A stretch of DNA of 64,000 nucleotides from a virus (IMGVR_UViG_3300006921_004083:59783-123782); one strand, 5' to 3'; shown: positions 1-64,000, counted from the stretch's first letter. The notes: generated from the letters alone by a model not told the origin. Numbers and translations: made by a program.

Positions 1-123
1 ATGGATATGGATAGTGAAGAAATACCAAAAGAATACACTCTAACAGTAGGTGACACTGAAAATTGGGACGATAACTCTATTGGAAAATCGTTTAATCCTG
101 ACTTTGACGACGAGACCAACTAA
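1..123 (+). CDS. 3' end of an upstream hypothetical gene (probably partial)
   Basis: Frame 1 is open from the window start (MDMDSEEIPKEYTLT...FDDETN) to TAA at 121-123; a terminator-like hairpin follows. Confidence 0.6.
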   Translation: MDMDSEEIPKEYTLTVGDTENWDDNSIGKSFNPDFDDETN

Positions 124-161
124 GTATATTTGACACTTACAATAAATAATTATAATATTAG

Positions 162-190
162 ACCCAACCCGAATAGAGTTGGGTTTTTAT
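162..190 (+). terminator. Rho-independent terminator
   Basis: Stem ACCCAAC (162-168) / GTTGGGT (178-184) followed by a T-rich tract. Confidence 0.7.
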
Positions 191-203
191 TTATACAAGC
201 ATC

Positions 204-232
204 TTTACTTTAATAAAATTGTTTTGTATATT
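204..232 (+). promoter_or_regulatory. sigma70-like promoter of the SSB/recA operon
   Basis: TTTACT-17 nt-TATATT upstream of ATG 280; the same architecture recurs at 40642, 41268, 56483 and 56998. Confidence 0.55.
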
Positions 233-279
233 TAATGAGTAAAAAAATATTAATTAACTAGTTAAAAAAAAAATTAAAA

Positions 280-1101
280 ATGAGTAACGTATTAGATTCA
301 ATTCTTAAACAGTATGAGTCCAACAAGTCTGGAACAGGGACCGAAAAAAAGAAAACAGACCTTAGAAAGTATTTCGCACCTTTTTTACCAAAAGGAGAAA
401 CAAGCGGAGAAAGAACAGTAAGAATTTTACCTCCTGAAGATGGAGCTTCACCATTTACCGAAGCTTGGTTTCATGAGGTACAAATTGATGGTAAGTGGCA
501 AAAACTTTACGATCCAGGTAAGAATGACAATGAAAGAAGTCCTATTACCGAAGTAAATGAGGCGTTATTAATGACAGGAGACGCAGAAGATAAAGTATTG
601 GCTAGGCAGTATAGACCAAGAAAGTTTTATGTAGTGAGAGTTATCGATAGAGATAATGAAGCAGACGGAGTAAAGTTTTGGAGATTCAAACACAACTTCA
701 AAGGAGATGGTATTATGGATAAATTAATTCCTTTATTTCAAAAGAAAGGAGATATTACCAACCCAAGAGAAGGAAGAGATATTAACCTTATCCTTAAAGC
801 TGTTAAATTACCAAGTGGTAATGGTACCTACACAACAGTATCTACAATTATGGCTGAAGACCCTTCTATGTTAACAACAGATGCAGAGAAAGCTAAACTT
901 TGGATGGCGAATAAAGAAACATATAAAGATGTGTATGTAAGAAAAGATGTAGAGTTTCTTGAAAAAGTGGCGAAAGGTGAAAATCCTTATGAAAGAAAAG
1001 AAGAAAGTAGTTCTCCAGTACAAAAGACCTCGGTCAGTGATACTACTTTGTCAGAACTTGACAAAGGAAGTGAGATTAACATGGATGATATGCCATTTTA
1101 A
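280..1101 (+). CDS. single-stranded DNA-binding protein (T4 gp32-like)
   Basis: VRILPP...PF.EAWFH, YVVRVIDRD, DITNPREGRDINL motifs; acidic tail ending DDMPF; sits next to recA. Confidence 0.8.
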   Translation: MSNVLDSILKQYESNKSGTGTEKKKTDLRKYFAPFLPKGETSGERTVRILPPEDGASPFTEAWFHEVQIDGKWQKLYDPGKNDNERSPITEVNEALLMTGDAEDKVLARQYRPRKFYVVRVIDRDNEADGVKFWRFKHNFKGDGIMDKLIPLFQKKGDITNPREGRDINLILKAVKLPSGNGTYTTVSTIMAEDPSMLTTDAEKAKLWMANKETYKDVYVRKDVEFLEKVAKGENPYERKEESSSPVQKTSVSDTTLSELDKGSEINMDDMPF

Positions 1102-1112
1102 TAACTATAGAT

Positions 1113-2111
1113 ATGGCGAAATCAATAAAGAAAAAAACATTCTCATTAGAGGACTTACAAGGAAAGTATAGTACAAAGGCAAAATACAAAGAAGATAGTT
1201 TCTTTGATGTTGGTGAAGCATTTTACAAAGCTTGTGGTATACCAGGACCTGCAGAAGGACATATAAATGTATTTTTAGGACATTCTGACACTGGAAAAAC
1301 CACAGCTTTAGTAAAAGCTGCGGTGGATGCCCAAAGAAAAGGTAAATTACCTGTGTTTATAATCACAGAACAAAAATGGGATTTTGAACATGCTAAACTA
1401 ATGGGTTTTGAATGTGACTTAAACGATAATGGTGAATGGAGTGGTACTTTTTTATTTAATGATGGTTTTTCTTATATTGAACAAATCACCGATTACATAA
1501 ATGAGTTAATAGATGAACAACAAAAAGGTAACATTCCTTATGATTTGGTTTTCTTTTGGGATTCTGTTGGTTCAGTACCTTGTAAAATGACTTTTGAAGG
1601 TAAAGGTGGAAAAATGCATAACGCAAGTACCTTAGCCGATAAGATAGGAATGGGTATTAATCAAAGAATCACGGGATCAAGAAAGGAGAGTTCAAAATTT
1701 ACGAATACTCTAATAATTGTTAACCAACCATGGGTTGAATTACCAGATAATCCTTTTAGTCAACCAAGAATTAAGATGAAAGGAGGGGAGGCTATATTCC
1801 TTAATTCGACACTCGTATTCTTATTTGGTAATCAGAAGAATAGTGGAACATCAAAAATTAACGCCACTAAAAATGGTAGAAAAGTGGCTTTTGCGACACG
1901 AACAAAAGTATCGATACTCAAAAATCATGTTAATGGTATTGGTTTTTCCGATGGAAGGGTAATTGTAACCCCACACAATTTCATAAGTGATGATGCTAAT
2001 GAAATTAAAAAATACAAAGAATCACACTCAAGTTATTGGGTTGAACAATTTGAAAAAGCTGGTGAAAAAGTAGAAGACGGCGGCTTTGAACTTATAGAAG
2101 AGAATGTTTAA
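1113..2111 (+). CDS. RecA/UvsX-like recombinase
   Basis: Walker A GHSDTGKT, Walker B FFWDSVGS, IVNQ, KMKGGEA and ILKNH motifs. Confidence 0.85.
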   Translation: MAKSIKKKTFSLEDLQGKYSTKAKYKEDSFFDVGEAFYKACGIPGPAEGHINVFLGHSDTGKTTALVKAAVDAQRKGKLPVFIITEQKWDFEHAKLMGFECDLNDNGEWSGTFLFNDGFSYIEQITDYINELIDEQQKGNIPYDLVFFWDSVGSVPCKMTFEGKGGKMHNASTLADKIGMGINQRITGSRKESSKFTNTLIIVNQPWVELPDNPFSQPRIKMKGGEAIFLNSTLVFLFGNQKNSGTSKINATKNGRKVAFATRTKVSILKNHVNGIGFSDGRVIVTPHNFISDDANEIKKYKESHSSYWVEQFEKAGEKVEDGGFELIEENV

Positions 2112-2129
2112 CCCTTTAATTACCATGAG

Positions 2130-3161
2130 TTGAGACGAAGAAATAATCAGAAAAAATTTGAAACCCTTATAGTTGACGGAGATGCTCTATTAAAAAGAGC
2201 ATTCTTCGGGGCTAAGAATGTTTTTAACGAAGAAAAAGAACATATTGGAGGATTATTCCAGTTTCTTAATATACTTAGAAAAACCCTTTCCCAGAAACAC
2301 TATAATAAAGTAGTTGTATTTTGGGATGGACAATATGGTAATCTAACTAGAAGAAAGATTTACCCAAACTATAAGATTAATAGAAAAAAATCTAGAAATT
2401 ACGATTCAGAATCTTTTTTAAGACAAAAATTAAGGACCCAACAGTACCTAGAAGAGTTATACGTAAGACAATATGTTAATGAGGATACAGAGGCTGATGA
2501 TCTTATCGCTTATTATTGTCTTAATAGAAAGAAAAATGAACTTATAACAATTTATACGGCAGATAGGGACATTGTACAGTTAGTAAATGAAGGTGTCTAT
2601 GTTTATTTACTAGATAAAAAAGAATTAGTAAAAGAGGATACCGTTTTAACTACTAGAGAGTTAGACTATCTACCTAAAAATGTCTGTTTAGTAAAAATGT
2701 TAATAGGTGATTCTTCAGACAATATTTTAGGTATAAAAGGACTATCTCCTAAAAGATTAGGTGAATTAATGCCAGATCTTAGGACTCGAAAAGTAGAATT
2801 GGATGAGATTAAAGAATTGGAATATGAGGGGGATAATTGGAGAGTAACGAAAGTATTAAATAATATAAAAACAGGAACCAGTAATGGTGGAGTATTCGGT
2901 GACGAACTTTACCAAATAAATAAAAAAATAATTAACTTAAATGAACCTTTAATAAACGAAGGGGCTAGGAAAAACGTAGAAGATTTAGTAAACTTAAATC
3001 TAGATCCAACAGGACGAGACTACAAGAACGTAATTAGAATGATGATTGATGATGGGATAGTAAATATAATACCAGCATCATACGAAGACCAATCAGAATT
3101 TTTAATTCCTTTTATAACATTAAAAAATAACGAAAAAAAAAATGGAGAGAACAAAGAATAA
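2130..3161 (+). CDS. 5'-3' exonuclease / flap endonuclease (T4 RNase H / PolA N-terminal-like)
   Basis: LIVDGD, VVFWDG, YKINR, EADDLIA, TADRD, GDSSDNILGIKG motifs; TTG start. Confidence 0.9.
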   Translation: MRRRNNQKKFETLIVDGDALLKRAFFGAKNVFNEEKEHIGGLFQFLNILRKTLSQKHYNKVVVFWDGQYGNLTRRKIYPNYKINRKKSRNYDSESFLRQKLRTQQYLEELYVRQYVNEDTEADDLIAYYCLNRKKNELITIYTADRDIVQLVNEGVYVYLLDKKELVKEDTVLTTRELDYLPKNVCLVKMLIGDSSDNILGIKGLSPKRLGELMPDLRTRKVELDEIKELEYEGDNWRVTKVLNNIKTGTSNGGVFGDELYQINKKIINLNEPLINEGARKNVEDLVNLNLDPTGRDYKNVIRMMIDDGIVNIIPASYEDQSEFLIPFITLKNNEKKNGENKE

Positions 3162-3606
3162 ATACACCGATAAATTTGAGTTTATCTTAAGAATTAATGA
3201 TAACATTATTTGCCAAAGGTACTTTAATATCAGAGGATATAACAATAGAGCGAAAGAGTCTATGGATCTTAGATGGGATTTAGGGGACATTGTAACAACA
3301 ATACAAAGTTATTTACAACAGAAAACAGAAGATTTTCTTTGGTTAAACTATAACCCTTACTCACTAAAAAACTCCGTAGTAAAAGAAGTTGATAAACAAG
3401 AAGAGGACTACTTCACCTTTGAAATTAGAGTCGACGGTAAGGTTATAATTATCGAAAGATTCACAGGAATGGACTTCCCACCGAAGGTAAGGTACTCAGT
3501 AAACATAAAATCCTTGATACCATCTATAATATCAAAGATACAACGAGGATTAAGTCAAAGAAAGTACACAAAAGTAGTAGACCATTACGAATGTAGTACT
3601 AGGTAA
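3142..3606 (+). CDS. hypothetical protein
   Basis: 154-aa ORF overlapping the upstream stop within the replication operon. Confidence 0.7.
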   Translation: MERTKNKYTDKFEFILRINDNIICQRYFNIRGYNNRAKESMDLRWDLGDIVTTIQSYLQQKTEDFLWLNYNPYSLKNSVVKEVDKQEEDYFTFEIRVDGKVIIIERFTGMDFPPKVRYSVNIKSLIPSIISKIQRGLSQRKYTKVVDHYECSTR

Positions 3607-3621
3607 TTAAGGAGAAATAGT

Positions 3622-3629
3622 ATATTTAT
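3622..3629 (+). promoter_or_regulatory. ATATTTAT putative phage (late-type) promoter motif
   Basis: Lies in the short gap before dnaB; recurs in intergenic gaps at 7353, 9599, 34143, 48850, 52047, 56506 and on the - strand at 60049. Confidence 0.5.
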
Positions 3630-3649
3630 AATAAAAGAAAATTTATAGA

Positions 3650-5023
3650 ATGACAGATAGAAATTTTGGGTACTTAGGAGATAAATTCCAATTAAAGTTA
3701 CTTTCACTTTTAATAGTGGACAACAAGTTTGCAGACAACATAGTAGAGTCGATAGAACCAACATATTTTGATGACCAATATTGTAGATTATTGATGCAAT
3801 TAATTAAAGAATATTATACAAAATATGAAACGGTTCCTACACATGATTCTTTAGACCAACTTATTAGAATTGAGGTGTCAAACGAAACGGCAAAAGAATA
3901 CTTAAAAGATACCTTAAAAAAATTAAAGGATCAAGATTTTGCAGATGCGGATTTCACCCAACAAACAGCCTTAAAATTTTGTAAACAACAAGAAATAAAA
4001 AAAGCCATTTCTAGTTCAGAAAAAATAATGTCTAACGGTAATTTCGAAGACTATGATAAGATAGAAGATTTGTTTAGAAAGGCACTAAGTGTTGGTAATG
4101 ATAAGGAAGATGGTATTGATGTGTTTACCGCTCTAGAAGATGTATTGGCAGATGACTTTAGACACCCAGTGGCGACAGGAATAACAGGAATCGATAACAT
4201 TACTAATGGAGGACTATCTAAGGGAGAATTAGGTGTTGTATTGGCCCCATTCGGTGTTGGTAAATCTACAGTATTAACTAAATTTGCTAATACTGCATAT
4301 AATTTAGGACATAACGTAGTACAAATAATCTTTGAAGATAATCCCAAGGTAATACAGAGAAAACATATTGCATGTTGGACCGGGATAGAATTAAACGAAT
4401 TGTCCGAAAGAAAAGAAGAGGTTAAAGAAAAATTAAAAGAATTTAAGAAAGATAGAGGTAGTTTGATAATTAAAAAAATGGCCTCCGATGGAACCACAGT
4501 GGGTAAAATAAAACATTATATTAGAAAATTAATTACTAGAGGTATGAGACCAGACATTATTTTATTAGATTATATTGACTGTGTGGTACCAAGTAGAGCA
4601 TTTAACGATGAATACGCTGGGGAAGGTAATGTAATGAGAGAATTTGAAACATTAGTACACGAGTTTGATATGGTTGGATGGACCGCAGTACAAGGTAATA
4701 GAAGTTCAATAGGGGCTGATGTAGTAGAAGCCCACCAAATAGGGGGGTCAATTAAGAAAGGTCAAATAGGACATTTTATAATGTCCATTGCAAAGACACT
4801 AGAACAAAAAGAAAGTGGAAGAGCAACCATAGCAGTCCTCAAATCAAGATTTGGTAAAGACGGTGTAATATTTGAAGACTGTGTTTTTGATAATGGAAGA
4901 GTCCATATCGATACAGATGACCAAGTATCATTCTTAGGATTTGAAGATGTTAAAAAAGAGAAGAAAGCAAACAGAGTTTTGGATGCCATTAAAAAGAGGC
5001 AAGAAAAGTTAAATAATAATTAA
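3650..5023 (+). CDS. dnaB: replicative DNA helicase (DnaB / gp41-like)
   Basis: Walker A APFGVGKS, LLDYID, WTAVQGNR, LKSRFG motifs. Confidence 0.9.
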   Translation: MTDRNFGYLGDKFQLKLLSLLIVDNKFADNIVESIEPTYFDDQYCRLLMQLIKEYYTKYETVPTHDSLDQLIRIEVSNETAKEYLKDTLKKLKDQDFADADFTQQTALKFCKQQEIKKAISSSEKIMSNGNFEDYDKIEDLFRKALSVGNDKEDGIDVFTALEDVLADDFRHPVATGITGIDNITNGGLSKGELGVVLAPFGVGKSTVLTKFANTAYNLGHNVVQIIFEDNPKVIQRKHIACWTGIELNELSERKEEVKEKLKEFKKDRGSLIIKKMASDGTTVGKIKHYIRKLITRGMRPDIILLDYIDCVVPSRAFNDEYAGEGNVMREFETLVHEFDMVGWTAVQGNRSSIGADVVEAHQIGGSIKKGQIGHFIMSIAKTLEQKESGRATIAVLKSRFGKDGVIFEDCVFDNGRVHIDTDDQVSFLGFEDVKKEKKANRVLDAIKKRQEKLNNN

Positions 5024-5040
5024 TAAAAATTTAGTAAAAA

Positions 5041-6954
5041 ATGGACGTATCAAATAGTATTTTGTCGGATATTACTGTGTATATGAAATATGCAAAATAT
5101 ATCCCAGAATTAAACAGAAGAGAAACATGGGACGAGTTAGTTACCAGAAATAAAAAGATGCATATTAAACACTATCCTCATTTGAAGGAAGAGATTGAAG
5201 ATAAATACAAATTTGTTTATGACAAGAAAGTATTACCATCGATGAGAAGCATGCAGTTTGGAGGAAAACCAATTGAAATTTCCCCAAATAGAATTTATAA
5301 TTGTGCTTATATGCCGATCGATAATATAGATTCTTTTAGTGAGTGTATGTTTTTATTATTAGGTGGAACAGGAGTGGGGTATTCAGTACAGAGACACCAT
5401 GTTGCAAAATTACCAATTATACAAAAACCTTATCCTAAAAAGAAAAGAAGATTTTTAATTGGTGATAGTATAGAAGGATGGGCAGATTCAATTAAAGTTC
5501 TTATGAAATCATATATGAATGGTGGTGGTAGTAGAGTAGAGTTTGACTTTTCAGATATTAGACCAAAAGGGGCTAGATTAATAACATCAGGTGGTAAAGC
5601 ACCAGGACCTCAACCACTTAAAGAATGTTTAGTGAAAATAGAAGGTTTATTAAATCAAAAAGAAAATGGAGAAGAACTTACAACAATTGAAGTACATGAT
5701 ATTGTATGTCATATCGCAGACGCGGTACTTGCCGGAGGTATTCGTAGAGCAGCTCTTATTAGTTTATTTAGTGCTGATGACGACGCAATGATAGGATGTA
5801 AAGCTGGTAATTGGTGGGAAACAAACCCACAAAGAGGTAGAGCTAATAACTCAGCAGTACTTATGAGACATAAAATAACTAAAGAGTTTTTTATGGACTT
5901 ATGGAAAAGAGTTGAATTATCAGGAGCTGGCGAACCAGGTATATATCTTAACAATGATAAGGATTGGGGGACTAACCCATGTTGCGAAATAGCTTTAAGA
6001 CCATACCAGTTCTGTAATCTTTGTGAGGTTAATGTCTCAAACATCGAATCCCAAGAAGATTTGAATGAGAGAGTAAAAGTTGCATCTTTTATTGGGACCT
6101 TACAAGCTGGATATACTTCTTTCCATTATTTAAGAGATGTTTGGAGAGAAACTACAGAAAAAGACGCACTGATAGGGGTTTCAATGACAGGTATTGGGTC
6201 AGGGAAAGTTCTTAAATATGATATGTCTAAAGCCGCTAGTCTAGTAAAAAGAGAAAACACTAGAGTATCAAAACTATTAGGAATTAATCAAGCAGCAAGA
6301 ACAACAACAGTTAAACCTGCAGGGACAACATCATTAACATTAGGCACATCATCAGGTATTCATGCGTGGCACAATGATTATTATATAAGAAGAATTAGAG
6401 TTGGTAAAAACGAAGCTATTTATACGTATCTAACCATTAATCATCCAGAATTAGTTGAAGATGAATACTTCAGACCACACGACACCGCAGTGATAAGTAT
6501 ACCACAAAAATCACCTGAAGGGTCAATCCTAAGAACGGAATCGCCATTTCAATTACTAGAAAGAGTTAAAAAAGTTGCTAGTGAATGGGTAAATGCAGGA
6601 CACAGAAAGGGTTCAAATAGTCATAATGTATCAGCCACTATTTCATTAAGAGAACATGAGTGGGATCCAGCAGGAGAGTGGATGTGGGAAAATAGAAAGT
6701 TTTACAATGGTTTATCGGTACTACCATACAATGGAGGGACATATAAACAAGCACCATTTGAAGACATTACAAAAGAAAAGTATGAAGAAATGTTAAAATC
6801 CCTAACCAATGTTGATTTATCCAATGTGATTGAGTTAGATGATAATACAGATTTATCTGGAGAGTTAGCTTGTTCAGGAGGACAATGTGAAATTGATGTT
6901 GATATGGAGTCTATTAAGGAGAAAAAGGATGAAGTGGAGTTAAATGACGCATAA
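5041..6954 (+). CDS. nrdJ: class II (adenosylcobalamin-dependent) ribonucleotide reductase
   Basis: LPSMR, YNCAY, GGTGVG, RRAALI, TNPCCEI, TTVKPAGT and C-terminal ACSGGQCEI; no beta-subunit gene nearby. Confidence 0.88.
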   Translation: MDVSNSILSDITVYMKYAKYIPELNRRETWDELVTRNKKMHIKHYPHLKEEIEDKYKFVYDKKVLPSMRSMQFGGKPIEISPNRIYNCAYMPIDNIDSFSECMFLLLGGTGVGYSVQRHHVAKLPIIQKPYPKKKRRFLIGDSIEGWADSIKVLMKSYMNGGGSRVEFDFSDIRPKGARLITSGGKAPGPQPLKECLVKIEGLLNQKENGEELTTIEVHDIVCHIADAVLAGGIRRAALISLFSADDDAMIGCKAGNWWETNPQRGRANNSAVLMRHKITKEFFMDLWKRVELSGAGEPGIYLNNDKDWGTNPCCEIALRPYQFCNLCEVNVSNIESQEDLNERVKVASFIGTLQAGYTSFHYLRDVWRETTEKDALIGVSMTGIGSGKVLKYDMSKAASLVKRENTRVSKLLGINQAARTTTVKPAGTTSLTLGTSSGIHAWHNDYYIRRIRVGKNEAIYTYLTINHPELVEDEYFRPHDTAVISIPQKSPEGSILRTESPFQLLERVKKVASEWVNAGHRKGSNSHNVSATISLREHEWDPAGEWMWENRKFYNGLSVLPYNGGTYKQAPFEDITKEKYEEMLKSLTNVDLSNVIELDDNTDLSGELACSGGQCEIDVDMESIKEKKDEVELNDA

Positions 6955-7120
6955 ATTTAGTAAAGAGATATTATACCACTTTAACTGTGGTAAATGTAGT
7001 AAATGGTGGTCAATTTCTGACTACCATTTATTTTCTAATGACAAATTAAAAAATAAAATAACTTGTCCTTATTGTGGACATAAAGAAGAAGTAAAAGAAG
7101 TGAAAAATGAAAAGAAGTGA
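6944..7120 (+). CDS. small zinc-ribbon protein (58 aa, absent from the ORF track)
   Basis: Translated by hand: MTHKFSKEILYHFNCGKCSKWWSISDY...ITCPYCGHKEEVKEVKNEKK*. Two CxxC pairs; overlaps both neighbours. Confidence 0.75.
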   Translation: MTHKFSKEILYHFNCGKCSKWWSISDYHLFSNDKLKNKITCPYCGHKEEVKEVKNEKK

Positions 7121-7325
7121 CGATTGGATTAGTGAACTACATTATAAAGAATTTGTCAAACCTAAATTTGGGCACAAAGATTTTTATTGGGAAGGTGGAA
7201 AAATGGTAATGACAGAAGAGTACCATAAAAAAAGAGGGAGTTGTTGTGGTAGTGGATGTAAACATTGTCCATTCACCCCCCAACATATAAAAATGAACAA
7301 AAACTTAAGAAAAGATAATAGTTGA
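7107..7325 (+). CDS. DUF5522-like cysteine-rich small protein
   Basis: FYWEGGKMVMTEEYHKKRGSCCGSGCKHCPF motif. Confidence 0.75.
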   Translation: MKRSDDWISELHYKEFVKPKFGHKDFYWEGGKMVMTEEYHKKRGSCCGSGCKHCPFTPQHIKMNKNLRKDNS

Positions 7326-7352
7326 TAAAAGGACTACAAATTAAAACGATCA

Positions 7353-7360
7353 ATATTTAT
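7353..7360 (+). promoter_or_regulatory. ATATTTAT putative late promoter at the start of the structural module
   Basis: Intergenic, 13 nt upstream of the gp25-like ATG. Confidence 0.55.
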
Positions 7361-7373
7361 ATTAAAGAAATAT

Positions 7374-7754
7374 ATGGCAACTAAAAATATAAATATTAAT
7401 TTTCCTTTTCAGACTTCTCCTTTGGGTGATTTTTTAAGGCTTAACGCCACAACTAAAAACGCAATAAAGGCGGACATAACTCATTTACTTTTAACTAGAA
7501 AAGGAGATAGGTTATATAACCCAGAATTTGGTTCTGGACTTTATGATTATTTATTTGAACAAATAGATGAGACAACTATTGGAGATGTGAAAAATGAGTT
7601 GGAAGTTAATATTGGAAAATATATACCTAATGTGACAATTAATGAGATAAAAATTACACCTAATCCTGATGAAAATCATATAAAGGTTAATTTAGATTAT
7701 TCTGTTAATAGTGCTTCATTTCAGGAAAATGACAATATTGAAATTATTTTATAA
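7374..7754 (+). CDS. baseplate wedge protein, gp25/GPW-like
   Basis: LLLTRKGDRLYNPEFGSGLYDYLFE signature. Confidence 0.9.
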   Translation: MATKNININFPFQTSPLGDFLRLNATTKNAIKADITHLLLTRKGDRLYNPEFGSGLYDYLFEQIDETTIGDVKNELEVNIGKYIPNVTINEIKITPNPDENHIKVNLDYSVNSASFQENDNIEIIL

Positions 7755-7756
7755 AA

Positions 7757-9565
7757 ATGGCAAAACGTATTAATTATAACGCACGTAACTTTTTAGAGGT
7801 AAGATCTGAACTAATAAATTTTGTTAAACAATATTATCCAGAATTATTTAGTGATTTTAACGATGCGTCGGTTGGACAAATGTTATTGGAATTAAATGCT
7901 GCGGTTGCGGACATGCTTTCCTTTAATACAGATAGAGCTTTTCAAGAAACACAAATTGATTACGCTCAAGAAAAATCTTCTTTATTAGGTATAGGAAGAA
8001 CTTTAGGTTTGAATATTCCAGGAGTAAGACCAAGTATCTGTCTTGTTGACTTTAGAGTTACAGTCCCTCCAAAAGGAGATACTTTTGACAATTCTTATTG
8101 TCCTATATTAAAATATGGATCACAAGTACAGGGAGGTGGACAAACTTTTGAAGTAAATGACGATATCGACTTTTCTTCACCTCTTTCAGTAGGAGGTATA
8201 CCTAATAGAAAAGTTAGACCCAATGTTGATACAAACGGTGTCATCGTCTCATACTATATTACCAAACGAGAATTAGTTGTTAATGGTACGACTAAAATAT
8301 TAAAACGAAATATAAGACCTGAAGACCTTAAACCATTTTTACAAATAGTTTTACCAGACACTAATGTTATTGGTGTTGAGCAAATTAAAATGGTTGATGG
8401 TATAGACGCCGCTCAACCAACACTAAGTGAGTTTATTTCTTTTGAAAACAGATTTTATGAGGTTGAATCCTTAGCAGAAAACCAAATATTTTTAGATGAT
8501 TATAGTAGGAATACGGATAATTCATCTATTACTCCGGGAAAATGGGTAAATACAGATAAGAAATTTATTAAGGAATACACAGATAAAGGTTTTTGTAAAG
8601 TTACTTTTGGAAGTGGTACATCCGACGCTTCACCTATAAACAATTACCTAGATAATGGATTTACTCAACAAGTACAAACTCTTGTTAATAATAAAAGCTT
8701 AGGGGAGTTGCCTAAAGCAAATTCAACAATTTACATGAGATATAGGGTAGGAGGTGGACAACAGTCAAACATAGGACCCAACGTCCTTAATACGACAGGT
8801 ATTGTAGAACTCACCAACCTTGGGAGTAATGCTAACACAGTAGAGTTGGTCAATAGTACTTTAGTTGCGAATAATCCTGTTGCTGCCATTGGTGGTGCTG
8901 ACACACCAACCATAGAAGAACTAAGATATCTTATAAAATATAATTTTGCTACTCAAAATAGAGCAGTCACGGTGAGAGATTATCTTTCACTTTTAAGTAA
9001 AATGGGGAGTAAATTTGGAGTTCCATTTAGAGTTGGAGTCTCTGAGTCACAAAATAAAATAGACATAGCAACACTAGGATTAAGTCCTTCCAAAAAATTA
9101 TCTAATGAAGCAACGCTAACCTTACAAGAAAATATTTCTAGATATTTGGCGAATTATCGTATGATTAACGATTATGTGACTATAAGTGGAGGAAGAATAC
9201 TTAATATAGGTTTTGAGATATATGCTTATTTAGATGATAATTTTAATAGATCTTTAGTGTCTGGTGAAATGATAAATGCGGTAAGAAATTACATGAACAT
9301 AAACAACCAAGAGATGGGGCAAAATATCTACCTTGCCGACCTTTCTAGAACCATAAACTCAATAGACGGAGTATTGAACGTAACAGAAATGAAAGTTTTT
9401 AATCGAGTAGGGGGAGAGTATTCTATAGATGAAGTACCACAACCTTATATAGTACAAGAAACACGAGAAATTAATACACAAAATAATTTAACATTGTTTG
9501 GTGACTTTAACACAATGTTTGAAATTAAGTACCCAGAAAACGATATTAAAGTTATTGCTAAGTAA
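7757..9565 (+). CDS. baseplate wedge subunit (T4 gp6 / baseplate J-like)
   Basis: RNFLEVRSELINF, VTFGSG, YRVGGGQQSN, GGADTPTIEELR, QNRAVTVRDY motifs; follows gp25. Confidence 0.85.
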   Translation: MAKRINYNARNFLEVRSELINFVKQYYPELFSDFNDASVGQMLLELNAAVADMLSFNTDRAFQETQIDYAQEKSSLLGIGRTLGLNIPGVRPSICLVDFRVTVPPKGDTFDNSYCPILKYGSQVQGGGQTFEVNDDIDFSSPLSVGGIPNRKVRPNVDTNGVIVSYYITKRELVVNGTTKILKRNIRPEDLKPFLQIVLPDTNVIGVEQIKMVDGIDAAQPTLSEFISFENRFYEVESLAENQIFLDDYSRNTDNSSITPGKWVNTDKKFIKEYTDKGFCKVTFGSGTSDASPINNYLDNGFTQQVQTLVNNKSLGELPKANSTIYMRYRVGGGQQSNIGPNVLNTTGIVELTNLGSNANTVELVNSTLVANNPVAAIGGADTPTIEELRYLIKYNFATQNRAVTVRDYLSLLSKMGSKFGVPFRVGVSESQNKIDIATLGLSPSKKLSNEATLTLQENISRYLANYRMINDYVTISGGRILNIGFEIYAYLDDNFNRSLVSGEMINAVRNYMNINNQEMGQNIYLADLSRTINSIDGVLNVTEMKVFNRVGGEYSIDEVPQPYIVQETREINTQNNLTLFGDFNTMFEIKYPENDIKVIAK

Positions 9566-9620
9566 AGCGCATTTACTTTTGAAAAAATATCATTAAAAAT
9601 ATTTATTAATAAATGATTTA

Positions 9621-12600
9621 ATGAAAGAGTCCAAAGTAATAAGAATTCTACCTAAAGAAGGTAATCAAACTATCAATGTTGATCTAGAACAAGATTTTGA
9701 TTACCTAGAGATTCTTAGTCTTAAAATTTTACAAAAAGAAGCTTATAGAATATTTTGTTCCGATAAAGGAGTGTTGGTCGGTAAAGTTACTTCTAACGGG
9801 AATTTTCCAATACAAAATGCTAAAATTTCTGTTTTTATTCCACTAGACGCTAAGGACGCTAGGAATGAGACCATAAGACAGTTATACCCTTTTAATACCC
9901 CAAATGATACCCTTTCCAGTGGTAAGAGATATAACTTATTACCACGTGATAAACAATTAGCAACACCGGCGGATCACGTACCAGTTGGAACTTTTCCATC
10001 TAAGTACGATATTATGACGAATCCCGACCTAAAATATATCCATGAAAAATATTATAAATACACCACAACAACTAATGAAAATGGGGATTATATGTTTTTT
10101 GGTTTACCTAGTGGAACACATATTGTTCACGTAGATGTTGATTTAAGTGATATCGGTACAAATTCGGTAACACCATCAGACCTAATTAATTTAGGGTATT
10201 CCCCTTACCTGTTTGACTCAGAATCACAGTTCAAATACTCAGATGATTTGAATCAACTTGCACAAATTGTGGGATTAAATAGTACCGCATATGTTAATCC
10301 TTTTTGGGGAGACATTGACCAATGTGAATTTGGTTTAACTAGATTAGATTTTGCAATTGCTAGATTCGTCAACCCTAAGGCTTATTTTATTGGTAGTTTT
10401 TATACCGATGGGACTATAGGGACAGATAACGCTTTTGTTCCTAGTGCGTGTTGGCAAGAATACGCGTCATATAACTCTTCTATGAAAGGATTTAAGAATG
10501 GGGTATCACGAATAGTTAGAGCTGATAATCTAAGAACACCAAGACAAGTTAAAGCGGACGGTGAGTCTTTTGGACATGTTGGTATAATAGAGGCTATTAG
10601 GTTAGATGAAGATGGAGTACCAGAATATGTAGGTAAATGGAAAACTGACATGGATGGAAACTTTGTTATACCTTTACCCTTAAACTTAGGAAAAAAAGTA
10701 TGGGACGAAGATTTACAAGGTTGGAGAGATGATGACGAAAATGGGGTTGCCACATATGCTGATTATAGATTTAAGTTTTATTTTGAAGGACAGGGGGACT
10801 TTAATGATTATGGATTCCCAGAAATACAATTCCAAAGTATAACAAATAGAGGAATATTTTTCGCACCCAATCGTATGGACGATAGCCAAAATAGAATAGC
10901 ATATGATTCGGCTTCAGATACCTATACGACCGCATCCGAAGAGAATAAATATAGTTTCCACGCCACACCTGCCTATGGTTCTACTTCTGAATATACCTAT
11001 AATATGTTAGACCAATTTGGAGTTAGGGTTAAAGAACACACTAATTACGCTAGAATTAGAATGAGTGGTTTTTATACGATGGGACAATCTTTTAATTATT
11101 ATGCGGATTATGATAATGCTATTAATGATATCGGTGCCGGAACGCAACAAACTACTGGTCAATTTGGGACACTAGATTGGTTTTTCCAACAAAATCAGGA
11201 CGGTATTCCCGATCGAAGTGATAGATATGATAATTATTACAACAATACTTCACCAGATTGGATGAATAATAGTATAGGGACCAATCCTTGGATCATTAGT
11301 AGAAGTTATGTTTATACGGATTTATACTCTACCGGAGACGTTACCAGTAGAAACATGTTTCCAATTAATTACTTATTCGCTGACTATTATATGAAAGCAC
11401 CTTCTCGTCAAAAAGACTTAATAGATGTTAATATAAATGATTATGGTGGTTTCGTATCCAATTACTTCATTAATAGAAGAGTTGAGGCGAGTTATCGAGG
11501 ACTCGGATACAATTCACTAGGTGGGGGAACAATTGAATTAGTAAATGGAGCAGGAGACCCCGGTATGGGTAACTCAACTAATATTGCTACGTGTGATAAT
11601 CTACCTTCTGCAGGGTGGAGACAAGGTGAGTTAATAACAAACTATATTGATACGGTAGCCAACCCCGATTTCTATAGTGACGGTACAATGGATAATTGTG
11701 TTGGGTGTTTAACTTTTGGGTCTTATAATGATTCAGGACTTTATCTGATGCATAACTCATCAAACGGTTCTTGGTATAATGAAGATGCAATTCCTTATTA
11801 TGGGGATGCTACATATACATTAATAAACCCCGCCAATACTATAGGTACTACCGCTGCGGACACTATTACGGGAAATATAATGATGGGGGGGTTTGTTGCC
11901 CCTTATGCCGCGGCTTATGATTTGGGTGCACAATTAGTTACCACATGTACAAATGGGGAAAATGATTGGATTGTGGCCGGACTTTCCTATTGTGACGCAA
12001 CGGTTTACGATTGTAATAATAACAACAATTGGTCTTTTTCAGGACACACAGCATATTTTGGTGACACTAATACGGATGGAACCTGTATTGCTGGAGGTAC
12101 TAATGCAGGTATAGCTGTTGTTGATTTTGATAATACTGCTGGGGCGGTTAATCCTGGTGGAAATGTCACAATAAAAGGATATGAGAACGGGATAGTTCTT
12201 TGGCAAAATATACAACTTAAAGAGGGAATGGGAGTTAGAGTAACAGTTAGACCAACCAATTCTGATGAGGGTAGTACTCCATTTAATAATGATCGTGCAG
12301 ATTCTAGAGTGGGAGTTTGTTATTATTGTACACAAGGATATGGTGGTGGCGGTTGTAGTGATACAGAATTTTCAGCCTTTTGGGTTCAAGAAGTTAATAC
12401 TATAAGAAATTATGACAATAGAACTATAAGTGAACCTTTAATTGGTTCATTATATTTTCCACAATATTATGTGGGTGAAGAAGCTTCAGAATGTTGTAGT
12501 CGTAGTAATTACATTACCGAACAATCATGGGACGAGTATCAAAATTTATCAGTATGGAATAGAACATCAAGTTGGATAAACCATTCATTACTTTATGCTG

Positions 12601-13451
12601 GAACTTATGGAGATCCACTATCACTTACTTATAGGTATTATGTAGATGACTTTCCTGGAGATCCTCTAGCAGGTCAGGTAATAACGAATGCTAAATATTA
12701 TAATGTAAACACAATTGGGGAGATACAAATAAAAGAAATAACTAAAGATATCCCTAACTTTCAACTAGGGATAAACCAATGGTCAAGTATAGATAGACAT
12801 CTACCTTCTTCCTCTGCACATCCTAGTGCTGAAATGGACGAAGGGTTTACAACTAGAGAAACTAATCATGAAGACTTTGACACAAATGGAAATGGAACTG
12901 GTGTTTCTTTTATACAACATAAATATTTTGCACCATACGATAATCTTTTATTTAGAACAGGGCAACAATGGCCTAGAGATTTAGATGAAGACGGAACTGA
13001 ATTATTGGCGTTAGAGACAACCATACCAGGATGGTATGATTGGACATCTTCAGCTTGGTATGGTAATTTATTGTACCCTGTCCAACCTCTATACAACCCT
13101 AATGGGTATAAAACATATTCTAATTATCATGTGTTTAGATACGCTCCAACAGATATGGACACAAGTGCGTCCTGGAAACCTTGGTTAAGAAGAGTACCAA
13201 AAGAATGGTATGATACTAATACTTTCTGGTGGTCATCATTACAAGTAGTACAGACTACCGCTTGGACTGGGTTCCAAACCTCACCTTGGTCAGTAGGTAA
13301 TAATTTTAATAATGATAAAGGGGCGGATAATACAGCGGTTAGAGCTTATCCATATAGAGGGTATTACTTTTTTAGTTTATATCATAATTTAAGTCCAGCA
13401 GAGAAAATAAAAAGAATACTGGGTTATAAAACAGGTTTAATTTCAGAATAA
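9621..13451 (+). CDS. large virion structural protein with an N-terminal carboxypeptidase-regulatory-like beta-sandwich
   Basis: GKVTSNGNFPIQNAKISVF and TTTNENGDYMFFGLPSG motifs; Tyr/Asn/Gly-rich; inside the baseplate cluster. Confidence 0.6.
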   Translation: MKESKVIRILPKEGNQTINVDLEQDFDYLEILSLKILQKEAYRIFCSDKGVLVGKVTSNGNFPIQNAKISVFIPLDAKDARNETIRQLYPFNTPNDTLSSGKRYNLLPRDKQLATPADHVPVGTFPSKYDIMTNPDLKYIHEKYYKYTTTTNENGDYMFFGLPSGTHIVHVDVDLSDIGTNSVTPSDLINLGYSPYLFDSESQFKYSDDLNQLAQIVGLNSTAYVNPFWGDIDQCEFGLTRLDFAIARFVNPKAYFIGSFYTDGTIGTDNAFVPSACWQEYASYNSSMKGFKNGVSRIVRADNLRTPRQVKADGESFGHVGIIEAIRLDEDGVPEYVGKWKTDMDGNFVIPLPLNLGKKVWDEDLQGWRDDDENGVATYADYRFKFYFEGQGDFNDYGFPEIQFQSITNRGIFFAPNRMDDSQNRIAYDSASDTYTTASEENKYSFHATPAYGSTSEYTYNMLDQFGVRVKEHTNYARIRMSGFYTMGQSFNYYADYDNAINDIGAGTQQTTGQFGTLDWFFQQNQDGIPDRSDRYDNYYNNTSPDWMNNSIGTNPWIISRSYVYTDLYSTGDVTSRNMFPINYLFADYYMKAPSRQKDLIDVNINDYGGFVSNYFINRRVEASYRGLGYNSLGGGTIELVNGAGDPGMGNSTNIATCDNLPSAGWRQGELITNYIDTVANPDFYSDGTMDNCVGCLTFGSYNDSGLYLMHNSSNGSWYNEDAIPYYGDATYTLINPANTIGTTAADTITGNIMMGGFVAPYAAAYDLGAQLVTTCTNGENDWIVAGLSYCDATVYDCNNNNNWSFSGHTAYFGDTNTDGTCIAGGTNAGIAVVDFDNTAGAVNPGGNVTIKGYENGIVLWQNIQLKEGMGVRVTVRPTNSDEGSTPFNNDRADSRVGVCYYCTQGYGGGGCSDTEFSAFWVQEVNTIRNYDNRTISEPLIGSLYFPQYYVGEEASECCSRSNYITEQSWDEYQNLSVWNRTSSWINHSLLYAGTYGDPLSLTYRYYVDDFPGDPLAGQVITNAKYYNVNTIGEIQIKEITKDIPNFQLGINQWSSIDRHLPSSSAHPSAEMDEGFTTRETNHEDFDTNGNGTGVSFIQHKYFAPYDNLLFRTGQQWPRDLDEDGTELLALETTIPGWYDWTSSAWYGNLLYPVQPLYNPNGYKTYSNYHVFRYAPTDMDTSASWKPWLRRVPKEWYDTNTFWWSSLQVVQTTAWTGFQTSPWSVGNNFNNDKGADNTAVRAYPYRGYYFFSLYHNLSPAEKIKRILGYKTGLISE

Positions 13452-13453
13452 TT

Positions 13454-16400
13454 ATGGAAAGAAAAAAAATAGTTGGTACACCTTTTAAGACAGCGGCGGG
13501 AATAAATGTTGGTTATGATATAAATGTAGACCTTAATCAAAATAATAAAACACTACCAACTGGAGAAGAAATTCGTATAGTTAGTGCTTCAGAACAGTTT
13601 GCAAAAGAGAGAAATGAATCCACAAAGTATAGACTAACGGCCAACATAAACCCTATAATTTATTACCCACAAGAATATTATTGGTTAGGTAATTTATTAA
13701 ATGCTAACTTTACTTTTGTAACAGGGGCTACATCGACATCCCAAACAAATGCTTTAGCCACCGTAAATTACGACTTACCTAATATTTTAACCTTAAATGG
13801 GCCAAATCCAAACGTTGAAAATTTTGAAGTACATAACAAAGATAATTGGGTAGGACAAATAATCTATCCTTTTCAAAATGAATATACTCTTAAGTATAAT
13901 ATCCCTCAATTTAATGCTAACCTAGCTTTTTCTATAGATATTGAAGATGCACGTTTTTATCTTGATACTGGTATTGATAAGTTATTATATGATAAAATAA
14001 CTGATTATCTAAATTTGATGAATAATGCGATAACTCCTCAGGACTGGTTTATACAATCAAATTTCATAGTACAAGAACCAGTTGAGTATAATGAAACATT
14101 AATTATATCTAATCAACAGTTTACAGGATATGTTCAGGACGGAATACCTTTTTTATTTACAGTTCCCTTAAAAACAGAACGGGGATGGTTTACTGCCATA
14201 TATATACCATATGAACATAATTTTGAAGAAGGTGATTATATTTTTATTAAACCCATTGCATCAACAGGATATCAGGTAGCCAATAATCAATACGATACTT
14301 GTGACCCTTCATTATATGGTTTTAAGCGTGTAATTGGAACACAATGGAATAGTGTGTTAAATAATAAAGGAAAACATTACGTTATTATTGAACATAAGTC
14401 TGAGTATCATGATGAATGGACAAACTCACCAGCACCTAATAGTAATTCTTGGAAGGTAGTATCTTCCCAAGGATTTATTAAAAAAGTAAAAAACTATTCA
14501 GATACGGGAGTTTTAGAAATATCTAGTGAACCTTTACAAAATACTACTTTTACTATTCAGCCAGAAGGTACGATGGTTACCTTAATTACAGAACATGGGT
14601 TAAAAAAAGAAGATGATATTTTATTAACACTTTCAGAAGATGCTGCTGACACAATGTTTCCTAATGAACTTAGACCTTTATTATATAATTTAAGTGGAAC
14701 ATACGAAGTTTTAGATATAGTTAATGATTTTTCTTTTATTATAAGATCAACAGAATTGGCGGATGGGATTGCCTATTATGACGGACAATATACGTTTGCA
14801 ACACTCCCACAGGCTACATTTATAACAATCTCCAAACTAAATCCATACCCTTCAGAATATTATTTAAGACGAGGAAAAATATTAACAACAATTAATGAAT
14901 TTGAAGTTAGTAGGTTACCAATGAGTAACAGTATATTTAATGACCCTAATTCTAATTTGGTTATTGAACAAGATATTGACCTTAAGGGGTTAAAAGATAA
15001 TCTTAATAGACCCATAAGTCAGTTGTATCTCATTATGACTAAAAGAGCAGGTAAGGAAAATTATGATTTTACTGATGTGGAATCTTTTTTCTCATGGATG
15101 TTTGAATATAGTCAAATACTGGTAAAAACAGGAGATGGGTTAGAAATAGAGTCAAAAAGATGTAAAGAAACAGATGATTATGTAGGATATGTTAAAGACG
15201 TTACAGGGGGATGGATGGAAGCTTATGGAGAATTTTTAGGAGATAGTTATTTTATTGATTTTACTGAGTATAATAAAGCGGATCTTCAAGAAACAAAAAT
15301 TGAAAAATTAAAACATAGATTTAATACTAGTTATCGTGAATGTGGTAATGGAATTTGTGATGAATTTTTATTAGATGTCACAGATGACAATTTTGGTGGA
15401 TGGTCATACTATAATGGAAACACATCAAATTTAACATTAGGCACAACAGGACCTGGAAATGGTGCCACCCTAACATCATCAAATTCTTGGGTAGGGCCTT
15501 CGGAAAATAATGCAGTTAGTGGGAATTTTATTGAACAAACTTTTATTGTAACACCCGAGTATCTTGGACAAGAACTGTATATGACTTTTGAATACACTCA
15601 AGTAACGTCTACAGGTATTGTTAAAATTTTAGACCCAGGTGGGGCACAAGTGACCACGGCATTATTATATCCAGGAGACGCGACTGCAATATACGGATTT
15701 GCTCAACAAGGAACTTACTCCGCAGTTTTTATACCATCTACCTTAGGAGTGTATACAATATTACTAGGTTTAAGTAATTTTCCAGAGACATACGACTTTA
15801 ATGGGGTGACTTACACAACCACAACTTTTGAAGGAAAGTTTAGTAATTTACAAATTCTAAAATATTATGGAACTCCACAATATGCGGGGTGGGTATATGA
15901 CCCTTTTGCTGAATATACAGTGAGAAAATATTCTCAGTTTATTGAAAGTGCGGATCCAAATGTCTTAGGAATTCCTGATTATGCCACATTTATAGATGGT
16001 TTATGGTTTTGGAGAGATTTGTTAGATGTGGGGTATTTTGAAGACACTGATTTTACAATTGGTGTCGATTATCCTTTTTTGAATGGGTACCATTACATGG
16101 ACCAATCTAAAAACTTAGATGTGGGGATAACACCAAATAGATTAGGTGGAACAAATGGAAGTGGTAACGGATCAACAATATTTGGGTGTACAGACTTCCA
16201 AGCGGCTAATTATAATCCCTTTGCAACAGTTCCTTGTGGAGACGACCCACTGCAAGGAGGACCTTGTATTCCAGATGCCCTGGGGGTTATGCAAGATTTA
16301 ACTAATAATCCATTAGGTTGTTGTTGTTTTTATGAATCTGACCCTATAAGTTCGGTGGATGCCACAAAATTTGCAGTAATGACTGTGGCGGCTAACAAAA

Positions 16401-18727
16401 GTGCCGTTTTTTATGATTATGGAAATATTAATAGTGGGTATAATAGATGTTATGGGAGGTATCCTTTTTGGAAAACAGGTACTTATTTTGGTTCTCAAGC
16501 CCTTGACCACCCTCTTTTGGCTAGTGAGATATCTTATGATTTTTACGGGGTAAGTGTAGGGGTAGAAAATCCCGCAGCGAGATTTGCTAGGGAAACGGGT
16601 ACCGCGAGAAATGATATATTTACATTCCAAAACTATGGTAGTACTGCCGGAACAATTTTGAACTTTGAAAATAATTTTGGTACCACACTTGGAGATGGCA
16701 CGGGTAATGATCTTTATGGTCCTTTAGTGGGACAAGACCAAGCATTGGCCGATCCAGACAATGAAGTTTTCCACCCAACAGGTTCTGAGTTTGGAGGAGA
16801 CTGGGGAAGTACACCTAGTGAAACGGCGGGAGAAAATAAACTAGAAGATTGGCCTTCATCAGAAAATATAGTGTGGAATGGCACCTCATATGTTGCAGAC
16901 AATGTTTATTTTAATCATTCAGGTATTTTAGAATTTTATAAGTTTGATACCAGTACTTGTAACACTTGTTTTGACAAAGGTCTTAATAGTGGTACTAATG
17001 ACTATTTTGCCCCTAGACATAATTGGCCCTTATTAGACCCACTAGCTCTTACGGGTGGTGGTACGGGTACTTTAGATACTTTTACAAATGGTAATGGGGT
17101 TGTTATGGACATGCCTATTCTTTATAAAGGTATGATGATGGGTAAAAATGCAGGAATGACATGGAACCCAGTTAGAAAATTTGAGAGAGGTAGTAACACT
17201 CCTAGTCCTGGACATAGTATTAATTTTTCTGATTGGGGTTCGGCGGGACTAATAGAAAGAGACTCTACTTACGGTAGTTTTCAAACCAATATTGTGGCTC
17301 ACAGAAGACCTGAAGACCCAGATAATTGGAGATTTTTCTATGGTCAATGTAGTGCCACATGGGGGTGTAGAAGTGGTAGTGGTAATTTTGGTGGTGGACT
17401 AGGTGTTGGGTCTAATTATCCAGGAGAAGCTCCGGCTGGAACTAGTTTTGGAACCATACCCAACGGAGTGGCAGTCACAGACTATACTGGAGCTGAAAGT
17501 CAATTTGTGGATTTTGGATTTGCTGAATGTGAAAATTCAGAAATGCAAGGAAGTGCAGGGGAAACTTGTAGGTATTGTTCTTGTTTAGTTCCTCATGGTG
17601 GAATTGACGGAGGAGGTGCTTCCACACTATACGGATATGACCTAGGAGGTAATAACACTTATGGGGGTTTTAATTTTGAATCGAACCAACCGAGTTATTT
17701 TGCTCCAGTCATACCAGCTGGGGAAACTCATAATTATAGATTTAGGGGAAGAGTAAATATAGAAATGGGTATTAATCATAACGCCTTTGAGTTCTACTAT
17801 AATTCTCTTAATTGGAATGGTGGTATGCAATTTGCGATGAGTCCAGAATTTGCTTATACAGGCGGACCCCCACTAACCTACCTTAATCCTTTTTGGTTTC
17901 CAAATAGTCAATGCTACGGACCAACTGAATGGTTACAATATTCACAATGGGTTGCTGGAGAAATGTCAGTATCCGAGGCATATCTAGACTATACTAGACA
18001 ATACGCTGGATTTTGGATTGCGGTAGTATCTGAGACTGCTAAGGTAACCTATATTTATGACCCTGACAACGGTAGTTCAGGGTTGTCTAGCTCACCCAAC
18101 CCTAAACAATCCCAAGGACCAGGAGGATTTAATAATGTAGACTGGAATCAAGGTTGTGGAGGTTGGAAAGTAGACGGAGTAACTCAAGCAACCAATAAAA
18201 TGTCATATACGCCTTGTATGGATGTTGGGGGAGGTCCTGGAACTACTATTGTTGGAAATTGTGGAATTGGAGCACCTAACCCATGTCCTAATTGTTCTAG
18301 TAGTTGGAACTATGTTAATCTTAATTTTGATTGTGGAGATACGGATTATGCGGCCGGTGGTGGAAGTAATGGCGGATCGGAATATTATCATCCAAGGTAT
18401 GATAGGTTAGTAGCTACTGGTAATTACGTACCAAGTTGTGGTGAACAAAACAGTGGCACAGATAAAGGAGATTTCCAAAAAATATTTTCTCAAAGTTTTG
18501 TTTCGGAAGACATACCATTAAAAACAGGTGACAAGGTTTTTATATATGTAAAATCAATTAATGGGGCTTTCAAAACAAACTTCAAAGGAGGAACAGAGTG
18601 GAAAACAAATGTAGGTTCTAGCACAGGGCCAATTGCTTCAGGATATGCGAATTGGGACACATTAGGTACAAACGAGGCTAATCACTTACCTTCGTATTTG
18701 ACGGCACAGTTTTTATCAATTACTTAA
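13454..18727 (+). CDS. very large virion protein (1757 aa): probable core plus a long Gly/Cys-rich C-terminal region
   Basis: FAKERNESTKYRL, LKDNLNRPISQLYL, WRDLLDVGY..GVDYPFLNGYHY, then a GCTD repeat and ~850 further Gly/Cys-rich residues. Confidence 0.6.
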   Translation: MERKKIVGTPFKTAAGINVGYDINVDLNQNNKTLPTGEEIRIVSASEQFAKERNESTKYRLTANINPIIYYPQEYYWLGNLLNANFTFVTGATSTSQTNALATVNYDLPNILTLNGPNPNVENFEVHNKDNWVGQIIYPFQNEYTLKYNIPQFNANLAFSIDIEDARFYLDTGIDKLLYDKITDYLNLMNNAITPQDWFIQSNFIVQEPVEYNETLIISNQQFTGYVQDGIPFLFTVPLKTERGWFTAIYIPYEHNFEEGDYIFIKPIASTGYQVANNQYDTCDPSLYGFKRVIGTQWNSVLNNKGKHYVIIEHKSEYHDEWTNSPAPNSNSWKVVSSQGFIKKVKNYSDTGVLEISSEPLQNTTFTIQPEGTMVTLITEHGLKKEDDILLTLSEDAADTMFPNELRPLLYNLSGTYEVLDIVNDFSFIIRSTELADGIAYYDGQYTFATLPQATFITISKLNPYPSEYYLRRGKILTTINEFEVSRLPMSNSIFNDPNSNLVIEQDIDLKGLKDNLNRPISQLYLIMTKRAGKENYDFTDVESFFSWMFEYSQILVKTGDGLEIESKRCKETDDYVGYVKDVTGGWMEAYGEFLGDSYFIDFTEYNKADLQETKIEKLKHRFNTSYRECGNGICDEFLLDVTDDNFGGWSYYNGNTSNLTLGTTGPGNGATLTSSNSWVGPSENNAVSGNFIEQTFIVTPEYLGQELYMTFEYTQVTSTGIVKILDPGGAQVTTALLYPGDATAIYGFAQQGTYSAVFIPSTLGVYTILLGLSNFPETYDFNGVTYTTTTFEGKFSNLQILKYYGTPQYAGWVYDPFAEYTVRKYSQFIESADPNVLGIPDYATFIDGLWFWRDLLDVGYFEDTDFTIGVDYPFLNGYHYMDQSKNLDVGITPNRLGGTNGSGNGSTIFGCTDFQAANYNPFATVPCGDDPLQGGPCIPDALGVMQDLTNNPLGCCCFYESDPISSVDATKFAVMTVAANKSAVFYDYGNINSGYNRCYGRYPFWKTGTYFGSQALDHPLLASEISYDFYGVSVGVENPAARFARETGTARNDIFTFQNYGSTAGTILNFENNFGTTLGDGTGNDLYGPLVGQDQALADPDNEVFHPTGSEFGGDWGSTPSETAGENKLEDWPSSENIVWNGTSYVADNVYFNHSGILEFYKFDTSTCNTCFDKGLNSGTNDYFAPRHNWPLLDPLALTGGGTGTLDTFTNGNGVVMDMPILYKGMMMGKNAGMTWNPVRKFERGSNTPSPGHSINFSDWGSAGLIERDSTYGSFQTNIVAHRRPEDPDNWRFFYGQCSATWGCRSGSGNFGGGLGVGSNYPGEAPAGTSFGTIPNGVAVTDYTGAESQFVDFGFAECENSEMQGSAGETCRYCSCLVPHGGIDGGGASTLYGYDLGGNNTYGGFNFESNQPSYFAPVIPAGETHNYRFRGRVNIEMGINHNAFEFYYNSLNWNGGMQFAMSPEFAYTGGPPLTYLNPFWFPNSQCYGPTEWLQYSQWVAGEMSVSEAYLDYTRQYAGFWIAVVSETAKVTYIYDPDNGSSGLSSSPNPKQSQGPGGFNNVDWNQGCGGWKVDGVTQATNKMSYTPCMDVGGGPGTTIVGNCGIGAPNPCPNCSSSWNYVNLNFDCGDTDYAAGGGSNGGSEYYHPRYDRLVATGNYVPSCGEQNSGTDKGDFQKIFSQSFVSEDIPLKTGDKVFIYVKSINGAFKTNFKGGTEWKTNVGSSTGPIASGYANWDTLGTNEANHLPSYLTAQFLSIT

Positions 18728-18740
18728 TTAATAATTTATT

Positions 18741-19793
18741 ATGGGAAATAAAATAACATACAAATTAAAACTTAACGATAAGACTAATGTAATTAACGTA
18801 CCGATAGGAAATGAATTTTTTCCTGTCGATAACACAGAATTGGTTAATGAAAAAGTTGAAAAAATAGTACAAAAATCCATTAATAATATCGATGATTGGG
18901 AAAAAACAATGTATAGGGTTAAATGTGATGGAGAAGTAGAAGGAACCTGTTTTGAATTAAGTTTGGATTTATGGGATAAAATTAATGGATCCACTACAGA
19001 TGATTGGGTAGGAGGAGGAATGTTTCTACAAGAGGATGTAGATTTTAAGTCACAAAGATTTAGAGGAAGTTTTTTTAGAATATCGTATTTTACAACCCCT
19101 CACAGAGAAACACAAAAATTAGTTAGTTATGCGAATATTCCCCTACTTAACCAAACTACAGCATCATTCAAGATATGCAATGAAACACCCGGAGGGTCAT
19201 TATTTTTTTGGAAATCAGAAAAAAAATTAAATATAACGCAGAATAGACTTTATATGAAAGTTGAGTTTTTTAATTCTGCAGATGGAGGAGTTGATATTTT
19301 TTCTACCCTTTTACCAGACTCCACAGGATCTTTCCCAATTGAGTACTATAATGAAAGTATGGATTACATACCCGTATTATTAAACCACAAAACAAGAACA
19401 TTTCAGTATGAACCTGTGGCTTATTGGTACGATGACATCACTACCCAAGAATTATATACTATACAATTAATAGGTTTATGTAGTTTAACCCTAATAATTA
19501 AGAGTCTTCACTCCATAACAGGAGGTGCGGTAAATCTTCCACCATTAAACCAACTTAGAATGGGGAGTACCACAAATAATTATAGTGTACCACCACTTCC
19601 ACAACAACAGGTTTTAGAGGAAGTTATTTCCACACCACAACCTACAATACCTAATAACTTAATGTCCTCTTTACCGCGAGGTTGTGTGAGAAGTATAAGG
19701 AGAATAAGAAAAATGTTCCCAACGTTTGGTACAAAAAGTTTAATAACAAGTTATTCCGGAGGTACAATAACACAAGAAACAGCTAATTATTAG
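18741..19793 (+). CDS. putative virion structural protein
   Basis: SFFRISYFTTP and LYMKVEFFNS motifs; position in the baseplate cluster. Confidence 0.55.
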   Translation: MGNKITYKLKLNDKTNVINVPIGNEFFPVDNTELVNEKVEKIVQKSINNIDDWEKTMYRVKCDGEVEGTCFELSLDLWDKINGSTTDDWVGGGMFLQEDVDFKSQRFRGSFFRISYFTTPHRETQKLVSYANIPLLNQTTASFKICNETPGGSLFFWKSEKKLNITQNRLYMKVEFFNSADGGVDIFSTLLPDSTGSFPIEYYNESMDYIPVLLNHKTRTFQYEPVAYWYDDITTQELYTIQLIGLCSLTLIIKSLHSITGGAVNLPPLNQLRMGSTTNNYSVPPLPQQQVLEEVISTPQPTIPNNLMSSLPRGCVRSIRRIRKMFPTFGTKSLITSYSGGTITQETANY

Positions 19794-19795
19794 TA

Positions 19796-22700
19796 ATGGA
19801 GATAATTAAGAAAAAAATATCACGAGGTAGTCTTTTAGGGGATAGAACTAACGCAAGAAGACCAGTTCTTGACCCAGAACCATTAATTTCAAACGGAATC
19901 ATGCCATATGCATGTCCTGATACAAATATGAGTTTTGATGATTGTGTTACTACTATATTAGACCCTTTATATATCCCCGGTATGGGACCTGATTGGATGG
20001 AAGAGTTTATCGATGGACCAATCATAGAACTATTTGGAGAATTCATATCAAAAATATTTGTTGACGACTTTTCACAAGGAAGTCAAAATTGGGTAGTTAA
20101 TACTATAGATTTCCCCCTAGTTTTATATTGGAATACTACGGTTCCATATGTTGAAGACATTGGTAACAATTCTTTACGAATTGAAATTGGAGGTCCTGGA
20201 CCCATTAACACCAACGGATACGTTATATTACACACAGTCAATAATTATAATTTAATTACAGGAGAGAATTATAATATTAGTGTAAAGCTGAGCTCTAATA
20301 TACTTTCTCATATTAATATGGTAACCAATCCAGGAATAAACCAACCAAGTATGTTGTACGTTTGGGCGAGTAATGTGGATACAGGGACTTTCGAATATGG
20401 TCAGTTTAATGAAAATGAAGTGGAATTATTCACTTCACGAGGGGTAGTGAATACTACATTTACCGTTGTGGATGGAGGAAACTACATGTTTGGTATCTCT
20501 CAATATATTGATGACACCTTTGGAACTCCAGCACAAATAGGAGATTTTCTTATTGTAGACGACTTCCAAGTCACAAAAGAAACATCAAGTGTCGATACTA
20601 ATAGTTTTATAGGGGTAAAAAGAAAAATTCTTGGATTTTTTAAGAGTTTTAATATTGAATTCACTCCTTATAATTTACATCTATATCGATATAATATAAC
20701 TAACTACTTACTGAGTCAAGATGCGGTAGATGTAGATGACATTAACTTAGGAGTATATGGGACCCAAGAAATTGACCCCAATACAGGATTTCAGACGGGA
20801 CAATATTTAATTTTTTCACCACCTGTTGGAGTTATCCCATTTTATTATTTAGGGTGGAATCTCTATGGTGCGATAACTAACATACAAAATGATATTGTAA
20901 CAAACAATGGATTTCTTTACTGCCAAGGACCAGATTTAGGACCTTGGGACGGGACAAATCAAAACTACAATACAGGTGATGTGGTAGAAGCAGGGGATGG
21001 GTCACTTTGGTATTGTAATCAGACTCCAGACGAAACATGTAATACGTGCGCACCAGAGGACGCTTGTGCGTGGATACCTTGTATTAATGTCGTAGGTAAT
21101 AGACCACCCGTATTAAATATAAACTTTCCACTCTACCAAGACATTAAAGATATTGGAATATATAGAGACTTACTTCACCCTGGTATTGCTGAGGAATGTA
21201 GTGGATCAACTAAAACTTTAACACAGAGTTACAAGTGTCCAGTTCCTTGGTTTACTAATAGTGATGGAGAGGTGACTTTTTATGACTATGAGACAGATAG
21301 TGAAGTTTTTGTAGAACGAAAGTGTTGCGAAGACTATAGCGAGTATGGTTTTGTTTGGTGGAAAAAGAAATGTTATAGAGATTACGGTAATAAAGACCAA
21401 GGACAAGGACTAGAGTTATTTAACTTTCCTTATGACGTATTATTTTACGGAATAGGAGATAACTGGGTAGAATTTTATGAAGGTAATGCGATGTCACCAA
21501 CGGAAAGCTATGTTATGGCAGGAGCAGGAGGGAGTATGGGGACCATAGAAGGAGTCTCTGGGAAAAGAACACTTATATATACACCAATAATCTCGGGATT
21601 GATAGACGGGGAGACCTATATCATAAAATCAAAAATGGTGATGAAAAACTATCCTAGTTCTACTTTAGCAAATATAATGTGGGGTGGTACTTCTACATTA
21701 GATCCAAACTGGGGTTATTTATATTTTGAAAATTTTGAACTAGGGGAAGCTCTTGGGTTTACAAACCCAATATCTTGTATTAATGGAGGTGTAACAACAG
21801 TAGATTTTATAAATGGGGATTATAGGTTAGTTACTAATAACTGTAATCAAGCCACAATTAACATACCAATTAGTTTGGCACAAGGGATGGATTATCGATT
21901 CACAACACGTTATGTTGCTTGTACTGTTCCAGAAGTTAGTCAAATCTTAACTCTACCTGCCCAACTTAATTTCAAACTATTTGACCCTCTAGGTAATATG
22001 GTAATAGATGAAGATATTGCATCTGGTAATATTTTTGATATGGATGTAGATTATACCGCACTCCTTAACGGGGCGTATATGATGGAGTTTATCGTGTTCA
22101 ACCCTGCAGGTAGTGGTACTTGTGTTGGTGGGGGTAGTCCCTGTGATAATGGAAATGTTCCGGTGAGTACTTATGGGTTTAAGTTAGAGCATTTATCGGT
22201 TGAAGAAAAACCTTGGAATTGGACTACAGATGAAGATGTAAAAGTAACCCCAGTTAAATATTGGACAAGTAATTCATATGACGCCGCAGATGATGTAGTT
22301 GAAGTAGAGTTAGAGAGTGAAATTACGATGGAAGGGGCAACATCTGTAAGTTTACGTTTAATATGTGACGTAAAGGAAGAAATTATAGTCTCTCCACTAG
22401 AGTTTGACTTAGTAAACACGGAAATATCATTCAAGTACTACCAAAAACCTAATTTTTTAGGGTGTGACGAAACCCATTTCCTTAGTACAATTAGAAACGA
22501 ATATGGGGCAATAGAAAATACAACAGTACCATATGTTAACACAGTAATAGCTACCGACCCACAACTTCCAGTCATCCAAGGAGTGGAATCAAATGCAGAT
22601 TGTGATTACACACCAAGTGTACTAGGTTGGTATTGTGACTTAAATTATGTTTTAGAGATGGGACCACCTACTGGAGATATTACTATACAAGGGTGTTTAA

Positions 22701-23389
22701 GTACATCAACTCTTATTCCAGGAGTTACCCTATACTCAACACCTGAAGCTTGTATGCAAGCTAGTGGTTGTAACCTTATTGTAGGGTGTATGGATCCAGA
22801 TGCAATTAACTATAATCCACAAGCACAAGAACCCTGTTGGTTAAATTATGGTAACGATTGTTGTTTATTACCTTTAGGTGGTTGTACAGATATATCTGCC
22901 AATAACTATTGGCCCGCAGCAACATTCGATGATGGTTCATGTCACTATCATAATGGATGTCCTGATCCAACAGCGTCTAATCCATGTGTACCAACTAACT
23001 CTATGACTATTAATAGTAATATTATAAGTTGTACGGATTGTATGGGTAACCCACCAGCAACACAATATAATAATCCACTATACCCAAATGCGATAATTCC
23101 AGGAACGTTTGGTGACATTACTTGTTGTTATTTTGACCCAATAAATAATTTAAGTATAGGTTGTACTGACGTAAATGCGGTGAACTATGATCCTCTAGCA
23201 CAAGTAGACGATGGTAGTTGCAGTTATGTGACATTTTATGATGTGTATTGTTGTTTCCCAATCACACCAGGTTCAACATGTCAACAGTTTAGTACTACTA
23301 GTGTGAATGATTATAATCTTTTCTTGGCGGATCCTAGATGTGAGACCAACTTTGGGGATTGTACGAATAATAACTCAAATTGTGTGTAG
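19796..23389 (+). CDS. large Cys-rich virion protein with CBM-like domains and GCTD repeats
   Basis: Two galactose-binding-like sandwiches, a CBM5/12-like YNTGDVV..DGSLWYC motif and C-terminal GC(T/M)D..A.NY repeats; ends in TAG in frame with the next ORF. Confidence 0.6.
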   Translation: MEIIKKKISRGSLLGDRTNARRPVLDPEPLISNGIMPYACPDTNMSFDDCVTTILDPLYIPGMGPDWMEEFIDGPIIELFGEFISKIFVDDFSQGSQNWVVNTIDFPLVLYWNTTVPYVEDIGNNSLRIEIGGPGPINTNGYVILHTVNNYNLITGENYNISVKLSSNILSHINMVTNPGINQPSMLYVWASNVDTGTFEYGQFNENEVELFTSRGVVNTTFTVVDGGNYMFGISQYIDDTFGTPAQIGDFLIVDDFQVTKETSSVDTNSFIGVKRKILGFFKSFNIEFTPYNLHLYRYNITNYLLSQDAVDVDDINLGVYGTQEIDPNTGFQTGQYLIFSPPVGVIPFYYLGWNLYGAITNIQNDIVTNNGFLYCQGPDLGPWDGTNQNYNTGDVVEAGDGSLWYCNQTPDETCNTCAPEDACAWIPCINVVGNRPPVLNINFPLYQDIKDIGIYRDLLHPGIAEECSGSTKTLTQSYKCPVPWFTNSDGEVTFYDYETDSEVFVERKCCEDYSEYGFVWWKKKCYRDYGNKDQGQGLELFNFPYDVLFYGIGDNWVEFYEGNAMSPTESYVMAGAGGSMGTIEGVSGKRTLIYTPIISGLIDGETYIIKSKMVMKNYPSSTLANIMWGGTSTLDPNWGYLYFENFELGEALGFTNPISCINGGVTTVDFINGDYRLVTNNCNQATINIPISLAQGMDYRFTTRYVACTVPEVSQILTLPAQLNFKLFDPLGNMVIDEDIASGNIFDMDVDYTALLNGAYMMEFIVFNPAGSGTCVGGGSPCDNGNVPVSTYGFKLEHLSVEEKPWNWTTDEDVKVTPVKYWTSNSYDAADDVVEVELESEITMEGATSVSLRLICDVKEEIIVSPLEFDLVNTEISFKYYQKPNFLGCDETHFLSTIRNEYGAIENTTVPYVNTVIATDPQLPVIQGVESNADCDYTPSVLGWYCDLNYVLEMGPPTGDITIQGCLSTSTLIPGVTLYSTPEACMQASGCNLIVGCMDPDAINYNPQAQEPCWLNYGNDCCLLPLGGCTDISANNYWPAATFDDGSCHYHNGCPDPTASNPCVPTNSMTINSNIISCTDCMGNPPATQYNNPLYPNAIIPGTFGDITCCYFDPINNLSIGCTDVNAVNYDPLAQVDDGSCSYVTFYDVYCCFPITPGSTCQQFSTTSVNDYNLFLADPRCETNFGDCTNNNSNCV

Positions 23390-23392
23390 AAT

Positions 23393-26300
23393 ATGAAAAT
23401 TAAAAATAAAATAGGGTGTTTAGATAAAAAAGCTATTAATTACGATAGTACGTCTGATATTGCTTGTAAAAATTGTTGTGTAAGTGAAAAAGGTCAAAAA
23501 ACTTTACAAAATTTGATTGAAAGGATAAGCCCAAAAAACCTAAAATCATTACAAAGTTATTCTTCCTATGCTCTTGGTTATCTAGATAATAGACCGTTTT
23601 TTAATTACATAACGCAGGCTGAAAAATATGGTTTACAAATAGGTTGTGAAGGTTACCATGAACATGAATTTGAGGGGAAAACTGTTTATATGGCTTGTGA
23701 AAATCACGAACCAATAACAAATCAAAAAGAAAATACTCTTTCCTGTGAAGATTATATTGAAGGGGTAACAGAGAATGGAATAGTAATATGGAGTAATATA
23801 ACCGAATTAGAAAAACAAAAAGATTGTTGTAAAAAAAGAAGTAAAGAAGGTTATCAGTGGGATGATATCACTAGAAAGTGTTATTTGAGGAAAAGTGATA
23901 ATAAAAAGATTATAGGTAATCACAGTGTGTTATCTTTTATAAACACTGTACCAGTTTGGTATACCCAAGGGGCTGCCAATGAATATGCTAATATAATAGA
24001 ATGTACAGGTACTCACACACATGATGTTAATGGAAGAACGGGATATATGGCTTGTAGTGATCATACTACAGCCGAATCCCAATTCGCACCTTCATGTTTT
24101 AATACCGAAACAAGAGTAGATGGTAGTCTAGTATTCACCAATACCAACACTACTAATACCGTAATGACGAACCAAGCTTGTTGTCAACAGTGGATACAAT
24201 ATAGTTTTATGTGGAATGGAGAAGATTGCCAACCTCTAGAAAACTCTTTAACTTGGCAATGTATTGACGGTATAGTTACTGAAGTTTTAGATGGTAGCGG
24301 ATATTACCAAAACTTTAATGATGCGATAACTTATTGTGAAAGTAGTTCATATGGTGAACTTACATACGATTGTGAAAATAATAATTGTGAAGTTAATCCT
24401 GTAGGGGATGGACAATATAGAGGACCCAATGCACTTACTGATTGTTTAATTTATTGTAAAGATTGTAATGAGAATCCAGTGTGTTGTGATACAATGGCAA
24501 CAAATTGTGACAGTAAATGTCAAACAGCATCCATTCACAATAATTGTGGATGTGATAACAGTTACTGTATCTATAATGTTGGGAATGTACAATTAAGAGG
24601 AACAACAAATCGTAGTGGTTCACAGTTAATGGCACGAGTTGGTAACCCAAGTTTACCAGGAGACACGAATTGTGATGGTATTGTTAATCTTGATGATTTG
24701 TTTAGTGTATTGGATAATTGGCTACAAACAGGACCAAATTTACCAGGAGATACTAACGATGATAATATTGTTAATCTTGATGATTTGTTTAGTGTATTGG
24801 ATAATTGGCTACAAACAGGACCTCCATGTAATAGTAGAGATAATACACCTCAAGGGACATTTACCCCAACCATAGTACCAAATGGATGTTCGGATTTATG
24901 TTTAACTTTTGACTTCCAATCCATTATTACACAATTCGACCTAAATACAAATCTTAATGGGACAGGTATTTGGAGAGATTTTATAGACATACAAGTTCCA
25001 AACTACTGGTCTAACGTTGACCCATCTAGTGGAGTGTATAATATATTTACTTTACCCGATTCAAATGGCTTTATTCAATTATATGATAGTAATAATACAA
25101 ATGTAGGAGTTGCGTCACATCAACAATCAGGAATCCCATCTAATTTTACATATACACTTCATTGGTTTGATTCAGGAGTTTTAACAGAAATCGTAGACCC
25201 AACGACGGACACTACAGTGTTACCTCCTAATTCTTATCTAATTAAAATAATTGATAATAACGCGATAAATGTAGATACAGGGTTACCGTGTGAATATTCT
25301 TATAATTTTGCAATAAACAACTCAAATCACTTTATCATGAATACGTCCATTGGAGGTAGTTTATGTGCCATTTGGGGGTGTACAGATGCCGCGGCTGCTA
25401 ACTATGAACCTACAGCTAATGCTGAAAATAATTCTTGTAGTTACGTATTCAGTCAATCAGTTCCAGGATGTACTGACCCACTAGCATGTAATTATGACTC
25501 TTTAGCCACGTTTGATAATGGAAGTTGTACATATAATTGTTATGGTTGTACAGACCCAGTTGCTCTTAATTTTAATACAAATGCAACAATTCCATGTAAT
25601 GGAAATTATGGAAATTATTGTGACACACCAGGACCATCCAACTGTTGTTGTGAATATCATTTAATGGTCTATGGTTGTACGGATCCATATGCACAAAATT
25701 ACGACCCAAGCGCAGATACAGACGATGGTTCGTGTGATTATACAATAGTTGGTTGTACTAATCCTTTGGCTAATAATTTTGACCCAGGGGCGACAGTAGA
25801 TAACGGGACTTGTGAAATACCAGGATGTACTGATGATGGTACGGATTTGGCATTTCCAGGGAGACCAAATGGGTTTTTAGGTACGGCATCCAACTACGAC
25901 CCAAATGCGACGATAAATGATGATTCTTGTGTTTATGTGGATTGTGTTTATGGTTGTACGGACCCAACCTCAACTAACTATGATCCAGACGCAACATGTG
26001 ATGATGATTCATGTTACGGAGGATGTTGTGGTGTCCAAGACGGGATTAAAGGACAAGAATATGTTATAACTGGGTTTACAGATAGTAAACTTAGTGATAT
26101 TTTATGGCCCGGTTATAGTAACGCTTCTAGTGTATCAGAGGCAACCACAAATCCTGCTATGACAGACAAATACGGAGTTAATCCGTATTATCCATTAATA
26201 AAAAGAGTACCTTCATTAGGAATGAATGATGGGTGGACCGTTATAAATGAGAATCTATTTACGGCATACACTATTAATAATATACATTATTGGGATTACA

Positions 26301-26566
26301 GCACCATACCGACACCTTCACCTATAGGTGAAAATGTTATTACTCGTTTTGCAATACAAATGACAAATTGTTGTCCAGGATGTTTATATCCCGATATAAA
26401 AGAAGAATGGACTTTAGGTCATGTATTCCCTCCACAAATAGAAAATAATGTATTTATAGATAGAGGTCAGATATCTATTTTTGAAGACTACTATAGAATA
26501 ACAGAAGTTGATAGACTTGAAGATTTTGACCTTTACCAAGGAGGATTCTTTAATATAATAAGTTAA
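23393..26566 (+). CDS. large Cys-rich virion protein with a dockerin-like duplication and GCTD repeats
   Basis: Two C.G.H.H...G...YMAC..H motifs, two GDTNxDxIVNLDDL motifs, about seven tandem GCTD repeats, C-terminus VFIDRG...GGFFNII. Confidence 0.6.
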   Translation: MKIKNKIGCLDKKAINYDSTSDIACKNCCVSEKGQKTLQNLIERISPKNLKSLQSYSSYALGYLDNRPFFNYITQAEKYGLQIGCEGYHEHEFEGKTVYMACENHEPITNQKENTLSCEDYIEGVTENGIVIWSNITELEKQKDCCKKRSKEGYQWDDITRKCYLRKSDNKKIIGNHSVLSFINTVPVWYTQGAANEYANIIECTGTHTHDVNGRTGYMACSDHTTAESQFAPSCFNTETRVDGSLVFTNTNTTNTVMTNQACCQQWIQYSFMWNGEDCQPLENSLTWQCIDGIVTEVLDGSGYYQNFNDAITYCESSSYGELTYDCENNNCEVNPVGDGQYRGPNALTDCLIYCKDCNENPVCCDTMATNCDSKCQTASIHNNCGCDNSYCIYNVGNVQLRGTTNRSGSQLMARVGNPSLPGDTNCDGIVNLDDLFSVLDNWLQTGPNLPGDTNDDNIVNLDDLFSVLDNWLQTGPPCNSRDNTPQGTFTPTIVPNGCSDLCLTFDFQSIITQFDLNTNLNGTGIWRDFIDIQVPNYWSNVDPSSGVYNIFTLPDSNGFIQLYDSNNTNVGVASHQQSGIPSNFTYTLHWFDSGVLTEIVDPTTDTTVLPPNSYLIKIIDNNAINVDTGLPCEYSYNFAINNSNHFIMNTSIGGSLCAIWGCTDAAAANYEPTANAENNSCSYVFSQSVPGCTDPLACNYDSLATFDNGSCTYNCYGCTDPVALNFNTNATIPCNGNYGNYCDTPGPSNCCCEYHLMVYGCTDPYAQNYDPSADTDDGSCDYTIVGCTNPLANNFDPGATVDNGTCEIPGCTDDGTDLAFPGRPNGFLGTASNYDPNATINDDSCVYVDCVYGCTDPTSTNYDPDATCDDDSCYGGCCGVQDGIKGQEYVITGFTDSKLSDILWPGYSNASSVSEATTNPAMTDKYGVNPYYPLIKRVPSLGMNDGWTVINENLFTAYTINNIHYWDYSTIPTPSPIGENVITRFAIQMTNCCPGCLYPDIKEEWTLGHVFPPQIENNVFIDRGQISIFEDYYRITEVDRLEDFDLYQGGFFNIIS
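24652..24822 (+). repeat. 87-nt-period direct repeat encoding a dockerin-like pair
   Basis: Copies start at 24652 and 24739; the last ~57 nt of each (TATTGTTAATCTTGATGAT...ACAGGACC) are identical. Confidence 0.9.
25373..26020 (+). repeat. tandem GCTDPxAxNYDPxAxxDDGSC peptide repeats
   Basis: About seven degenerate copies in the translation; further copies at ~16180 and ~22780-23225. Confidence 0.85.
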
Positions 26567-26583
26567 AATAAAAAAATTAATAA

Positions 26584-27477
26584 ATGGCAACAGGTAATTA
26601 CGGAATAAAGAGACCAGCAGATGTACTTCCAGAGGACATAGACATCTTTTTACATTACACACCAAGTAGAGATACGGGTTTTGAAGATACGTTTGTAAAA
26701 TTAACCCCTAGCAATGAGTATATAAGACAATATACAAAACCTACAGAAGGGGCAGTAGGTATTGGGATATTAGAAGGTATGTATAACCTTTCCCTACCAC
26801 CAAGTATCTTTAATTCTAAAGGTATATATACAGTGGTGTTAAAACCTAGGGAAATAATAAAAGAAGTAGTTGATTGTGGAAACTTAGCGGCAATGCCCGA
26901 AGTAAAAGGAATTGTTATGGATCAAACTTTATTAGGTAGTGCTGGGATTAATGGAGGATTGGTTGGATATAGACTAGAATATTACGAAGAAGCAACAAAT
27001 AGAAAGATTCCAAACTTCTTTAGAATTGTAACATCTTCAAATTTATGTGAACCAGTAAATCAACAACTCTCTAATACAACACAAAAAGCAATAAGATATA
27101 ATTTTAACGACAATGGGAGTTTATTATTTCTTACCCTAACACCTAGTTCTGCACCAAACGTAAAACCTAATGCAGAACCATTCCTAGGAAGAACAGGACA
27201 AAAACTAAGTATAACAAACACATTCTTTAATCCAATATCAATAGAAATTGAAATAACAGAACATGATTTTGATACATTAGGGTATGGATTATTTGGTAAT
27301 CAGACTAAGTCTATACAAGACGGAATTTATACTATATATGACACAGATAATAACATCTATAGACAATATAACTTATATGAAATTAAAGATAATTTTGATG
27401 ATTCTTTATATGAGGTGAGACAACAAAGAAGCGACATAGACTTCACCAAAGATTTCAATAACATAAACGTATTATAA
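26584..27477 (+). CDS. putative virion (baseplate-associated) protein
   Basis: 297-aa ORF (MATGNYGIKRPADV...) translationally coupled to the next gene (TAATG). Confidence 0.55.
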   Translation: MATGNYGIKRPADVLPEDIDIFLHYTPSRDTGFEDTFVKLTPSNEYIRQYTKPTEGAVGIGILEGMYNLSLPPSIFNSKGIYTVVLKPREIIKEVVDCGNLAAMPEVKGIVMDQTLLGSAGINGGLVGYRLEYYEEATNRKIPNFFRIVTSSNLCEPVNQQLSNTTQKAIRYNFNDNGSLLFLTLTPSSAPNVKPNAEPFLGRTGQKLSITNTFFNPISIEIEITEHDFDTLGYGLFGNQTKSIQDGIYTIYDTDNNIYRQYNLYEIKDNFDDSLYEVRQQRSDIDFTKDFNNINVL

Positions 27478-30400
27478 TGGCGTACAAAAAAGTAATAGGT
27501 AATTATCAATCTAATTTTGATTTTTCTCCAGATCTAGTAGGATTTCAGATCACCGAGGGGAGTCCCTTAATGACGCTTACCAATTTCTATACAACACCAG
27601 TCCCATCGGCGAAAAGTAGTGTTTTTTATGATACTGAGGGGTTTTCCCAACCAGTTACACTAAGTGATCTTAACTTGACTACATCACAAGGTGCAGAATT
27701 ATTAAATAATAATCTAAATCTAGTGTTAAATTTGGATGAGTCTGATTTATTTCATTATACATTATTTGGTAGTTTGAGAGAACATATAAAAGCTTCGGTA
27801 AAGAAAATTATTATAAATTGGCCAGCTTCACTATTCATAAATAAAGTTAATATTAGTGGGTCCACAACATTTACCGCAATAAACTACATATACAATAGTG
27901 AAACTAACAGCTCAACGTTTAAGATACCGGCAGGAAATATAAGAAATAAATTTTTCATTAATCTCGATAATATTCCCAACACTTTCCAACAAGAACCAGG
28001 GAAAAAGTCAATGGCCTCAAGTTTTTATGATTATACCGTTCAATACCCAATTGCTAGTGCACAAACAATTACTAATTCTCCTGGTTATTATTCTCCTAAT
28101 CAAGAATTTAGAGTAATTGGTTTTACTGGTTTTTCCTCACAAGAAACAGGATATATTGGAATAAAAGTAGTAGGAAATCCATTTACAGGGGCCACTAACG
28201 GGGCAATAAGACAAAATTTCCATATAAAACCTCAGGTTAATATAAGGGAAAGATATTTTAATAGATTAAAAGGACTCGATAGATTCTTACTTAATAGAGA
28301 TTTTTACCCTATATACACTTCAGAGTTTACCGTACCAGTTAAAGGTGAAGATCAAACCTTTACAGAAATAAAGAAAAAATTTACTTGGCCAGTATCAGAC
28401 GGATATAATATAGATATAGACACTACCTTATATGGGGATTTTCTTTCATCACTTTTAGAGTTGGCCGATTCATATGATGACTACAAAACAGACTTAGTTG
28501 CCAGATTTTTTACCACAGACTCAATAAAAGAATTTGACACGGACGATAAAAGAGTAGAAAAACTTTTAAGAATTTACGGAAGAGAATTTGATGAGGTAAA
28601 AAGATATATTGATGGTATTGCGTTTGCTTCGAGAGTATCTTATGATAAAAATGATAATATTCCAGATAAGTTAATTAAGAATTTTGCACGTACACTTGGA
28701 TTCGAAACTCTAGATTTTGCAAATCAAGAGAATCTTCTCGAATCTTTCTTTGGTGGGACTAATACGAATGTATTTTCAGGAACTTCTATAGGTATGACAC
28801 CTGTAGAGTTTGATATTGAATTATGGCGAAGACTTGTATTAAATGCTGGGTATCTCTTCAGGGCAAAGGGAACAAGAAAAGTAATTGAGTTCTTTTTAAG
28901 ATTTATTGGGGCACCAGAGTCATTAATAGAGTTTAATGAATACGTTTATACGGTAAAAGAAAAATTAGATATAAATAAAGTTGAGACTACTTTAACTTAT
29001 TTAGATGCAAATAGAGGTGGAGAAGACGATGAAACGGCAGGAATCGACTTATCATACTACCCTATCGATAATGATGGATATCCTAAAGTATTACGTAATA
29101 CAGAAGAGTACTATTTCCAAATGCAGGGAGGGTGGTATAGAGAAACTAATTTTATTGGTGCTAATAATCCACATTTTGGACCTTATGATGGTGGGCAAGC
29201 ATATTTTAATAGATTTAGAAAATTTTCAGAGTCTTCCGGAGGAACCTTTACAATACCTTCAGTAGTTTCAGGTACTGTACCAGAAAATGAATTAGTGCCC
29301 GTATTAGTTTCTAATTCCGTAACTACTGATAATTTTAACTTTTTAACTGGTACCTTAGGGTATATTAATTCTTTACAAGGGGCAAGTCCTGGTTTAGGTT
29401 CGGCTTGGGCAACAGTAAGTGATGCTATAACTCAGGGACCCGCAGCGGTTTATGTTTTTGAACATATTGGAGAAAGTATACCAGCAGATAAACAAATATT
29501 GGCTAAAGCTCTTTACGACGCTGGTTATGCAGTATTAACCATAAGTAACTACGCAACTTCGTCACTTTACCCTATTAATAATACCTCAGTTCATGCGAGT
29601 GGAGTACCTTGGGGGTTTGAACAAAACCCATTTGTTGATCCAAGTAATCCACTAACCCAAGGATGGTCCAATACCCCATCCTTTAACACTATGGACGGTT
29701 TTGATATAGTGACAGCAGGGGGCGATGCAAATATATTATCTTATAATGAAACACCAAATAATGATAAAATTAACACCCTTTATTTATATAATGTAAATGG
29801 TGGTAGATGGGTACACTGTCAAAACCCTAACTTATATAATTCCTCACAATTATTTACTAATATTATGGATTTCTTAACCATGAGAAATGAAAATAATAGG
29901 TATTATTATGATTTTGACTGGTCTGAGTTTTATGAATCTAATGTTTTTGTAGGTAGTCCAGGCTTTGTTCTTTATCCACAAATTGATAATAAAAAATCTT
30001 GGGTAAATAATACAGGAACAACAATAAATGCGTACAGAGAATGGGGACTAACAGATTCCCAGGCGAGTTCTACCACCACTACTAGAGATACTAATTATTT
30101 TGTTGGGGATGATGAAAGGTTAGTATTAAATACGAAAATGGTAGACTCCCATCTTAACATCGCAAAGGCTATGGAAACCGACATGTACAACTATAATAAA
30201 ATGAGTGGTTTCCCGATTACTATAAAGTATGATTACAATCCAAACATACTTGAAAATCTGTGGCCAGTTCAGAGTACTGGAAGGGGTTATAATAGACAAA
30301 ACTTAGGTACTAATATATATTATGGGTCTTCTATGAGTGGATCAGGTTTTGCTGTGAGTGCGACTACATTTGCGCAGTATTTAGACAGAGTAAAAACACA

Positions 30401-31541
30401 ATTTATTAATGTTAAAAACAGAAAGACCATTGGTGGAGGAGGATTCGGATTCCAACCTAATTGGCCGGCATACCCTTTATTAAGAAATATTTTCGAGTCT
30501 TATGTGTCTGGAGGGACCTCTAGTACCGATAACGCTGGGGTAATTGTTCCACTTAATATCGGAAGTAACCAACTAAATTATCAAAAAATGTTAGGGTTTG
30601 TAAAAAAGATACAACCTTATTGGTCTAGACTTTTAGAACAATTTATACCCGCAACTACGATTATAGGGATGGGAACCAAATACTCTAATACTGTTTTTGA
30701 TAGACAAAAATTTGTTTATAGACATGGACAAAGATCAGTAATTGATATAGATTCTGAAGACCAATCAGAATTAAAAAGCCAATGGTATAAGAAATATAGA
30801 TTCATTTCTCAAGATATTGGACCTTGCGGAAACTCGACATACGCAGAACCACTTACTTTAAGAAATAATGATGGCTCAAATACTGCGCCAGGTGTTGGGA
30901 GTTTAGTTAGTGTTTTAACTACAGGAAAAGAGTACTATTTTAGAATAGGATTAAAATTTAATTCAGGAAGATTAGGTAGACAACCCAACCAACAAATATC
31001 TTATAATGGTGGGGGTTTAATTGGAGACCCATTAAACCAAGGAGGATGTGCCGGGGTTGGGGCAAATGGAATGTCTATGGGATATGCAGAAAGACAAGGA
31101 AGGGTGTATCTAAAAACCGCATCTTCGGGGAGTCAAGATATTATTATAAACGTAAATGGACCTGGATTTTACGATGTTAAGTTTACACCGATAGCGGGGG
31201 CAAACCAATATTTACAAATTAGTACAGACATCAATGGGTTAATAATTGAAAGTGTAAAGTTATATAATGTAACAGATTCTACTTATGTAGTTGATAATAT
31301 GGTAAGAAATGGTAACTTCACCGAAGGGCTAGAATATGTTAATTATGGTTCCGCGGATCAAAGTAGAATGAGATACTGGTCTGGTGTTAATGGAAGTGGG
31401 GCCCCTCCAGCAAATCACTCGAAGTGGTTAATAGAGGCCTCACCAATATATGATTGGCCAGGAACAGACGGTTCCGAGTCTGTAACTTTAGGTAATGATT
31501 GGTACTGCCAAGGAGTACAACCATGGTGTGGTACAAACTAA
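27477..31541 (+). CDS. baseplate wedge protein (T4 gp7 / P2 gpI-like) with insertions
   Basis: LLRIYGREFDEVKRYID, LIKNFARTLG, LWRRLVLNAGYLFRAKGTRKVIEFFL, LLEQFIPATT; C-terminal CBM-like segment. Confidence 0.65.
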   Translation: MAYKKVIGNYQSNFDFSPDLVGFQITEGSPLMTLTNFYTTPVPSAKSSVFYDTEGFSQPVTLSDLNLTTSQGAELLNNNLNLVLNLDESDLFHYTLFGSLREHIKASVKKIIINWPASLFINKVNISGSTTFTAINYIYNSETNSSTFKIPAGNIRNKFFINLDNIPNTFQQEPGKKSMASSFYDYTVQYPIASAQTITNSPGYYSPNQEFRVIGFTGFSSQETGYIGIKVVGNPFTGATNGAIRQNFHIKPQVNIRERYFNRLKGLDRFLLNRDFYPIYTSEFTVPVKGEDQTFTEIKKKFTWPVSDGYNIDIDTTLYGDFLSSLLELADSYDDYKTDLVARFFTTDSIKEFDTDDKRVEKLLRIYGREFDEVKRYIDGIAFASRVSYDKNDNIPDKLIKNFARTLGFETLDFANQENLLESFFGGTNTNVFSGTSIGMTPVEFDIELWRRLVLNAGYLFRAKGTRKVIEFFLRFIGAPESLIEFNEYVYTVKEKLDINKVETTLTYLDANRGGEDDETAGIDLSYYPIDNDGYPKVLRNTEEYYFQMQGGWYRETNFIGANNPHFGPYDGGQAYFNRFRKFSESSGGTFTIPSVVSGTVPENELVPVLVSNSVTTDNFNFLTGTLGYINSLQGASPGLGSAWATVSDAITQGPAAVYVFEHIGESIPADKQILAKALYDAGYAVLTISNYATSSLYPINNTSVHASGVPWGFEQNPFVDPSNPLTQGWSNTPSFNTMDGFDIVTAGGDANILSYNETPNNDKINTLYLYNVNGGRWVHCQNPNLYNSSQLFTNIMDFLTMRNENNRYYYDFDWSEFYESNVFVGSPGFVLYPQIDNKKSWVNNTGTTINAYREWGLTDSQASSTTTTRDTNYFVGDDERLVLNTKMVDSHLNIAKAMETDMYNYNKMSGFPITIKYDYNPNILENLWPVQSTGRGYNRQNLGTNIYYGSSMSGSGFAVSATTFAQYLDRVKTQFINVKNRKTIGGGGFGFQPNWPAYPLLRNIFESYVSGGTSSTDNAGVIVPLNIGSNQLNYQKMLGFVKKIQPYWSRLLEQFIPATTIIGMGTKYSNTVFDRQKFVYRHGQRSVIDIDSEDQSELKSQWYKKYRFISQDIGPCGNSTYAEPLTLRNNDGSNTAPGVGSLVSVLTTGKEYYFRIGLKFNSGRLGRQPNQQISYNGGGLIGDPLNQGGCAGVGANGMSMGYAERQGRVYLKTASSGSQDIIINVNGPGFYDVKFTPIAGANQYLQISTDINGLIIESVKLYNVTDSTYVVDNMVRNGNFTEGLEYVNYGSADQSRMRYWSGVNGSGAPPANHSKWLIEASPIYDWPGTDGSESVTLGNDWYCQGVQPWCGTN

Positions 31542-31552
31542 TAAATTAAAAT

Positions 31553-31873
31553 ATGTTAAAAAAAGGTAAATTAGATATAAATGTGACACTTACAACCAAC
31601 TCGACTGTAGTTGGTTACGAAAGATCACCAAATGAAGAAGTTTTAATGGAAAAACAAACTGCGGCTTATAAAAGTGGTAGTGGAACACTGGACAATAGAA
31701 TTAATAATGGTACATTAATACTAGGACAAAATATTGAAACTGATGGTGTGGTAGGTAGAAAGGATAAAAAACTATACGGCGGAAAATTAATGGGTATGAA
31801 AAGTGTGAATAACACAAATACTATTAGAAGAATAAAAGGAACAATAAATTCATCACAGAACTCAAATGGATAG
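31553..31873 (+). CDS. hypothetical protein
   Basis: 106-aa ORF with an A-rich leader, overlapping the next start. Confidence 0.55.
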   Translation: MLKKGKLDINVTLTTNSTVVGYERSPNEEVLMEKQTAAYKSGSGTLDNRINNGTLILGQNIETDGVVGRKDKKLYGGKLMGMKSVNNTNTIRRIKGTINSSQNSNG

Positions 31874-34127
31874 ATGTAGATATAAAACATTATTAAGAAA
31901 CTCGGCAAAATTAAAGAGTAATTCTCAGTATACTAATCAAAATACTAGTTACTTACCTTTAGATGTTTATACTTGCTATGACTATTTCCAACCACCATCA
32001 TTTACAATGAGTGGGGCGACTAAAATTAACCCTTATGGTGTATATGACTATAATGGAAGTCCTTACACAACACAAGGAATGTCCCATATTGGCTTAGGAC
32101 CTAGTGGATCAACACAAAACTCCGTATGGAATACGAGTCAATCGGGAGTAACATTAGAATATTACTTTCCTTATGAAAAAATGAGTGGTTATACCGGTAA
32201 GTTTAGGAGTTCGGTTTATAAATTTGATGATGAAAAAAATGGATTTAGTTACCCTCCTATCCACGAAAGATATTTTAAGTCATTTCCTCTTACACCTGAT
32301 TTGACTTGTGAGGCTCAAACTACCGCAACAACTTTTAGTGTGTTTTTTAGTATATCGGCCACTTCTGAAGGGTCAACACTTCCATCAGGTACCCATAAAC
32401 AGTCTTGGTATTGGTTTGGACAAGATACTACTCGTTCAGATGGAGCTGGGGGTCATCTTGAGCCGATATGGCCCGGATTTTATACGGCCTACACCCTAAC
32501 CAACTTTTTCAATAGTGTATATATTTCAACAGGTGGTACAATAGGAGGTGCAGGGACTACAGGAACAACATATGAATATACTAGAGTATATAAACAAGCA
32601 GTTAAAAACGGATGGATAATCCCAACAGGAAATACAAATGTAACCAATGCTGGGGTTACAGGTAACGCCGGATATTGGCAGAATGGGGAGTGTTATATGA
32701 CAGGAATAACCTGGAATATGGCAATCGGTGCAGGAAATAACGGACCAACAGGACAATTAAATTTATCAGGGGCTCCCCAGTTAATTAGTTCTAGTGGTGG
32801 ACCATATAGTGGTTTGTACACTGGTTTTGCTACTGGAAATGCCTATGTATATACCGCATGTTGCTCCAGTAAACTAATAGATAGTATTAGTAGTTCAGAA
32901 CTTAACACATCAAGAGGAGAAGGCCAACCAGAGGCAAGTAATAATTATTTAGTGAAAGGTTCTTTTGTGTATTCAGGGGATGGTGGAACAGAAGCTTGTT
33001 ATTTAACATCGGGAAACACATATGATACTTTAATAGATGACCCTAATAACAAAAATTTTGAAGGAGTTAAAGATAATTTTTATCATTATAATTTATATTA
33101 TCCTGAAAAAGATTTTAGTTTTATCGCAGTTTCTGACCCACCTAGACCAGTGATAAAATATGACCGTAATCTCCTTAATATTGAATCTAGTGAGGTTAGT
33201 GTAACGTCAGGGTCAACAACAGACATAGAATTTGTTGTAGAAAATTTACCAGTAACGAGTGAGGGACAATCGGTGTTTTATTTAAGTGAAGACCCAATTG
33301 GAGATATTACACTAAGTGTTAATGGGGTTGTATTAAAAAATAATTTTGAGTTTATACAAGATAAAAGAGAAGTAGAAATAAAAGTTATAGTAAAAGGAGG
33401 TAGTACAATTGATATTGAAACCAGTGATACTTTAGTTGCTGCGTATGTTAAAGGAAACGGAGTAAAGGGATTAATTACAGAGGGTGATACAGTACCTAGT
33501 ACCGGAGTTGTAACTGGGGCAACAACATTTTCCAGTGCCAACCAACTCTATAATAAGTTTAATTATAATTCAGGTACCACAACATTTGAGTATTATACGA
33601 ATCAACCGTTAAATGAGGCTAAAGAGAATGATTTGTCTAATTTAATTGTCTTAGTTAACGGAGTGAGACAAAAACCTAATAATGATTATTATCGTTCAAG
33701 AAGAAATAATAGATTAGTTATATTTAACCCGAATATTACTTTGGTTGCCGGAGATTCAGTTAATTTATTTTATCTAACAAATTTACAAGGTATTGAGAAT
33801 CAAAGTCTAGGTAGTACCCACAAACAAATAACTTGGGAAGTTGCGCCACAACCACAATCTAACCAAGGGTTTTTTGAAGTACAAGTGACAAATAGTGCAG
33901 ACACTACTTTCGTTGCAGCTTCAACATATAGTACAATAAAATATAAAGAAGGGATAGGTACCTATACAACCAGTATTGGACCGTTCAATACTCTAAATCA
34001 AAAGTATTTATATAGGGTAGTTAATAATCGTAATTATATTGGGATAAGCGGATCTAGTATTACGACCACAGCAACTAGTATAACTAATAAGTTCGATACG
34101 GATAGTCCGTACTTATTAAGTTACTAG
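31866..34127 (+). CDS. putative tail/baseplate fibre-associated protein
   Basis: Two repeats of the V.VNGV.(L/Q)K...(E/D)(F/Y) beta-domain common in phage fibre and wedge proteins; Thr/Gly-rich. Confidence 0.6.
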   Translation: MDRCRYKTLLRNSAKLKSNSQYTNQNTSYLPLDVYTCYDYFQPPSFTMSGATKINPYGVYDYNGSPYTTQGMSHIGLGPSGSTQNSVWNTSQSGVTLEYYFPYEKMSGYTGKFRSSVYKFDDEKNGFSYPPIHERYFKSFPLTPDLTCEAQTTATTFSVFFSISATSEGSTLPSGTHKQSWYWFGQDTTRSDGAGGHLEPIWPGFYTAYTLTNFFNSVYISTGGTIGGAGTTGTTYEYTRVYKQAVKNGWIIPTGNTNVTNAGVTGNAGYWQNGECYMTGITWNMAIGAGNNGPTGQLNLSGAPQLISSSGGPYSGLYTGFATGNAYVYTACCSSKLIDSISSSELNTSRGEGQPEASNNYLVKGSFVYSGDGGTEACYLTSGNTYDTLIDDPNNKNFEGVKDNFYHYNLYYPEKDFSFIAVSDPPRPVIKYDRNLLNIESSEVSVTSGSTTDIEFVVENLPVTSEGQSVFYLSEDPIGDITLSVNGVVLKNNFEFIQDKREVEIKVIVKGGSTIDIETSDTLVAAYVKGNGVKGLITEGDTVPSTGVVTGATTFSSANQLYNKFNYNSGTTTFEYYTNQPLNEAKENDLSNLIVLVNGVRQKPNNDYYRSRRNNRLVIFNPNITLVAGDSVNLFYLTNLQGIENQSLGSTHKQITWEVAPQPQSNQGFFEVQVTNSADTTFVAASTYSTIKYKEGIGTYTTSIGPFNTLNQKYLYRVVNNRNYIGISGSSITTTATSITNKFDTDSPYLLSY

Positions 34128-34142
34128 AAATATTGTAAGTTA

Positions 34143-34150
34143 ATATTTAT
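34143..34150 (+). promoter_or_regulatory. ATATTTAT putative late promoter
   Basis: In the 63-nt gap before the 795-aa gene. Confidence 0.5.
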
Positions 34151-34190
34151 AATAAAATGAAAGATAATATATTAAAGAAAATAAATTAAA

Positions 34191-36578
34191 ATGGGATATA
34201 TACAAAAAGATAATGTTGCATATGTAAGTGCAAAACTAACAGATTACGGTAGAAGACAATTAGCCATAGGACAATTAAATTTTTCTTACTGGGGTTTTGG
34301 TGATTCAGAAATAGACTACGGTAGCTTTGATAATACATATTCTTGGTCTGATGTTGTTGATTTAGGCAACTTGGAAATTTTAAGACCAGCCGATAACCCA
34401 GCAGGTATTAAATACCCACTACTCAGAATCGCCGGTAATAGTGGTAGTACTTACAGTGCCGTAAACAATGTAGCTCTTAATGAAACAGTTATTAATAATC
34501 AAGCATTACTAAGAGGGTTTTTTACTGGGGAAACAAAAGATGCTACAAATTATCCAGAACGTAAGTATGATTATTCACTTAGGACAGCTACTACGTACAC
34601 AAAAGCGGTAGGAAAACTTAACCTAGCTAATATTGTGAGGGCTGGTAGTAATCTTACTCAAAATCCAGTACCTGGAAGTACAGGAATAGACATCAATAAG
34701 GGACAAACTGGAGATATCACAGATGTAAGTGTAAACGGGGTAGAGCCAGAGGCAGGAGATTTTATGTTGTTACTACCGAACGAGTTTTATGGAGCGGCAG
34801 GAGAAGCGGAAGGTGTTATGGATCCAGGACCAGGTCCAGGTTATGTAGACCAAAGAAACCCACAAGCATATTTGTGGTATAGAATACAGGAGGTAACAGG
34901 TACATTAGCCGGTAATAACCTAAAAGTTACAGTAGATAGGTCAATACCTAATTTTACGGGAGGTACTACACATCAATACAGAGACTCTAGTGTATTTTTC
35001 TATGATGGGAGTGACCCAATCAACACATATTATGGAACAGGAACTACTATACCTTATTGGAATGAATTAAGTTTAACTTTTGATAGTAATTGTGATGTTT
35101 CAGTAACAGATGTGAAAGTTTGGAATATGAACATTCCGTGGACACAGACGGTCGCGGGAATAAGTGCAACAACTCATGGAGACTATGCTACCTATGGGTC
35201 AACAGGTTACACTGGTACAAAAGAATATCTTAATTACACAGTGCCAACAGATTCAGAATCATACGGAGGGATAGTTGATGATTACAGACAAAAATCTATA
35301 GCTGTTATACACTATAGTAACAATTCAATTTCTAATTTCTATGGAGAAGGGTTCTACTGGGATGCTGACGGAAGTAACAACTTCCAGTTAACAATGCCGA
35401 CAGTAATGTATCACTATACTGGTAATACAAGTATTGGGTTATTATTAACAGGAGAGACTAGAACAACTCCTCGTAAAATGACATCCGTATATAATTCTAA
35501 TAGTGAGATAGAATACTATCAATTACATACTTCAGGTGGTACTAGTGGGATCGACACACCATCTTATACTGAACCAACAAGTGTTGGTAAAATCTTCCCG
35601 GAATTAAAAATGGCTGTTATTGACGATGAAGAAATTGTTGCTTCACTATCCTATAAATCAAATAGGAATTGGACATTACCACAACTACAAGCTAGTTACT
35701 ACAGTCCTTCAGGTTCAACTTCATTAATGTCATCAGGGGACCAGTTATGGATTTCGTACTTGTTCACAACAACTAGTGGATACACAACTGGATTACACTG
35801 TAACAAATACACGTTCTTATCAGAAAACTCAACCAATTGTACAGATTGTGACGGTAATGGTAAAAACGTAAAAGTTAAGTTCCCTTACGGAAGTTTACCT
35901 TTTATGAGACGAGGAGGAATTAGTTCAACTTTAGGTACACCTGGACCTAACGACGAATATGAGTATATAGGGTGGGACGCTACGTCATTTGATATATTAG
36001 TACAAAAAGTACAAAATAATACACAACCAGACCCAGCTGCTTGGAGAAGAATACCAGTGGCGGTCAATTCAGTAGGAACATCAATCTATAATACACACAA
36101 TGGTAAAAATTGGGTTGACTATGAAATACTATATAACTCAGAATTTATAATAACCAATGAATATTATGACGCAGTAACAGGAAATTATGCACCTGATGGA
36201 GGTAACTATAGTTTATGTGATTGGATAAGTATGCCAACCTTAACAGAGTTAACAACTTCTCCTAATATTCCGGGAGGTAGTGCTAACACAACACTTACAT
36301 TTGGTGACGAAAGATTTTTCTTTGGTAATGTAGATACTAATATTAAAGCAACGGTATTTAGAAGTACCTTCTCATTCACTGCTGGTCCTAGTGAGTTTAA
36401 TACTTCACAAAACCCAACTTTTGGAACTGGTGCGGCAGTACCATCACACAATGTTAGAGTTGCAGAAGTGGCGGTGTATGATTCTAATTATAATGAGGTA
36501 ATAATGGGGAAAATAAGTAATCCGATCGAAAAAACGTTTGGTGATCAATTTACTCTAGTAATGGGATTAGATTTTTAG
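34191..36578 (+). CDS. tail collar/fibre-like protein (gpH N-terminal / DUF3751-like halves at the two ends)
   Basis: N-terminal KLTDYGRRQLA..FSYWGFGDSEIDY; C-terminal VRVAEVAVYD...GKISNPIEK. Confidence 0.55.
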   Translation: MGYIQKDNVAYVSAKLTDYGRRQLAIGQLNFSYWGFGDSEIDYGSFDNTYSWSDVVDLGNLEILRPADNPAGIKYPLLRIAGNSGSTYSAVNNVALNETVINNQALLRGFFTGETKDATNYPERKYDYSLRTATTYTKAVGKLNLANIVRAGSNLTQNPVPGSTGIDINKGQTGDITDVSVNGVEPEAGDFMLLLPNEFYGAAGEAEGVMDPGPGPGYVDQRNPQAYLWYRIQEVTGTLAGNNLKVTVDRSIPNFTGGTTHQYRDSSVFFYDGSDPINTYYGTGTTIPYWNELSLTFDSNCDVSVTDVKVWNMNIPWTQTVAGISATTHGDYATYGSTGYTGTKEYLNYTVPTDSESYGGIVDDYRQKSIAVIHYSNNSISNFYGEGFYWDADGSNNFQLTMPTVMYHYTGNTSIGLLLTGETRTTPRKMTSVYNSNSEIEYYQLHTSGGTSGIDTPSYTEPTSVGKIFPELKMAVIDDEEIVASLSYKSNRNWTLPQLQASYYSPSGSTSLMSSGDQLWISYLFTTTSGYTTGLHCNKYTFLSENSTNCTDCDGNGKNVKVKFPYGSLPFMRRGGISSTLGTPGPNDEYEYIGWDATSFDILVQKVQNNTQPDPAAWRRIPVAVNSVGTSIYNTHNGKNWVDYEILYNSEFIITNEYYDAVTGNYAPDGGNYSLCDWISMPTLTELTTSPNIPGGSANTTLTFGDERFFFGNVDTNIKATVFRSTFSFTAGPSEFNTSQNPTFGTGAAVPSHNVRVAEVAVYDSNYNEVIMGKISNPIEKTFGDQFTLVMGLDF

Positions 36579-36580
36579 TA

Positions 36581-37066
36581 ATGGGATTCGCAACAGGAAA
36601 TACTAATAGTTTTAATGTGTATCTAACACCTATGGCTCGTAAAAGATTATATACGGGTAAAGGAGGGGACATTAGTTTTAAGTATTTTAGTTTACACGAT
36701 AGTGATATAAATTACACTAAATCCGGAACTACAGCTCCATTGAGTGGGACCCCCGCAGGACTTTACACTAAAGTGCCTGACCTAAGAGGAGTAACCCAAA
36801 CCATTGGTATTAATGGGTGTGCAGTTGAAGGGTTAGAAGATTTTATTATTAGAGATAATGATGAATTAAGTCCTTGTCCTCCTGGTCTGAGTAGAAATAT
36901 TAATGGAGATTGTGTAGAGACAAAATTTATTAGACAAAGGTCAAGACAAATAACAAAAAGAAGAATAAATAATAATTTTACAACATCTTCCTCTTCAGTA
37001 AGAGTTGGCGCTGGCACTTCAGGTGGGGCGACTTCCAGCGGTGGAGGAGGTGGTGGAGGTTACTAA
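36581..37066 (+). CDS. short paralogue of the 34191 N-terminal domain with a Gly/Ser tail
   Basis: YLTPMARKRL...FKYFSLHDSDINY; ends SSGGGGGGGY. Confidence 0.6.
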   Translation: MGFATGNTNSFNVYLTPMARKRLYTGKGGDISFKYFSLHDSDINYTKSGTTAPLSGTPAGLYTKVPDLRGVTQTIGINGCAVEGLEDFIIRDNDELSPCPPGLSRNINGDCVETKFIRQRSRQITKRRINNNFTTSSSSVRVGAGTSGGATSSGGGGGGGY

Positions 37067-37091
37067 TAAAAATAAATAAAAAATTAGATAA

Positions 37092-38663
37092 ATGGGATTT
37101 TTACCATCAGGAAGTACAACAAACGCAGTTACTATGAACGTAAAACTTACTAAAAAGGGTAGGGAAAAATTAGTTTATGGTACTGGTACTAATATTAGAT
37201 ATTTTACATTACACGATGAAGGAATTAACTATACTTCTACAGTTAAACCAGTGAGAGGAGAAGTTCCAGCAGTTGCAGGGTCTTCTAACACAAATATTGC
37301 CATTGCAGATGGAAAAGGTTTTAGGGATGTAATACTAAAAGACGTACCGTCAAACATGAATGACCTTATTAGACAAACAGGGGTAAAGAAAGTTAAGGCT
37401 AGACCTTCATCTAAAGGATGGGGTTCAGAATTAGGAATAAGTGCTGATACGGCTGGATATAATAAATTGAATGTAACTGTTAATTTAGATTACGCACTTA
37501 ATTTTATGTATTGGCAAGCACAACAGATTCAAACCCAACAAACACTTGACTATAGTATATTTTATGAAACAAATAATCACCCAGCTTCTTCTATTAGAGA
37601 CGGATTTTTGAATTTCTTAGATAATATGGTTGTAGATACCGATGATGAAAATAGCCAAGTAACTTTAGATACACAAAAAGATGAAATTGATATTTGTTTT
37701 TTAGGGGAGAATGACAGGATTTTAACTACTAGTACTAACAAATATAGTTCTGACTTACAAAAATATATTTTAATGTCCAAAGAGATGTTATACAATAGTG
37801 GAGGGAGTCCGATCAACGTAAGTTATAATGAAAATTCTATTGATAGTCCATTTAAGTTTGCATTCTCTTCAGGGAGAGAACTTAACCAATATACTGAATC
37901 AATTAATAAACTAACAGATAATCCACCACAACAGAAACAAACTGGTAAGTTGTTTGGTGGGGCAGGAACTTGGGGAGTGACTTTAGGTATAACAGATTTT
38001 GTTTATGGAATTAGAAGAAGAGATTGGTTTAATGACACAATAAACGGAACATTTGATTCGGGAATAGTCCAAGGGAATGGAAGTCAATCACCAGTCATAA
38101 GTTATTTTGATATGGTGAGCTTCATGGATGGTAAAAGTGCAATTAATACCGACAATGATTTTATTGAGGTAGATCCAGGAAGTTATGAGGGATTAAACGC
38201 TCCAGTTGCCGTCACAAACAACGCTACGGTAGTACCTCTTTATCCAGGTATTTCTATTGTTACTAATCATAATAGAGCGTTTTACCCAAGAGTTAGAACG
38301 GGGAGTTTTCCGCTAGCTATTCCATTGTTAGAAATGTGTGCATTTGGTACTCAACCAATAGAAGTACAAAATGACATTATAGAATCTTTTTTTAGAAAAA
38401 CAAGTATTTCACCTTATCAGTTTACTAATAAAGATGGTTCGGATAATTATAGAACTACCCTTACTTTAGTGGCTAAACCAAGAAATATTAAAACATCTAG
38501 ATCTAATCCAGTAAAAGATGCGGAGATAACGATAACCTTTAAGTATAATAAATCAGTTGCGGAAGATAGAACGATTGATTGGAGTCTTTCACAGTTTAAT
38601 AGTAACTACAATTATAATAGTTTTGTAGTAAAAGAAAGATTTGATAATTCGATAGCTCACTAA
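37092..38663 (+). CDS. virion protein sharing the same paralogous N-terminal domain
   Basis: KLTKKGREKL...IRYFTLHDEGINY. Confidence 0.6.
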   Translation: MGFLPSGSTTNAVTMNVKLTKKGREKLVYGTGTNIRYFTLHDEGINYTSTVKPVRGEVPAVAGSSNTNIAIADGKGFRDVILKDVPSNMNDLIRQTGVKKVKARPSSKGWGSELGISADTAGYNKLNVTVNLDYALNFMYWQAQQIQTQQTLDYSIFYETNNHPASSIRDGFLNFLDNMVVDTDDENSQVTLDTQKDEIDICFLGENDRILTTSTNKYSSDLQKYILMSKEMLYNSGGSPINVSYNENSIDSPFKFAFSSGRELNQYTESINKLTDNPPQQKQTGKLFGGAGTWGVTLGITDFVYGIRRRDWFNDTINGTFDSGIVQGNGSQSPVISYFDMVSFMDGKSAINTDNDFIEVDPGSYEGLNAPVAVTNNATVVPLYPGISIVTNHNRAFYPRVRTGSFPLAIPLLEMCAFGTQPIEVQNDIIESFFRKTSISPYQFTNKDGSDNYRTTLTLVAKPRNIKTSRSNPVKDAEITITFKYNKSVAEDRTIDWSLSQFNSNYNYNSFVVKERFDNSIAH

Positions 38664-38673
38664 AAATAAAATT

Positions 38674-39237
38674 ATGGCAATACTAAATAAAATACCAACA
38701 TTTAATTCAGGAAATTATAAAAATCTTAATGCTTATTTTGATGAGTCCACTACAAGAGGACAAGTACAATATAAGTTACACTCTAAGGTAGAGGTAACGG
38801 CAGAAGACGGAGTTTATACTACAATTTTAGGGAATCTAACTAGTGATAATCCTTATGCTGATTATACTTCGGCGTATGTTAAAACATTTATTAACCTTCC
38901 ATTTAAGAACAATGTAGAATATGACCCCAGTCTAATAGAGATAAAATCAACTACGGAGGGAACAATAACTAACCAAACTCCACCAAATGAGAGTAACCCC
39001 GTATATATGGCACAACCTACATATGTTGCGGCAATGCCTGGTAGAGACACATTAGTATTAGACCCTAAAACTAAAATGTTAACAAACACTAGGGTGGCAC
39101 AAGGAGGTATAACAAATAATGGAACAAGAAATAACAACCAAAATCAAACTTCAAACTCAGGAACAGTAAGACAAAACACTACCATGGGAAGTAGAAGTAC
39201 CGGAGGTTCATCAATGGGATCTTCAGGAGGATATTAA
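38674..39237 (+). CDS. hypothetical (probable virion) protein with a low-complexity tail
   Basis: 187 aa; Asn/Ser/Gly-rich tail ending GSSGGY. Confidence 0.55.
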   Translation: MAILNKIPTFNSGNYKNLNAYFDESTTRGQVQYKLHSKVEVTAEDGVYTTILGNLTSDNPYADYTSAYVKTFINLPFKNNVEYDPSLIEIKSTTEGTITNQTPPNESNPVYMAQPTYVAAMPGRDTLVLDPKTKMLTNTRVAQGGITNNGTRNNNQNQTSNSGTVRQNTTMGSRSTGGSSMGSSGGY

Positions 39238-39248
39238 AATAAAAAACT

Positions 39249-40658
39249 ATGGCAATCAATACAGGATTTTTCAAACAAGTAGAGGATGGTTCCTCAGTAA
39301 TAAAACCAATAACAGTTCATACTAATAGTGTTACCAATAGTGGTACTGCTTGTAAATATTATGTGGCAGATAGGAGAAATTTAACTAACTCACAGAATAA
39401 TATATTCATGACGATGAACTTACCTCTTACACCTACTCAACAAACAGTATTTCAAGGAAATTTTGCAACAGGAACTAGTTATAATTTTTCGGGAACTAGT
39501 GGATTTAATCAAAATGTAATTATTTATACACCGATCACGGGAACAAGTTATGGGGAGTTAGTTGTAGGGCATTCTATACATATGAAAGTACCAGTTCAGT
39601 CAGCAGCGACAACATTTGGTCCTGTAGCAACCACTACTTGTGGAGTAATTCCTTGTGTACAAACACTAGATATATATGGGTCTTATGAATACCAAGGAGG
39701 ATACCAAAATAGTTTCGATAACTTAACATCGGAAAGTAGTATTAACGCGGTAGAGTACGGACAACCAATATATAATATCAATAACGAACTTACCAATTAT
39801 AACCCATATAAAAGTAATGTCGTATTCTTATTTTCAGATTTTGTAAGAAGACCAAATAATGACAGTTCAAAGTCTTGGGCAACACAATCAACAAATGCTT
39901 TAATAAACACTAATAAAGTTTTTAAGGACGGTAAAGATACGTTTAATTATGAATCACTTCCTTTAACAGGAAGAGATAAAATAGATGTTCCAGTTGGATT
40001 ATGTATGTTAGACGCTGGATTTTGTGCCATTACTCACCCTTACATAGTTAATATTATGGCATTAACTGCAGGGACTGTAACAGGAGCAGGTTGGGTAACA
40101 CCTTCTGATGGTACTTATTCAGGACCAGGGAATATACAATCTGATAATGGGGCTTCAGGAGATGCAGTAGGGGTGGCTTGGTCAAATGCGAATAGTGCAG
40201 ATGCGTATGGAGAAACTAACTTTTTACCTCTTTTACCTATTGGTGGTGCAACTGGGGTTTCCCCATGGGTACCAGGACCAATACTTCCGACAGGATGGAG
40301 CAATCAAGGAGATAGTGGAACACCATTTACTGCTGTTTATTTTACAGGTGGTACAACTAATGGGGGTACGGCAGACCAAATTACAGCAGTGTCAGCATCA
40401 ACTTCTTTTAGAACAGTTAGTACGGACTACATCCAAAGCATAACCTGTGTAGCGGAGGCGGGATCATGGGGAACCTCCACTAACCCAACATGGGTAGAGG
40501 AATATTCTGAATCTGGATCTAATAATGCGGGTGTGTATATAACTAAAATTGGACTATGGGACGATAATTATAATTTATTGGGAGTGGCGGTACCAGATGT
40601 ACCAATCTTAAAAACACAAACACAATATTTAACAGCAACCCTTAACTTAACTAGATAA
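39249..40658 (+). CDS. virion protein with the C-terminal collar-like half domain
   Basis: STNPTW...VYITKIGLWDDNYNLLGVAVPDVPILK, matching the C-terminus of the 34191 protein. Confidence 0.55.
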   Translation: MAINTGFFKQVEDGSSVIKPITVHTNSVTNSGTACKYYVADRRNLTNSQNNIFMTMNLPLTPTQQTVFQGNFATGTSYNFSGTSGFNQNVIIYTPITGTSYGELVVGHSIHMKVPVQSAATTFGPVATTTCGVIPCVQTLDIYGSYEYQGGYQNSFDNLTSESSINAVEYGQPIYNINNELTNYNPYKSNVVFLFSDFVRRPNNDSSKSWATQSTNALINTNKVFKDGKDTFNYESLPLTGRDKIDVPVGLCMLDAGFCAITHPYIVNIMALTAGTVTGAGWVTPSDGTYSGPGNIQSDNGASGDAVGVAWSNANSADAYGETNFLPLLPIGGATGVSPWVPGPILPTGWSNQGDSGTPFTAVYFTGGTTNGGTADQITAVSASTSFRTVSTDYIQSITCVAEAGSWGTSTNPTWVEEYSESGSNNAGVYITKIGLWDDNYNLLGVAVPDVPILKTQTQYLTATLNLTR

Positions 40659-40670
40659 TCTGCGTATATT
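40642..40670 (+). promoter_or_regulatory. sigma70-like promoter
   Basis: TTAACT-17 nt-TATATT at the boundary between the structural and DNA-metabolism modules. Confidence 0.4.
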
Positions 40671-40676
40671 GGTCCT

Positions 40677-41267
40677 ATGGAAAAAAAGAAAACTATATTA
40701 GGACTGGATATATCTACTAAAACTATTGGTGTGGCACTATTTGAAGAAGATGGTAACCTACTTGAGTTAACCCATATTTCACCAAGACCTAAACCAAAGG
40801 CAGAAAGTAAAATTGGTGAGTTAATTGGAAAAGCAGAAGCATTCAAAACATTTATAGGAAAGTACGAAAACCTAAATATTTCTAAAATTATCATAGAAGA
40901 ACCTTTATTAAGAAGTAACAATGTAAATACGGTAGGTACCCTACTAAGATACAATGGAATGGTGTCAAAAATATGTTTTGATGTTTTAGGAGTTATCCCA
41001 GTATACATATCAACATATAATTCCAGAAAATTCGCATTTCCTGAATTAATGGTTCCAAGAAAAAAAGGTTTGAAACCCGTTCTTTTTGGGGGTCACGACA
41101 CTAAGGCCGATAAAAAAATGATAATATGGGAAAAAGTAGCTTTACTCGAACCTCAAATTGTGTGGCTCTACACAAAAAACCAAACTCTTAAAAAAGAATC
41201 TTTTGATATGACAGACGCTTATGCATGTGTTTTAGGTCATATGAAACAAGAAGGACTCTGGTCTTAA
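40677..41267 (+). CDS. RuvC-like Holliday junction resolvase
   Basis: ILGLDISTKTIGVA, IIIEEP and DMTDAY RNase H-fold catalytic motifs. Confidence 0.8.
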   Translation: MEKKKTILGLDISTKTIGVALFEEDGNLLELTHISPRPKPKAESKIGELIGKAEAFKTFIGKYENLNISKIIIEEPLLRSNNVNTVGTLLRYNGMVSKICFDVLGVIPVYISTYNSRKFAFPELMVPRKKGLKPVLFGGHDTKADKKMIIWEKVALLEPQIVWLYTKNQTLKKESFDMTDAYACVLGHMKQEGLWS

Positions 41268-41296
41268 TTGACATAGTCACCACATATTCGTATCTT
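41268..41296 (+). promoter_or_regulatory. sigma70-like promoter before the primase
   Basis: TTGACA-17 nt-TATCTT. Confidence 0.6.
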
Positions 41297-41302
41297 TAAT
41301 TT

Positions 41303-42259
41303 ATGGTAAATGAATTCATAATTGATATCCTTGATGAAATCTTGGGAGAGAGAAGAAAATCTAACGAAGGTAAACAACAAGTTAGTTATGACTGTCCTGT
41401 ATGCTCAGAAGATATAAAAGGATTGAGTGAAGGTGATGGTAAGGGTAATTTTGAAATTAATTATCGTTTAGGTGTTTATAAGTGTTGGGCTTGTAGTGAG
41501 ACACATGGTACTCATGGAAGTTTAAGGAAGTTAATGAATATTTACGCACCAAAAAGAATAAAGGAAAGATATTTTTCTTTGGTTGATGGTAGCGATTTTG
41601 AATACTCTGAAGCTAATGTAGTAACAGAGAAGATAGGACTACCAAAAGAATATATAACCTTAAGTGGAGAAGTTAAGAAAGACTACCAAACTATAAAAGT
41701 AATAAGGTACCTTGAAAGTCGCGCCATAACTTCTGAGATTATTAAAAAACATAAGATCGGTTTTTGTAAGAGTGGTAAGTATTCCGGTAGGGTTATAATT
41801 CCTTCATACGACAAATATGGAGAGTTAAATTACTTCATAAGTAGAAGTTACGTTAATCATAAAATGAAATATCTTAATCCAGTCACCGCTAAAGAAGGAA
41901 TAATTTTTAATGAAGATAAGATAGACTGGAATAAAAATTTATTTTTAGTAGAAGGTGTATTCGATTCCCTGTTCATCCCCAACTCAATTCCCATGCTTGG
42001 AAAAGTTATGAGTGATAAATTATGGGAGGTGATATATAAAAAATTAACTAAAAAAATATTCATAGTTTTGGATTCTGATGCATGGAATGACTCAGTTAAG
42101 TTATATAAGAAATTAGATGGTGGTAAATTAAAAGAAAGAGTCTTTTTAACAAAGGTGCCAGAAAATACCGACGTGGCAGATATCGTTAAAAATTACGGAA
42201 TAAAAGAATTAAAGAAGATTTTATTATCTTCAGGTAGATTAAAAGAAAGTATGTTATAA
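41303..42259 (+). CDS. DNA primase (zinc-binding domain + TOPRIM)
   Basis: CPVC...CWAC zinc finger, GRVIIP, KYLNP, LVEGVFD, LDSDA, DVAD. Confidence 0.88.
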   Translation: MVNEFIIDILDEILGERRKSNEGKQQVSYDCPVCSEDIKGLSEGDGKGNFEINYRLGVYKCWACSETHGTHGSLRKLMNIYAPKRIKERYFSLVDGSDFEYSEANVVTEKIGLPKEYITLSGEVKKDYQTIKVIRYLESRAITSEIIKKHKIGFCKSGKYSGRVIIPSYDKYGELNYFISRSYVNHKMKYLNPVTAKEGIIFNEDKIDWNKNLFLVEGVFDSLFIPNSIPMLGKVMSDKLWEVIYKKLTKKIFIVLDSDAWNDSVKLYKKLDGGKLKERVFLTKVPENTDVADIVKNYGIKELKKILLSSGRLKESML

Positions 42260-43023
42260 TGGAAACAATAAGAGAACTAGCAAAATTTAATCATATTAAA
42301 TATTATGATAAACCTCACAAATATTATATTGATGGGGAGGAAATGATTTCGGCGACAACCTTTATAGGAAAATTTAAGGAAAAATTTGAAGAAGATTATT
42401 GGTCTAAGAGAAAGGCTAAAGAAAGGGGTATAACCCAAAAAGAAATATTGGCAGAGTGGAAACACAAAGCCTTAACATCAACAGAGAAAGGTACCGCCTT
42501 TCACGAATACGCGGAAAACTATCTAACTAATAGAATTTTTCCCTATCCAGAAAAACGAATTAACTCAGTTCTGGGAGAAGGTAATGATGTTAAAGAAAGA
42601 TTCGATAAACTGGTTAAGTTATTTGATAAATTCTATGAAGATTCATATGGTAGACTAATCCCAATTAGAGCTGAGTTGGTTGTTGGGGATAAGGAGTTAG
42701 GTATATGTGGGATGGTTGACCAATTATTCTTTAATGAAAAAAGTAACAAATTAGAAATATGGGACTGGAAAACAAATAAAAAGATAGATAAAAGTAATAG
42801 GTGGCAAAACTTCAAAGAACCAGTCTCACATCTAGATGTTTGTGAGCTTAACACATATTCTTTACAATTATCCCTATACAAATACATAATAGGGAGAAAT
42901 ACAAATATTGAACTCGGAGATTGTTACATTGTGTGGTTTAATGAAAAAAATGATAAGTATTTTCCAATAAAGTGTCATGATTACACAGAAGAGATAAAAT
43001 TAATGATAAAATCATCAAAATGA
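42259..43023 (+). CDS. PD-(D/E)XK exonuclease
   Basis: HKYY, SATTFI, GTAFHEYAE, CGMVDQL, IWDWKT, YSLQLSLY. Confidence 0.8.
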   Translation: METIRELAKFNHIKYYDKPHKYYIDGEEMISATTFIGKFKEKFEEDYWSKRKAKERGITQKEILAEWKHKALTSTEKGTAFHEYAENYLTNRIFPYPEKRINSVLGEGNDVKERFDKLVKLFDKFYEDSYGRLIPIRAELVVGDKELGICGMVDQLFFNEKSNKLEIWDWKTNKKIDKSNRWQNFKEPVSHLDVCELNTYSLQLSLYKYIIGRNTNIELGDCYIVWFNEKNDKYFPIKCHDYTEEIKLMIKSSK

Positions 43024-43829
43024 TAAAAGTAATATATCACATAGCGGATGTCCACATAAGACTTTTTAAGAGACACGAAGAATATCAAGATGTAATAAAC
43101 CAATTCTATAAAGAGGTTATGGGGGATATAGAAAAACGTAAATTAAAGCGAGAAGAAGTTAGAATTGCGATTGCTGGAGACTTAGTACATTCAAAGAATC
43201 AAATGACACCTGAATTAGTTAGTTTTGTAATTAAAATGATTAATGACTGCACTAAAATATGTAAAACAGTCATTATTTTAGGTAATCATGATTTTCTAGC
43301 CAATAATTTAGATAGAATGGATGCACTTTCCCCACTTATAGAATCGTTAGATAATGAAGATATACTATTTTATAAAGATACGGGATGTTATAAAGACAAT
43401 AATGTTGTTTGGTGTGTTTATTCACAAGTAACCGGATCAGATAGACCAGAAATAGAGAAATCAAAAGAAAAATATCCAGATAAAAAACATATTGGACTAT
43501 ATCATGACCCTATAGTTGGGTTAAAAACTGATGTAGGTTATGAATTTGAGGATGGACAAGAAGTTAGTATCTTTGAAGGTTTAGACTGGACATTGTGTGG
43601 GGATATCCATAAAAGAAAGGTACTAAAGGTTAATAAAAGACCAGTAATTATGGTCGGTTCCCTAATCCAACAAAATTTTGGTGAGAGTATAGGAAAACAT
43701 GGAATGTGCATCATAGATATAGAGAAGGATAAATATAAATTTAAGGATATACAAAACCAATGGGGGTTTTACACGTTCAAAATAAAGTCAATGGAAGACA
43801 TTGAAAACGAAAAAGAGAAATTACAATGA
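43020..43829 (+). CDS. Mre11/SbcD/gp47-like metallophosphoesterase nuclease
   Basis: HIADVH, AGDLVH, LGNHD, GLYH, CGDIH, GSLIQQNFGE. Confidence 0.88.
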   Translation: MIKVIYHIADVHIRLFKRHEEYQDVINQFYKEVMGDIEKRKLKREEVRIAIAGDLVHSKNQMTPELVSFVIKMINDCTKICKTVIILGNHDFLANNLDRMDALSPLIESLDNEDILFYKDTGCYKDNNVVWCVYSQVTGSDRPEIEKSKEKYPDKKHIGLYHDPIVGLKTDVGYEFEDGQEVSIFEGLDWTLCGDIHKRKVLKVNKRPVIMVGSLIQQNFGESIGKHGMCIIDIEKDKYKFKDIQNQWGFYTFKIKSMEDIENEKEKLQ

Positions 43830-44299
43830 AAATAGAAATACCATACAATACAAAGGAGGAATTTGAAAAGTATTGCGAACTCAATAAGATAGAAGATATA
43901 GAGGGGATGGCTTACAGATGTTTTACTACGGGGTTTAATATTGAAAAATATGGACCAACACCGATGGGACAAAAAGAGGTAGTAGAAAAGGTTGTTGAAG
44001 TAGAAAAAATAATAGAAAAAATAGTTGAGAAAGAAGTACCAATTACAGACGATAGTAAAATACAAGAATTTTTAACTGAAATTCAAAATCTAAAAGATAA
44101 ATATAGAAATTTAGAAGACATCACCCAAGACAAAGATACTAAGTTGTTAACGTTAAGTTCACAGACTGAATTTTACCAAACACAGATAAAAGGTTTACAA
44201 AAAGAAATTAATAAACAAAAGGAGGGTCCATTAAAAAAATTAATGAGAGGAGATTTCTTAAGAGGTTCCAAATTAAACAAAAAATTATACGATGAGTAA
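43826..44299 (+). CDS. coiled-coil protein with VEK repeats
   Basis: KEVVEKVVEVEKIIEKIVEKEVP followed by heptads; lies between the nuclease and the ATPase. Confidence 0.7.
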   Translation: MKIEIPYNTKEEFEKYCELNKIEDIEGMAYRCFTTGFNIEKYGPTPMGQKEVVEKVVEVEKIIEKIVEKEVPITDDSKIQEFLTEIQNLKDKYRNLEDITQDKDTKLLTLSSQTEFYQTQIKGLQKEINKQKEGPLKKLMRGDFLRGSKLNKKLYDE

Positions 44300-46637
44300 A
44301 GTTAGTGTCCCTAAAAATGCCCAGATTAGAGTTTTATGGGAGGATAAGGCAGAGAATTACACCCAACAAAAAAGAAAAAAAGTAGAATCTTACTTTAAGA
44401 ACAAATACGGGGTTAAAAAAGTAAATGTCATATTCAAACCTACTAAATTTAATGAAGTTACAGGTGAAGTAGAAATAGATATTTCTGAGAACATTATGGA
44501 CGACAATTACCAAAAGAAGTTATTTGCTTCTTGGTTAGGTTTAACTAATCATGAAGTAGAATGGGATAGATTATTGGCGTTAAATAAGAAAGTACAAGAA
44601 AAACTAGAACAAGAGAGGGATGTAGATTATAGACATCGTACTTGGAAAATAAAAAAAATAGAGTTTGATAATTTTCTTTCTTTTGGAGAAGGAAATGTAG
44701 TCGACTATCAAAAATTAAATGGTATTACAGTAGTTTCCTCTAATCCTCCTAATTTTGGGGGTAAAACTATTTTTTGTTTAGATCTTTTACTTTTTTTACT
44801 TTTTAATACTACTACTCGTACATCAAAAACAATAGAAATCTTTAATAGACATTCAGACAAGGATAGAGTAAGAGTTAAGGGATACCTAGTTATTGATAAC
44901 GAACAATACTCCATAGAAAGAGGGATAATACGAAAAAAAACAAAAAAAGGAGACTGGTCAGTAAAGACCGAATTAAGATTTGAGAAAATTATGAAAGATG
45001 GTACAGTCTTAAATCTAGAAGGGGAACAAAGAAGAGAAACAGATGAATTAATAAGAAAAAGTATTGGTACTTACGACGATTTTATGTCCACAATAATCTC
45101 AACAGCCTCGAATTTAGAAAATTTAATTGAAACAAAACCCACTGAAAGGGGAAAGATACTATCTAAGTTTATTGGATTGGAGATATTGGAAAATAAAGAA
45201 AAGATTGCTAAAGAGATGTATTCTAATTGGAATAAAACTCTTAAAATGAATGCCTATAACACCGAAGATCTAAAAAATGATAATAAAGTCTTAGAACAAG
45301 ACACACAAGGATTAGAAACAAGTAAAAGTCAAAGTGAAGAAAAATTAAATAATTTAGAAAGTATAATTAAACTAATAGATGAAGAAAAAGATGGATACAT
45401 CTCACAAAAGACTAAAATAGATGAAAATTTAACTAAAGTTAAACCAGAAGAAATTGAAGAGGAAATACAAAAAATTGAAAAAAAAGTAACAACAACTAAA
45501 GAACTATATAAAGACCGAGAAAAAGAAATAAAAGATATTGGGGGAACAAATTATGATATTGAGAGGTATTCATCTTTAATTAAAGAAGAAAAAGATATTG
45601 AGATAATATTAATTAAGATAGTCACAGAGATTAAAAATAAAGAAACACAAATTAAAAATTTAGAAAATAGTGAGTTTTGTCCAGTGTGTAAAAGAGCAAT
45701 GGAAGAAATTGATCATAGTAAGGAAATAGAAACACTTAATAAGGAAATTACGGTGTCGAAAGAGAAAAAAGAAAAAGAAAATAATAAATTACAAGAGACA
45801 CAAAAGGAATTAGAAAAAGAAAAAAAATTAAAGAGCAATTTTGATGAGGTAGAAAAAATTAAAATAACTTTAAGTCGCATAGAGATTGATTTGGAAAGGT
45901 GGGATCTAGAAATACTAAAAAAGAAAGAAGTAATAAAAAAATATAATTCTAACCTACAAGCCATTCAAAATAATATTTCTCTTGAGGAAAAAATTGTCGA
46001 TGCAAATTATAGAAAAAGTAAAAAATCTTTAGATCGAGATGAGGTAATGAGAAGTATAACAACCAACACCACTAAGATATCATATAATAAAAATCAAATC
46101 ACAAATAATGCGAAAATAATTGAAATTATTAAGAAAGAAGAGGAAATAGATAATGTGTTTAGAGTCTACATTCAAATGGTAGGGAAAAATGGGATAGGTA
46201 AAATTGTCATGAATAATATCATACCTTCTATTAATAATGAATTAGAGAGACTTTTAAGTGACACCACAGAATTTGATGTGATGTTAGAACTTAATGAAAA
46301 AAAGGAAGTTGAGTTTCATATGACAGATAGAAAAACTAATATAACTAAACCTTTATTCGCTGGTAGTGGATTCGAGAAAACTTTAGCTTCCTTAGCTCTA
46401 AGATGTGTATTAACTAGAATTAGTTGTTTACCAAAACCTAACGTTATCGTACTAGATGAGGTGTTAGGGAAGGTATCAAATGAGAACCTTGAAAGAGTAT
46501 CCCAGTTCTTTGGTAAAGTAAAAGATTATTTTCCAATAGTAATGTTAATAACACATAATGATATGGTAAAAGATTGGTCAGAAAAAATAATTACTATCAC
46601 TAAAAAAGAAAATATAAGTTCTCTTTGTAGGTTGTAA
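44292..46637 (+). CDS. Rad50/SbcC/gp46-like SMC ATPase with an N-terminal extension
   Basis: IEFDNFLSFG, Walker A NFGGKT, coiled coil with CPVC zinc hook, signature GSGFE, Walker B VLDE, LITH. Confidence 0.9.
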   Translation: MSKVSVPKNAQIRVLWEDKAENYTQQKRKKVESYFKNKYGVKKVNVIFKPTKFNEVTGEVEIDISENIMDDNYQKKLFASWLGLTNHEVEWDRLLALNKKVQEKLEQERDVDYRHRTWKIKKIEFDNFLSFGEGNVVDYQKLNGITVVSSNPPNFGGKTIFCLDLLLFLLFNTTTRTSKTIEIFNRHSDKDRVRVKGYLVIDNEQYSIERGIIRKKTKKGDWSVKTELRFEKIMKDGTVLNLEGEQRRETDELIRKSIGTYDDFMSTIISTASNLENLIETKPTERGKILSKFIGLEILENKEKIAKEMYSNWNKTLKMNAYNTEDLKNDNKVLEQDTQGLETSKSQSEEKLNNLESIIKLIDEEKDGYISQKTKIDENLTKVKPEEIEEEIQKIEKKVTTTKELYKDREKEIKDIGGTNYDIERYSSLIKEEKDIEIILIKIVTEIKNKETQIKNLENSEFCPVCKRAMEEIDHSKEIETLNKEITVSKEKKEKENNKLQETQKELEKEKKLKSNFDEVEKIKITLSRIEIDLERWDLEILKKKEVIKKYNSNLQAIQNNISLEEKIVDANYRKSKKSLDRDEVMRSITTNTTKISYNKNQITNNAKIIEIIKKEEEIDNVFRVYIQMVGKNGIGKIVMNNIIPSINNELERLLSDTTEFDVMLELNEKKEVEFHMTDRKTNITKPLFAGSGFEKTLASLALRCVLTRISCLPKPNVIVLDEVLGKVSNENLERVSQFFGKVKDYFPIVMLITHNDMVKDWSEKIITITKKENISSLCRL

Positions 46638-46654
46638 TTAAATCCCTATATTTG
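46624..46654 (+). promoter_or_regulatory. Bacteroidota housekeeping-type promoter (-33/-7)
   Basis: TTTG (46624-27), 19-nt spacer, TATATTTG (46647-54); matches TTTG-N19-21-TAnnTTTG. Confidence 0.7.
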
Positions 46655-46673
46655 TGGAATAAAATAAAATAAC

Positions 46674-47186
46674 ATGAAGAAATACATACTATTCATTTTT
46701 GGACTAACGGAAGAACAACTTATAGTTGAAACATTATCTGATTTAGAAAAGATAAGTGATGAAATAAAATTTTTTAGTGGTCCCACCTATAGTATTTATC
46801 ATTTCGAAAGTAAGGATAGTGTTGAAGAGATTAAACAAATTTTATTGGAGTATTTAGATGAAATGATAGAGTCATTTTTTGTATTCTCGTTAGAAGGAGA
46901 ACATGCGATAGAAATGGATGAACAACTAAAGGCTTATTTTTTAGATACTAAGTTTACTAATATCTCTGACGATCTAAAACTACGAAAAGAATATAAAGGA
47001 GAAAAAGATATCGGGATAATACCAATAAAAGAACTTTTGGAAGCTTATTTGAGTAAACTACCAAAACGAAAAATGACTGTTAATGAGATACTAGATAAAA
47101 TTTTAGAAAAAGGCATAGAGTCATTAACTCAGGAAGAGAGAGAATTTTTAGACAACCAAGATAAATTAATAGATGGAGAGAAATAA
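46674..47186 (+). CDS. hypothetical protein with a C-terminal DUF6576-like motif
   Basis: VNEILDKILEKGIESLTQEEREFL. Confidence 0.6.
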   Translation: MKKYILFIFGLTEEQLIVETLSDLEKISDEIKFFSGPTYSIYHFESKDSVEEIKQILLEYLDEMIESFFVFSLEGEHAIEMDEQLKAYFLDTKFTNISDDLKLRKEYKGEKDIGIIPIKELLEAYLSKLPKRKMTVNEILDKILEKGIESLTQEEREFLDNQDKLIDGEK

Positions 47187-48000
47187 AGTATATAATATAG
47201 ACGCAATCGATGGGTTACGTAAACTAGAGGATAATGTAGTGGATTTGGTTATTACGTCCCCTCCTTACGCAGACATGAAAAAATATGCGGACGGTAGTAA
47301 TGGAATACCAGTTAAACAATATGTTGCTTGGTTATTACCATTTATTGAGGAGATAAGTAGAGTACTAAAACCAACAGGGAGCTTTATATTAAATATAAAT
47401 GATAAAGTTAGTAACAAATTTAGAGACCCTTACGTATATGAACTAGTGTATAAGATAACATCTTCTACAGGACTAAAGTTATACGAAAGACTATTTTGGA
47501 ATAAAGGAAAAGGACTATCACACCCTAAGAGATTCGGAGATAAAATTGAATACATCTTTTGGTTTGCTAAAACAGATAAATTTACTATAAATATTGATGA
47601 GATGAGAGTTCCGTATAGTAAGTCCTCCCTTAAAAGATTCAATAAACCCATTAAGAAAAGATTTAATAGAACCGAAGGTGATGAAAAGATTGAGTATAAA
47701 GAGTGGGGACCAAATCCTAAGGGGGCTCTTCCATCAACACTAATAAACATCGGATCTGAATCTAAAAGAATTTCAGATAATCACATCGCTGTTTATCCGG
47801 AAGCACTAAGTGACTACTTTATAAAAGGTTCAACAAATGAAGGGGATTTAGTTATTGATCCATTTATGGGAAGTGGGACAACCGGAGTTTCAGCTAAAAA
47901 ACATAAAAGACATTGGATTGGTTTTGATAATATTGAAGAATATGTTAATTTTGCCAATCAAAGAATAAAAAACACAAAAATTAATGACAAAGTGTCATAA
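47173..48000 (+). CDS. beta-class N4-cytosine/N6-adenine DNA methyltransferase (orphan)
   Basis: DLVITSPPY precedes HIAVYP and DPFMGSGTT; no adjacent restriction endonuclease. Confidence 0.9.
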   Translation: MERNKVYNIDAIDGLRKLEDNVVDLVITSPPYADMKKYADGSNGIPVKQYVAWLLPFIEEISRVLKPTGSFILNINDKVSNKFRDPYVYELVYKITSSTGLKLYERLFWNKGKGLSHPKRFGDKIEYIFWFAKTDKFTINIDEMRVPYSKSSLKRFNKPIKKRFNRTEGDEKIEYKEWGPNPKGALPSTLINIGSESKRISDNHIAVYPEALSDYFIKGSTNEGDLVIDPFMGSGTTGVSAKKHKRHWIGFDNIEEYVNFANQRIKNTKINDKVS

Positions 48001-48048
48001 TATATAGTACGGCATACTATTTGAAGTATAATAATAAAAATAAAAATT

Positions 48049-48849
48049 ATGAGTAGATTTATAAATAACGACGAAGATTCAATATCACAGTATTTTAAGG
48101 ACGTAAGAAAAGAAAAACTTTTAACTCCTGAACAAGAAGTGGATTTAGCAAAACAAATTGCCGAAGGAGATGAGGGGGCAATAGATAAGATGGTTAGAGC
48201 AAATCTAAGGTTTGTTATTTCAGTGGCTAAACAGTACCAGAATAAAGGACTTACATTAAGTGACTTAATAGCGGAAGGTAATCACGGATTAATGAAGGCA
48301 GCCACTAGATTTGACCACACAAAGGGATTTAGATTTATCTCCTATGCAGTTTGGTGGATTAAACAAACTATAGTACAATCACTTAATGAAAATTCTAGAA
48401 CGATTAGAGTACCCGTTAATGTTATAACAGAAAACCAAAAACTTTATAAAGAATTGCAAAAAGCGTCATCCAAAGAAGAAGAGGAGGAACTAAGAGAACT
48501 TTTTAATGTTAAACATATACCACAAACCACTTCTCTTTTCACTAAGATAGACGATGAAGGGTCTGAACTAATTGATTTAATAGCAGATGAGGATTGTAAA
48601 AGACCAGATTATTGTGCAGACGAAGAAGTACAACTAAAAAAAGAATTGGATCAAGTCCTATCTATATTATCACCTAGGGAACAAGATATAATTAAAAGGT
48701 ATTTTGGTCTACAGGGAGAAAGTCAAACTTTGGAGGCTATTGGTGAGGCATATTCTCTAACCAAAGAAAGAATAAGACAAATAAAAGAGAAATCTATTCG
48801 TAAACTTAGAAATAATTCATTTTCATTATTTAGGTTCATGGAAGACTAG
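48049..48849 (+). CDS. RNA polymerase sigma-70 factor, Bacteroidota primary-sigma-like (no region 1.1)
   Basis: ANLRFVISVAKQYQNKG, DLIAEGN.GL.KAA.RFD..KGFRFISYAVWWI, region 4 LTKERIRQIKEK. Confidence 0.92.
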   Translation: MSRFINNDEDSISQYFKDVRKEKLLTPEQEVDLAKQIAEGDEGAIDKMVRANLRFVISVAKQYQNKGLTLSDLIAEGNHGLMKAATRFDHTKGFRFISYAVWWIKQTIVQSLNENSRTIRVPVNVITENQKLYKELQKASSKEEEEELRELFNVKHIPQTTSLFTKIDDEGSELIDLIADEDCKRPDYCADEEVQLKKELDQVLSILSPREQDIIKRYFGLQGESQTLEAIGEAYSLTKERIRQIKEKSIRKLRNNSFSLFRFMED

Positions 48850-48876
48850 GTATTTATATAGTAAAATAAATACATT

Positions 48877-50088
48877 ATGAAAAAAAGATTCTTTCCCGTA
48901 TTAATAGGACTAGCGGCATTATTAGTATCTGGTTCGGCGGCTTTCTACTCAGTGTTTGGGTTAAGTAAGTTGTTCGCAGGGGCAAGTACACAAGTTATTA
49001 TAATGGCGGGGTCTTTAGAGTTTGCTAAATTGGTTGTTGCTTCATTACTATACCAGTATTGGGGTACTATAAATAAGTGGTTACGAGCATATCTTTCTAT
49101 CGCTGTGTTTGTATTAATGGTTATAACAAGTGGAGGTATATATGGATTCTTATCTGGAGCCTATCAAGAAACGGCAACCAAGTCAGAATTTTTAGATAAG
49201 TCACTTGCGGTGTTAGAACAAAAACAGGTAAGGTTTGAAGAAAACAAAACAGATCTAACCATAGAAAAAACACAATTAAATAAAACTATATCAGAATTAA
49301 GGACATCATTATCTAACCCAACTCAAGTATCTTATTATTCAGAAGAGGCAGGACAAGTTATCACAACATCTTCATCATCCGCAAGACGAGCATTACAATC
49401 AGAATTAACAACAACAATTGGAGATAGGGATAAACTAAATCTAAAGTTGGAAGCAGTACAAGATTCTATAATGAGACTTGATACGGAACTTTTAGAGTTA
49501 GAAATAGGAAATGAAGAACAAAGAGAATTAGGACCTTTGAAGTATCTATCCGAAACAACAGGTTATCCTATGGGACAAGTGGTTAATTGGTTCTTGTTAT
49601 TAATTATATTTGTATTCGACCCATTAGCAATTGCCATGGTAGTGGCGGCAAATTTTGCTTTCGCACAAATAAATCCAAAAAAAGAAGAAGTTCCTTCACC
49701 ATATTATTCACCACAACCAATTATTCCTAGAGAAGTTATAATGGAAGAACTAAGTCAAACAGAAATATCTAGAGAGTTAGATAAAAATGATGAGGAACCC
49801 AAAGAAGAATTATACACAGAAGAAGACGAGAAACGAATGGATGTAATTGGGCAAAACGGAAATGATGGAATACATTATGATAATAAAAAAGAAAATGAAA
49901 AGGAGATAATGATTACACCTGAAGAGGAAAAAGTAGAGTTATCTATTGAAAAAGAAGATAAAGATACTATAGTTGATAGAAGAGATGGAGGATGGGTAGA
50001 TCAACCATTAACAGCTAAAGAAAGGATTAAAATAAAACAACAGACTAAATTACAAGAACAAAGATTGATCTATAGAAATAATAGATAG
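48877..50088 (+). CDS. membrane protein with a periplasmic coiled coil
   Basis: Three N-terminal hydrophobic helices, a coiled coil, then LLLIIFVFDPLAIAMVVAA and an acidic tail; GTATTTAT upstream. Confidence 0.7.
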   Translation: MKKRFFPVLIGLAALLVSGSAAFYSVFGLSKLFAGASTQVIIMAGSLEFAKLVVASLLYQYWGTINKWLRAYLSIAVFVLMVITSGGIYGFLSGAYQETATKSEFLDKSLAVLEQKQVRFEENKTDLTIEKTQLNKTISELRTSLSNPTQVSYYSEEAGQVITTSSSSARRALQSELTTTIGDRDKLNLKLEAVQDSIMRLDTELLELEIGNEEQRELGPLKYLSETTGYPMGQVVNWFLLLIIFVFDPLAIAMVVAANFAFAQINPKKEEVPSPYYSPQPIIPREVIMEELSQTEISRELDKNDEEPKEELYTEEDEKRMDVIGQNGNDGIHYDNKKENEKEIMITPEEEKVELSIEKEDKDTIVDRRDGGWVDQPLTAKERIKIKQQTKLQEQRLIYRNNR

Positions 50089-50089
50089 A

Positions 50090-50719
50090 ATGAAGATAAA
50101 CAAAACCAAATTTAGATTAACAGAAAATAACTTTTTTTCTAAACCTCAAACAAAGAATAAAATAGTCTTAAGAAATTCAAGTACAAAAGACATGAAGTTT
50201 TTTAATGGTTGGTTGTTAAGACGCAATGGAGAATACAAAAAAGTAACACCATACACGGTAGACAGAGATGGTAGAGTTTATGAACATTATGACCCAAATT
50301 ATTATTCTGAATTCATGGGAACCAAGACCCTGGACAAAGAAACCATAGGAATAACACTGGTTAACCAAGGGTGGTTAAAAAAAGATTCACTAACCAATAA
50401 GTATAAAGACTGGGTTGGTAATATTTATAAAGGAACCGATGTTTTTAAGAAGCAGTGGAGAGGACATTTCTTTTGGGCACCCTATACTGAAAAACAAATG
50501 AAAGTAGTGGGGGAACTAATTGAAAAGTTATGTGAGGAATATAATATAGAAAAAAATTCTTTATCACATAATGTTATGTTTTCAGAAGCCCCTTCATTTA
50601 ACGGAGTTTTAAGTAAGAGTAATTTTTCTAGGGACTTTACTGATATTTCTCCGTCATTTGAGTTTGATTATATCGATAACAAATTATTAAAAGAAAAAAA
50701 TGATGAGCAATCAATATGA
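50090..50719 (+). CDS. N-acetylmuramoyl-L-alanine amidase-like protein, apparently degenerate
   Basis: YTVDRDGRVYEHYDP, IGITLVNQG, YTEKQMKVVGELIEKLC, TDISP give an Amidase_2-like layout; the Zn-ligand His residues are missing. Confidence 0.6.
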   Translation: MKINKTKFRLTENNFFSKPQTKNKIVLRNSSTKDMKFFNGWLLRRNGEYKKVTPYTVDRDGRVYEHYDPNYYSEFMGTKTLDKETIGITLVNQGWLKKDSLTNKYKDWVGNIYKGTDVFKKQWRGHFFWAPYTEKQMKVVGELIEKLCEEYNIEKNSLSHNVMFSEAPSFNGVLSKSNFSRDFTDISPSFEFDYIDNKLLKEKNDEQSI

Positions 50720-51170
50720 CGAAATAAAAAATCTTCTTTCTAGAAGTAGAAACATGAGATATGTTATTAAAGAAGAGGAAGGAAGAGAACTAACACCCGA
50801 AGAACAAAAAAGAGAGGAAGAGGATTTTCGTAGGGCTGTTTCGGATAGAGTTAAATTTGGTAAGATAAGAATTTATGAAAGTGGAGGATTACCAAAAGTA
50901 GAATGGATGGGAGAATTAATAAGAGAACGAATGGAATTTGTTTTCTCTTTGGATGATACAGTTGGTTGTTATATAAGTGCTGATCTTTTACAATTAAGAG
51001 ATGAAACATTAAAAACATTAGAAAAGTTAAGAGCGTATTATGATGGGTGGGCTAAAAAATGGTCCGAGGAAACATCTACAGAGTTTGAAGAAATGGAAGA
51101 AACTGAAGAAGAGCAAGAAGACTTTGATGATATGGGTGTTACTGACCCCGGAGATGATATAGAAATGTAA
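50700..51170 (+). CDS. acidic hypothetical protein (possible internal head protein)
   Basis: YDEIKNLLSR...VIKEEE N-terminus and acidic tail. Confidence 0.6.
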   Translation: MMSNQYDEIKNLLSRSRNMRYVIKEEEGRELTPEEQKREEEDFRRAVSDRVKFGKIRIYESGGLPKVEWMGELIRERMEFVFSLDDTVGCYISADLLQLRDETLKTLEKLRAYYDGWAKKWSEETSTEFEEMEETEEEQEDFDDMGVTDPGDDIEM

Positions 51171-51172
51171 TT

Positions 51173-51481
51173 ATGGAGTTTATTAAAAAGTTTTGGAAAT
51201 TTATTGTTGGGTTTTTTGGATTTATTATAGGTCTAGTGTGGTTTATGAACGCTAACTCTAATAAAAAAGTCAAAAGGATTAAAAAGAACATTAAAAAAAA
51301 TAAGAAAAAAACAAAAGAAGTAGAAAAGAAAATCCAACAAATTAAAAAAGAAAAAAAAGTTACTAAAAAGAAAATAAAAAAAACTGACCAACAATTAAAA
51401 GAAATAAAAAAGAAAAAACCAGTTGTTAAAAAGAAAACAGCATCACAAGCGGTTAACTCCTTAAAAAATCGTCTTAAATAA
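51173..51481 (+). CDS. N-anchored membrane protein with a Lys-rich coiled coil (i-spanin-like candidate)
   Basis: Single TM FWKFIVGFFGFIIGLVWF followed by a very basic helix. Confidence 0.6.
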   Translation: MEFIKKFWKFIVGFFGFIIGLVWFMNANSNKKVKRIKKNIKKNKKKTKEVEKKIQQIKKEKKVTKKKIKKTDQQLKEIKKKKPVVKKKTASQAVNSLKNRLK

Positions 51482-51621
51482 TGAAAAATTTTACAGAAAA
51501 ATCAGGGGGAGTATTACTTATCACTCTTATGTTTTTACTTGTAATTTTTAATTCTTGTGGGGTTACCAAAACTGTAGAAAAGTGTGACACAGAAAAAAAA
51601 GAATGTTGTTCTAAAAAATAG
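51481..51621 (+). CDS. small lipoprotein (46 aa, absent from the ORF track)
   Basis: Translated by hand: MKNFTEKSGGVLLITLMFLLVIFNS-CGVTKTVEKCDTEKKECCSKK*. Hydrophobic core and lipobox Cys; coupled to the upstream stop (TAATG). Confidence 0.7.
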   Translation: MKNFTEKSGGVLLITLMFLLVIFNSCGVTKTVEKCDTEKKECCSKK

Positions 51622-51625
51622 TTAT

Positions 51626-52030
51626 ATGAAAAAATTAAATTATTATGAAGTTTTAATTTGGACCTTTGTTATCGGAGTGATGTTAACCATGACTATCCCA
51701 GCTCAGGCCCAAAACCACGTATTCACCGAACAACAAGTTATCGAAATGGATTCATTATTTCAAGTGTATGAACAAACTGATAGTTTACAAAAAATAGAAA
51801 TTAAATTACTTAACCAACAGTTATTGAATTATAGGACTTTACAAAAACAGGATAGTTTACATCTAATGTATCTAGACCAAAATATAGTCTTATTAAATGA
51901 AAGAATAGATTTATATATAGACCTCACCAAAGAGTTAGAACCTAAATGGTATAAAAAACCAGCGGTACACTTTTTTCTAGGGGCCGCCACCATCGTAACT
52001 TCATCCTGGGTAGTTTCAAATATTAAGTAA
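51626..52030 (+). CDS. exported coiled-coil protein with a C-terminal hydrophobic helix
   Basis: Start moved to ATG 51626 (MKKLNYYEV...); signal peptide ending AQA; C-terminal WYKKPAVHFFLGAATIVTSSWVV. Confidence 0.65.
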   Translation: MKKLNYYEVLIWTFVIGVMLTMTIPAQAQNHVFTEQQVIEMDSLFQVYEQTDSLQKIEIKLLNQQLLNYRTLQKQDSLHLMYLDQNIVLLNERIDLYIDLTKELEPKWYKKPAVHFFLGAATIVTSSWVVSNIK

Positions 52031-52060
52031 TTATCTTTATTTCGTTATATTTATATATAA

Positions 52061-52396
52061 ATGAAATATAACATGGATAATATACGCAAATCACTACGTC
52101 AAAATTTATTAAAAGAAAGAAGAAGAAGATCTCCTGAAATAGAAGATATTGAGATTGAGACGGGTACCCGTCAAGACGAAGAGATGACTCTACTATTACA
52201 TGACATCAACCAACTGAATCAAAGAGTACAATATCTAACCAGTCTTAACACAGATTTAATAGAGTTTCTACATACCTTAGTTAAAAGTTTAGACCATAAT
52301 AATGATATAGATATAAGTGACGCTAGAAAAGATTTCACAGTTTTATTAAATAGATCAGGTAGACGTAAATTCTATCAACAAACAAAAAGACTATAA
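52061..52396 (+). CDS. hypothetical protein (possible internal head protein)
   Basis: ATATTTAT at 52047; N-terminal IRKSLRQNLLKE. Confidence 0.6.
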   Translation: MKYNMDNIRKSLRQNLLKERRRRSPEIEDIEIETGTRQDEEMTLLLHDINQLNQRVQYLTSLNTDLIEFLHTLVKSLDHNNDIDISDARKDFTVLLNRSGRRKFYQQTKRL

Positions 52397-52397
52397 A

Positions 52398-53885
52398 ATG
52401 AATTTAAGAAAAACACTACGAAAAACATTATTAGAAAACACCTCCAATACTACAGCTTATTATTGTTGTGATGATAGTGATTTATTGGCTTGTAATGCAG
52501 GGGGACCATACTATGACCCATATATTAATCAAAACAATGTAATCGCATTAAATATGTATTCACCAGGAAGTCCTCTGAATATAATTTATGGGACGGCTTT
52601 TCCACAAGGTTACCCATACAATCCGTGGTCAAGTATACAGGACTATCAAGATTGGTGTAATGACCCAATGGTGTCAAATCAAAGTGGACAAGTAGGGGCT
52701 TGGTGCGATGTAGTAGTAGACTCAGTAACATCATATCCAGTAAAGTGCGGTGGAATTGGAATAGATACTTTTGGAGATACCGTTAGCATGAAAAAACCCG
52801 AAACTAGAAAAGGATTCCAAGATGACGTAGAGGAATTAAGACGTAAAGGAAGGAGAAGATCACAGAGTCATGGATATGGTTGTGATTGTGGCGATGGTAA
52901 TTATGATAAAACATGTTGCACTGGGTTAAGTGAATCTAAACAATGTAAATCAGGTATGTATTGGTGTAAAAAATCTGAGAAATGTAAACCAATAAATAAA
53001 AGTAAAAGAAAAAGAGAACAAACCACTTCAGGTGCGGCAGGAGCTTTTAGTCAACCAGTTTTCGGCAAACCAATAAAGAGAAGTATTGGGGAACAAACCC
53101 TTAACCCTGGAGCAGGAACTAATACACAAACAATTCAAGGGGGACAATGTGATGGAGATATAATTGCAGACTATACAATTACTGATTATACATCATTAAT
53201 AGGTGCATTTGTCCATCTTGTAAACAACTATGGAATGTCTGCTGATTTTAGAGACTATGCTTTTACAAAATCTAATGGTGATTATGTTAATCTAGAAATA
53301 GACATACATGAGGATGGCGGTGTAGTCGAATATTTTTCAATAGATGAAATTCATGAAACATACGGAACAGGTCCATTTACTACTGTACAAGAATTATTTC
53401 AATTTTTTCAAGGTCCAAAATCACCAGGGTCAATATCTTTAGGAACATTATTATGTACCGGAGTACAAGGAGTAGATAATTCATTACCTACAGTAGGATT
53501 AGACTCAACAGGTATGGGAGACGGTCCAGGAATGCCTGAATCACCAAATAAAAAAATAAGAAGAGGAAAAATGAAAATAGGTGAGTCTGAATTTATTAAA
53601 TTAATTGAAAAATCAGTTTACGCAGCAACTCATGGAAAAATAATTAAAGAGGCACTTACTGATGCAGATGAAAAAAGAATAGGGGTTTTAGCTAGAAAGG
53701 AACTAAAAGATTATGAAACTAAATTAGAAAAAAAGGTTGACCAAGCAATTAAAAAAGCGTTAAAAGGAAAAGATTTTGAAACTAGCACTCTTAAGATTAC
53801 CAGAAATGCAATTATACAACTATATAAAGCATTATGGATTAGAAGAAGTTTTTGGACGGACTATATCAAAAATACACCATCCTAG
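52398..53885 (+). CDS. mosaic hypothetical protein (possible processed internal head protein)
   Basis: LRKTLLE N-terminus; small Cys modules separated by (L/I)xE sites. Confidence 0.6.
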   Translation: MNLRKTLRKTLLENTSNTTAYYCCDDSDLLACNAGGPYYDPYINQNNVIALNMYSPGSPLNIIYGTAFPQGYPYNPWSSIQDYQDWCNDPMVSNQSGQVGAWCDVVVDSVTSYPVKCGGIGIDTFGDTVSMKKPETRKGFQDDVEELRRKGRRRSQSHGYGCDCGDGNYDKTCCTGLSESKQCKSGMYWCKKSEKCKPINKSKRKREQTTSGAAGAFSQPVFGKPIKRSIGEQTLNPGAGTNTQTIQGGQCDGDIIADYTITDYTSLIGAFVHLVNNYGMSADFRDYAFTKSNGDYVNLEIDIHEDGGVVEYFSIDEIHETYGTGPFTTVQELFQFFQGPKSPGSISLGTLLCTGVQGVDNSLPTVGLDSTGMGDGPGMPESPNKKIRRGKMKIGESEFIKLIEKSVYAATHGKIIKEALTDADEKRIGVLARKELKDYETKLEKKVDQAIKKALKGKDFETSTLKITRNAIIQLYKALWIRRSFWTDYIKNTPS

Positions 53886-55228
53886 TGGAAGAAGTAGTAA
53901 AACACGATCTGATAAGTGCTTTTAGTGGGGGTACAACTTCCATAGAAGAACAAACAACCTCTTCTGACGCGGGTCAATATGTAACACCACAAGTTTGGGC
54001 AAAGGATGCTAGTAGTTGGAGAGCGATGAATGATCCAGACTTCCCTATGTATGGAGGACCAGGAGGGAGATTTGTTAAGGTAAAGAAAAAGTGTTCAACG
54101 TTCCCTTATTGTAATCAAGGAGACATTAACGCTTTAGATTTTTATGAAAAACCTAAGAAAAAAAGAAAAAGTAAAAAAAGAATCAAGAAAAAGAAAAAAA
54201 ATAAATTAACTCCTTTAGGTATAAGAAAAAGAAAAATAGCTAAAGATTTAGTGAGGACACAACGAATAAAAACACCGAGAGGTAAACATTATAATATAGG
54301 TAAGCGAATATCTGAAGATACTGGATATTTATATTATAATAACTTATTGACCGTACAAGAGGTTGAAAAAGCAATATTAGAGAATACTATGAAAAATAAA
54401 TTTAGAAAAACCGGAAAAATGTTAGAGGAATCTGTTAAAAAACATTTAATAAATGAGATAGAGACCCACCAAGCTCAAAAATTATATGCTAAGTTAGATA
54501 AACAACAAGGTAAGAGCAATGCAGAAGGGTTGAAACTGGCGGCGGATAAAATTAAAAAATTTATGACAGACGACAAAGGAGTTGAAATGAATCCACCGAT
54601 GTATAGAAATACGAAACCACAAGATGAATATGTGGAGGAAATTAACTACAGTTCAGGACAAACAGGTATTAAATATGATCAGCCCCTAAGTGATGAACAA
54701 AAGAAAAGACATACGGATTATCTTGAAGGATCGATAACTACTGGTAACAACACAGGGAAGGGTGTTGATGGACAACAAGTTGCTAATATCACAATGACCA
54801 ACTCTGAGGGGGGTGCGAATACAACTGGTGAGTTATTAAAAAAGGCAGCAGAACGAAGAATGAAAAATAGAGCGAAAGGTATGGAGATGATGAATAATGA
54901 TAGACGATATTCACCAGATGTACAAGCTACTACATCGGCTGGAAAATTAAAAGAAAATCTTATTACAATCCATGAGCATTCGATTGATACCCCTGAACAA
55001 ATTTTAACTTTAACTCCTCGTGTTTACAAAGTAGACGGCAGAGAATTTAATATTAGTAATGGAAAAGAAACTAAAAAAGTAAGATATGAAAGTTTTATAG
55101 GTGGAAAGAAAGGAGGAACAATTGTAATTTTAGAGGAAAGTAATAAAAAAGGTCTAAGTGAAGAATTAAGTAGGATTAAAAATATGTTTAGTCATAATAC
55201 AAACACGAGACACAATAAATTTATATAA
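53885..55228 (+). CDS. hypothetical protein (possible internal head protein)
   Basis: In-frame GTG at 53885 overlaps the upstream TAG; EQTTS motif, KKKCSTFPYCNQGD, C-terminal LSEELSRIKNMF. The start is uncertain; ATG 54389 is an alternative. Confidence 0.55.
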   Translation: MEEVVKHDLISAFSGGTTSIEEQTTSSDAGQYVTPQVWAKDASSWRAMNDPDFPMYGGPGGRFVKVKKKCSTFPYCNQGDINALDFYEKPKKKRKSKKRIKKKKKNKLTPLGIRKRKIAKDLVRTQRIKTPRGKHYNIGKRISEDTGYLYYNNLLTVQEVEKAILENTMKNKFRKTGKMLEESVKKHLINEIETHQAQKLYAKLDKQQGKSNAEGLKLAADKIKKFMTDDKGVEMNPPMYRNTKPQDEYVEEINYSSGQTGIKYDQPLSDEQKKRHTDYLEGSITTGNNTGKGVDGQQVANITMTNSEGGANTTGELLKKAAERRMKNRAKGMEMMNNDRRYSPDVQATTSAGKLKENLITIHEHSIDTPEQILTLTPRVYKVDGREFNISNGKETKKVRYESFIGGKKGGTIVILEESNKKGLSEELSRIKNMFSHNTNTRHNKFI

Positions 55229-55229
55229 A

Positions 55230-55751
55230 ATGAAAAGTAACGATATTTTAAGAGAAGAATTGGCTCGTATGAGACAACTAATGGGAATGAGTGGTTCCTT
55301 ATACCAAAAACCTATAATGGAAGATGAGTCTAAATCTCATGGAGATGCGGAACCGAACCCGGCAGATTATAAAGGAGGGGAATCAAATCCAGAATATAGA
55401 ACAGCTTATGAACACTGGAGAGAGGCACACCAAGCTAGACCACCAGCTAGACCACCAGCTAGACCACCAGCAAAAGGTGGTCCATCACCAGCACCAGGAC
55501 CTAAACCACCTTCACCACCAGCTTCACCACCAGCTTCACCACCAGCTTCACCACCAGCTTCACCACCATCTTCTTCCAGTGATAAAGGAAAAGGAAAAGA
55601 TGTTAAAAAAAGAGGAACAGGAAGCTTACCAGGAGACTTTATGTTACCAATTGGTATGATTCCAGGTATGGATAAAGGACCTAATAAAGGAGGAAAAAAA
55701 GGAGGAAAAAAAGGTAAAAGAGGTAAGAAGAAAAAAAGAGATGAAGAGTAA
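55230..55751 (+). CDS. Pro-rich, Lys-rich low-complexity protein
   Basis: ILREELARMRQLMG N-terminus; ARPP and ASPP repeats. Confidence 0.65.
   Translation: MKSNDILREELARMRQLMGMSGSLYQKPIMEDESKSHGDAEPNPADYKGGESNPEYRTAYEHWREAHQARPPARPPARPPAKGGPSPAPGPKPPSPPASPPASPPASPPASPPSSSSDKGKGKDVKKRGTGSLPGDFMLPIGMIPGMDKGPNKGGKKGGKKGKRGKKKKRDEE
55434..55568 (+). repeat. two in-frame 12-nt tandem arrays
   Basis: GCTAGACCACCA x3 (55434-55469) and CTTCACCACCAG x~5 (55510-55568). Confidence 0.9.
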
Positions 55752-56472
55752 AAAAATATACTTAACACAAGAACAACTTGGAAAAGTAGTTGAGAATCTT
55801 ATTAAAGAAGCAACAGGAACTGATGCGTTGCAAGCTATGGACCCTAAAAAAGGTGTGGTAAAAGGAAAATATACCCCCACAGTTAAAGTACCAGTTAAAG
55901 GACCAGTTAAAGGACCGGGTAAAGTAACAGGAGGACCCACAGGTACAGGAGTTATAACTAACTTTGGTTCACCAAATCAAGTTAGTACAAGTACAAGCGG
56001 AGAGGGAGTACCAAACACAACTAGTAGTAGTACAACTATTGGACTAAATGATATGTTCGGCCCTATGTTTAGTAATGATATAGGATATGATCAATCAATT
56101 AGTAATAATATGAAGTGGCAACAACCAACAGACTTCAAAGGAGTTAACCCAACTTATTTACCAGGTACGTCAAACGATCCAGGGGCTAACTTAAAACTAA
56201 CAGGTGATTTTGGAGTTGACGGAGTTAAATTAAATACCATGAGTGGAGAATATGATATTAAACTAGGTAAACAATTTACTAAAGATATGAAAAAAGGAAA
56301 AATGCCTAAGAAATCTAAAGTAAAACACGCAGAACTTCATCCTAGTAGACATAAAAATAAGTCAAGAATTAAAAATGTGGTACATCCCGATGGTATAACA
56401 AGAGGGGGCGTAACTTTTGACTCTTCATTTAAGGCAGGAAAAGGAGGAGACCCATTTACAGTTAAATCATAA
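55741..56472 (+). CDS. hypothetical protein (possible internal head protein)
   Basis: KKIYLTQEQLGKVVENLIKEA N-terminus; Gly/Thr/Lys-rich. Confidence 0.6.
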   Translation: MKSKKIYLTQEQLGKVVENLIKEATGTDALQAMDPKKGVVKGKYTPTVKVPVKGPVKGPGKVTGGPTGTGVITNFGSPNQVSTSTSGEGVPNTTSSSTTIGLNDMFGPMFSNDIGYDQSISNNMKWQQPTDFKGVNPTYLPGTSNDPGANLKLTGDFGVDGVKLNTMSGEYDIKLGKQFTKDMKKGKMPKKSKVKHAELHPSRHKNKSRIKNVVHPDGITRGGVTFDSSFKAGKGGDPFTVKS

Positions 56473-56482
56473 TAAAAATTAG

Positions 56483-56513
56483 TTTACTTAAGGAACTCCC
56501 ATTCTATATTTAT
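56483..56513 (+). promoter_or_regulatory. overlapping sigma70-like promoter and ATATTTAT motif
   Basis: TTTACT-16 nt-TATATT, with ATATTTAT at 56506-56513. Confidence 0.5.
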
Positions 56514-56518
56514 CTTAT

Positions 56519-56995
56519 ATGGAACAAGATAATAAAGGAGGACTAACCCCACGAGAATTTTTTGAATACGTATCAACACCAGTAACTGAAGATTTTACTA
56601 AGTTTTTTTATCGTGCGCATAATATAACATTAGAGAAGAGTGATCTCTATAATGAATATCTCCTTTCTTTTTTTGAAATAGTTTTTAGTACATACTTAGG
56701 ACCAGAACATATAAACACAAAACAAAAGATGGAGGAACATTTTAAGTGGTGTTGGGAAAAGAATAATAATAATTTCGCTAAGGAGGGTATTGAAATAAAG
56801 AATAGTAAGGAAATTATTGATTATTTTAGAGAGTTTGCTTTAGAGTCTTATTATAGTGTACAAAAAGAAAGTAATGTAGAAACAAAGATAAAGTGGTTCT
56901 GGAAGAAATGTTTCGACTATCATGGGGCGAGAACAAGAAGTGAGTTAGATATTTTAGGAGAAGTGTACACAATTTTTGAAAAAGCCATCCAATAG
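56519..56995 (+). CDS. hypothetical protein
   Basis: 158-aa ORF; TYLG...HFKWCWEK...FAKEGI. Confidence 0.7.
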   Translation: MEQDNKGGLTPREFFEYVSTPVTEDFTKFFYRAHNITLEKSDLYNEYLLSFFEIVFSTYLGPEHINTKQKMEEHFKWCWEKNNNNFAKEGIEIKNSKEIIDYFREFALESYYSVQKESNVETKIKWFWKKCFDYHGARTRSELDILGEVYTIFEKAIQ

Positions 56996-57045
56996 ACTTG
57001 ATTTCCCACATTATTATTAATAACTTTTGTTAAAACTTATATAAT

Positions 57046-57276
57046 ATGAAAATAATGAGAGTAGTTGAAGTTGGTCTAATCGCAGATAAAGAAAGATTAG
57101 AATATAGCTTAGAGGAAATTATAAATGATAAGGAACTTGATCCTACAGAAAGAGTTAATAAGATAAAAAGTATTTTATTAGAACTTACACAAATAATGAA
57201 CGCCACACAACTTTGGTCTTCATATATACAGGGATTAAATAATAATAACAAAGACGAAGAAAATATTGAAAAATGA
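57046..57276 (+). CDS. hypothetical protein
   Basis: 76-aa ORF downstream of TTGATT-17-TAACTT (56998-57026). Confidence 0.6.
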   Translation: MKIMRVVEVGLIADKERLEYSLEEIINDKELDPTERVNKIKSILLELTQIMNATQLWSSYIQGLNNNNKDEENIEK

Positions 57277-57452
57277 ACACGTATTTTGAATTAAAAAAAC
57301 TAATAGAAGAATTAGAAGATGATGTAACAAAAGTTTACACCAAGAATAATAAAGCAGCCGCAGTTAGGGTAAGAAAAAATCTCCAGGAGGTGAAAAATAT
57401 CGCCCAAACACTTAGATTAGAGGTTAATGAAACTAGAAAACAATGGGATTAA
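57273..57452 (+). CDS. histone H1-like protein Hc1 family (59 aa, absent from the ORF track)
   Basis: Translated by hand: MNTYFELKKLIEELEDDVTKVYTKNNKAAAVRVRKNLQEVKNIAQTLRLEV...; matches the Hc1 core (G/N)NKAA..R.RK. Confidence 0.8.
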   Translation: MNTYFELKKLIEELEDDVTKVYTKNNKAAAVRVRKNLQEVKNIAQTLRLEVNETRKQWD

Positions 57453-57649
57453 TCTTATTAAATAAATTTTTACTATTAATATTATTTCTTTCTTTACTTA
57501 ACGTACTGAAGGAGATTGGAATGTTTTTGTGGAATTGGTTAGCTAAGGCAACACCTACCCCACTAAACTTAAGTAGTAAAAGAGTATTTTTATTAGGATT
57601 ATCATTTTCATATATATTACTTTGGATATTTAATGGGATAAAGATATGA
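57443..57649 (+). CDS. small membrane protein
   Basis: Two hydrophobic segments; overlaps both neighbours. Confidence 0.6.
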   Translation: MGLILLNKFLLLILFLSLLNVLKEIGMFLWNWLAKATPTPLNLSSKRVFLLGLSFSYILLWIFNGIKI

Positions 57650-58038
57650 GAGTTAGTGATAGATTAAATACATTATTACCGTATTTACAGGAAATAAAAT
57701 TCAGTCAAAACATAATTTTAGTTGGGGGTCTGTTCTATCCAAAATGGGTAGTGAAAGATTCACCATCTCCTGATATTAAATCTCATAAAACCGGACCTAA
57801 TGAAGAGGGTAAAGTAGTGTATCACTTTTACGGAGAAAAGAACAAACTCAATGTTGATACATTACTAGACTTTCTAGAAGAAGTAATAAATGAAAATCTA
57901 GATAGGGAAAGAAAAGAGGATTTATTTAAGAAAAAAGTTGAAGAACTTAAAACTGTTTTTAAGTCTAGTACTCTAACAGACTTAGAAAACCTTTTAATAA
58001 AAGTTGAAGAAGAAAAAAAGATAAAGGAAGATGAGTAA
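57646..58038 (+). CDS. hypothetical protein
   Basis: 130 aa; NLDRERKEDLFKKKVEELKTVF; ATGA coupling. Confidence 0.65.
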   Translation: MRVSDRLNTLLPYLQEIKFSQNIILVGGLFYPKWVVKDSPSPDIKSHKTGPNEEGKVVYHFYGEKNKLNVDTLLDFLEEVINENLDRERKEDLFKKKVEELKTVFKSSTLTDLENLLIKVEEEKKIKEDE

Positions 58039-58360
58039 CGCATTAATATACATATTACTTACATACGGATTAACCAATATTGTAGTTTACGGAAGTATTT
58101 TCGAAAAACCACGAACTTGGTTAAAATCCAAATCAAAATGGATAGAAGACCTACTTTCTTGTATGATGTGTTCGTCATTTTGGGTTGGTGCCATTCTGGG
58201 ATGGTTTGTAAAAAACCCAGTCAATAAGATTATTAATTTTGAAGAACAGTTATGGTTTATCCCAATCACTGCTTTATTATATGGAGTATTCACCTCAGGA
58301 AGTGTGTGGTTAATCCATACGATACAAGAATACTTTGAAAGGTCGAACCCCGCTAAATAA
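58031..58360 (+). CDS. DUF1360-like membrane protein
   Basis: SIFEKPRTW...LLSCMMCSSFWVG with flanking TM helices. Confidence 0.65.
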   Translation: MSNALIYILLTYGLTNIVVYGSIFEKPRTWLKSKSKWIEDLLSCMMCSSFWVGAILGWFVKNPVNKIINFEEQLWFIPITALLYGVFTSGSVWLIHTIQEYFERSNPAK

Positions 58361-58386
58361 AATTTTAATTAATATTGGTTTTTATT

Positions 58387-58424
58387 AAAATGAGAGGATT
58401 AATGTTTATTCTCTCATTTTTTTT
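58387..58424 (+). terminator. Rho-independent terminator
   Basis: AAAATGAGAG...CTCTCATTTT stem ending in a T8 run. Confidence 0.8.
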
Positions 58425-58439
58425 GCTTAATTATAACTA

Positions 58440-58667
58440 ATGGAAATAAATGAAAAACATCTCGAACGACTTGTAAATGATCAAAGAAGAATTGATGCTA
58501 ATTTAGAAATGCATAAGAATAAATTCATTAAGGAAATGAGAGGAGGATTAGGAGAAAAGATAAAAGAAGAAATTAATAAACCAAAAAAAGAAATTAAAGA
58601 GGAAGATCAAACCAAAGGTTTGTTTAGGACATTAAAAAAATGGATTTCGAAGATATCAAAAAAATAG
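58440..58667 (+). CDS. hypothetical protein
   Basis: 75-aa ORF in a co-oriented small-gene cluster. Confidence 0.55.
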   Translation: MEINEKHLERLVNDQRRIDANLEMHKNKFIKEMRGGLGEKIKEEINKPKKEIKEEDQTKGLFRTLKKWISKISKK

Positions 58668-58852
58668 CAACATTCTTAACCAACGATATAAACCATACGG
58701 GGGTAAACATAGAATTATTATTAGATGAAGAGTCACATAAGACACTACATAGAGAGATTTGGGAACTCAATAGGTGGGGAGATCTTAACTATACTGAAGA
58801 ATTTGAAATGACAATAGGTGAAATAAAATTTAGATTCCTAATTAAAAAATAG
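58640..58852 (+). CDS. hypothetical protein
   Basis: 70-aa ORF. Confidence 0.55.
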   Translation: MDFEDIKKIATFLTNDINHTGVNIELLLDEESHKTLHREIWELNRWGDLNYTEEFEMTIGEIKFRFLIKK

Positions 58853-58857
58853 AATAA

Positions 58858-59064
58858 ATGTTTACATATAAGTTACATAAAAAAATTTTAGGGGATGGGG
58901 TGAAACTCACAATAAAAGGAGAAAAGCAAAACTTAAAACACGAGTTTACAACCAAAATCTCCTATAAGGAATTACAAAAAATTAAATACGAAGATTTTGT
59001 AGAGAATATGTTATTCGGATTAGAGAAAAAAATAGATATGATGTTAATTGATAATATTTATTAA
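58858..59064 (+). CDS. hypothetical protein
   Basis: 68-aa ORF. Confidence 0.5.
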   Translation: MFTYKLHKKILGDGVKLTIKGEKQNLKHEFTTKISYKELQKIKYEDFVENMLFGLEKKIDMMLIDNIY

Positions 59065-59067
59065 TAC

Positions 59068-59379
59068 ATGACACTAAAAGAATACCTTGATCGTATGGAA
59101 GAAAAACTAGAACAATCTTTAGGAAAAGAACTAAAGGAGTTTATTCCCAGAATATTAAAAAATATTGAAAAAATATCATTAGAAAAATTCATAAATGATG
59201 GTGACCCAGTATTAGACCTCGTAGAATTCAAAAAAATATTTGACGATACTCTTAGTGAGGGACTTAATAATAGATTAACAGATAAAGGAATGATATCATT
59301 CATTGAGAAAGAATTCCAAACAATTGTTATAAAAGATAAAGAAGGTAATAACATAGAGTTTACGATAGGGTTAAATTAA
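59068..59379 (+). CDS. hypothetical protein
   Basis: 103-aa ORF converging on the - strand gene. Confidence 0.55.
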   Translation: MTLKEYLDRMEEKLEQSLGKELKEFIPRILKNIEKISLEKFINDGDPVLDLVEFKKIFDDTLSEGLNNRLTDKGMISFIEKEFQTIVIKDKEGNNIEFTIGLN

Positions 59380-59383
59380 AACT

Positions 59384-60043
59384 CTATCTGGTCATACTTC
59401 TCCATAGGTAATCTCGATCAATCCCCAATGAACTACCTAATTTAGTATAGAGACCACTTCGTTTAGATTTAGGGACCTCCCCAGAAAACAATACACGTAA
59501 ATTCTTTTTTCTCATATACAAATCTTTTAACTTTTCATAAACTCTAATAGAATCATAACGATTTTTCGTAACAAGAAGATTAATAGTGCCACCAACTTCA
59601 ACACATAACTTATTGTGGAATCTATAGATATGTCCAGTATCTTTTTTATTCTCATTAAGAAGAGGAGTAATAATTTTAGAAATCACATCAACTAAACATA
59701 GACGCTCATCAAAACCATGAACCTTAAAAGACTCTTCATATTCATATGGTTTATGTTTAATCAATACCCATTCATCATTATTAAATATTGGTTGTTGGAT
59801 GCGTCCCATATTATCTCTAACTGAAAGGTTGGAGTCCATTTTAGAAGAACGTTTTTTAAGTAATAAAAGTTCGAACTTTACTTCTACTGGATTTTTATTA
59901 CTTATAAATCTAACAGGGAAGAGTACTTTATTGTTTCTCATTAACTTATTAAAACGCTGTGTTGCGTTCTTTTTTACATTAGTTTCAAAAACAAGCTTTT
60001 TTTTCTTCCGATTCTTTGTTATTATTATACGATATGTCTTCAT
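59384..60043 (-). CDS. basic hypothetical protein (the only convincing - strand gene)
   Basis: Fills a gap with no good + ORF; probable start MKTYRIIITKN at 60043; ATATTTAT on the - strand at 60049-60056. Confidence 0.75.
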   Translation of the reverse strand: MKTYRIIITKNRKKKKLVFETNVKKNATQRFNKLMRNNKVLFPVRFISNKNPVEVKFELLLLKKRSSKMDSNLSVRDNMGRIQQPIFNNDEWVLIKHKPYEYEESFKVHGFDERLCLVDVISKIITPLLNENKKDTGHIYRFHNKLCVEVGGTINLLVTKNRYDSIRVYEKLKDLYMRKKNLRVLFSGEVPKSKRSGLYTKLGSSLGIDRDYLWRSMTR

Positions 60044-60074
60044 ATTAAATAAATATAAAATAAAATAAATAAAA

Positions 60075-61010
60075 ATGAACAATTACTACGATATACTTGG
60101 CGTAAGGGAGGATTCTACACCGGAGGAAATTAAGAAGGCCTATAGAAAATTATCCAAAGAACACCATCCAGATATGGGCGGAGACACCGAAAAATTCAAA
60201 AATATCTCTGAGGCTTATGGTATTTTAGGTGATAAAAATAAAAAAAATGATTACGATAATAAGAGAAAAAATCCATTTTTTGGTGGTAATATGGGTTCAG
60301 ATGACTTATTTGATCAATTTTTTAATAGAACACAAGGAGGTGGTAGAAGACAACAAACAGAAAATCTAAACGCAAATGTAGAGGTCACATTAGAAGAAAT
60401 AAATGAAGGTGTAACAAAAACCATAAGATTTAATAGGGTGGTTGTAGATAAAAGTAGAAATATGACAGTATGTTCACAATGTAATGGTAGTGGACATATT
60501 ACATTAATGGGGCCTTTTAGGAGTAGATGTAATACGTGTAATGGGGTTGGTAGACAATATCACTATAAAAAATTTGGACAAGAAATTACATTTGATGTGC
60601 CTAGAGGGGCAAAAGATGGTGAAACAATATTTTACCCAGGATTAGGTAATGAAACTCCAGGTGGACCAGGTAACCTGTTCATCAAACTAGTTCAAAAACC
60701 ACACCCAAACTTCAGACGTGAAGGCGACAACCTAATTACTAATAAGGAAGTACCATTCCCAATACTAATATTGGGTGGTACAATGGAAATTAATACACTA
60801 AAAGGAAGAATATCAATTAAGATAGGAAAAAACTCCAAACCAAATCATAGACTTAGAGTGGCGGGTAAGGGATTAAATAATGAAGAAGGATATAGAGTAG
60901 GTGATTTAATAGTTGAATTAGTGCCGGTTATACCTAATGATATTAACGAGAAAGAAAGAAAACTCTTAGAGGAGTTGAAAAGTTCTGAGAATTTTACTAT
61001 AATTAAATAA
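60075..61010 (+). CDS. dnaJ: DnaJ chaperone
   Basis: YYDILGV, IKKAYRKLSKEHHPD, G/F-rich linker, two CxxCxGxG motifs, C-terminal substrate-binding domain. Confidence 0.92.
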   Translation: MNNYYDILGVREDSTPEEIKKAYRKLSKEHHPDMGGDTEKFKNISEAYGILGDKNKKNDYDNKRKNPFFGGNMGSDDLFDQFFNRTQGGGRRQQTENLNANVEVTLEEINEGVTKTIRFNRVVVDKSRNMTVCSQCNGSGHITLMGPFRSRCNTCNGVGRQYHYKKFGQEITFDVPRGAKDGETIFYPGLGNETPGGPGNLFIKLVQKPHPNFRREGDNLITNKEVPFPILILGGTMEINTLKGRISIKIGKNSKPNHRLRVAGKGLNNEEGYRVGDLIVELVPVIPNDINEKERKLLEELKSSENFTIIK

Positions 61011-61025
61011 TAAAATAAATTAACA

Positions 61026-61238
61026 ATGGAAGAATCTAAATACTACTTGGTAAAAGTAAAAGAAAAGTTTGTAGACGCGGAGTCAAACAAAGTAAAAACA
61101 ACAACCAGACAAAAATTAGTAGACGCTATGTCTATAACAGAGGCTGAAGTTAAAACAGTTAAGTTATACGAAGGGTGTACTTTTGAATGGAAAATAACAA
61201 GTGTCGCTGAAAGTCCAATCGACGAAATAATATCTTAA
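61026..61238 (+). CDS. DUF4494-like small protein
   Basis: LVDAMSITEAEVK...ITSVAESPIDEI. Confidence 0.65.
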   Translation: MEESKYYLVKVKEKFVDAESNKVKTTTRQKLVDAMSITEAEVKTVKLYEGCTFEWKITSVAESPIDEIIS

Positions 61239-61239
61239 A

Positions 61240-61461
61240 ATGCAAGGAAAAAAATTAATGTACGATGCCTTAATGGCACAATGTGGAGCTGAAAAAACTG
61301 AAGCTCTTTTTACTCTTAATAACTATATGGAAAATAGTGTAGGTATTGGAGAACACCCACAACAAGTGGAAGAGGCAATGAAAGCTTTGAGTAAATTATC
61401 AGAAGCTGAAGATAAAATGTCAAAATTAGAAAAATATTTTAACGAAAAAGAAAATCTGTAA
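61240..61461 (+). CDS. small phage hypothetical protein
   Basis: YMENSVGIGEHPQQVEE motif. Confidence 0.65.
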   Translation: MQGKKLMYDALMAQCGAEKTEALFTLNNYMENSVGIGEHPQQVEEAMKALSKLSEAEDKMSKLEKYFNEKENL

Positions 61462-61463
61462 TT

Positions 61464-62282
61464 ATGTGTTTAAGTTATATAGGTGGAAAAAGTAGGATAG
61501 GTAAATGGATTGCGGGTTACATACCTTCAGATATTGAAACTTATGTGGAACCGTTTGGAGGGATGTACTGGGTCTTTTTTAAGATGAATCCAGATTCCCT
61601 AATGAACCTAAAGACAGTTGTATATAATGACTTTAATCCATTAAACACCAATTTCTTCAAATGCATTTCTAAAAAGCATAAAGAAATGTTACAATACATG
61701 CAAAATATCCCAGCACAAGAAAAGGATAGATTTTATGAGTACCAAAAAGAAATATTTTCAGATAATTTAGAAATGAATGATGATGGAGATGTATCAATAG
61801 CTGTTAAGTATGCATATGTACTAACACAGGTCTGGAGTGGAACTAATCCAGATGGTGCATCTTTTATCGATCTCAAAGGTAAATACAAATCTAAGTTTGA
61901 TACATTTAGAGATAAGTTAGCAAATCCTAAATGGACCAAATTATTTGAAATGATAACATTTGTAGAGAATATGGACTTTCAAAAAGTTGTTGAAAAGTAT
62001 GACTCACCAACAACTTATGTTTACTTAGATCCACCATATTGGAAAACAGAAGATTATTATTCTAATCATGATTTCGATCGAGCAGACCATGAAAGAGTTG
62101 CAGAGACTTTACATAAAATGGAAGGAAAGTTTTCATTAAGTTATTATGATTTTGAATTATTACATACATGGTTCCCACAAACCAACTACAAATGGGAACG
62201 AAGAGAGTTTGCAAAAGCGGCCGGAGCCAAGGCAGGTAAAAAACAATCCAAAGGAGAAGAACTTTTAATTATGAATTATTAA
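61464..62282 (+). CDS. Dam-like (D12 class) DNA adenine methyltransferase (orphan)
   Basis: YIGGKS, YVEPFGG, VYNDFN, YLDPPY, ELLIMNY. Confidence 0.9.
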   Translation: MCLSYIGGKSRIGKWIAGYIPSDIETYVEPFGGMYWVFFKMNPDSLMNLKTVVYNDFNPLNTNFFKCISKKHKEMLQYMQNIPAQEKDRFYEYQKEIFSDNLEMNDDGDVSIAVKYAYVLTQVWSGTNPDGASFIDLKGKYKSKFDTFRDKLANPKWTKLFEMITFVENMDFQKVVEKYDSPTTYVYLDPPYWKTEDYYSNHDFDRADHERVAETLHKMEGKFSLSYYDFELLHTWFPQTNYKWERREFAKAAGAKAGKKQSKGEELLIMNY

Positions 62283-62292
62283 TTTTTTTTAG

Positions 62293-62300
62293 TATCTTTG
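62293..62300 (+). promoter_or_regulatory. Bacteroidota -7 element
   Basis: TATCTTTG just upstream of ATG 62305; no clear -33 TTTG. Confidence 0.45.
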
Positions 62301-62304
62301 TCGT

Positions 62305-64000
62305 ATGAAAGATAATGAAAAAGTTATATTAAGGTATTCATGGGAAAATCTGTGTTCAACAGAGTACCATAACTATATGCCTATTGATGGTGATAGAGTC
62401 AAAAATGAGGATATAGTAAGTGACGTAAGTCCAGAGTGGATAACCTTTAACAATTCATTAGTAAAGAAGAGTAAAGAAGGGGTTGACCTGTTTAACTCTA
62501 CACAAGTACCCGATAATTCTTTATTATATTATAAAAAATCTGAAAAATGTCAGATGAATGAGAAAGAGTGGAATGAAAAGGCATTTAATAAGTTAACTCA
62601 TAATATGGTTAATAGGGTAACTCTTGTATTATCTGAGTTACCAGGAAATAAACTAAAACTTTCATTATTTAGATTTAGAAAAGAAAAAAGAGCAGGTTTC
62701 CAAAACTTTAAGAAAAGTAATGATGATGTTCACATCACAATCAATCGAGATACTAAGAACTGGTTCTATACAAAAACTTCATTCTTAAATAGAAAAAGAA
62801 CTGTTCGTACATCTAAAAATCCTTTTATTTGGGTTGAGAATAATTTAGAAAATTCCTTCAAATTAGATAATATTTTTGGGTGGTATAGAGTAGTTACTCA
62901 TGTGGAGGCAGTGGATTCACAAGATCCAATCAGAAAAGAAATGGTAACAGCACTCCTTACAGTTCATAATAAAATTGCTAAACTACTTAAACAAGATACA
63001 GACTCAACCCTATCACATAATATTATACAAGGTACACCAGTAACATTTGGTTATAGTTTAGGGGTGGTAATTGCAAAATGGTTCTGCAATCAACACGGTA
63101 TAAAGTTACCCGACTATTGGCAAAATTACTTTTTTAATTTCTATCCAGGTATTAAAAAAATGAGAAGAACAAACATGAAGTTATTGCCAGCGATTATACG
63201 AGGGTATGGGATAAAATCAAAATATCTAAATCAACTATTAAATGAAAATCCAACATTAAACATTAATGATATAGCTCTTTGGTTTGGTATCTTAGGTCCA
63301 GATTTCTTTAGACAAATACCTAAACACTTATTAACAACAACTTCATCCTCCGACTGTTACAGAGTAGTAAGTCCACATTCACCAAAATCTGCTCATAAGT
63401 TTCTAGCAGACGTGGAGGACATTACCCAGAGTTTAACAACACAAGAAAAAAGAAATATCATATCAATAACTAAAACTATGGATAAGGATTCGCCTTATGT
63501 TTATTTTTTGAGTGAATTAAGAGACCATATGTACACAAAAAGAAGGTTGGCCAAGGTAAATGAAAAAGTATCAATTGTAGCAAAAACAATAGAGGAGTTT
63601 AAGACGGAACATCGCGAGTGGTCGGCTCTTTTACACTACCTAATGTCGGATCAATCCACAAAGTATTACTATAGTCCGGAAGCAATAGAAGACATAGAAA
63701 AAGACTATAATGACTATAAAATATTTTTATTAAAAGATGAGGAAGAATATTTTGAAGAGGGTCAGTCACAAAAAAATTGTGTTAGAAGTTACCTTCCACA
63801 ATATAATAGTATGATATTTTCCATTAGAAATACGGAGGATAGGAGACTAACCTGTGAAGTCCAAGGAGGGAAAGTAATTCAGATAAGAGAAGTTTGTAAT
63901 GGGGAACCTGGAGAAGAATGGGACGAAGTAATACTAGAAATGAAAAATAGAGTAGATAAATTATTTAGAAAAGATTTACTAAAACCATCTATTAAGAAAA
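62305..64000 (+). CDS. PcfJ-like domain protein (runs off the window)
   Basis: Frame starting MKDNEKVILRYSW contains LKDEEEYFEEGQSQKNCVRSY..IFSIR...RLTCEV..IQIR near 63730-63890; no stop seen before the end. Confidence 0.7.
   Translation, partial: MKDNEKVILRYSWENLCSTEYHNYMPIDGDRVKNEDIVSDVSPEWITFNNSLVKKSKEGVDLFNSTQVPDNSLLYYKKSEKCQMNEKEWNEKAFNKLTHNMVNRVTLVLSELPGNKLKLSLFRFRKEKRAGFQNFKKSNDDVHITINRDTKNWFYTKTSFLNRKRTVRTSKNPFIWVENNLENSFKLDNIFGWYRVVTHVEAVDSQDPIRKEMVTALLTVHNKIAKLLKQDTDSTLSHNIIQGTPVTFGYSLGVVIAKWFCNQHGIKLPDYWQNYFFNFYPGIKKMRRTNMKLLPAIIRGYGIKSKYLNQLLNENPTLNINDIALWFGILGPDFFRQIPKHLLTTTSSSDCYRVVSPHSPKSAHKFLADVEDITQSLTTQEKRNIISITKTMDKDSPYVYFLSELRDHMYTKRRLAKVNEKVSIVAKTIEEFKTEHREWSALLHYLMSDQSTKYYYSPEAIEDIEKDYNDYKIFLLKDEEEYFEEGQSQKNCVRSYLPQYNSMIFSIRNTEDRRLTCEVQGGKVIQIREVCNGEPGEEWDEVILEMKNRVDKLFRKDLLKPSIKK

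Follow-up and report, generated by a model that had tools for sequence, protein, structure and literature searches.

A recurrent tetrapeptide in the outer tail proteins of aquatic myoviruses

The tetrapeptide [ST][GA]xT occurs at about five times the chance level in most members of a very large clade of uncultured aquatic myoviruses, and it is a candidate turn-borne O-glycosylation sequon read by a phage-encoded enzyme, an interpretation that we favour tentatively and to which we give slightly less than an even chance. The motif was first proposed by eye from a 64,000-nucleotide stretch of one such genome (IMGVR_UViG_3300006921_004083:59783-123782), referred to in its entirety as the window. 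Proteins are named here by the first coordinate of their gene:

7374..9565, + strand: gp25-like and gp6-like baseplate wedge genes at the start of the module (PHROG baseplate wedge subunits), internal control; 0 sites versus 0.1 and 0.6 expected
9621..26566, + strand: giant proteins of 1276, 1757, 350, 1197 and 1057 aa, internal controls, no enrichment; 2 versus 2.2, 2 versus 3.6, 1 versus 0.45, 1 versus 1.65 and 3 versus 1.8
27477..31541, + strand: 1354-aa protein, weak enrichment; 7 sites versus 2.3, p ~0.008 (residues 127, 194, 237, 587, 846, 961, 1011)
31866..34127, + strand: 753-aa protein of the distal tail/baseplate module; 15 sites (residues 49, 80, 93, 107, 153, 207, 222, 232, 254, 279, 382, 448, 550, 569, 677)
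34191..36578, + strand: 795-aa protein of a very large uncharacterised phage family; 13 sites (residues 84, 112, 132, 256, 283, 325, 338, 410, 420, 448, 507, 529, 697)
36581..37066, + strand: 161-aa protein; 2 sites versus 0.7, no enrichment
37092..38663, + strand: 523-aa protein; 2 sites versus 0.9, no enrichment
39249..40658, + strand: 469-aa protein; 4 sites versus 2.0, p 0.13, not significant alone

The original prediction put about 15 sites in 31866 and about 13 in 34191, against two to three expected per protein. Exact counts are 15 and 13, and 2,000 composition shuffles, none of which reached the observed count, bear out both the enrichment and the expectation (2.45, z 8.2, and 2.41, z 7.2; Poisson p = 6.6e-8 and 1.8e-6). 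The excess in both proteins persists under shuffling in blocks of 20 to 100 residues. Several sites had also been claimed for each of four further proteins, which held in part: taken singly, 36581, 37092 and 39249 do not reach significance, and 27477 is a weak case because it carries 7 sites versus 2.3 at p ~0.008. Orthologues of 27477 in L005 and L006 carry 8 versus 2.8 and 6 versus 2.9, bringing the sum to a non-independent 21 versus 8.0; those of 39249 carry 4 versus 1.7 and 5 versus 1.5, with a similarly non-independent sum of 13 versus 5.3. An N-terminal module of ~50 aa is common to 36581, 34191 and 37092 in alignment. The giants at 9621 and 19796 had been described as motif-poor, and they are (2 versus 2.2 and 1 versus 1.7), as is 13454 (2 versus 3.6), with a Ser/Thr/Gly content for the giants similar to that of the enriched proteins. 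In the replication proteins of this genome, too, the motif stays at chance level. The enrichment as originally observed is, overall, partly confirmed.

Outside the window, the excess extends to the outer region of the sheath, to a fibre and to a protein of 1109 aa that has 17 sites and adjoins a sugar/glycosyltransferase cluster. A few sites of the 1109-aa protein overlap in short Thr-rich runs, for example TATTGTVTATTGTT. In a 1156-aa sheath paralogue, 14/14 sites fall within residues 179-803, with none in the core alignable to T4 gp18 362-655, and 11/11 sites of the sheath of a related genome, G011, lie within residues 119-570. The enriched set of G011 includes its tail fibre as well as its sheath, and the motif is flat in its gp6-like wedge, terminator-like proteins and polymerase. 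Motif sites are comparatively close to indel-prone alignment columns (median 2 versus 4).

Specificity of the motif

When 24,000 three-residue patterns were scanned, TGxT (26 versus 4.7, p 9e-12) and SGxT (23 versus 3.8, p 2e-11) led the ranking, the third pattern reaching p 6e-5. The scanned proteins had themselves been picked by the motif, so the proof lies out of sample, where proteins that played no part in the original prediction show the same excess. Pooled over six proteins, [ST]GxT (54 versus 9.8, z 14.6) and [ST]AxT (17 versus 5.2) are in excess, and [ND]GxT (8 versus 7.3, z 0.3) and [ST]Gx[VI] (14 versus 11.9, z 0.6) are flat, as are the order variants [ST][GA]xS, [GA][ST]xT and Tx[ST][GA]. 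GxT alone counts 103 versus 54, and GxTGxT 5 versus 0.5. Across 16 enriched proteins from three genomes, Ser or Thr precedes GxT in 177/274 cases, Thr follows [ST]Gx in 177/379, and Ser at +3 stands at 0.9x. Positions −3, −1 and +4 favour hydrophobic residues, and +5 favours turn-formers; by sequence statistics (n=219), hydrophobic residues account for 0.55 of position −1 and 0.43 of +4, versus a background of 0.34, and charged residues for 0.03 of −1.

Neither the N-x(not P)-[ST] sequon (77 versus 78.1, z −0.1) nor the Bacteroidota sequon D-[ST]-[AILVMT] (22 versus 20.8, z 0.3) is enriched, and Asp is depleted to 0.1x at position −1; the original prediction had already set this word, as that of a putative Bacteroidota host, apart from the motif. 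Nor are the sites DNA repeats, as had been stated at the outset: synonymous codons vary like the background, and the DNA pattern falls in frame 0 in 71/72 instances. The signal is directional, specific for two hydroxyl residues and located at the protein level. It is not generic to phage tails, given 16 versus 18.8 sites in 25 structural proteins of T4, 11 versus 8.8 in T4 gp34-37 and 33 versus 26.1 in 12 proteins of cyanophage P-RSM4.

The carriers appear unrelated to one another. Of the 15 pairs that this genome's six enriched proteins form, BLASTP found similarity in none (best E for 31866 against 34191, 2.3), so that at BLASTP level an internal repeat or a shared repeated domain would not seem to be the source. 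Searches assigned 31866 to no Pfam or PHROG family and found no PDB relatives.

Conservation of density and turnover of sites

No cultured relative was found among 50,697 GenBank phage records (0 matches). In the 31866 family, an alignment of the window protein with 18 homologues (52-85% identity) shows 10-18 sites versus 2.5-5.1 in 19/19 sequences; at residues 80, 93, 107 and 677 the motif is present in 19/19, where S alternates with T and G with A but the Thr at +3 is invariant. The 34191 family spans 2079 representative clusters, the best 150 of which together hold 1051 sites versus 217.2; 14 close homologues of 34191 hold 149 versus 38.3, and 106 distant ones (30-38% identity) 1245 versus 213.3. 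Its alignment has 97 motif columns, of which four are well kept (reference positions 112, 161, 283 and 529) and 30 are singletons, and site retention between motif-rich genomes is 0.17-0.33 versus 0.07-0.14 expected. Motif density is kept while individual sites turn over.

Presence of the motif is close to all-or-none. Counts in 112 full-length representatives of the 34191 family are bimodal, with a peak at 0-1 (22), a dip at 2 (2) and a second peak at 5-10, and the 31 motif-poor members do not group together in the tree but fall into 19 separate clades. Genome G001 shows no enrichment over its 159 ORFs (49 versus 46.4); across 73 orthologues it has 25 versus 24.7, and its sister G011 has 181 versus 49.1.

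An unmodified structural or surface-chemistry motif, that is, a connector that the clade prefers in tight turns and that no enzyme reads, could account for part of this pattern, and as a full explanation we regard it as possible though doubtful. Position 0 would form an ST-turn, Gly would sit at the turn and the beta-branched Thr would open the next strand, the word being favoured within a general shift to hydroxyl-rich, low-charge surfaces (for example for solubility, low stickiness or stability). Motif-poor relatives keep the Gly and replace Ser or Thr at position 0 by Asn or Asp, as the equivalence of Asx-turns and ST-turns would predict (TGGT to NGTN, TGLT to DGLM, TGAT to NGAT), and the hydrophobic residues at −3, −1 and +4 with turn-formers at +5 fit a strand-turn-strand context. 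Motif-rich members of the 34191 family contain more Thr, Ser, Gly and Ala and less Lys and Glu than motif-poor ones (Thr 1.3x, Lys and Glu 0.74-0.76x), and a broader shift in surface chemistry is therefore involved. Also in keeping with a structural role are the positionally conserved sites of the 31866 and 34191 families and the lack of co-variation between proteins: among motif-rich genomes, motif densities in the 34191 homologue and in the structural proteins next to it show no significant correlation (Spearman 0.14, p 0.28, n=61), the sign agreeing in 7/14 sister contrasts. However, turn words that should serve equally well are flat (z 0.3 for [ND]GxT and 0.6 for [ST]Gx[VI] versus 14.6 for [ST]GxT), the ~5-fold excess persists after correction for the composition of each protein, and no excess is found in the tails and fibres of T4 and the cyanophage or in the equally Thr/Gly-rich giants of the same virion. 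Moreover, the same folds do without the motif in 28/150 representatives of the 34191 family and in all G001 orthologues, and fold constraints do not readily yield counts that are bimodal and switch many times. The proposal that the motif is a convergently acquired recognition tag for a trans-acting factor is, in turn, partly supported: the lack of similarity between carriers, site turnover, all-or-none counts and genome-wide absence in G001 fit it, and the structural reading may explain part of the signal.

Sugar genes and candidate writers

The search for glycosyltransferase and sugar-pathway genes suggested with the original prediction was successful, in that at least two glycosyltransferases and an amino-sugar/acetamidino-sugar pathway lie just outside the window. 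The cluster, next to the gene for the 1109-aa protein, encodes a PseC/LegC-family aminotransferase, WbuX, AglZ/HisF2, HisH, a formyltransferase, a 4,6-dehydratase, a double GT2 and a weak GT4-like protein. A 517-aa protein matches Glyco_tranf_2_5 (1.1e-29) and Glycos_transf_2 (6.6e-18), and a 397-aa protein has GT4/GT1 matches below the Pfam cut-offs and a PHROG glycosyltransferase match (1.1e-38). PF00535 (GT2) is present in 18/18 motif-rich records at least 42% complete (8/8 complete, 10/10 partial), and a Glyco_tranf_2_5-type enzyme in 4/4 records examined. The N-terminal half of the glycosyltransferase is 46-50% identical in G011, G021 and G009, and its neighbours vary among lineages; in G011 they are GT4, GT6, GT11, a GDP-mannose dehydratase, an FkbM methyltransferase and two sulfotransferases, in a cluster ~8 kb from the fibre gene. 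The contigs of motif-free G001 and low-ratio G002 contain no glycosyltransferase, and both end ~35 kb before the position syntenic to the G011 glycosyltransferase site; neither a longer contig of the G001 lineage nor a complete motif-poor genome was found.

The sugar genes could instead serve DNA modification. Phage glycosyltransferase clusters are reported to hypermodify DNA with 5hmC glycans and to depend on a cytosine methyltransferase and a TET-like dioxygenase (bioRxiv 10.1101/2023.12.21.572611). As there described, they resemble the present cluster in being multi-gene phage sugar/glycosyltransferase clusters, some of which adjoin structural genes; they differ in their target, DNA, which would leave the protein motif unexplained. 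The Tet_JBP profile is matched in 0/5 records, control genomes being likewise silent, a ThyA-family gene is present in 3/3 complete relatives, and the window encodes two DNA methyltransferases, far from the glycosyltransferase cluster.

A tag for some other trans-acting factor, such as another Ser/Thr modification (phosphorylation, acylation or the like), an assembly chaperone, a decoration protein docking on the two hydroxyls or an environmental or host ligand to which arrays of the turns bind, would leave the same signatures as glycosylation, namely convergence, turnover at constant density, all-or-none presence and absence from G001, and we consider it unlikely. The glycosyltransferase cluster is the sole recurrent candidate writer found, and family scans of this genome, 105 mid-size ORFs of G001 and the G011 and G009 clusters detected no kinase or other Ser/Thr-modifying enzyme, an argument that is weak because most genes are unannotated. 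Chance, local composition or a hidden repeat, that is, by-eye picking in Thr/Gly-rich proteins, is highly improbable overall and is refuted for 31866 and 34191 by the shuffles, the scan and out-of-sample replication: the motif was indeed picked post hoc, 3/6 named proteins are not significant alone and a few sites overlap in the Thr-rich runs of the 1109-aa protein, but block shuffles hold, the unbiased scan separates the two leading patterns (p 9e-12 and 2e-11) from the third (6e-5), the excess recurs in unseen proteins and genomes with controls flat, and the enriched proteins of this genome lack mutual similarity and vary in codon usage.

A tentative model of tail glycosylation

Short words with a hydroxyl acceptor are read in several known systems. 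The general O-glycosylation sequon of Bacteroidota, D-[ST]-[AILVMT], is of this kind, and unlike the present motif it operates on exported proteins in the periplasm and, as a word, is at background level here. In exosporium proteins of Bacillus and Clostridioides (BclA; SgtA with BclA3), Thr is O-glycosylated in Gly-x-Thr collagen-like repeats; G-x-T lies within our word, which in contrast is found in dispersed, putative single turns, requires a preceding Ser or Thr and does not form long collagen-like arrays. Fold-dependent enzymes offer an analogy of mechanism only: bacterial autotransporter heptosyltransferases read a strand-loop-strand motif, eukaryotic POFUT and EOGT glycosylate EGF and TSR domains, and their substrates are folded, with a short word, often containing Gly, in a turn context.

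Among viruses, the chlorovirus major capsid protein is glycosylated by virus-encoded machinery independently of host secretory pathways, at sites off the canonical Asn-x-Ser/Thr rule and with lineage-specific glycans on a common core (PMC5408694). The virus-encoded machinery, non-canonical sites and lineage-specific extension of a common core are the points of likeness with our model; chloroviruses are eukaryotic viruses with N-linkage to Asn in a capsid, whereas here a two-hydroxyl motif lies in tail proteins. Mycobacteriophage virions reportedly carry sugars added by the phages' own glycosyltransferases (Freeman et al. 2023, Cell Host Microbe, cited in PMC12582341). The likeness is that of a tailed phage with its own glycosyltransferases and, on our model, cytoplasmic decoration of virion proteins; here, by contrast, the putative targets belong to uncultured aquatic myoviruses and comprise the outer part of the sheath, fibres and proteins of the distal baseplate module, all marked by a defined tetrapeptide. 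The mycobacteriophages in question are reportedly siphoviruses of Actinobacteria with modified capsid and tail-tube subunits, and we know of no short dispersed sequon for their virion glycosylation.

For the glycosylation reading that we tentatively prefer, the core word would be hydrophobic-[Ser/Thr]-Gly(or Ala)-x-Thr-hydrophobic. It would make a tight turn, the simplest version being a two-residue beta-hairpin tipped by Gly-x; the retained Gly with Asn/Asp interchange at position 0 in motif-poor relatives, the strand character of the flanks and the hydrophobic pair at −1/+4 all point to such a turn. Residues −1 and +4 would pack together, leaving the hydroxyls of positions 0 and +3 next to each other on the other face, which would be exposed. 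The outer tail may have gained many of these turns independently, that is, in the sheath outer region, the fibres and distal baseplate-module proteins, 31866 and 34191 included. A phage-encoded cytoplasmic glycosyltransferase, for which the Glyco_tranf_2_5-type enzyme is the candidate, would attach a sugar to one hydroxyl, the invariant Thr at +3 being the likelier acceptor, and the glycan would then be lengthened by enzymes of the adjacent cassette, which differ between lineages.

A protein-level motif enriched in unrelated proteins

We counted [ST][GA]xT in the 48 translated plus-strand open reading frames (ORFs) of the window, named here by their start coordinates, and compared each count with 2000 composition-preserving shuffles per protein. 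The original prediction had named six proteins as enriched. Two of them stand out clearly, ORF 31866 (753 aa; 15 sites versus 2.45 expected, z 8.2) and ORF 34191 (795 aa; 13 versus 2.41, z 7.2), and ORF 27477 follows with 7 sites versus 2.3 (p ~0.008), whereas the counts in ORFs 36581, 37092 and 39249 are not significant singly. The giant proteins at 9621 and 19796, which had been described as motif-poor, are indeed at expectation, as are those at 13454 and 23393. The excess persists when shuffling is confined to blocks of 20-100 residues, and word order matters, with [ST][GA]xS, [GA][ST]xT and Tx[ST][GA] all flat. A DNA-level motif was rejected: synonymous codon choice within the motif matches the background, and the DNA pattern that encodes it falls in frame 0 in 71 of 72 occurrences, in line with the earlier statement that the sites are not tandem DNA repeats. 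The motif is thus a protein-level signal. ORFs 31866 and 34191 have no detectable kinship with each other (best E 2.3). The 795-, 161- and 523-aa proteins have in common an N-terminal module of ~50 aa (window 34191-34370, 36581-36760 and 37092-37271; pattern MGF...KLT..GR..L..G...Y....DS.I.Y), possibly an attachment domain shared by all three.

The final 64 kb of one viral contig, G000 (123,782 bp, 35% complete by CheckV), make up the window. G000 is part of a T4-like myovirus genome and, since complete relatives span 288-380 kb, a fragment of a jumbo phage. The genes recognised include the following.

Genes recognised on G000
Window 7374-9565: gp25-like and gp6-like baseplate wedge genes
Window 47173-48000 and 61464-62282: two DNA methyltransferase genes
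Other window genes: SbcCD, primase, RuvC-like resolvase, ribonucleotide reductase, DnaB, UvsX-like protein, sigma factor
Upstream of the window: two tail-sheath paralogues, gp19-like tube protein, baseplate hub proteins, family-B DNA polymerase

Genes for a major capsid protein, a portal or a terminase were not recognised in the 124 kb of G000, and ORFs 31866 and 34191 have no relative among 50,697 GenBank phage records. A 1057-aa protein at window 23393-26566, with a DUF3721 match (residues 74-105, E 1.2e-6) and Cys-rich stretches, is not motif-enriched.

Over 89 ORFs of G000 the motif occurs 122 times versus 62.2 expected. Three further enriched proteins, unseen in the first reading, lie outside the window; they are listed together with the second tail-sheath paralogue.

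Motif counts in G000 proteins outside the window (observed versus expected)
G000 12431-15760: 1109-aa protein, 17 sites versus 3.9
401-aa protein with a Peptidase_S74 (endosialidase chaperone) domain, 5 sites versus 0.7
G000 33024-35825 (L002): tail-sheath paralogue, 933 aa, 5 sites versus 2.5
G000 35851-39321 (L003): tail-sheath paralogue, 1156 aa, 14 sites versus 3.5

Given its Peptidase_S74 domain, the 401-aa protein is presumably a fibre. For the 1109-aa protein and ORFs 27477, 31866 and 34191, Pfam gave only a sub-threshold PhiCb5_coat match, PHROGs (E up to 1) and PDB profile searches gave no match, and the ESM Atlas returned only unnamed viral clusters and no structural model. The two sheath paralogues adjoin and have very large N-terminal or inserted regions; only the 1156-aa one is clearly motif-rich. 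All 14 of its sites lie within residues 179-803, and none in residues 881-1155, the conserved core that aligns with T4 gp18 362-655. Published structures of gp18 place its inserted domains on the outside of the sheath. BLASTP similarity was found in 0 of the 15 pairs among the six enriched G000 proteins, which fits the proposal that unrelated proteins acquired the motif convergently. Counts in T4 (25 structural proteins, 16 versus 18.8; long tail fibre proteins gp34-37, 11 versus 8.8) and in 12 proteins of cyanophage P-RSM4 (33 versus 26.1) are at expectation, so that motif richness is not general to myovirus tails or fibres.

Motif specificity and predicted structural setting

Among 24,000 three-residue patterns scanned, TGxT ranks first (26 versus 4.7, p 9e-12) and SGxT second (23 versus 3.8, p 2e-11), with the third pattern at p 6e-5; in the rest of the G000 genome, TGxT occurs 11 times versus 15.7 and SGxT 22 times versus 14.0. 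When six proteins are pooled, [ST]GxT reaches 54 versus 9.8 (z 14.6) and [ST]AxT 17 versus 5.2 (z 5.2), with [ND]GxT at 8 versus 7.3 and [ST]Gx[VI] at 14 versus 11.9. Neither N-x-[ST] (77 versus 78.1) nor the Bacteroidota word D-[ST]-[AILVMT] (22 versus 20.8) is enriched in the same pool. The words [ST][GA]S, DGY, DTG and [AST]TP are not enriched (z -1.7 to 0.3), and Gx[ST][GA], which partly overlaps the [ST]GxT motif, is moderately enriched (z 4.3).

Across 16 enriched proteins from three genomes (G000 and two relatives, G011 and G009), GxT is preceded by Ser/Thr (position 0) in 177 of 274 cases, and [ST]Gx is followed by Thr in 177 of 379 (4.1x), Ser at +3 standing at 0.9x. Position -1 favours Val, Leu, Trp and Met and position +4 aromatics, Lys and Arg are depleted throughout the surroundings, and Pro is absent at x. 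His follows [ST]-G-x at 4.2x, from 11 cases only. In a set of 219 sites, hydrophobic residues account for a fraction of 0.42 at -3, 0.55 at -1 and 0.43 at +4 against a background of 0.34, and charged residues for 0.03 at -1. From these sequence preferences we infer an arrangement of strand, tight turn and strand, in which -1 would pair with +4 and the two hydroxyls would lie on the other face. The idea that [ST]-Gly took the place of Asn-Gly and Asp-Gly to avoid deamidation was rejected, because [ND]G is near expectation both in the enriched proteins of G000 and G011 (0.92-0.93) and in their other proteins (0.94-1.12), which argues against a wholesale swap.

Turnover and repeated loss among relatives

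ORF 31866 has 22 metagenomic homologues, and all 19 sequences of its alignment (the window protein and 18 homologues) have 10-18 sites versus 2.5-5.1 expected; several sites are kept in 17-19 of the 19, where S may replace T and G may replace A, x varies freely and the Thr at +3 is invariant. The 34191 family comprises more than 961 homologues by word-index search and 2079 representative clusters by exhaustive search (E up to 0.001), on contigs of up to ~380 kb from many waters. A set of 106 distant homologues has 1245 sites versus 213.3, and the best 150 of the 2079 representatives 1051 versus 217.2, with at least 3-fold enrichment in 106 and less than 2-fold in 28. Gene order is kept in 80 viral loci (structural block, 34191 homologue, ~400-aa protein, RuvC-like, primase, exonuclease, SbcD, SbcC), where the structural ORFs upstream of the 34191 homologue are mostly 3-6-fold enriched.

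Individual sites turn over. Only 17-33% of aligned sites are retained between motif-rich genomes, which is 1.6-2.7x the prediction (0.07-0.14) from the conservation of non-motif Ser/Thr, Gly/Ala and Thr, and motif density remains several-fold above expectation despite this low retention. Motif sites lie a median of 2 columns from indel-prone columns and other Ser/Thr a median of 4, a comparison whose p-values are inflated by the relatedness of the sequences. Sheath topology, this closeness to indels and the lack of similarity among the enriched proteins bear indirectly on the test set by the original prediction, namely surface loops as opposed to buried turns of one repeated fold.

The 112 full-length 34191 representatives are bimodal, with 22 having 0-1 sites, 2 having 2 sites, and a broad peak at 5-10. 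On a FastTree tree, 31 members with at most 3 sites fall into 19 separate clades, a rough figure as branch support was not weighed, and parsimony reconstructs a motif-rich ancestor at the midpoint root. In a tree of 67 loci with better support, low-ratio lineages appear in at least five places. The sharpest case is G001 (187 kb, 53% complete), a motif-free relative with no enrichment (49 versus 46.4 over 159 ORFs), in contrast to 272 versus 86.6 in its motif-rich sister lineage G011. Over 73 reciprocal-best orthologue pairs, G011 has 181 sites versus 49.1 and G001 25 versus 24.7, and their sheath proteins, 73% identical, have 11 and 2 sites, respectively. At conserved sites G001 keeps the Gly and replaces the hydroxyls (TGGT to NGTN, TGLT to DGLM, SGTT to EGVV, TGAT to NGAT). 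Motif-poor members of the 34191 family often have Asn/Asp at position 0, and their overall composition is poorer in Thr, Ser, Gly and Ala and richer in Lys, Glu, Asp and Asn. Across 61 motif-rich loci, the motif ratio of the 34191 homologue does not correlate with that of the upstream proteins (Spearman 0.14, p 0.28), and sister contrasts of the two ratios have the same sign in 7 of 14; the coordinated signal therefore lies in the presence/absence pattern, above all that of G001. The G001 loci L087-L089 also encode leucine-rich-repeat proteins, a PARP-like domain, an Acb1-like 2H phosphoesterase, RNA repair genes (Tpt1, RNA ligases, HD domain) and a glutamate-receptor-like channel protein.

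Sugar genes and a recurring glycosyltransferase

The original prediction had pointed to glycosyltransferase (GT) and sugar-pathway genes as something to seek in the genome, and both were found, outside the window, in a cluster adjoining the motif-rich 1109-aa protein.

Sugar cluster, G000 739-12319 (L001), minus strand
PseC/LegC-family aminotransferase
WbuX N-acetyl-sugar amidotransferase
AglZ/HisF2 acetamidino-modification protein, above the NCBIfam cut-off
HisH
Formyltransferase
4,6-dehydratase
Two proteins without family match
517-aa protein (G000 8230-9783) with Glyco_tranf_2_5 and Glycos_transf_2 domains (double GT2)
dUTPase and exonuclease
Weak GT4-like protein

As a whole, the cluster corresponds to a pathway for an acetamidino and formyl amino sugar. 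Its listed Pfam matches comprise neither a flippase nor a polymerase nor an initiating phosphoglycosyl transferase, many cluster ORFs having no family match. PF00535 is present in all 8 complete motif-rich records and in 10 of 16 partial ones (10 of 10 that are at least 42% complete and 0 of 6 that are at most 39% complete), and in 0 of 5 low-ratio records, all of them fragments 22-53% complete. Over its first 230 residues, the 517-aa enzyme shares 46-50% identity with counterparts in G011, G021 and G009. This segment has no counterpart in the known parts of G001 and the low-ratio relative G002, where the absence is uninformative because both contigs end ~35 kb short of the G011-syntenic GT position; in G011 the GT orthologue lies ~107 kb upstream of the 34191 homologue. 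Searches for longer contigs of the G001 lineage and for a complete genome of other motif-free lineages found none: among motif-free representatives of the 34191 family, P0222 recovered only motif-rich relatives (25-44% identity), and P0229 and P0252 nothing.

Sugar cassettes in relatives
G011 1-19511 (L273): GT2, GT4, GT6, GT11, GDP-mannose 4,6-dehydratase, FkbM methyltransferase, two sulfotransferases
G009: UDP-glucose dehydrogenase and further GT2 genes

In G011 the cassette and a motif-rich tail fibre gene are ~8 kb apart. The enzymes of this cassette suggest that the phage makes a glycan bearing fucose, methyl and sulfate groups; its GT6 and GT11 belong to blood-group-type transferase families. 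A dUTPase gene sits beside the GT gene in G000 and G009, and IMPDH-like and PhoH genes lie near it in G011 and G009. Among the literature matches listed for Glyco_tranf_2_5 (PF13712), none concerns protein glycosylation and some concern Acinetobacter lipooligosaccharide loci. DNA glycosylation by phage GT clusters has been described (bioRxiv 10.1101/2023.12.21.572611). A TET-like oxygenase gave no match here, control genomes being equally silent, and a ThyA-family gene is present in 3 of 3 complete relatives.

A candidate sequon and its alternatives

We consider it approaching an even chance that the motif is a turn-borne O-glycosylation sequon. That it is instead an unmodified structural or surface-chemistry motif is less likely but a serious rival reading: motif-poor relatives retain Gly and exchange Ser/Thr for Asn/Asp, which shows that an ordinary turn underlies the motif. 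Against it, both hydroxyls are required, unrelated proteins converge, density is held by turnover, and the pattern is all-or-none with whole-genome loss, all of which favour a trans-acting reader over fold constraints. The same features would admit some other trans-acting reader, which seems improbable to us, as the recurrence of a GT adjoining fibre genes makes glycosylation the likeliest chemistry; the link from this GT to the motif is one that we infer.

On the O-glycosylation reading, a plausible if tentative extension is clade-wide phage cytoplasmic protein O-glycosylation, with a structural sequon, one conserved writer GT, hypervariable extending cassettes and repeated switch-off. The sequon would be hydrophobic-[Ser/Thr]-Gly-x-Thr-hydrophobic, with its hydroxyl pair beside a tight turn, and would be written by a conserved initiating Glyco_tranf_2_5-type glycosyltransferase. 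Hypervariable cassettes would then extend the glycan, with acetamidino and formyl amino sugars in G000 and with fucose, methyl and sulfate enzymes in a relative. The outcome would be a lineage-specific glycan coat on sheath and fibres across a very large group of uncultured aquatic jumbo phages, lost a dozen or more times, with sequon decay after each loss.

To our knowledge, mycobacteriophages are the only tailed phages whose virions have been demonstrated to be glycosylated, and we know of no sequon for that system. Exosporium collagen-like proteins are glycosylated at Gly-x-Thr. Use of TGxT or SGxT as a sequon was not found in the literature among the matches listed. Mycobacteriophage virion glycosylation is cited in PMC12582341, and PMC5408694 describes chlorovirus capsid glycosylation at non-canonical sites. 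An Acinetobacter phage (PMC8402811) was set aside as a parallel, since it concerns host-derived lipid-linked glycans on a cystovirus.

Comparative genomics could use the all-or-none pattern as a natural experiment to identify the writer enzyme. Even if unmodified, the motif would still be unusual, a four-residue turn word that convergent selection favoured in unrelated virion proteins and that some lineages abandoned altogether. Should the sequon reading be true, sequence alone would suffice to predict tail glycan sites throughout a very large clade of uncultured phages, which would provide a handle on how phages mask or tune their adsorption apparatus, why they carry large, variable sugar cassettes, and how a cytoplasmic glycosyltransferase is aimed at folded proteins.
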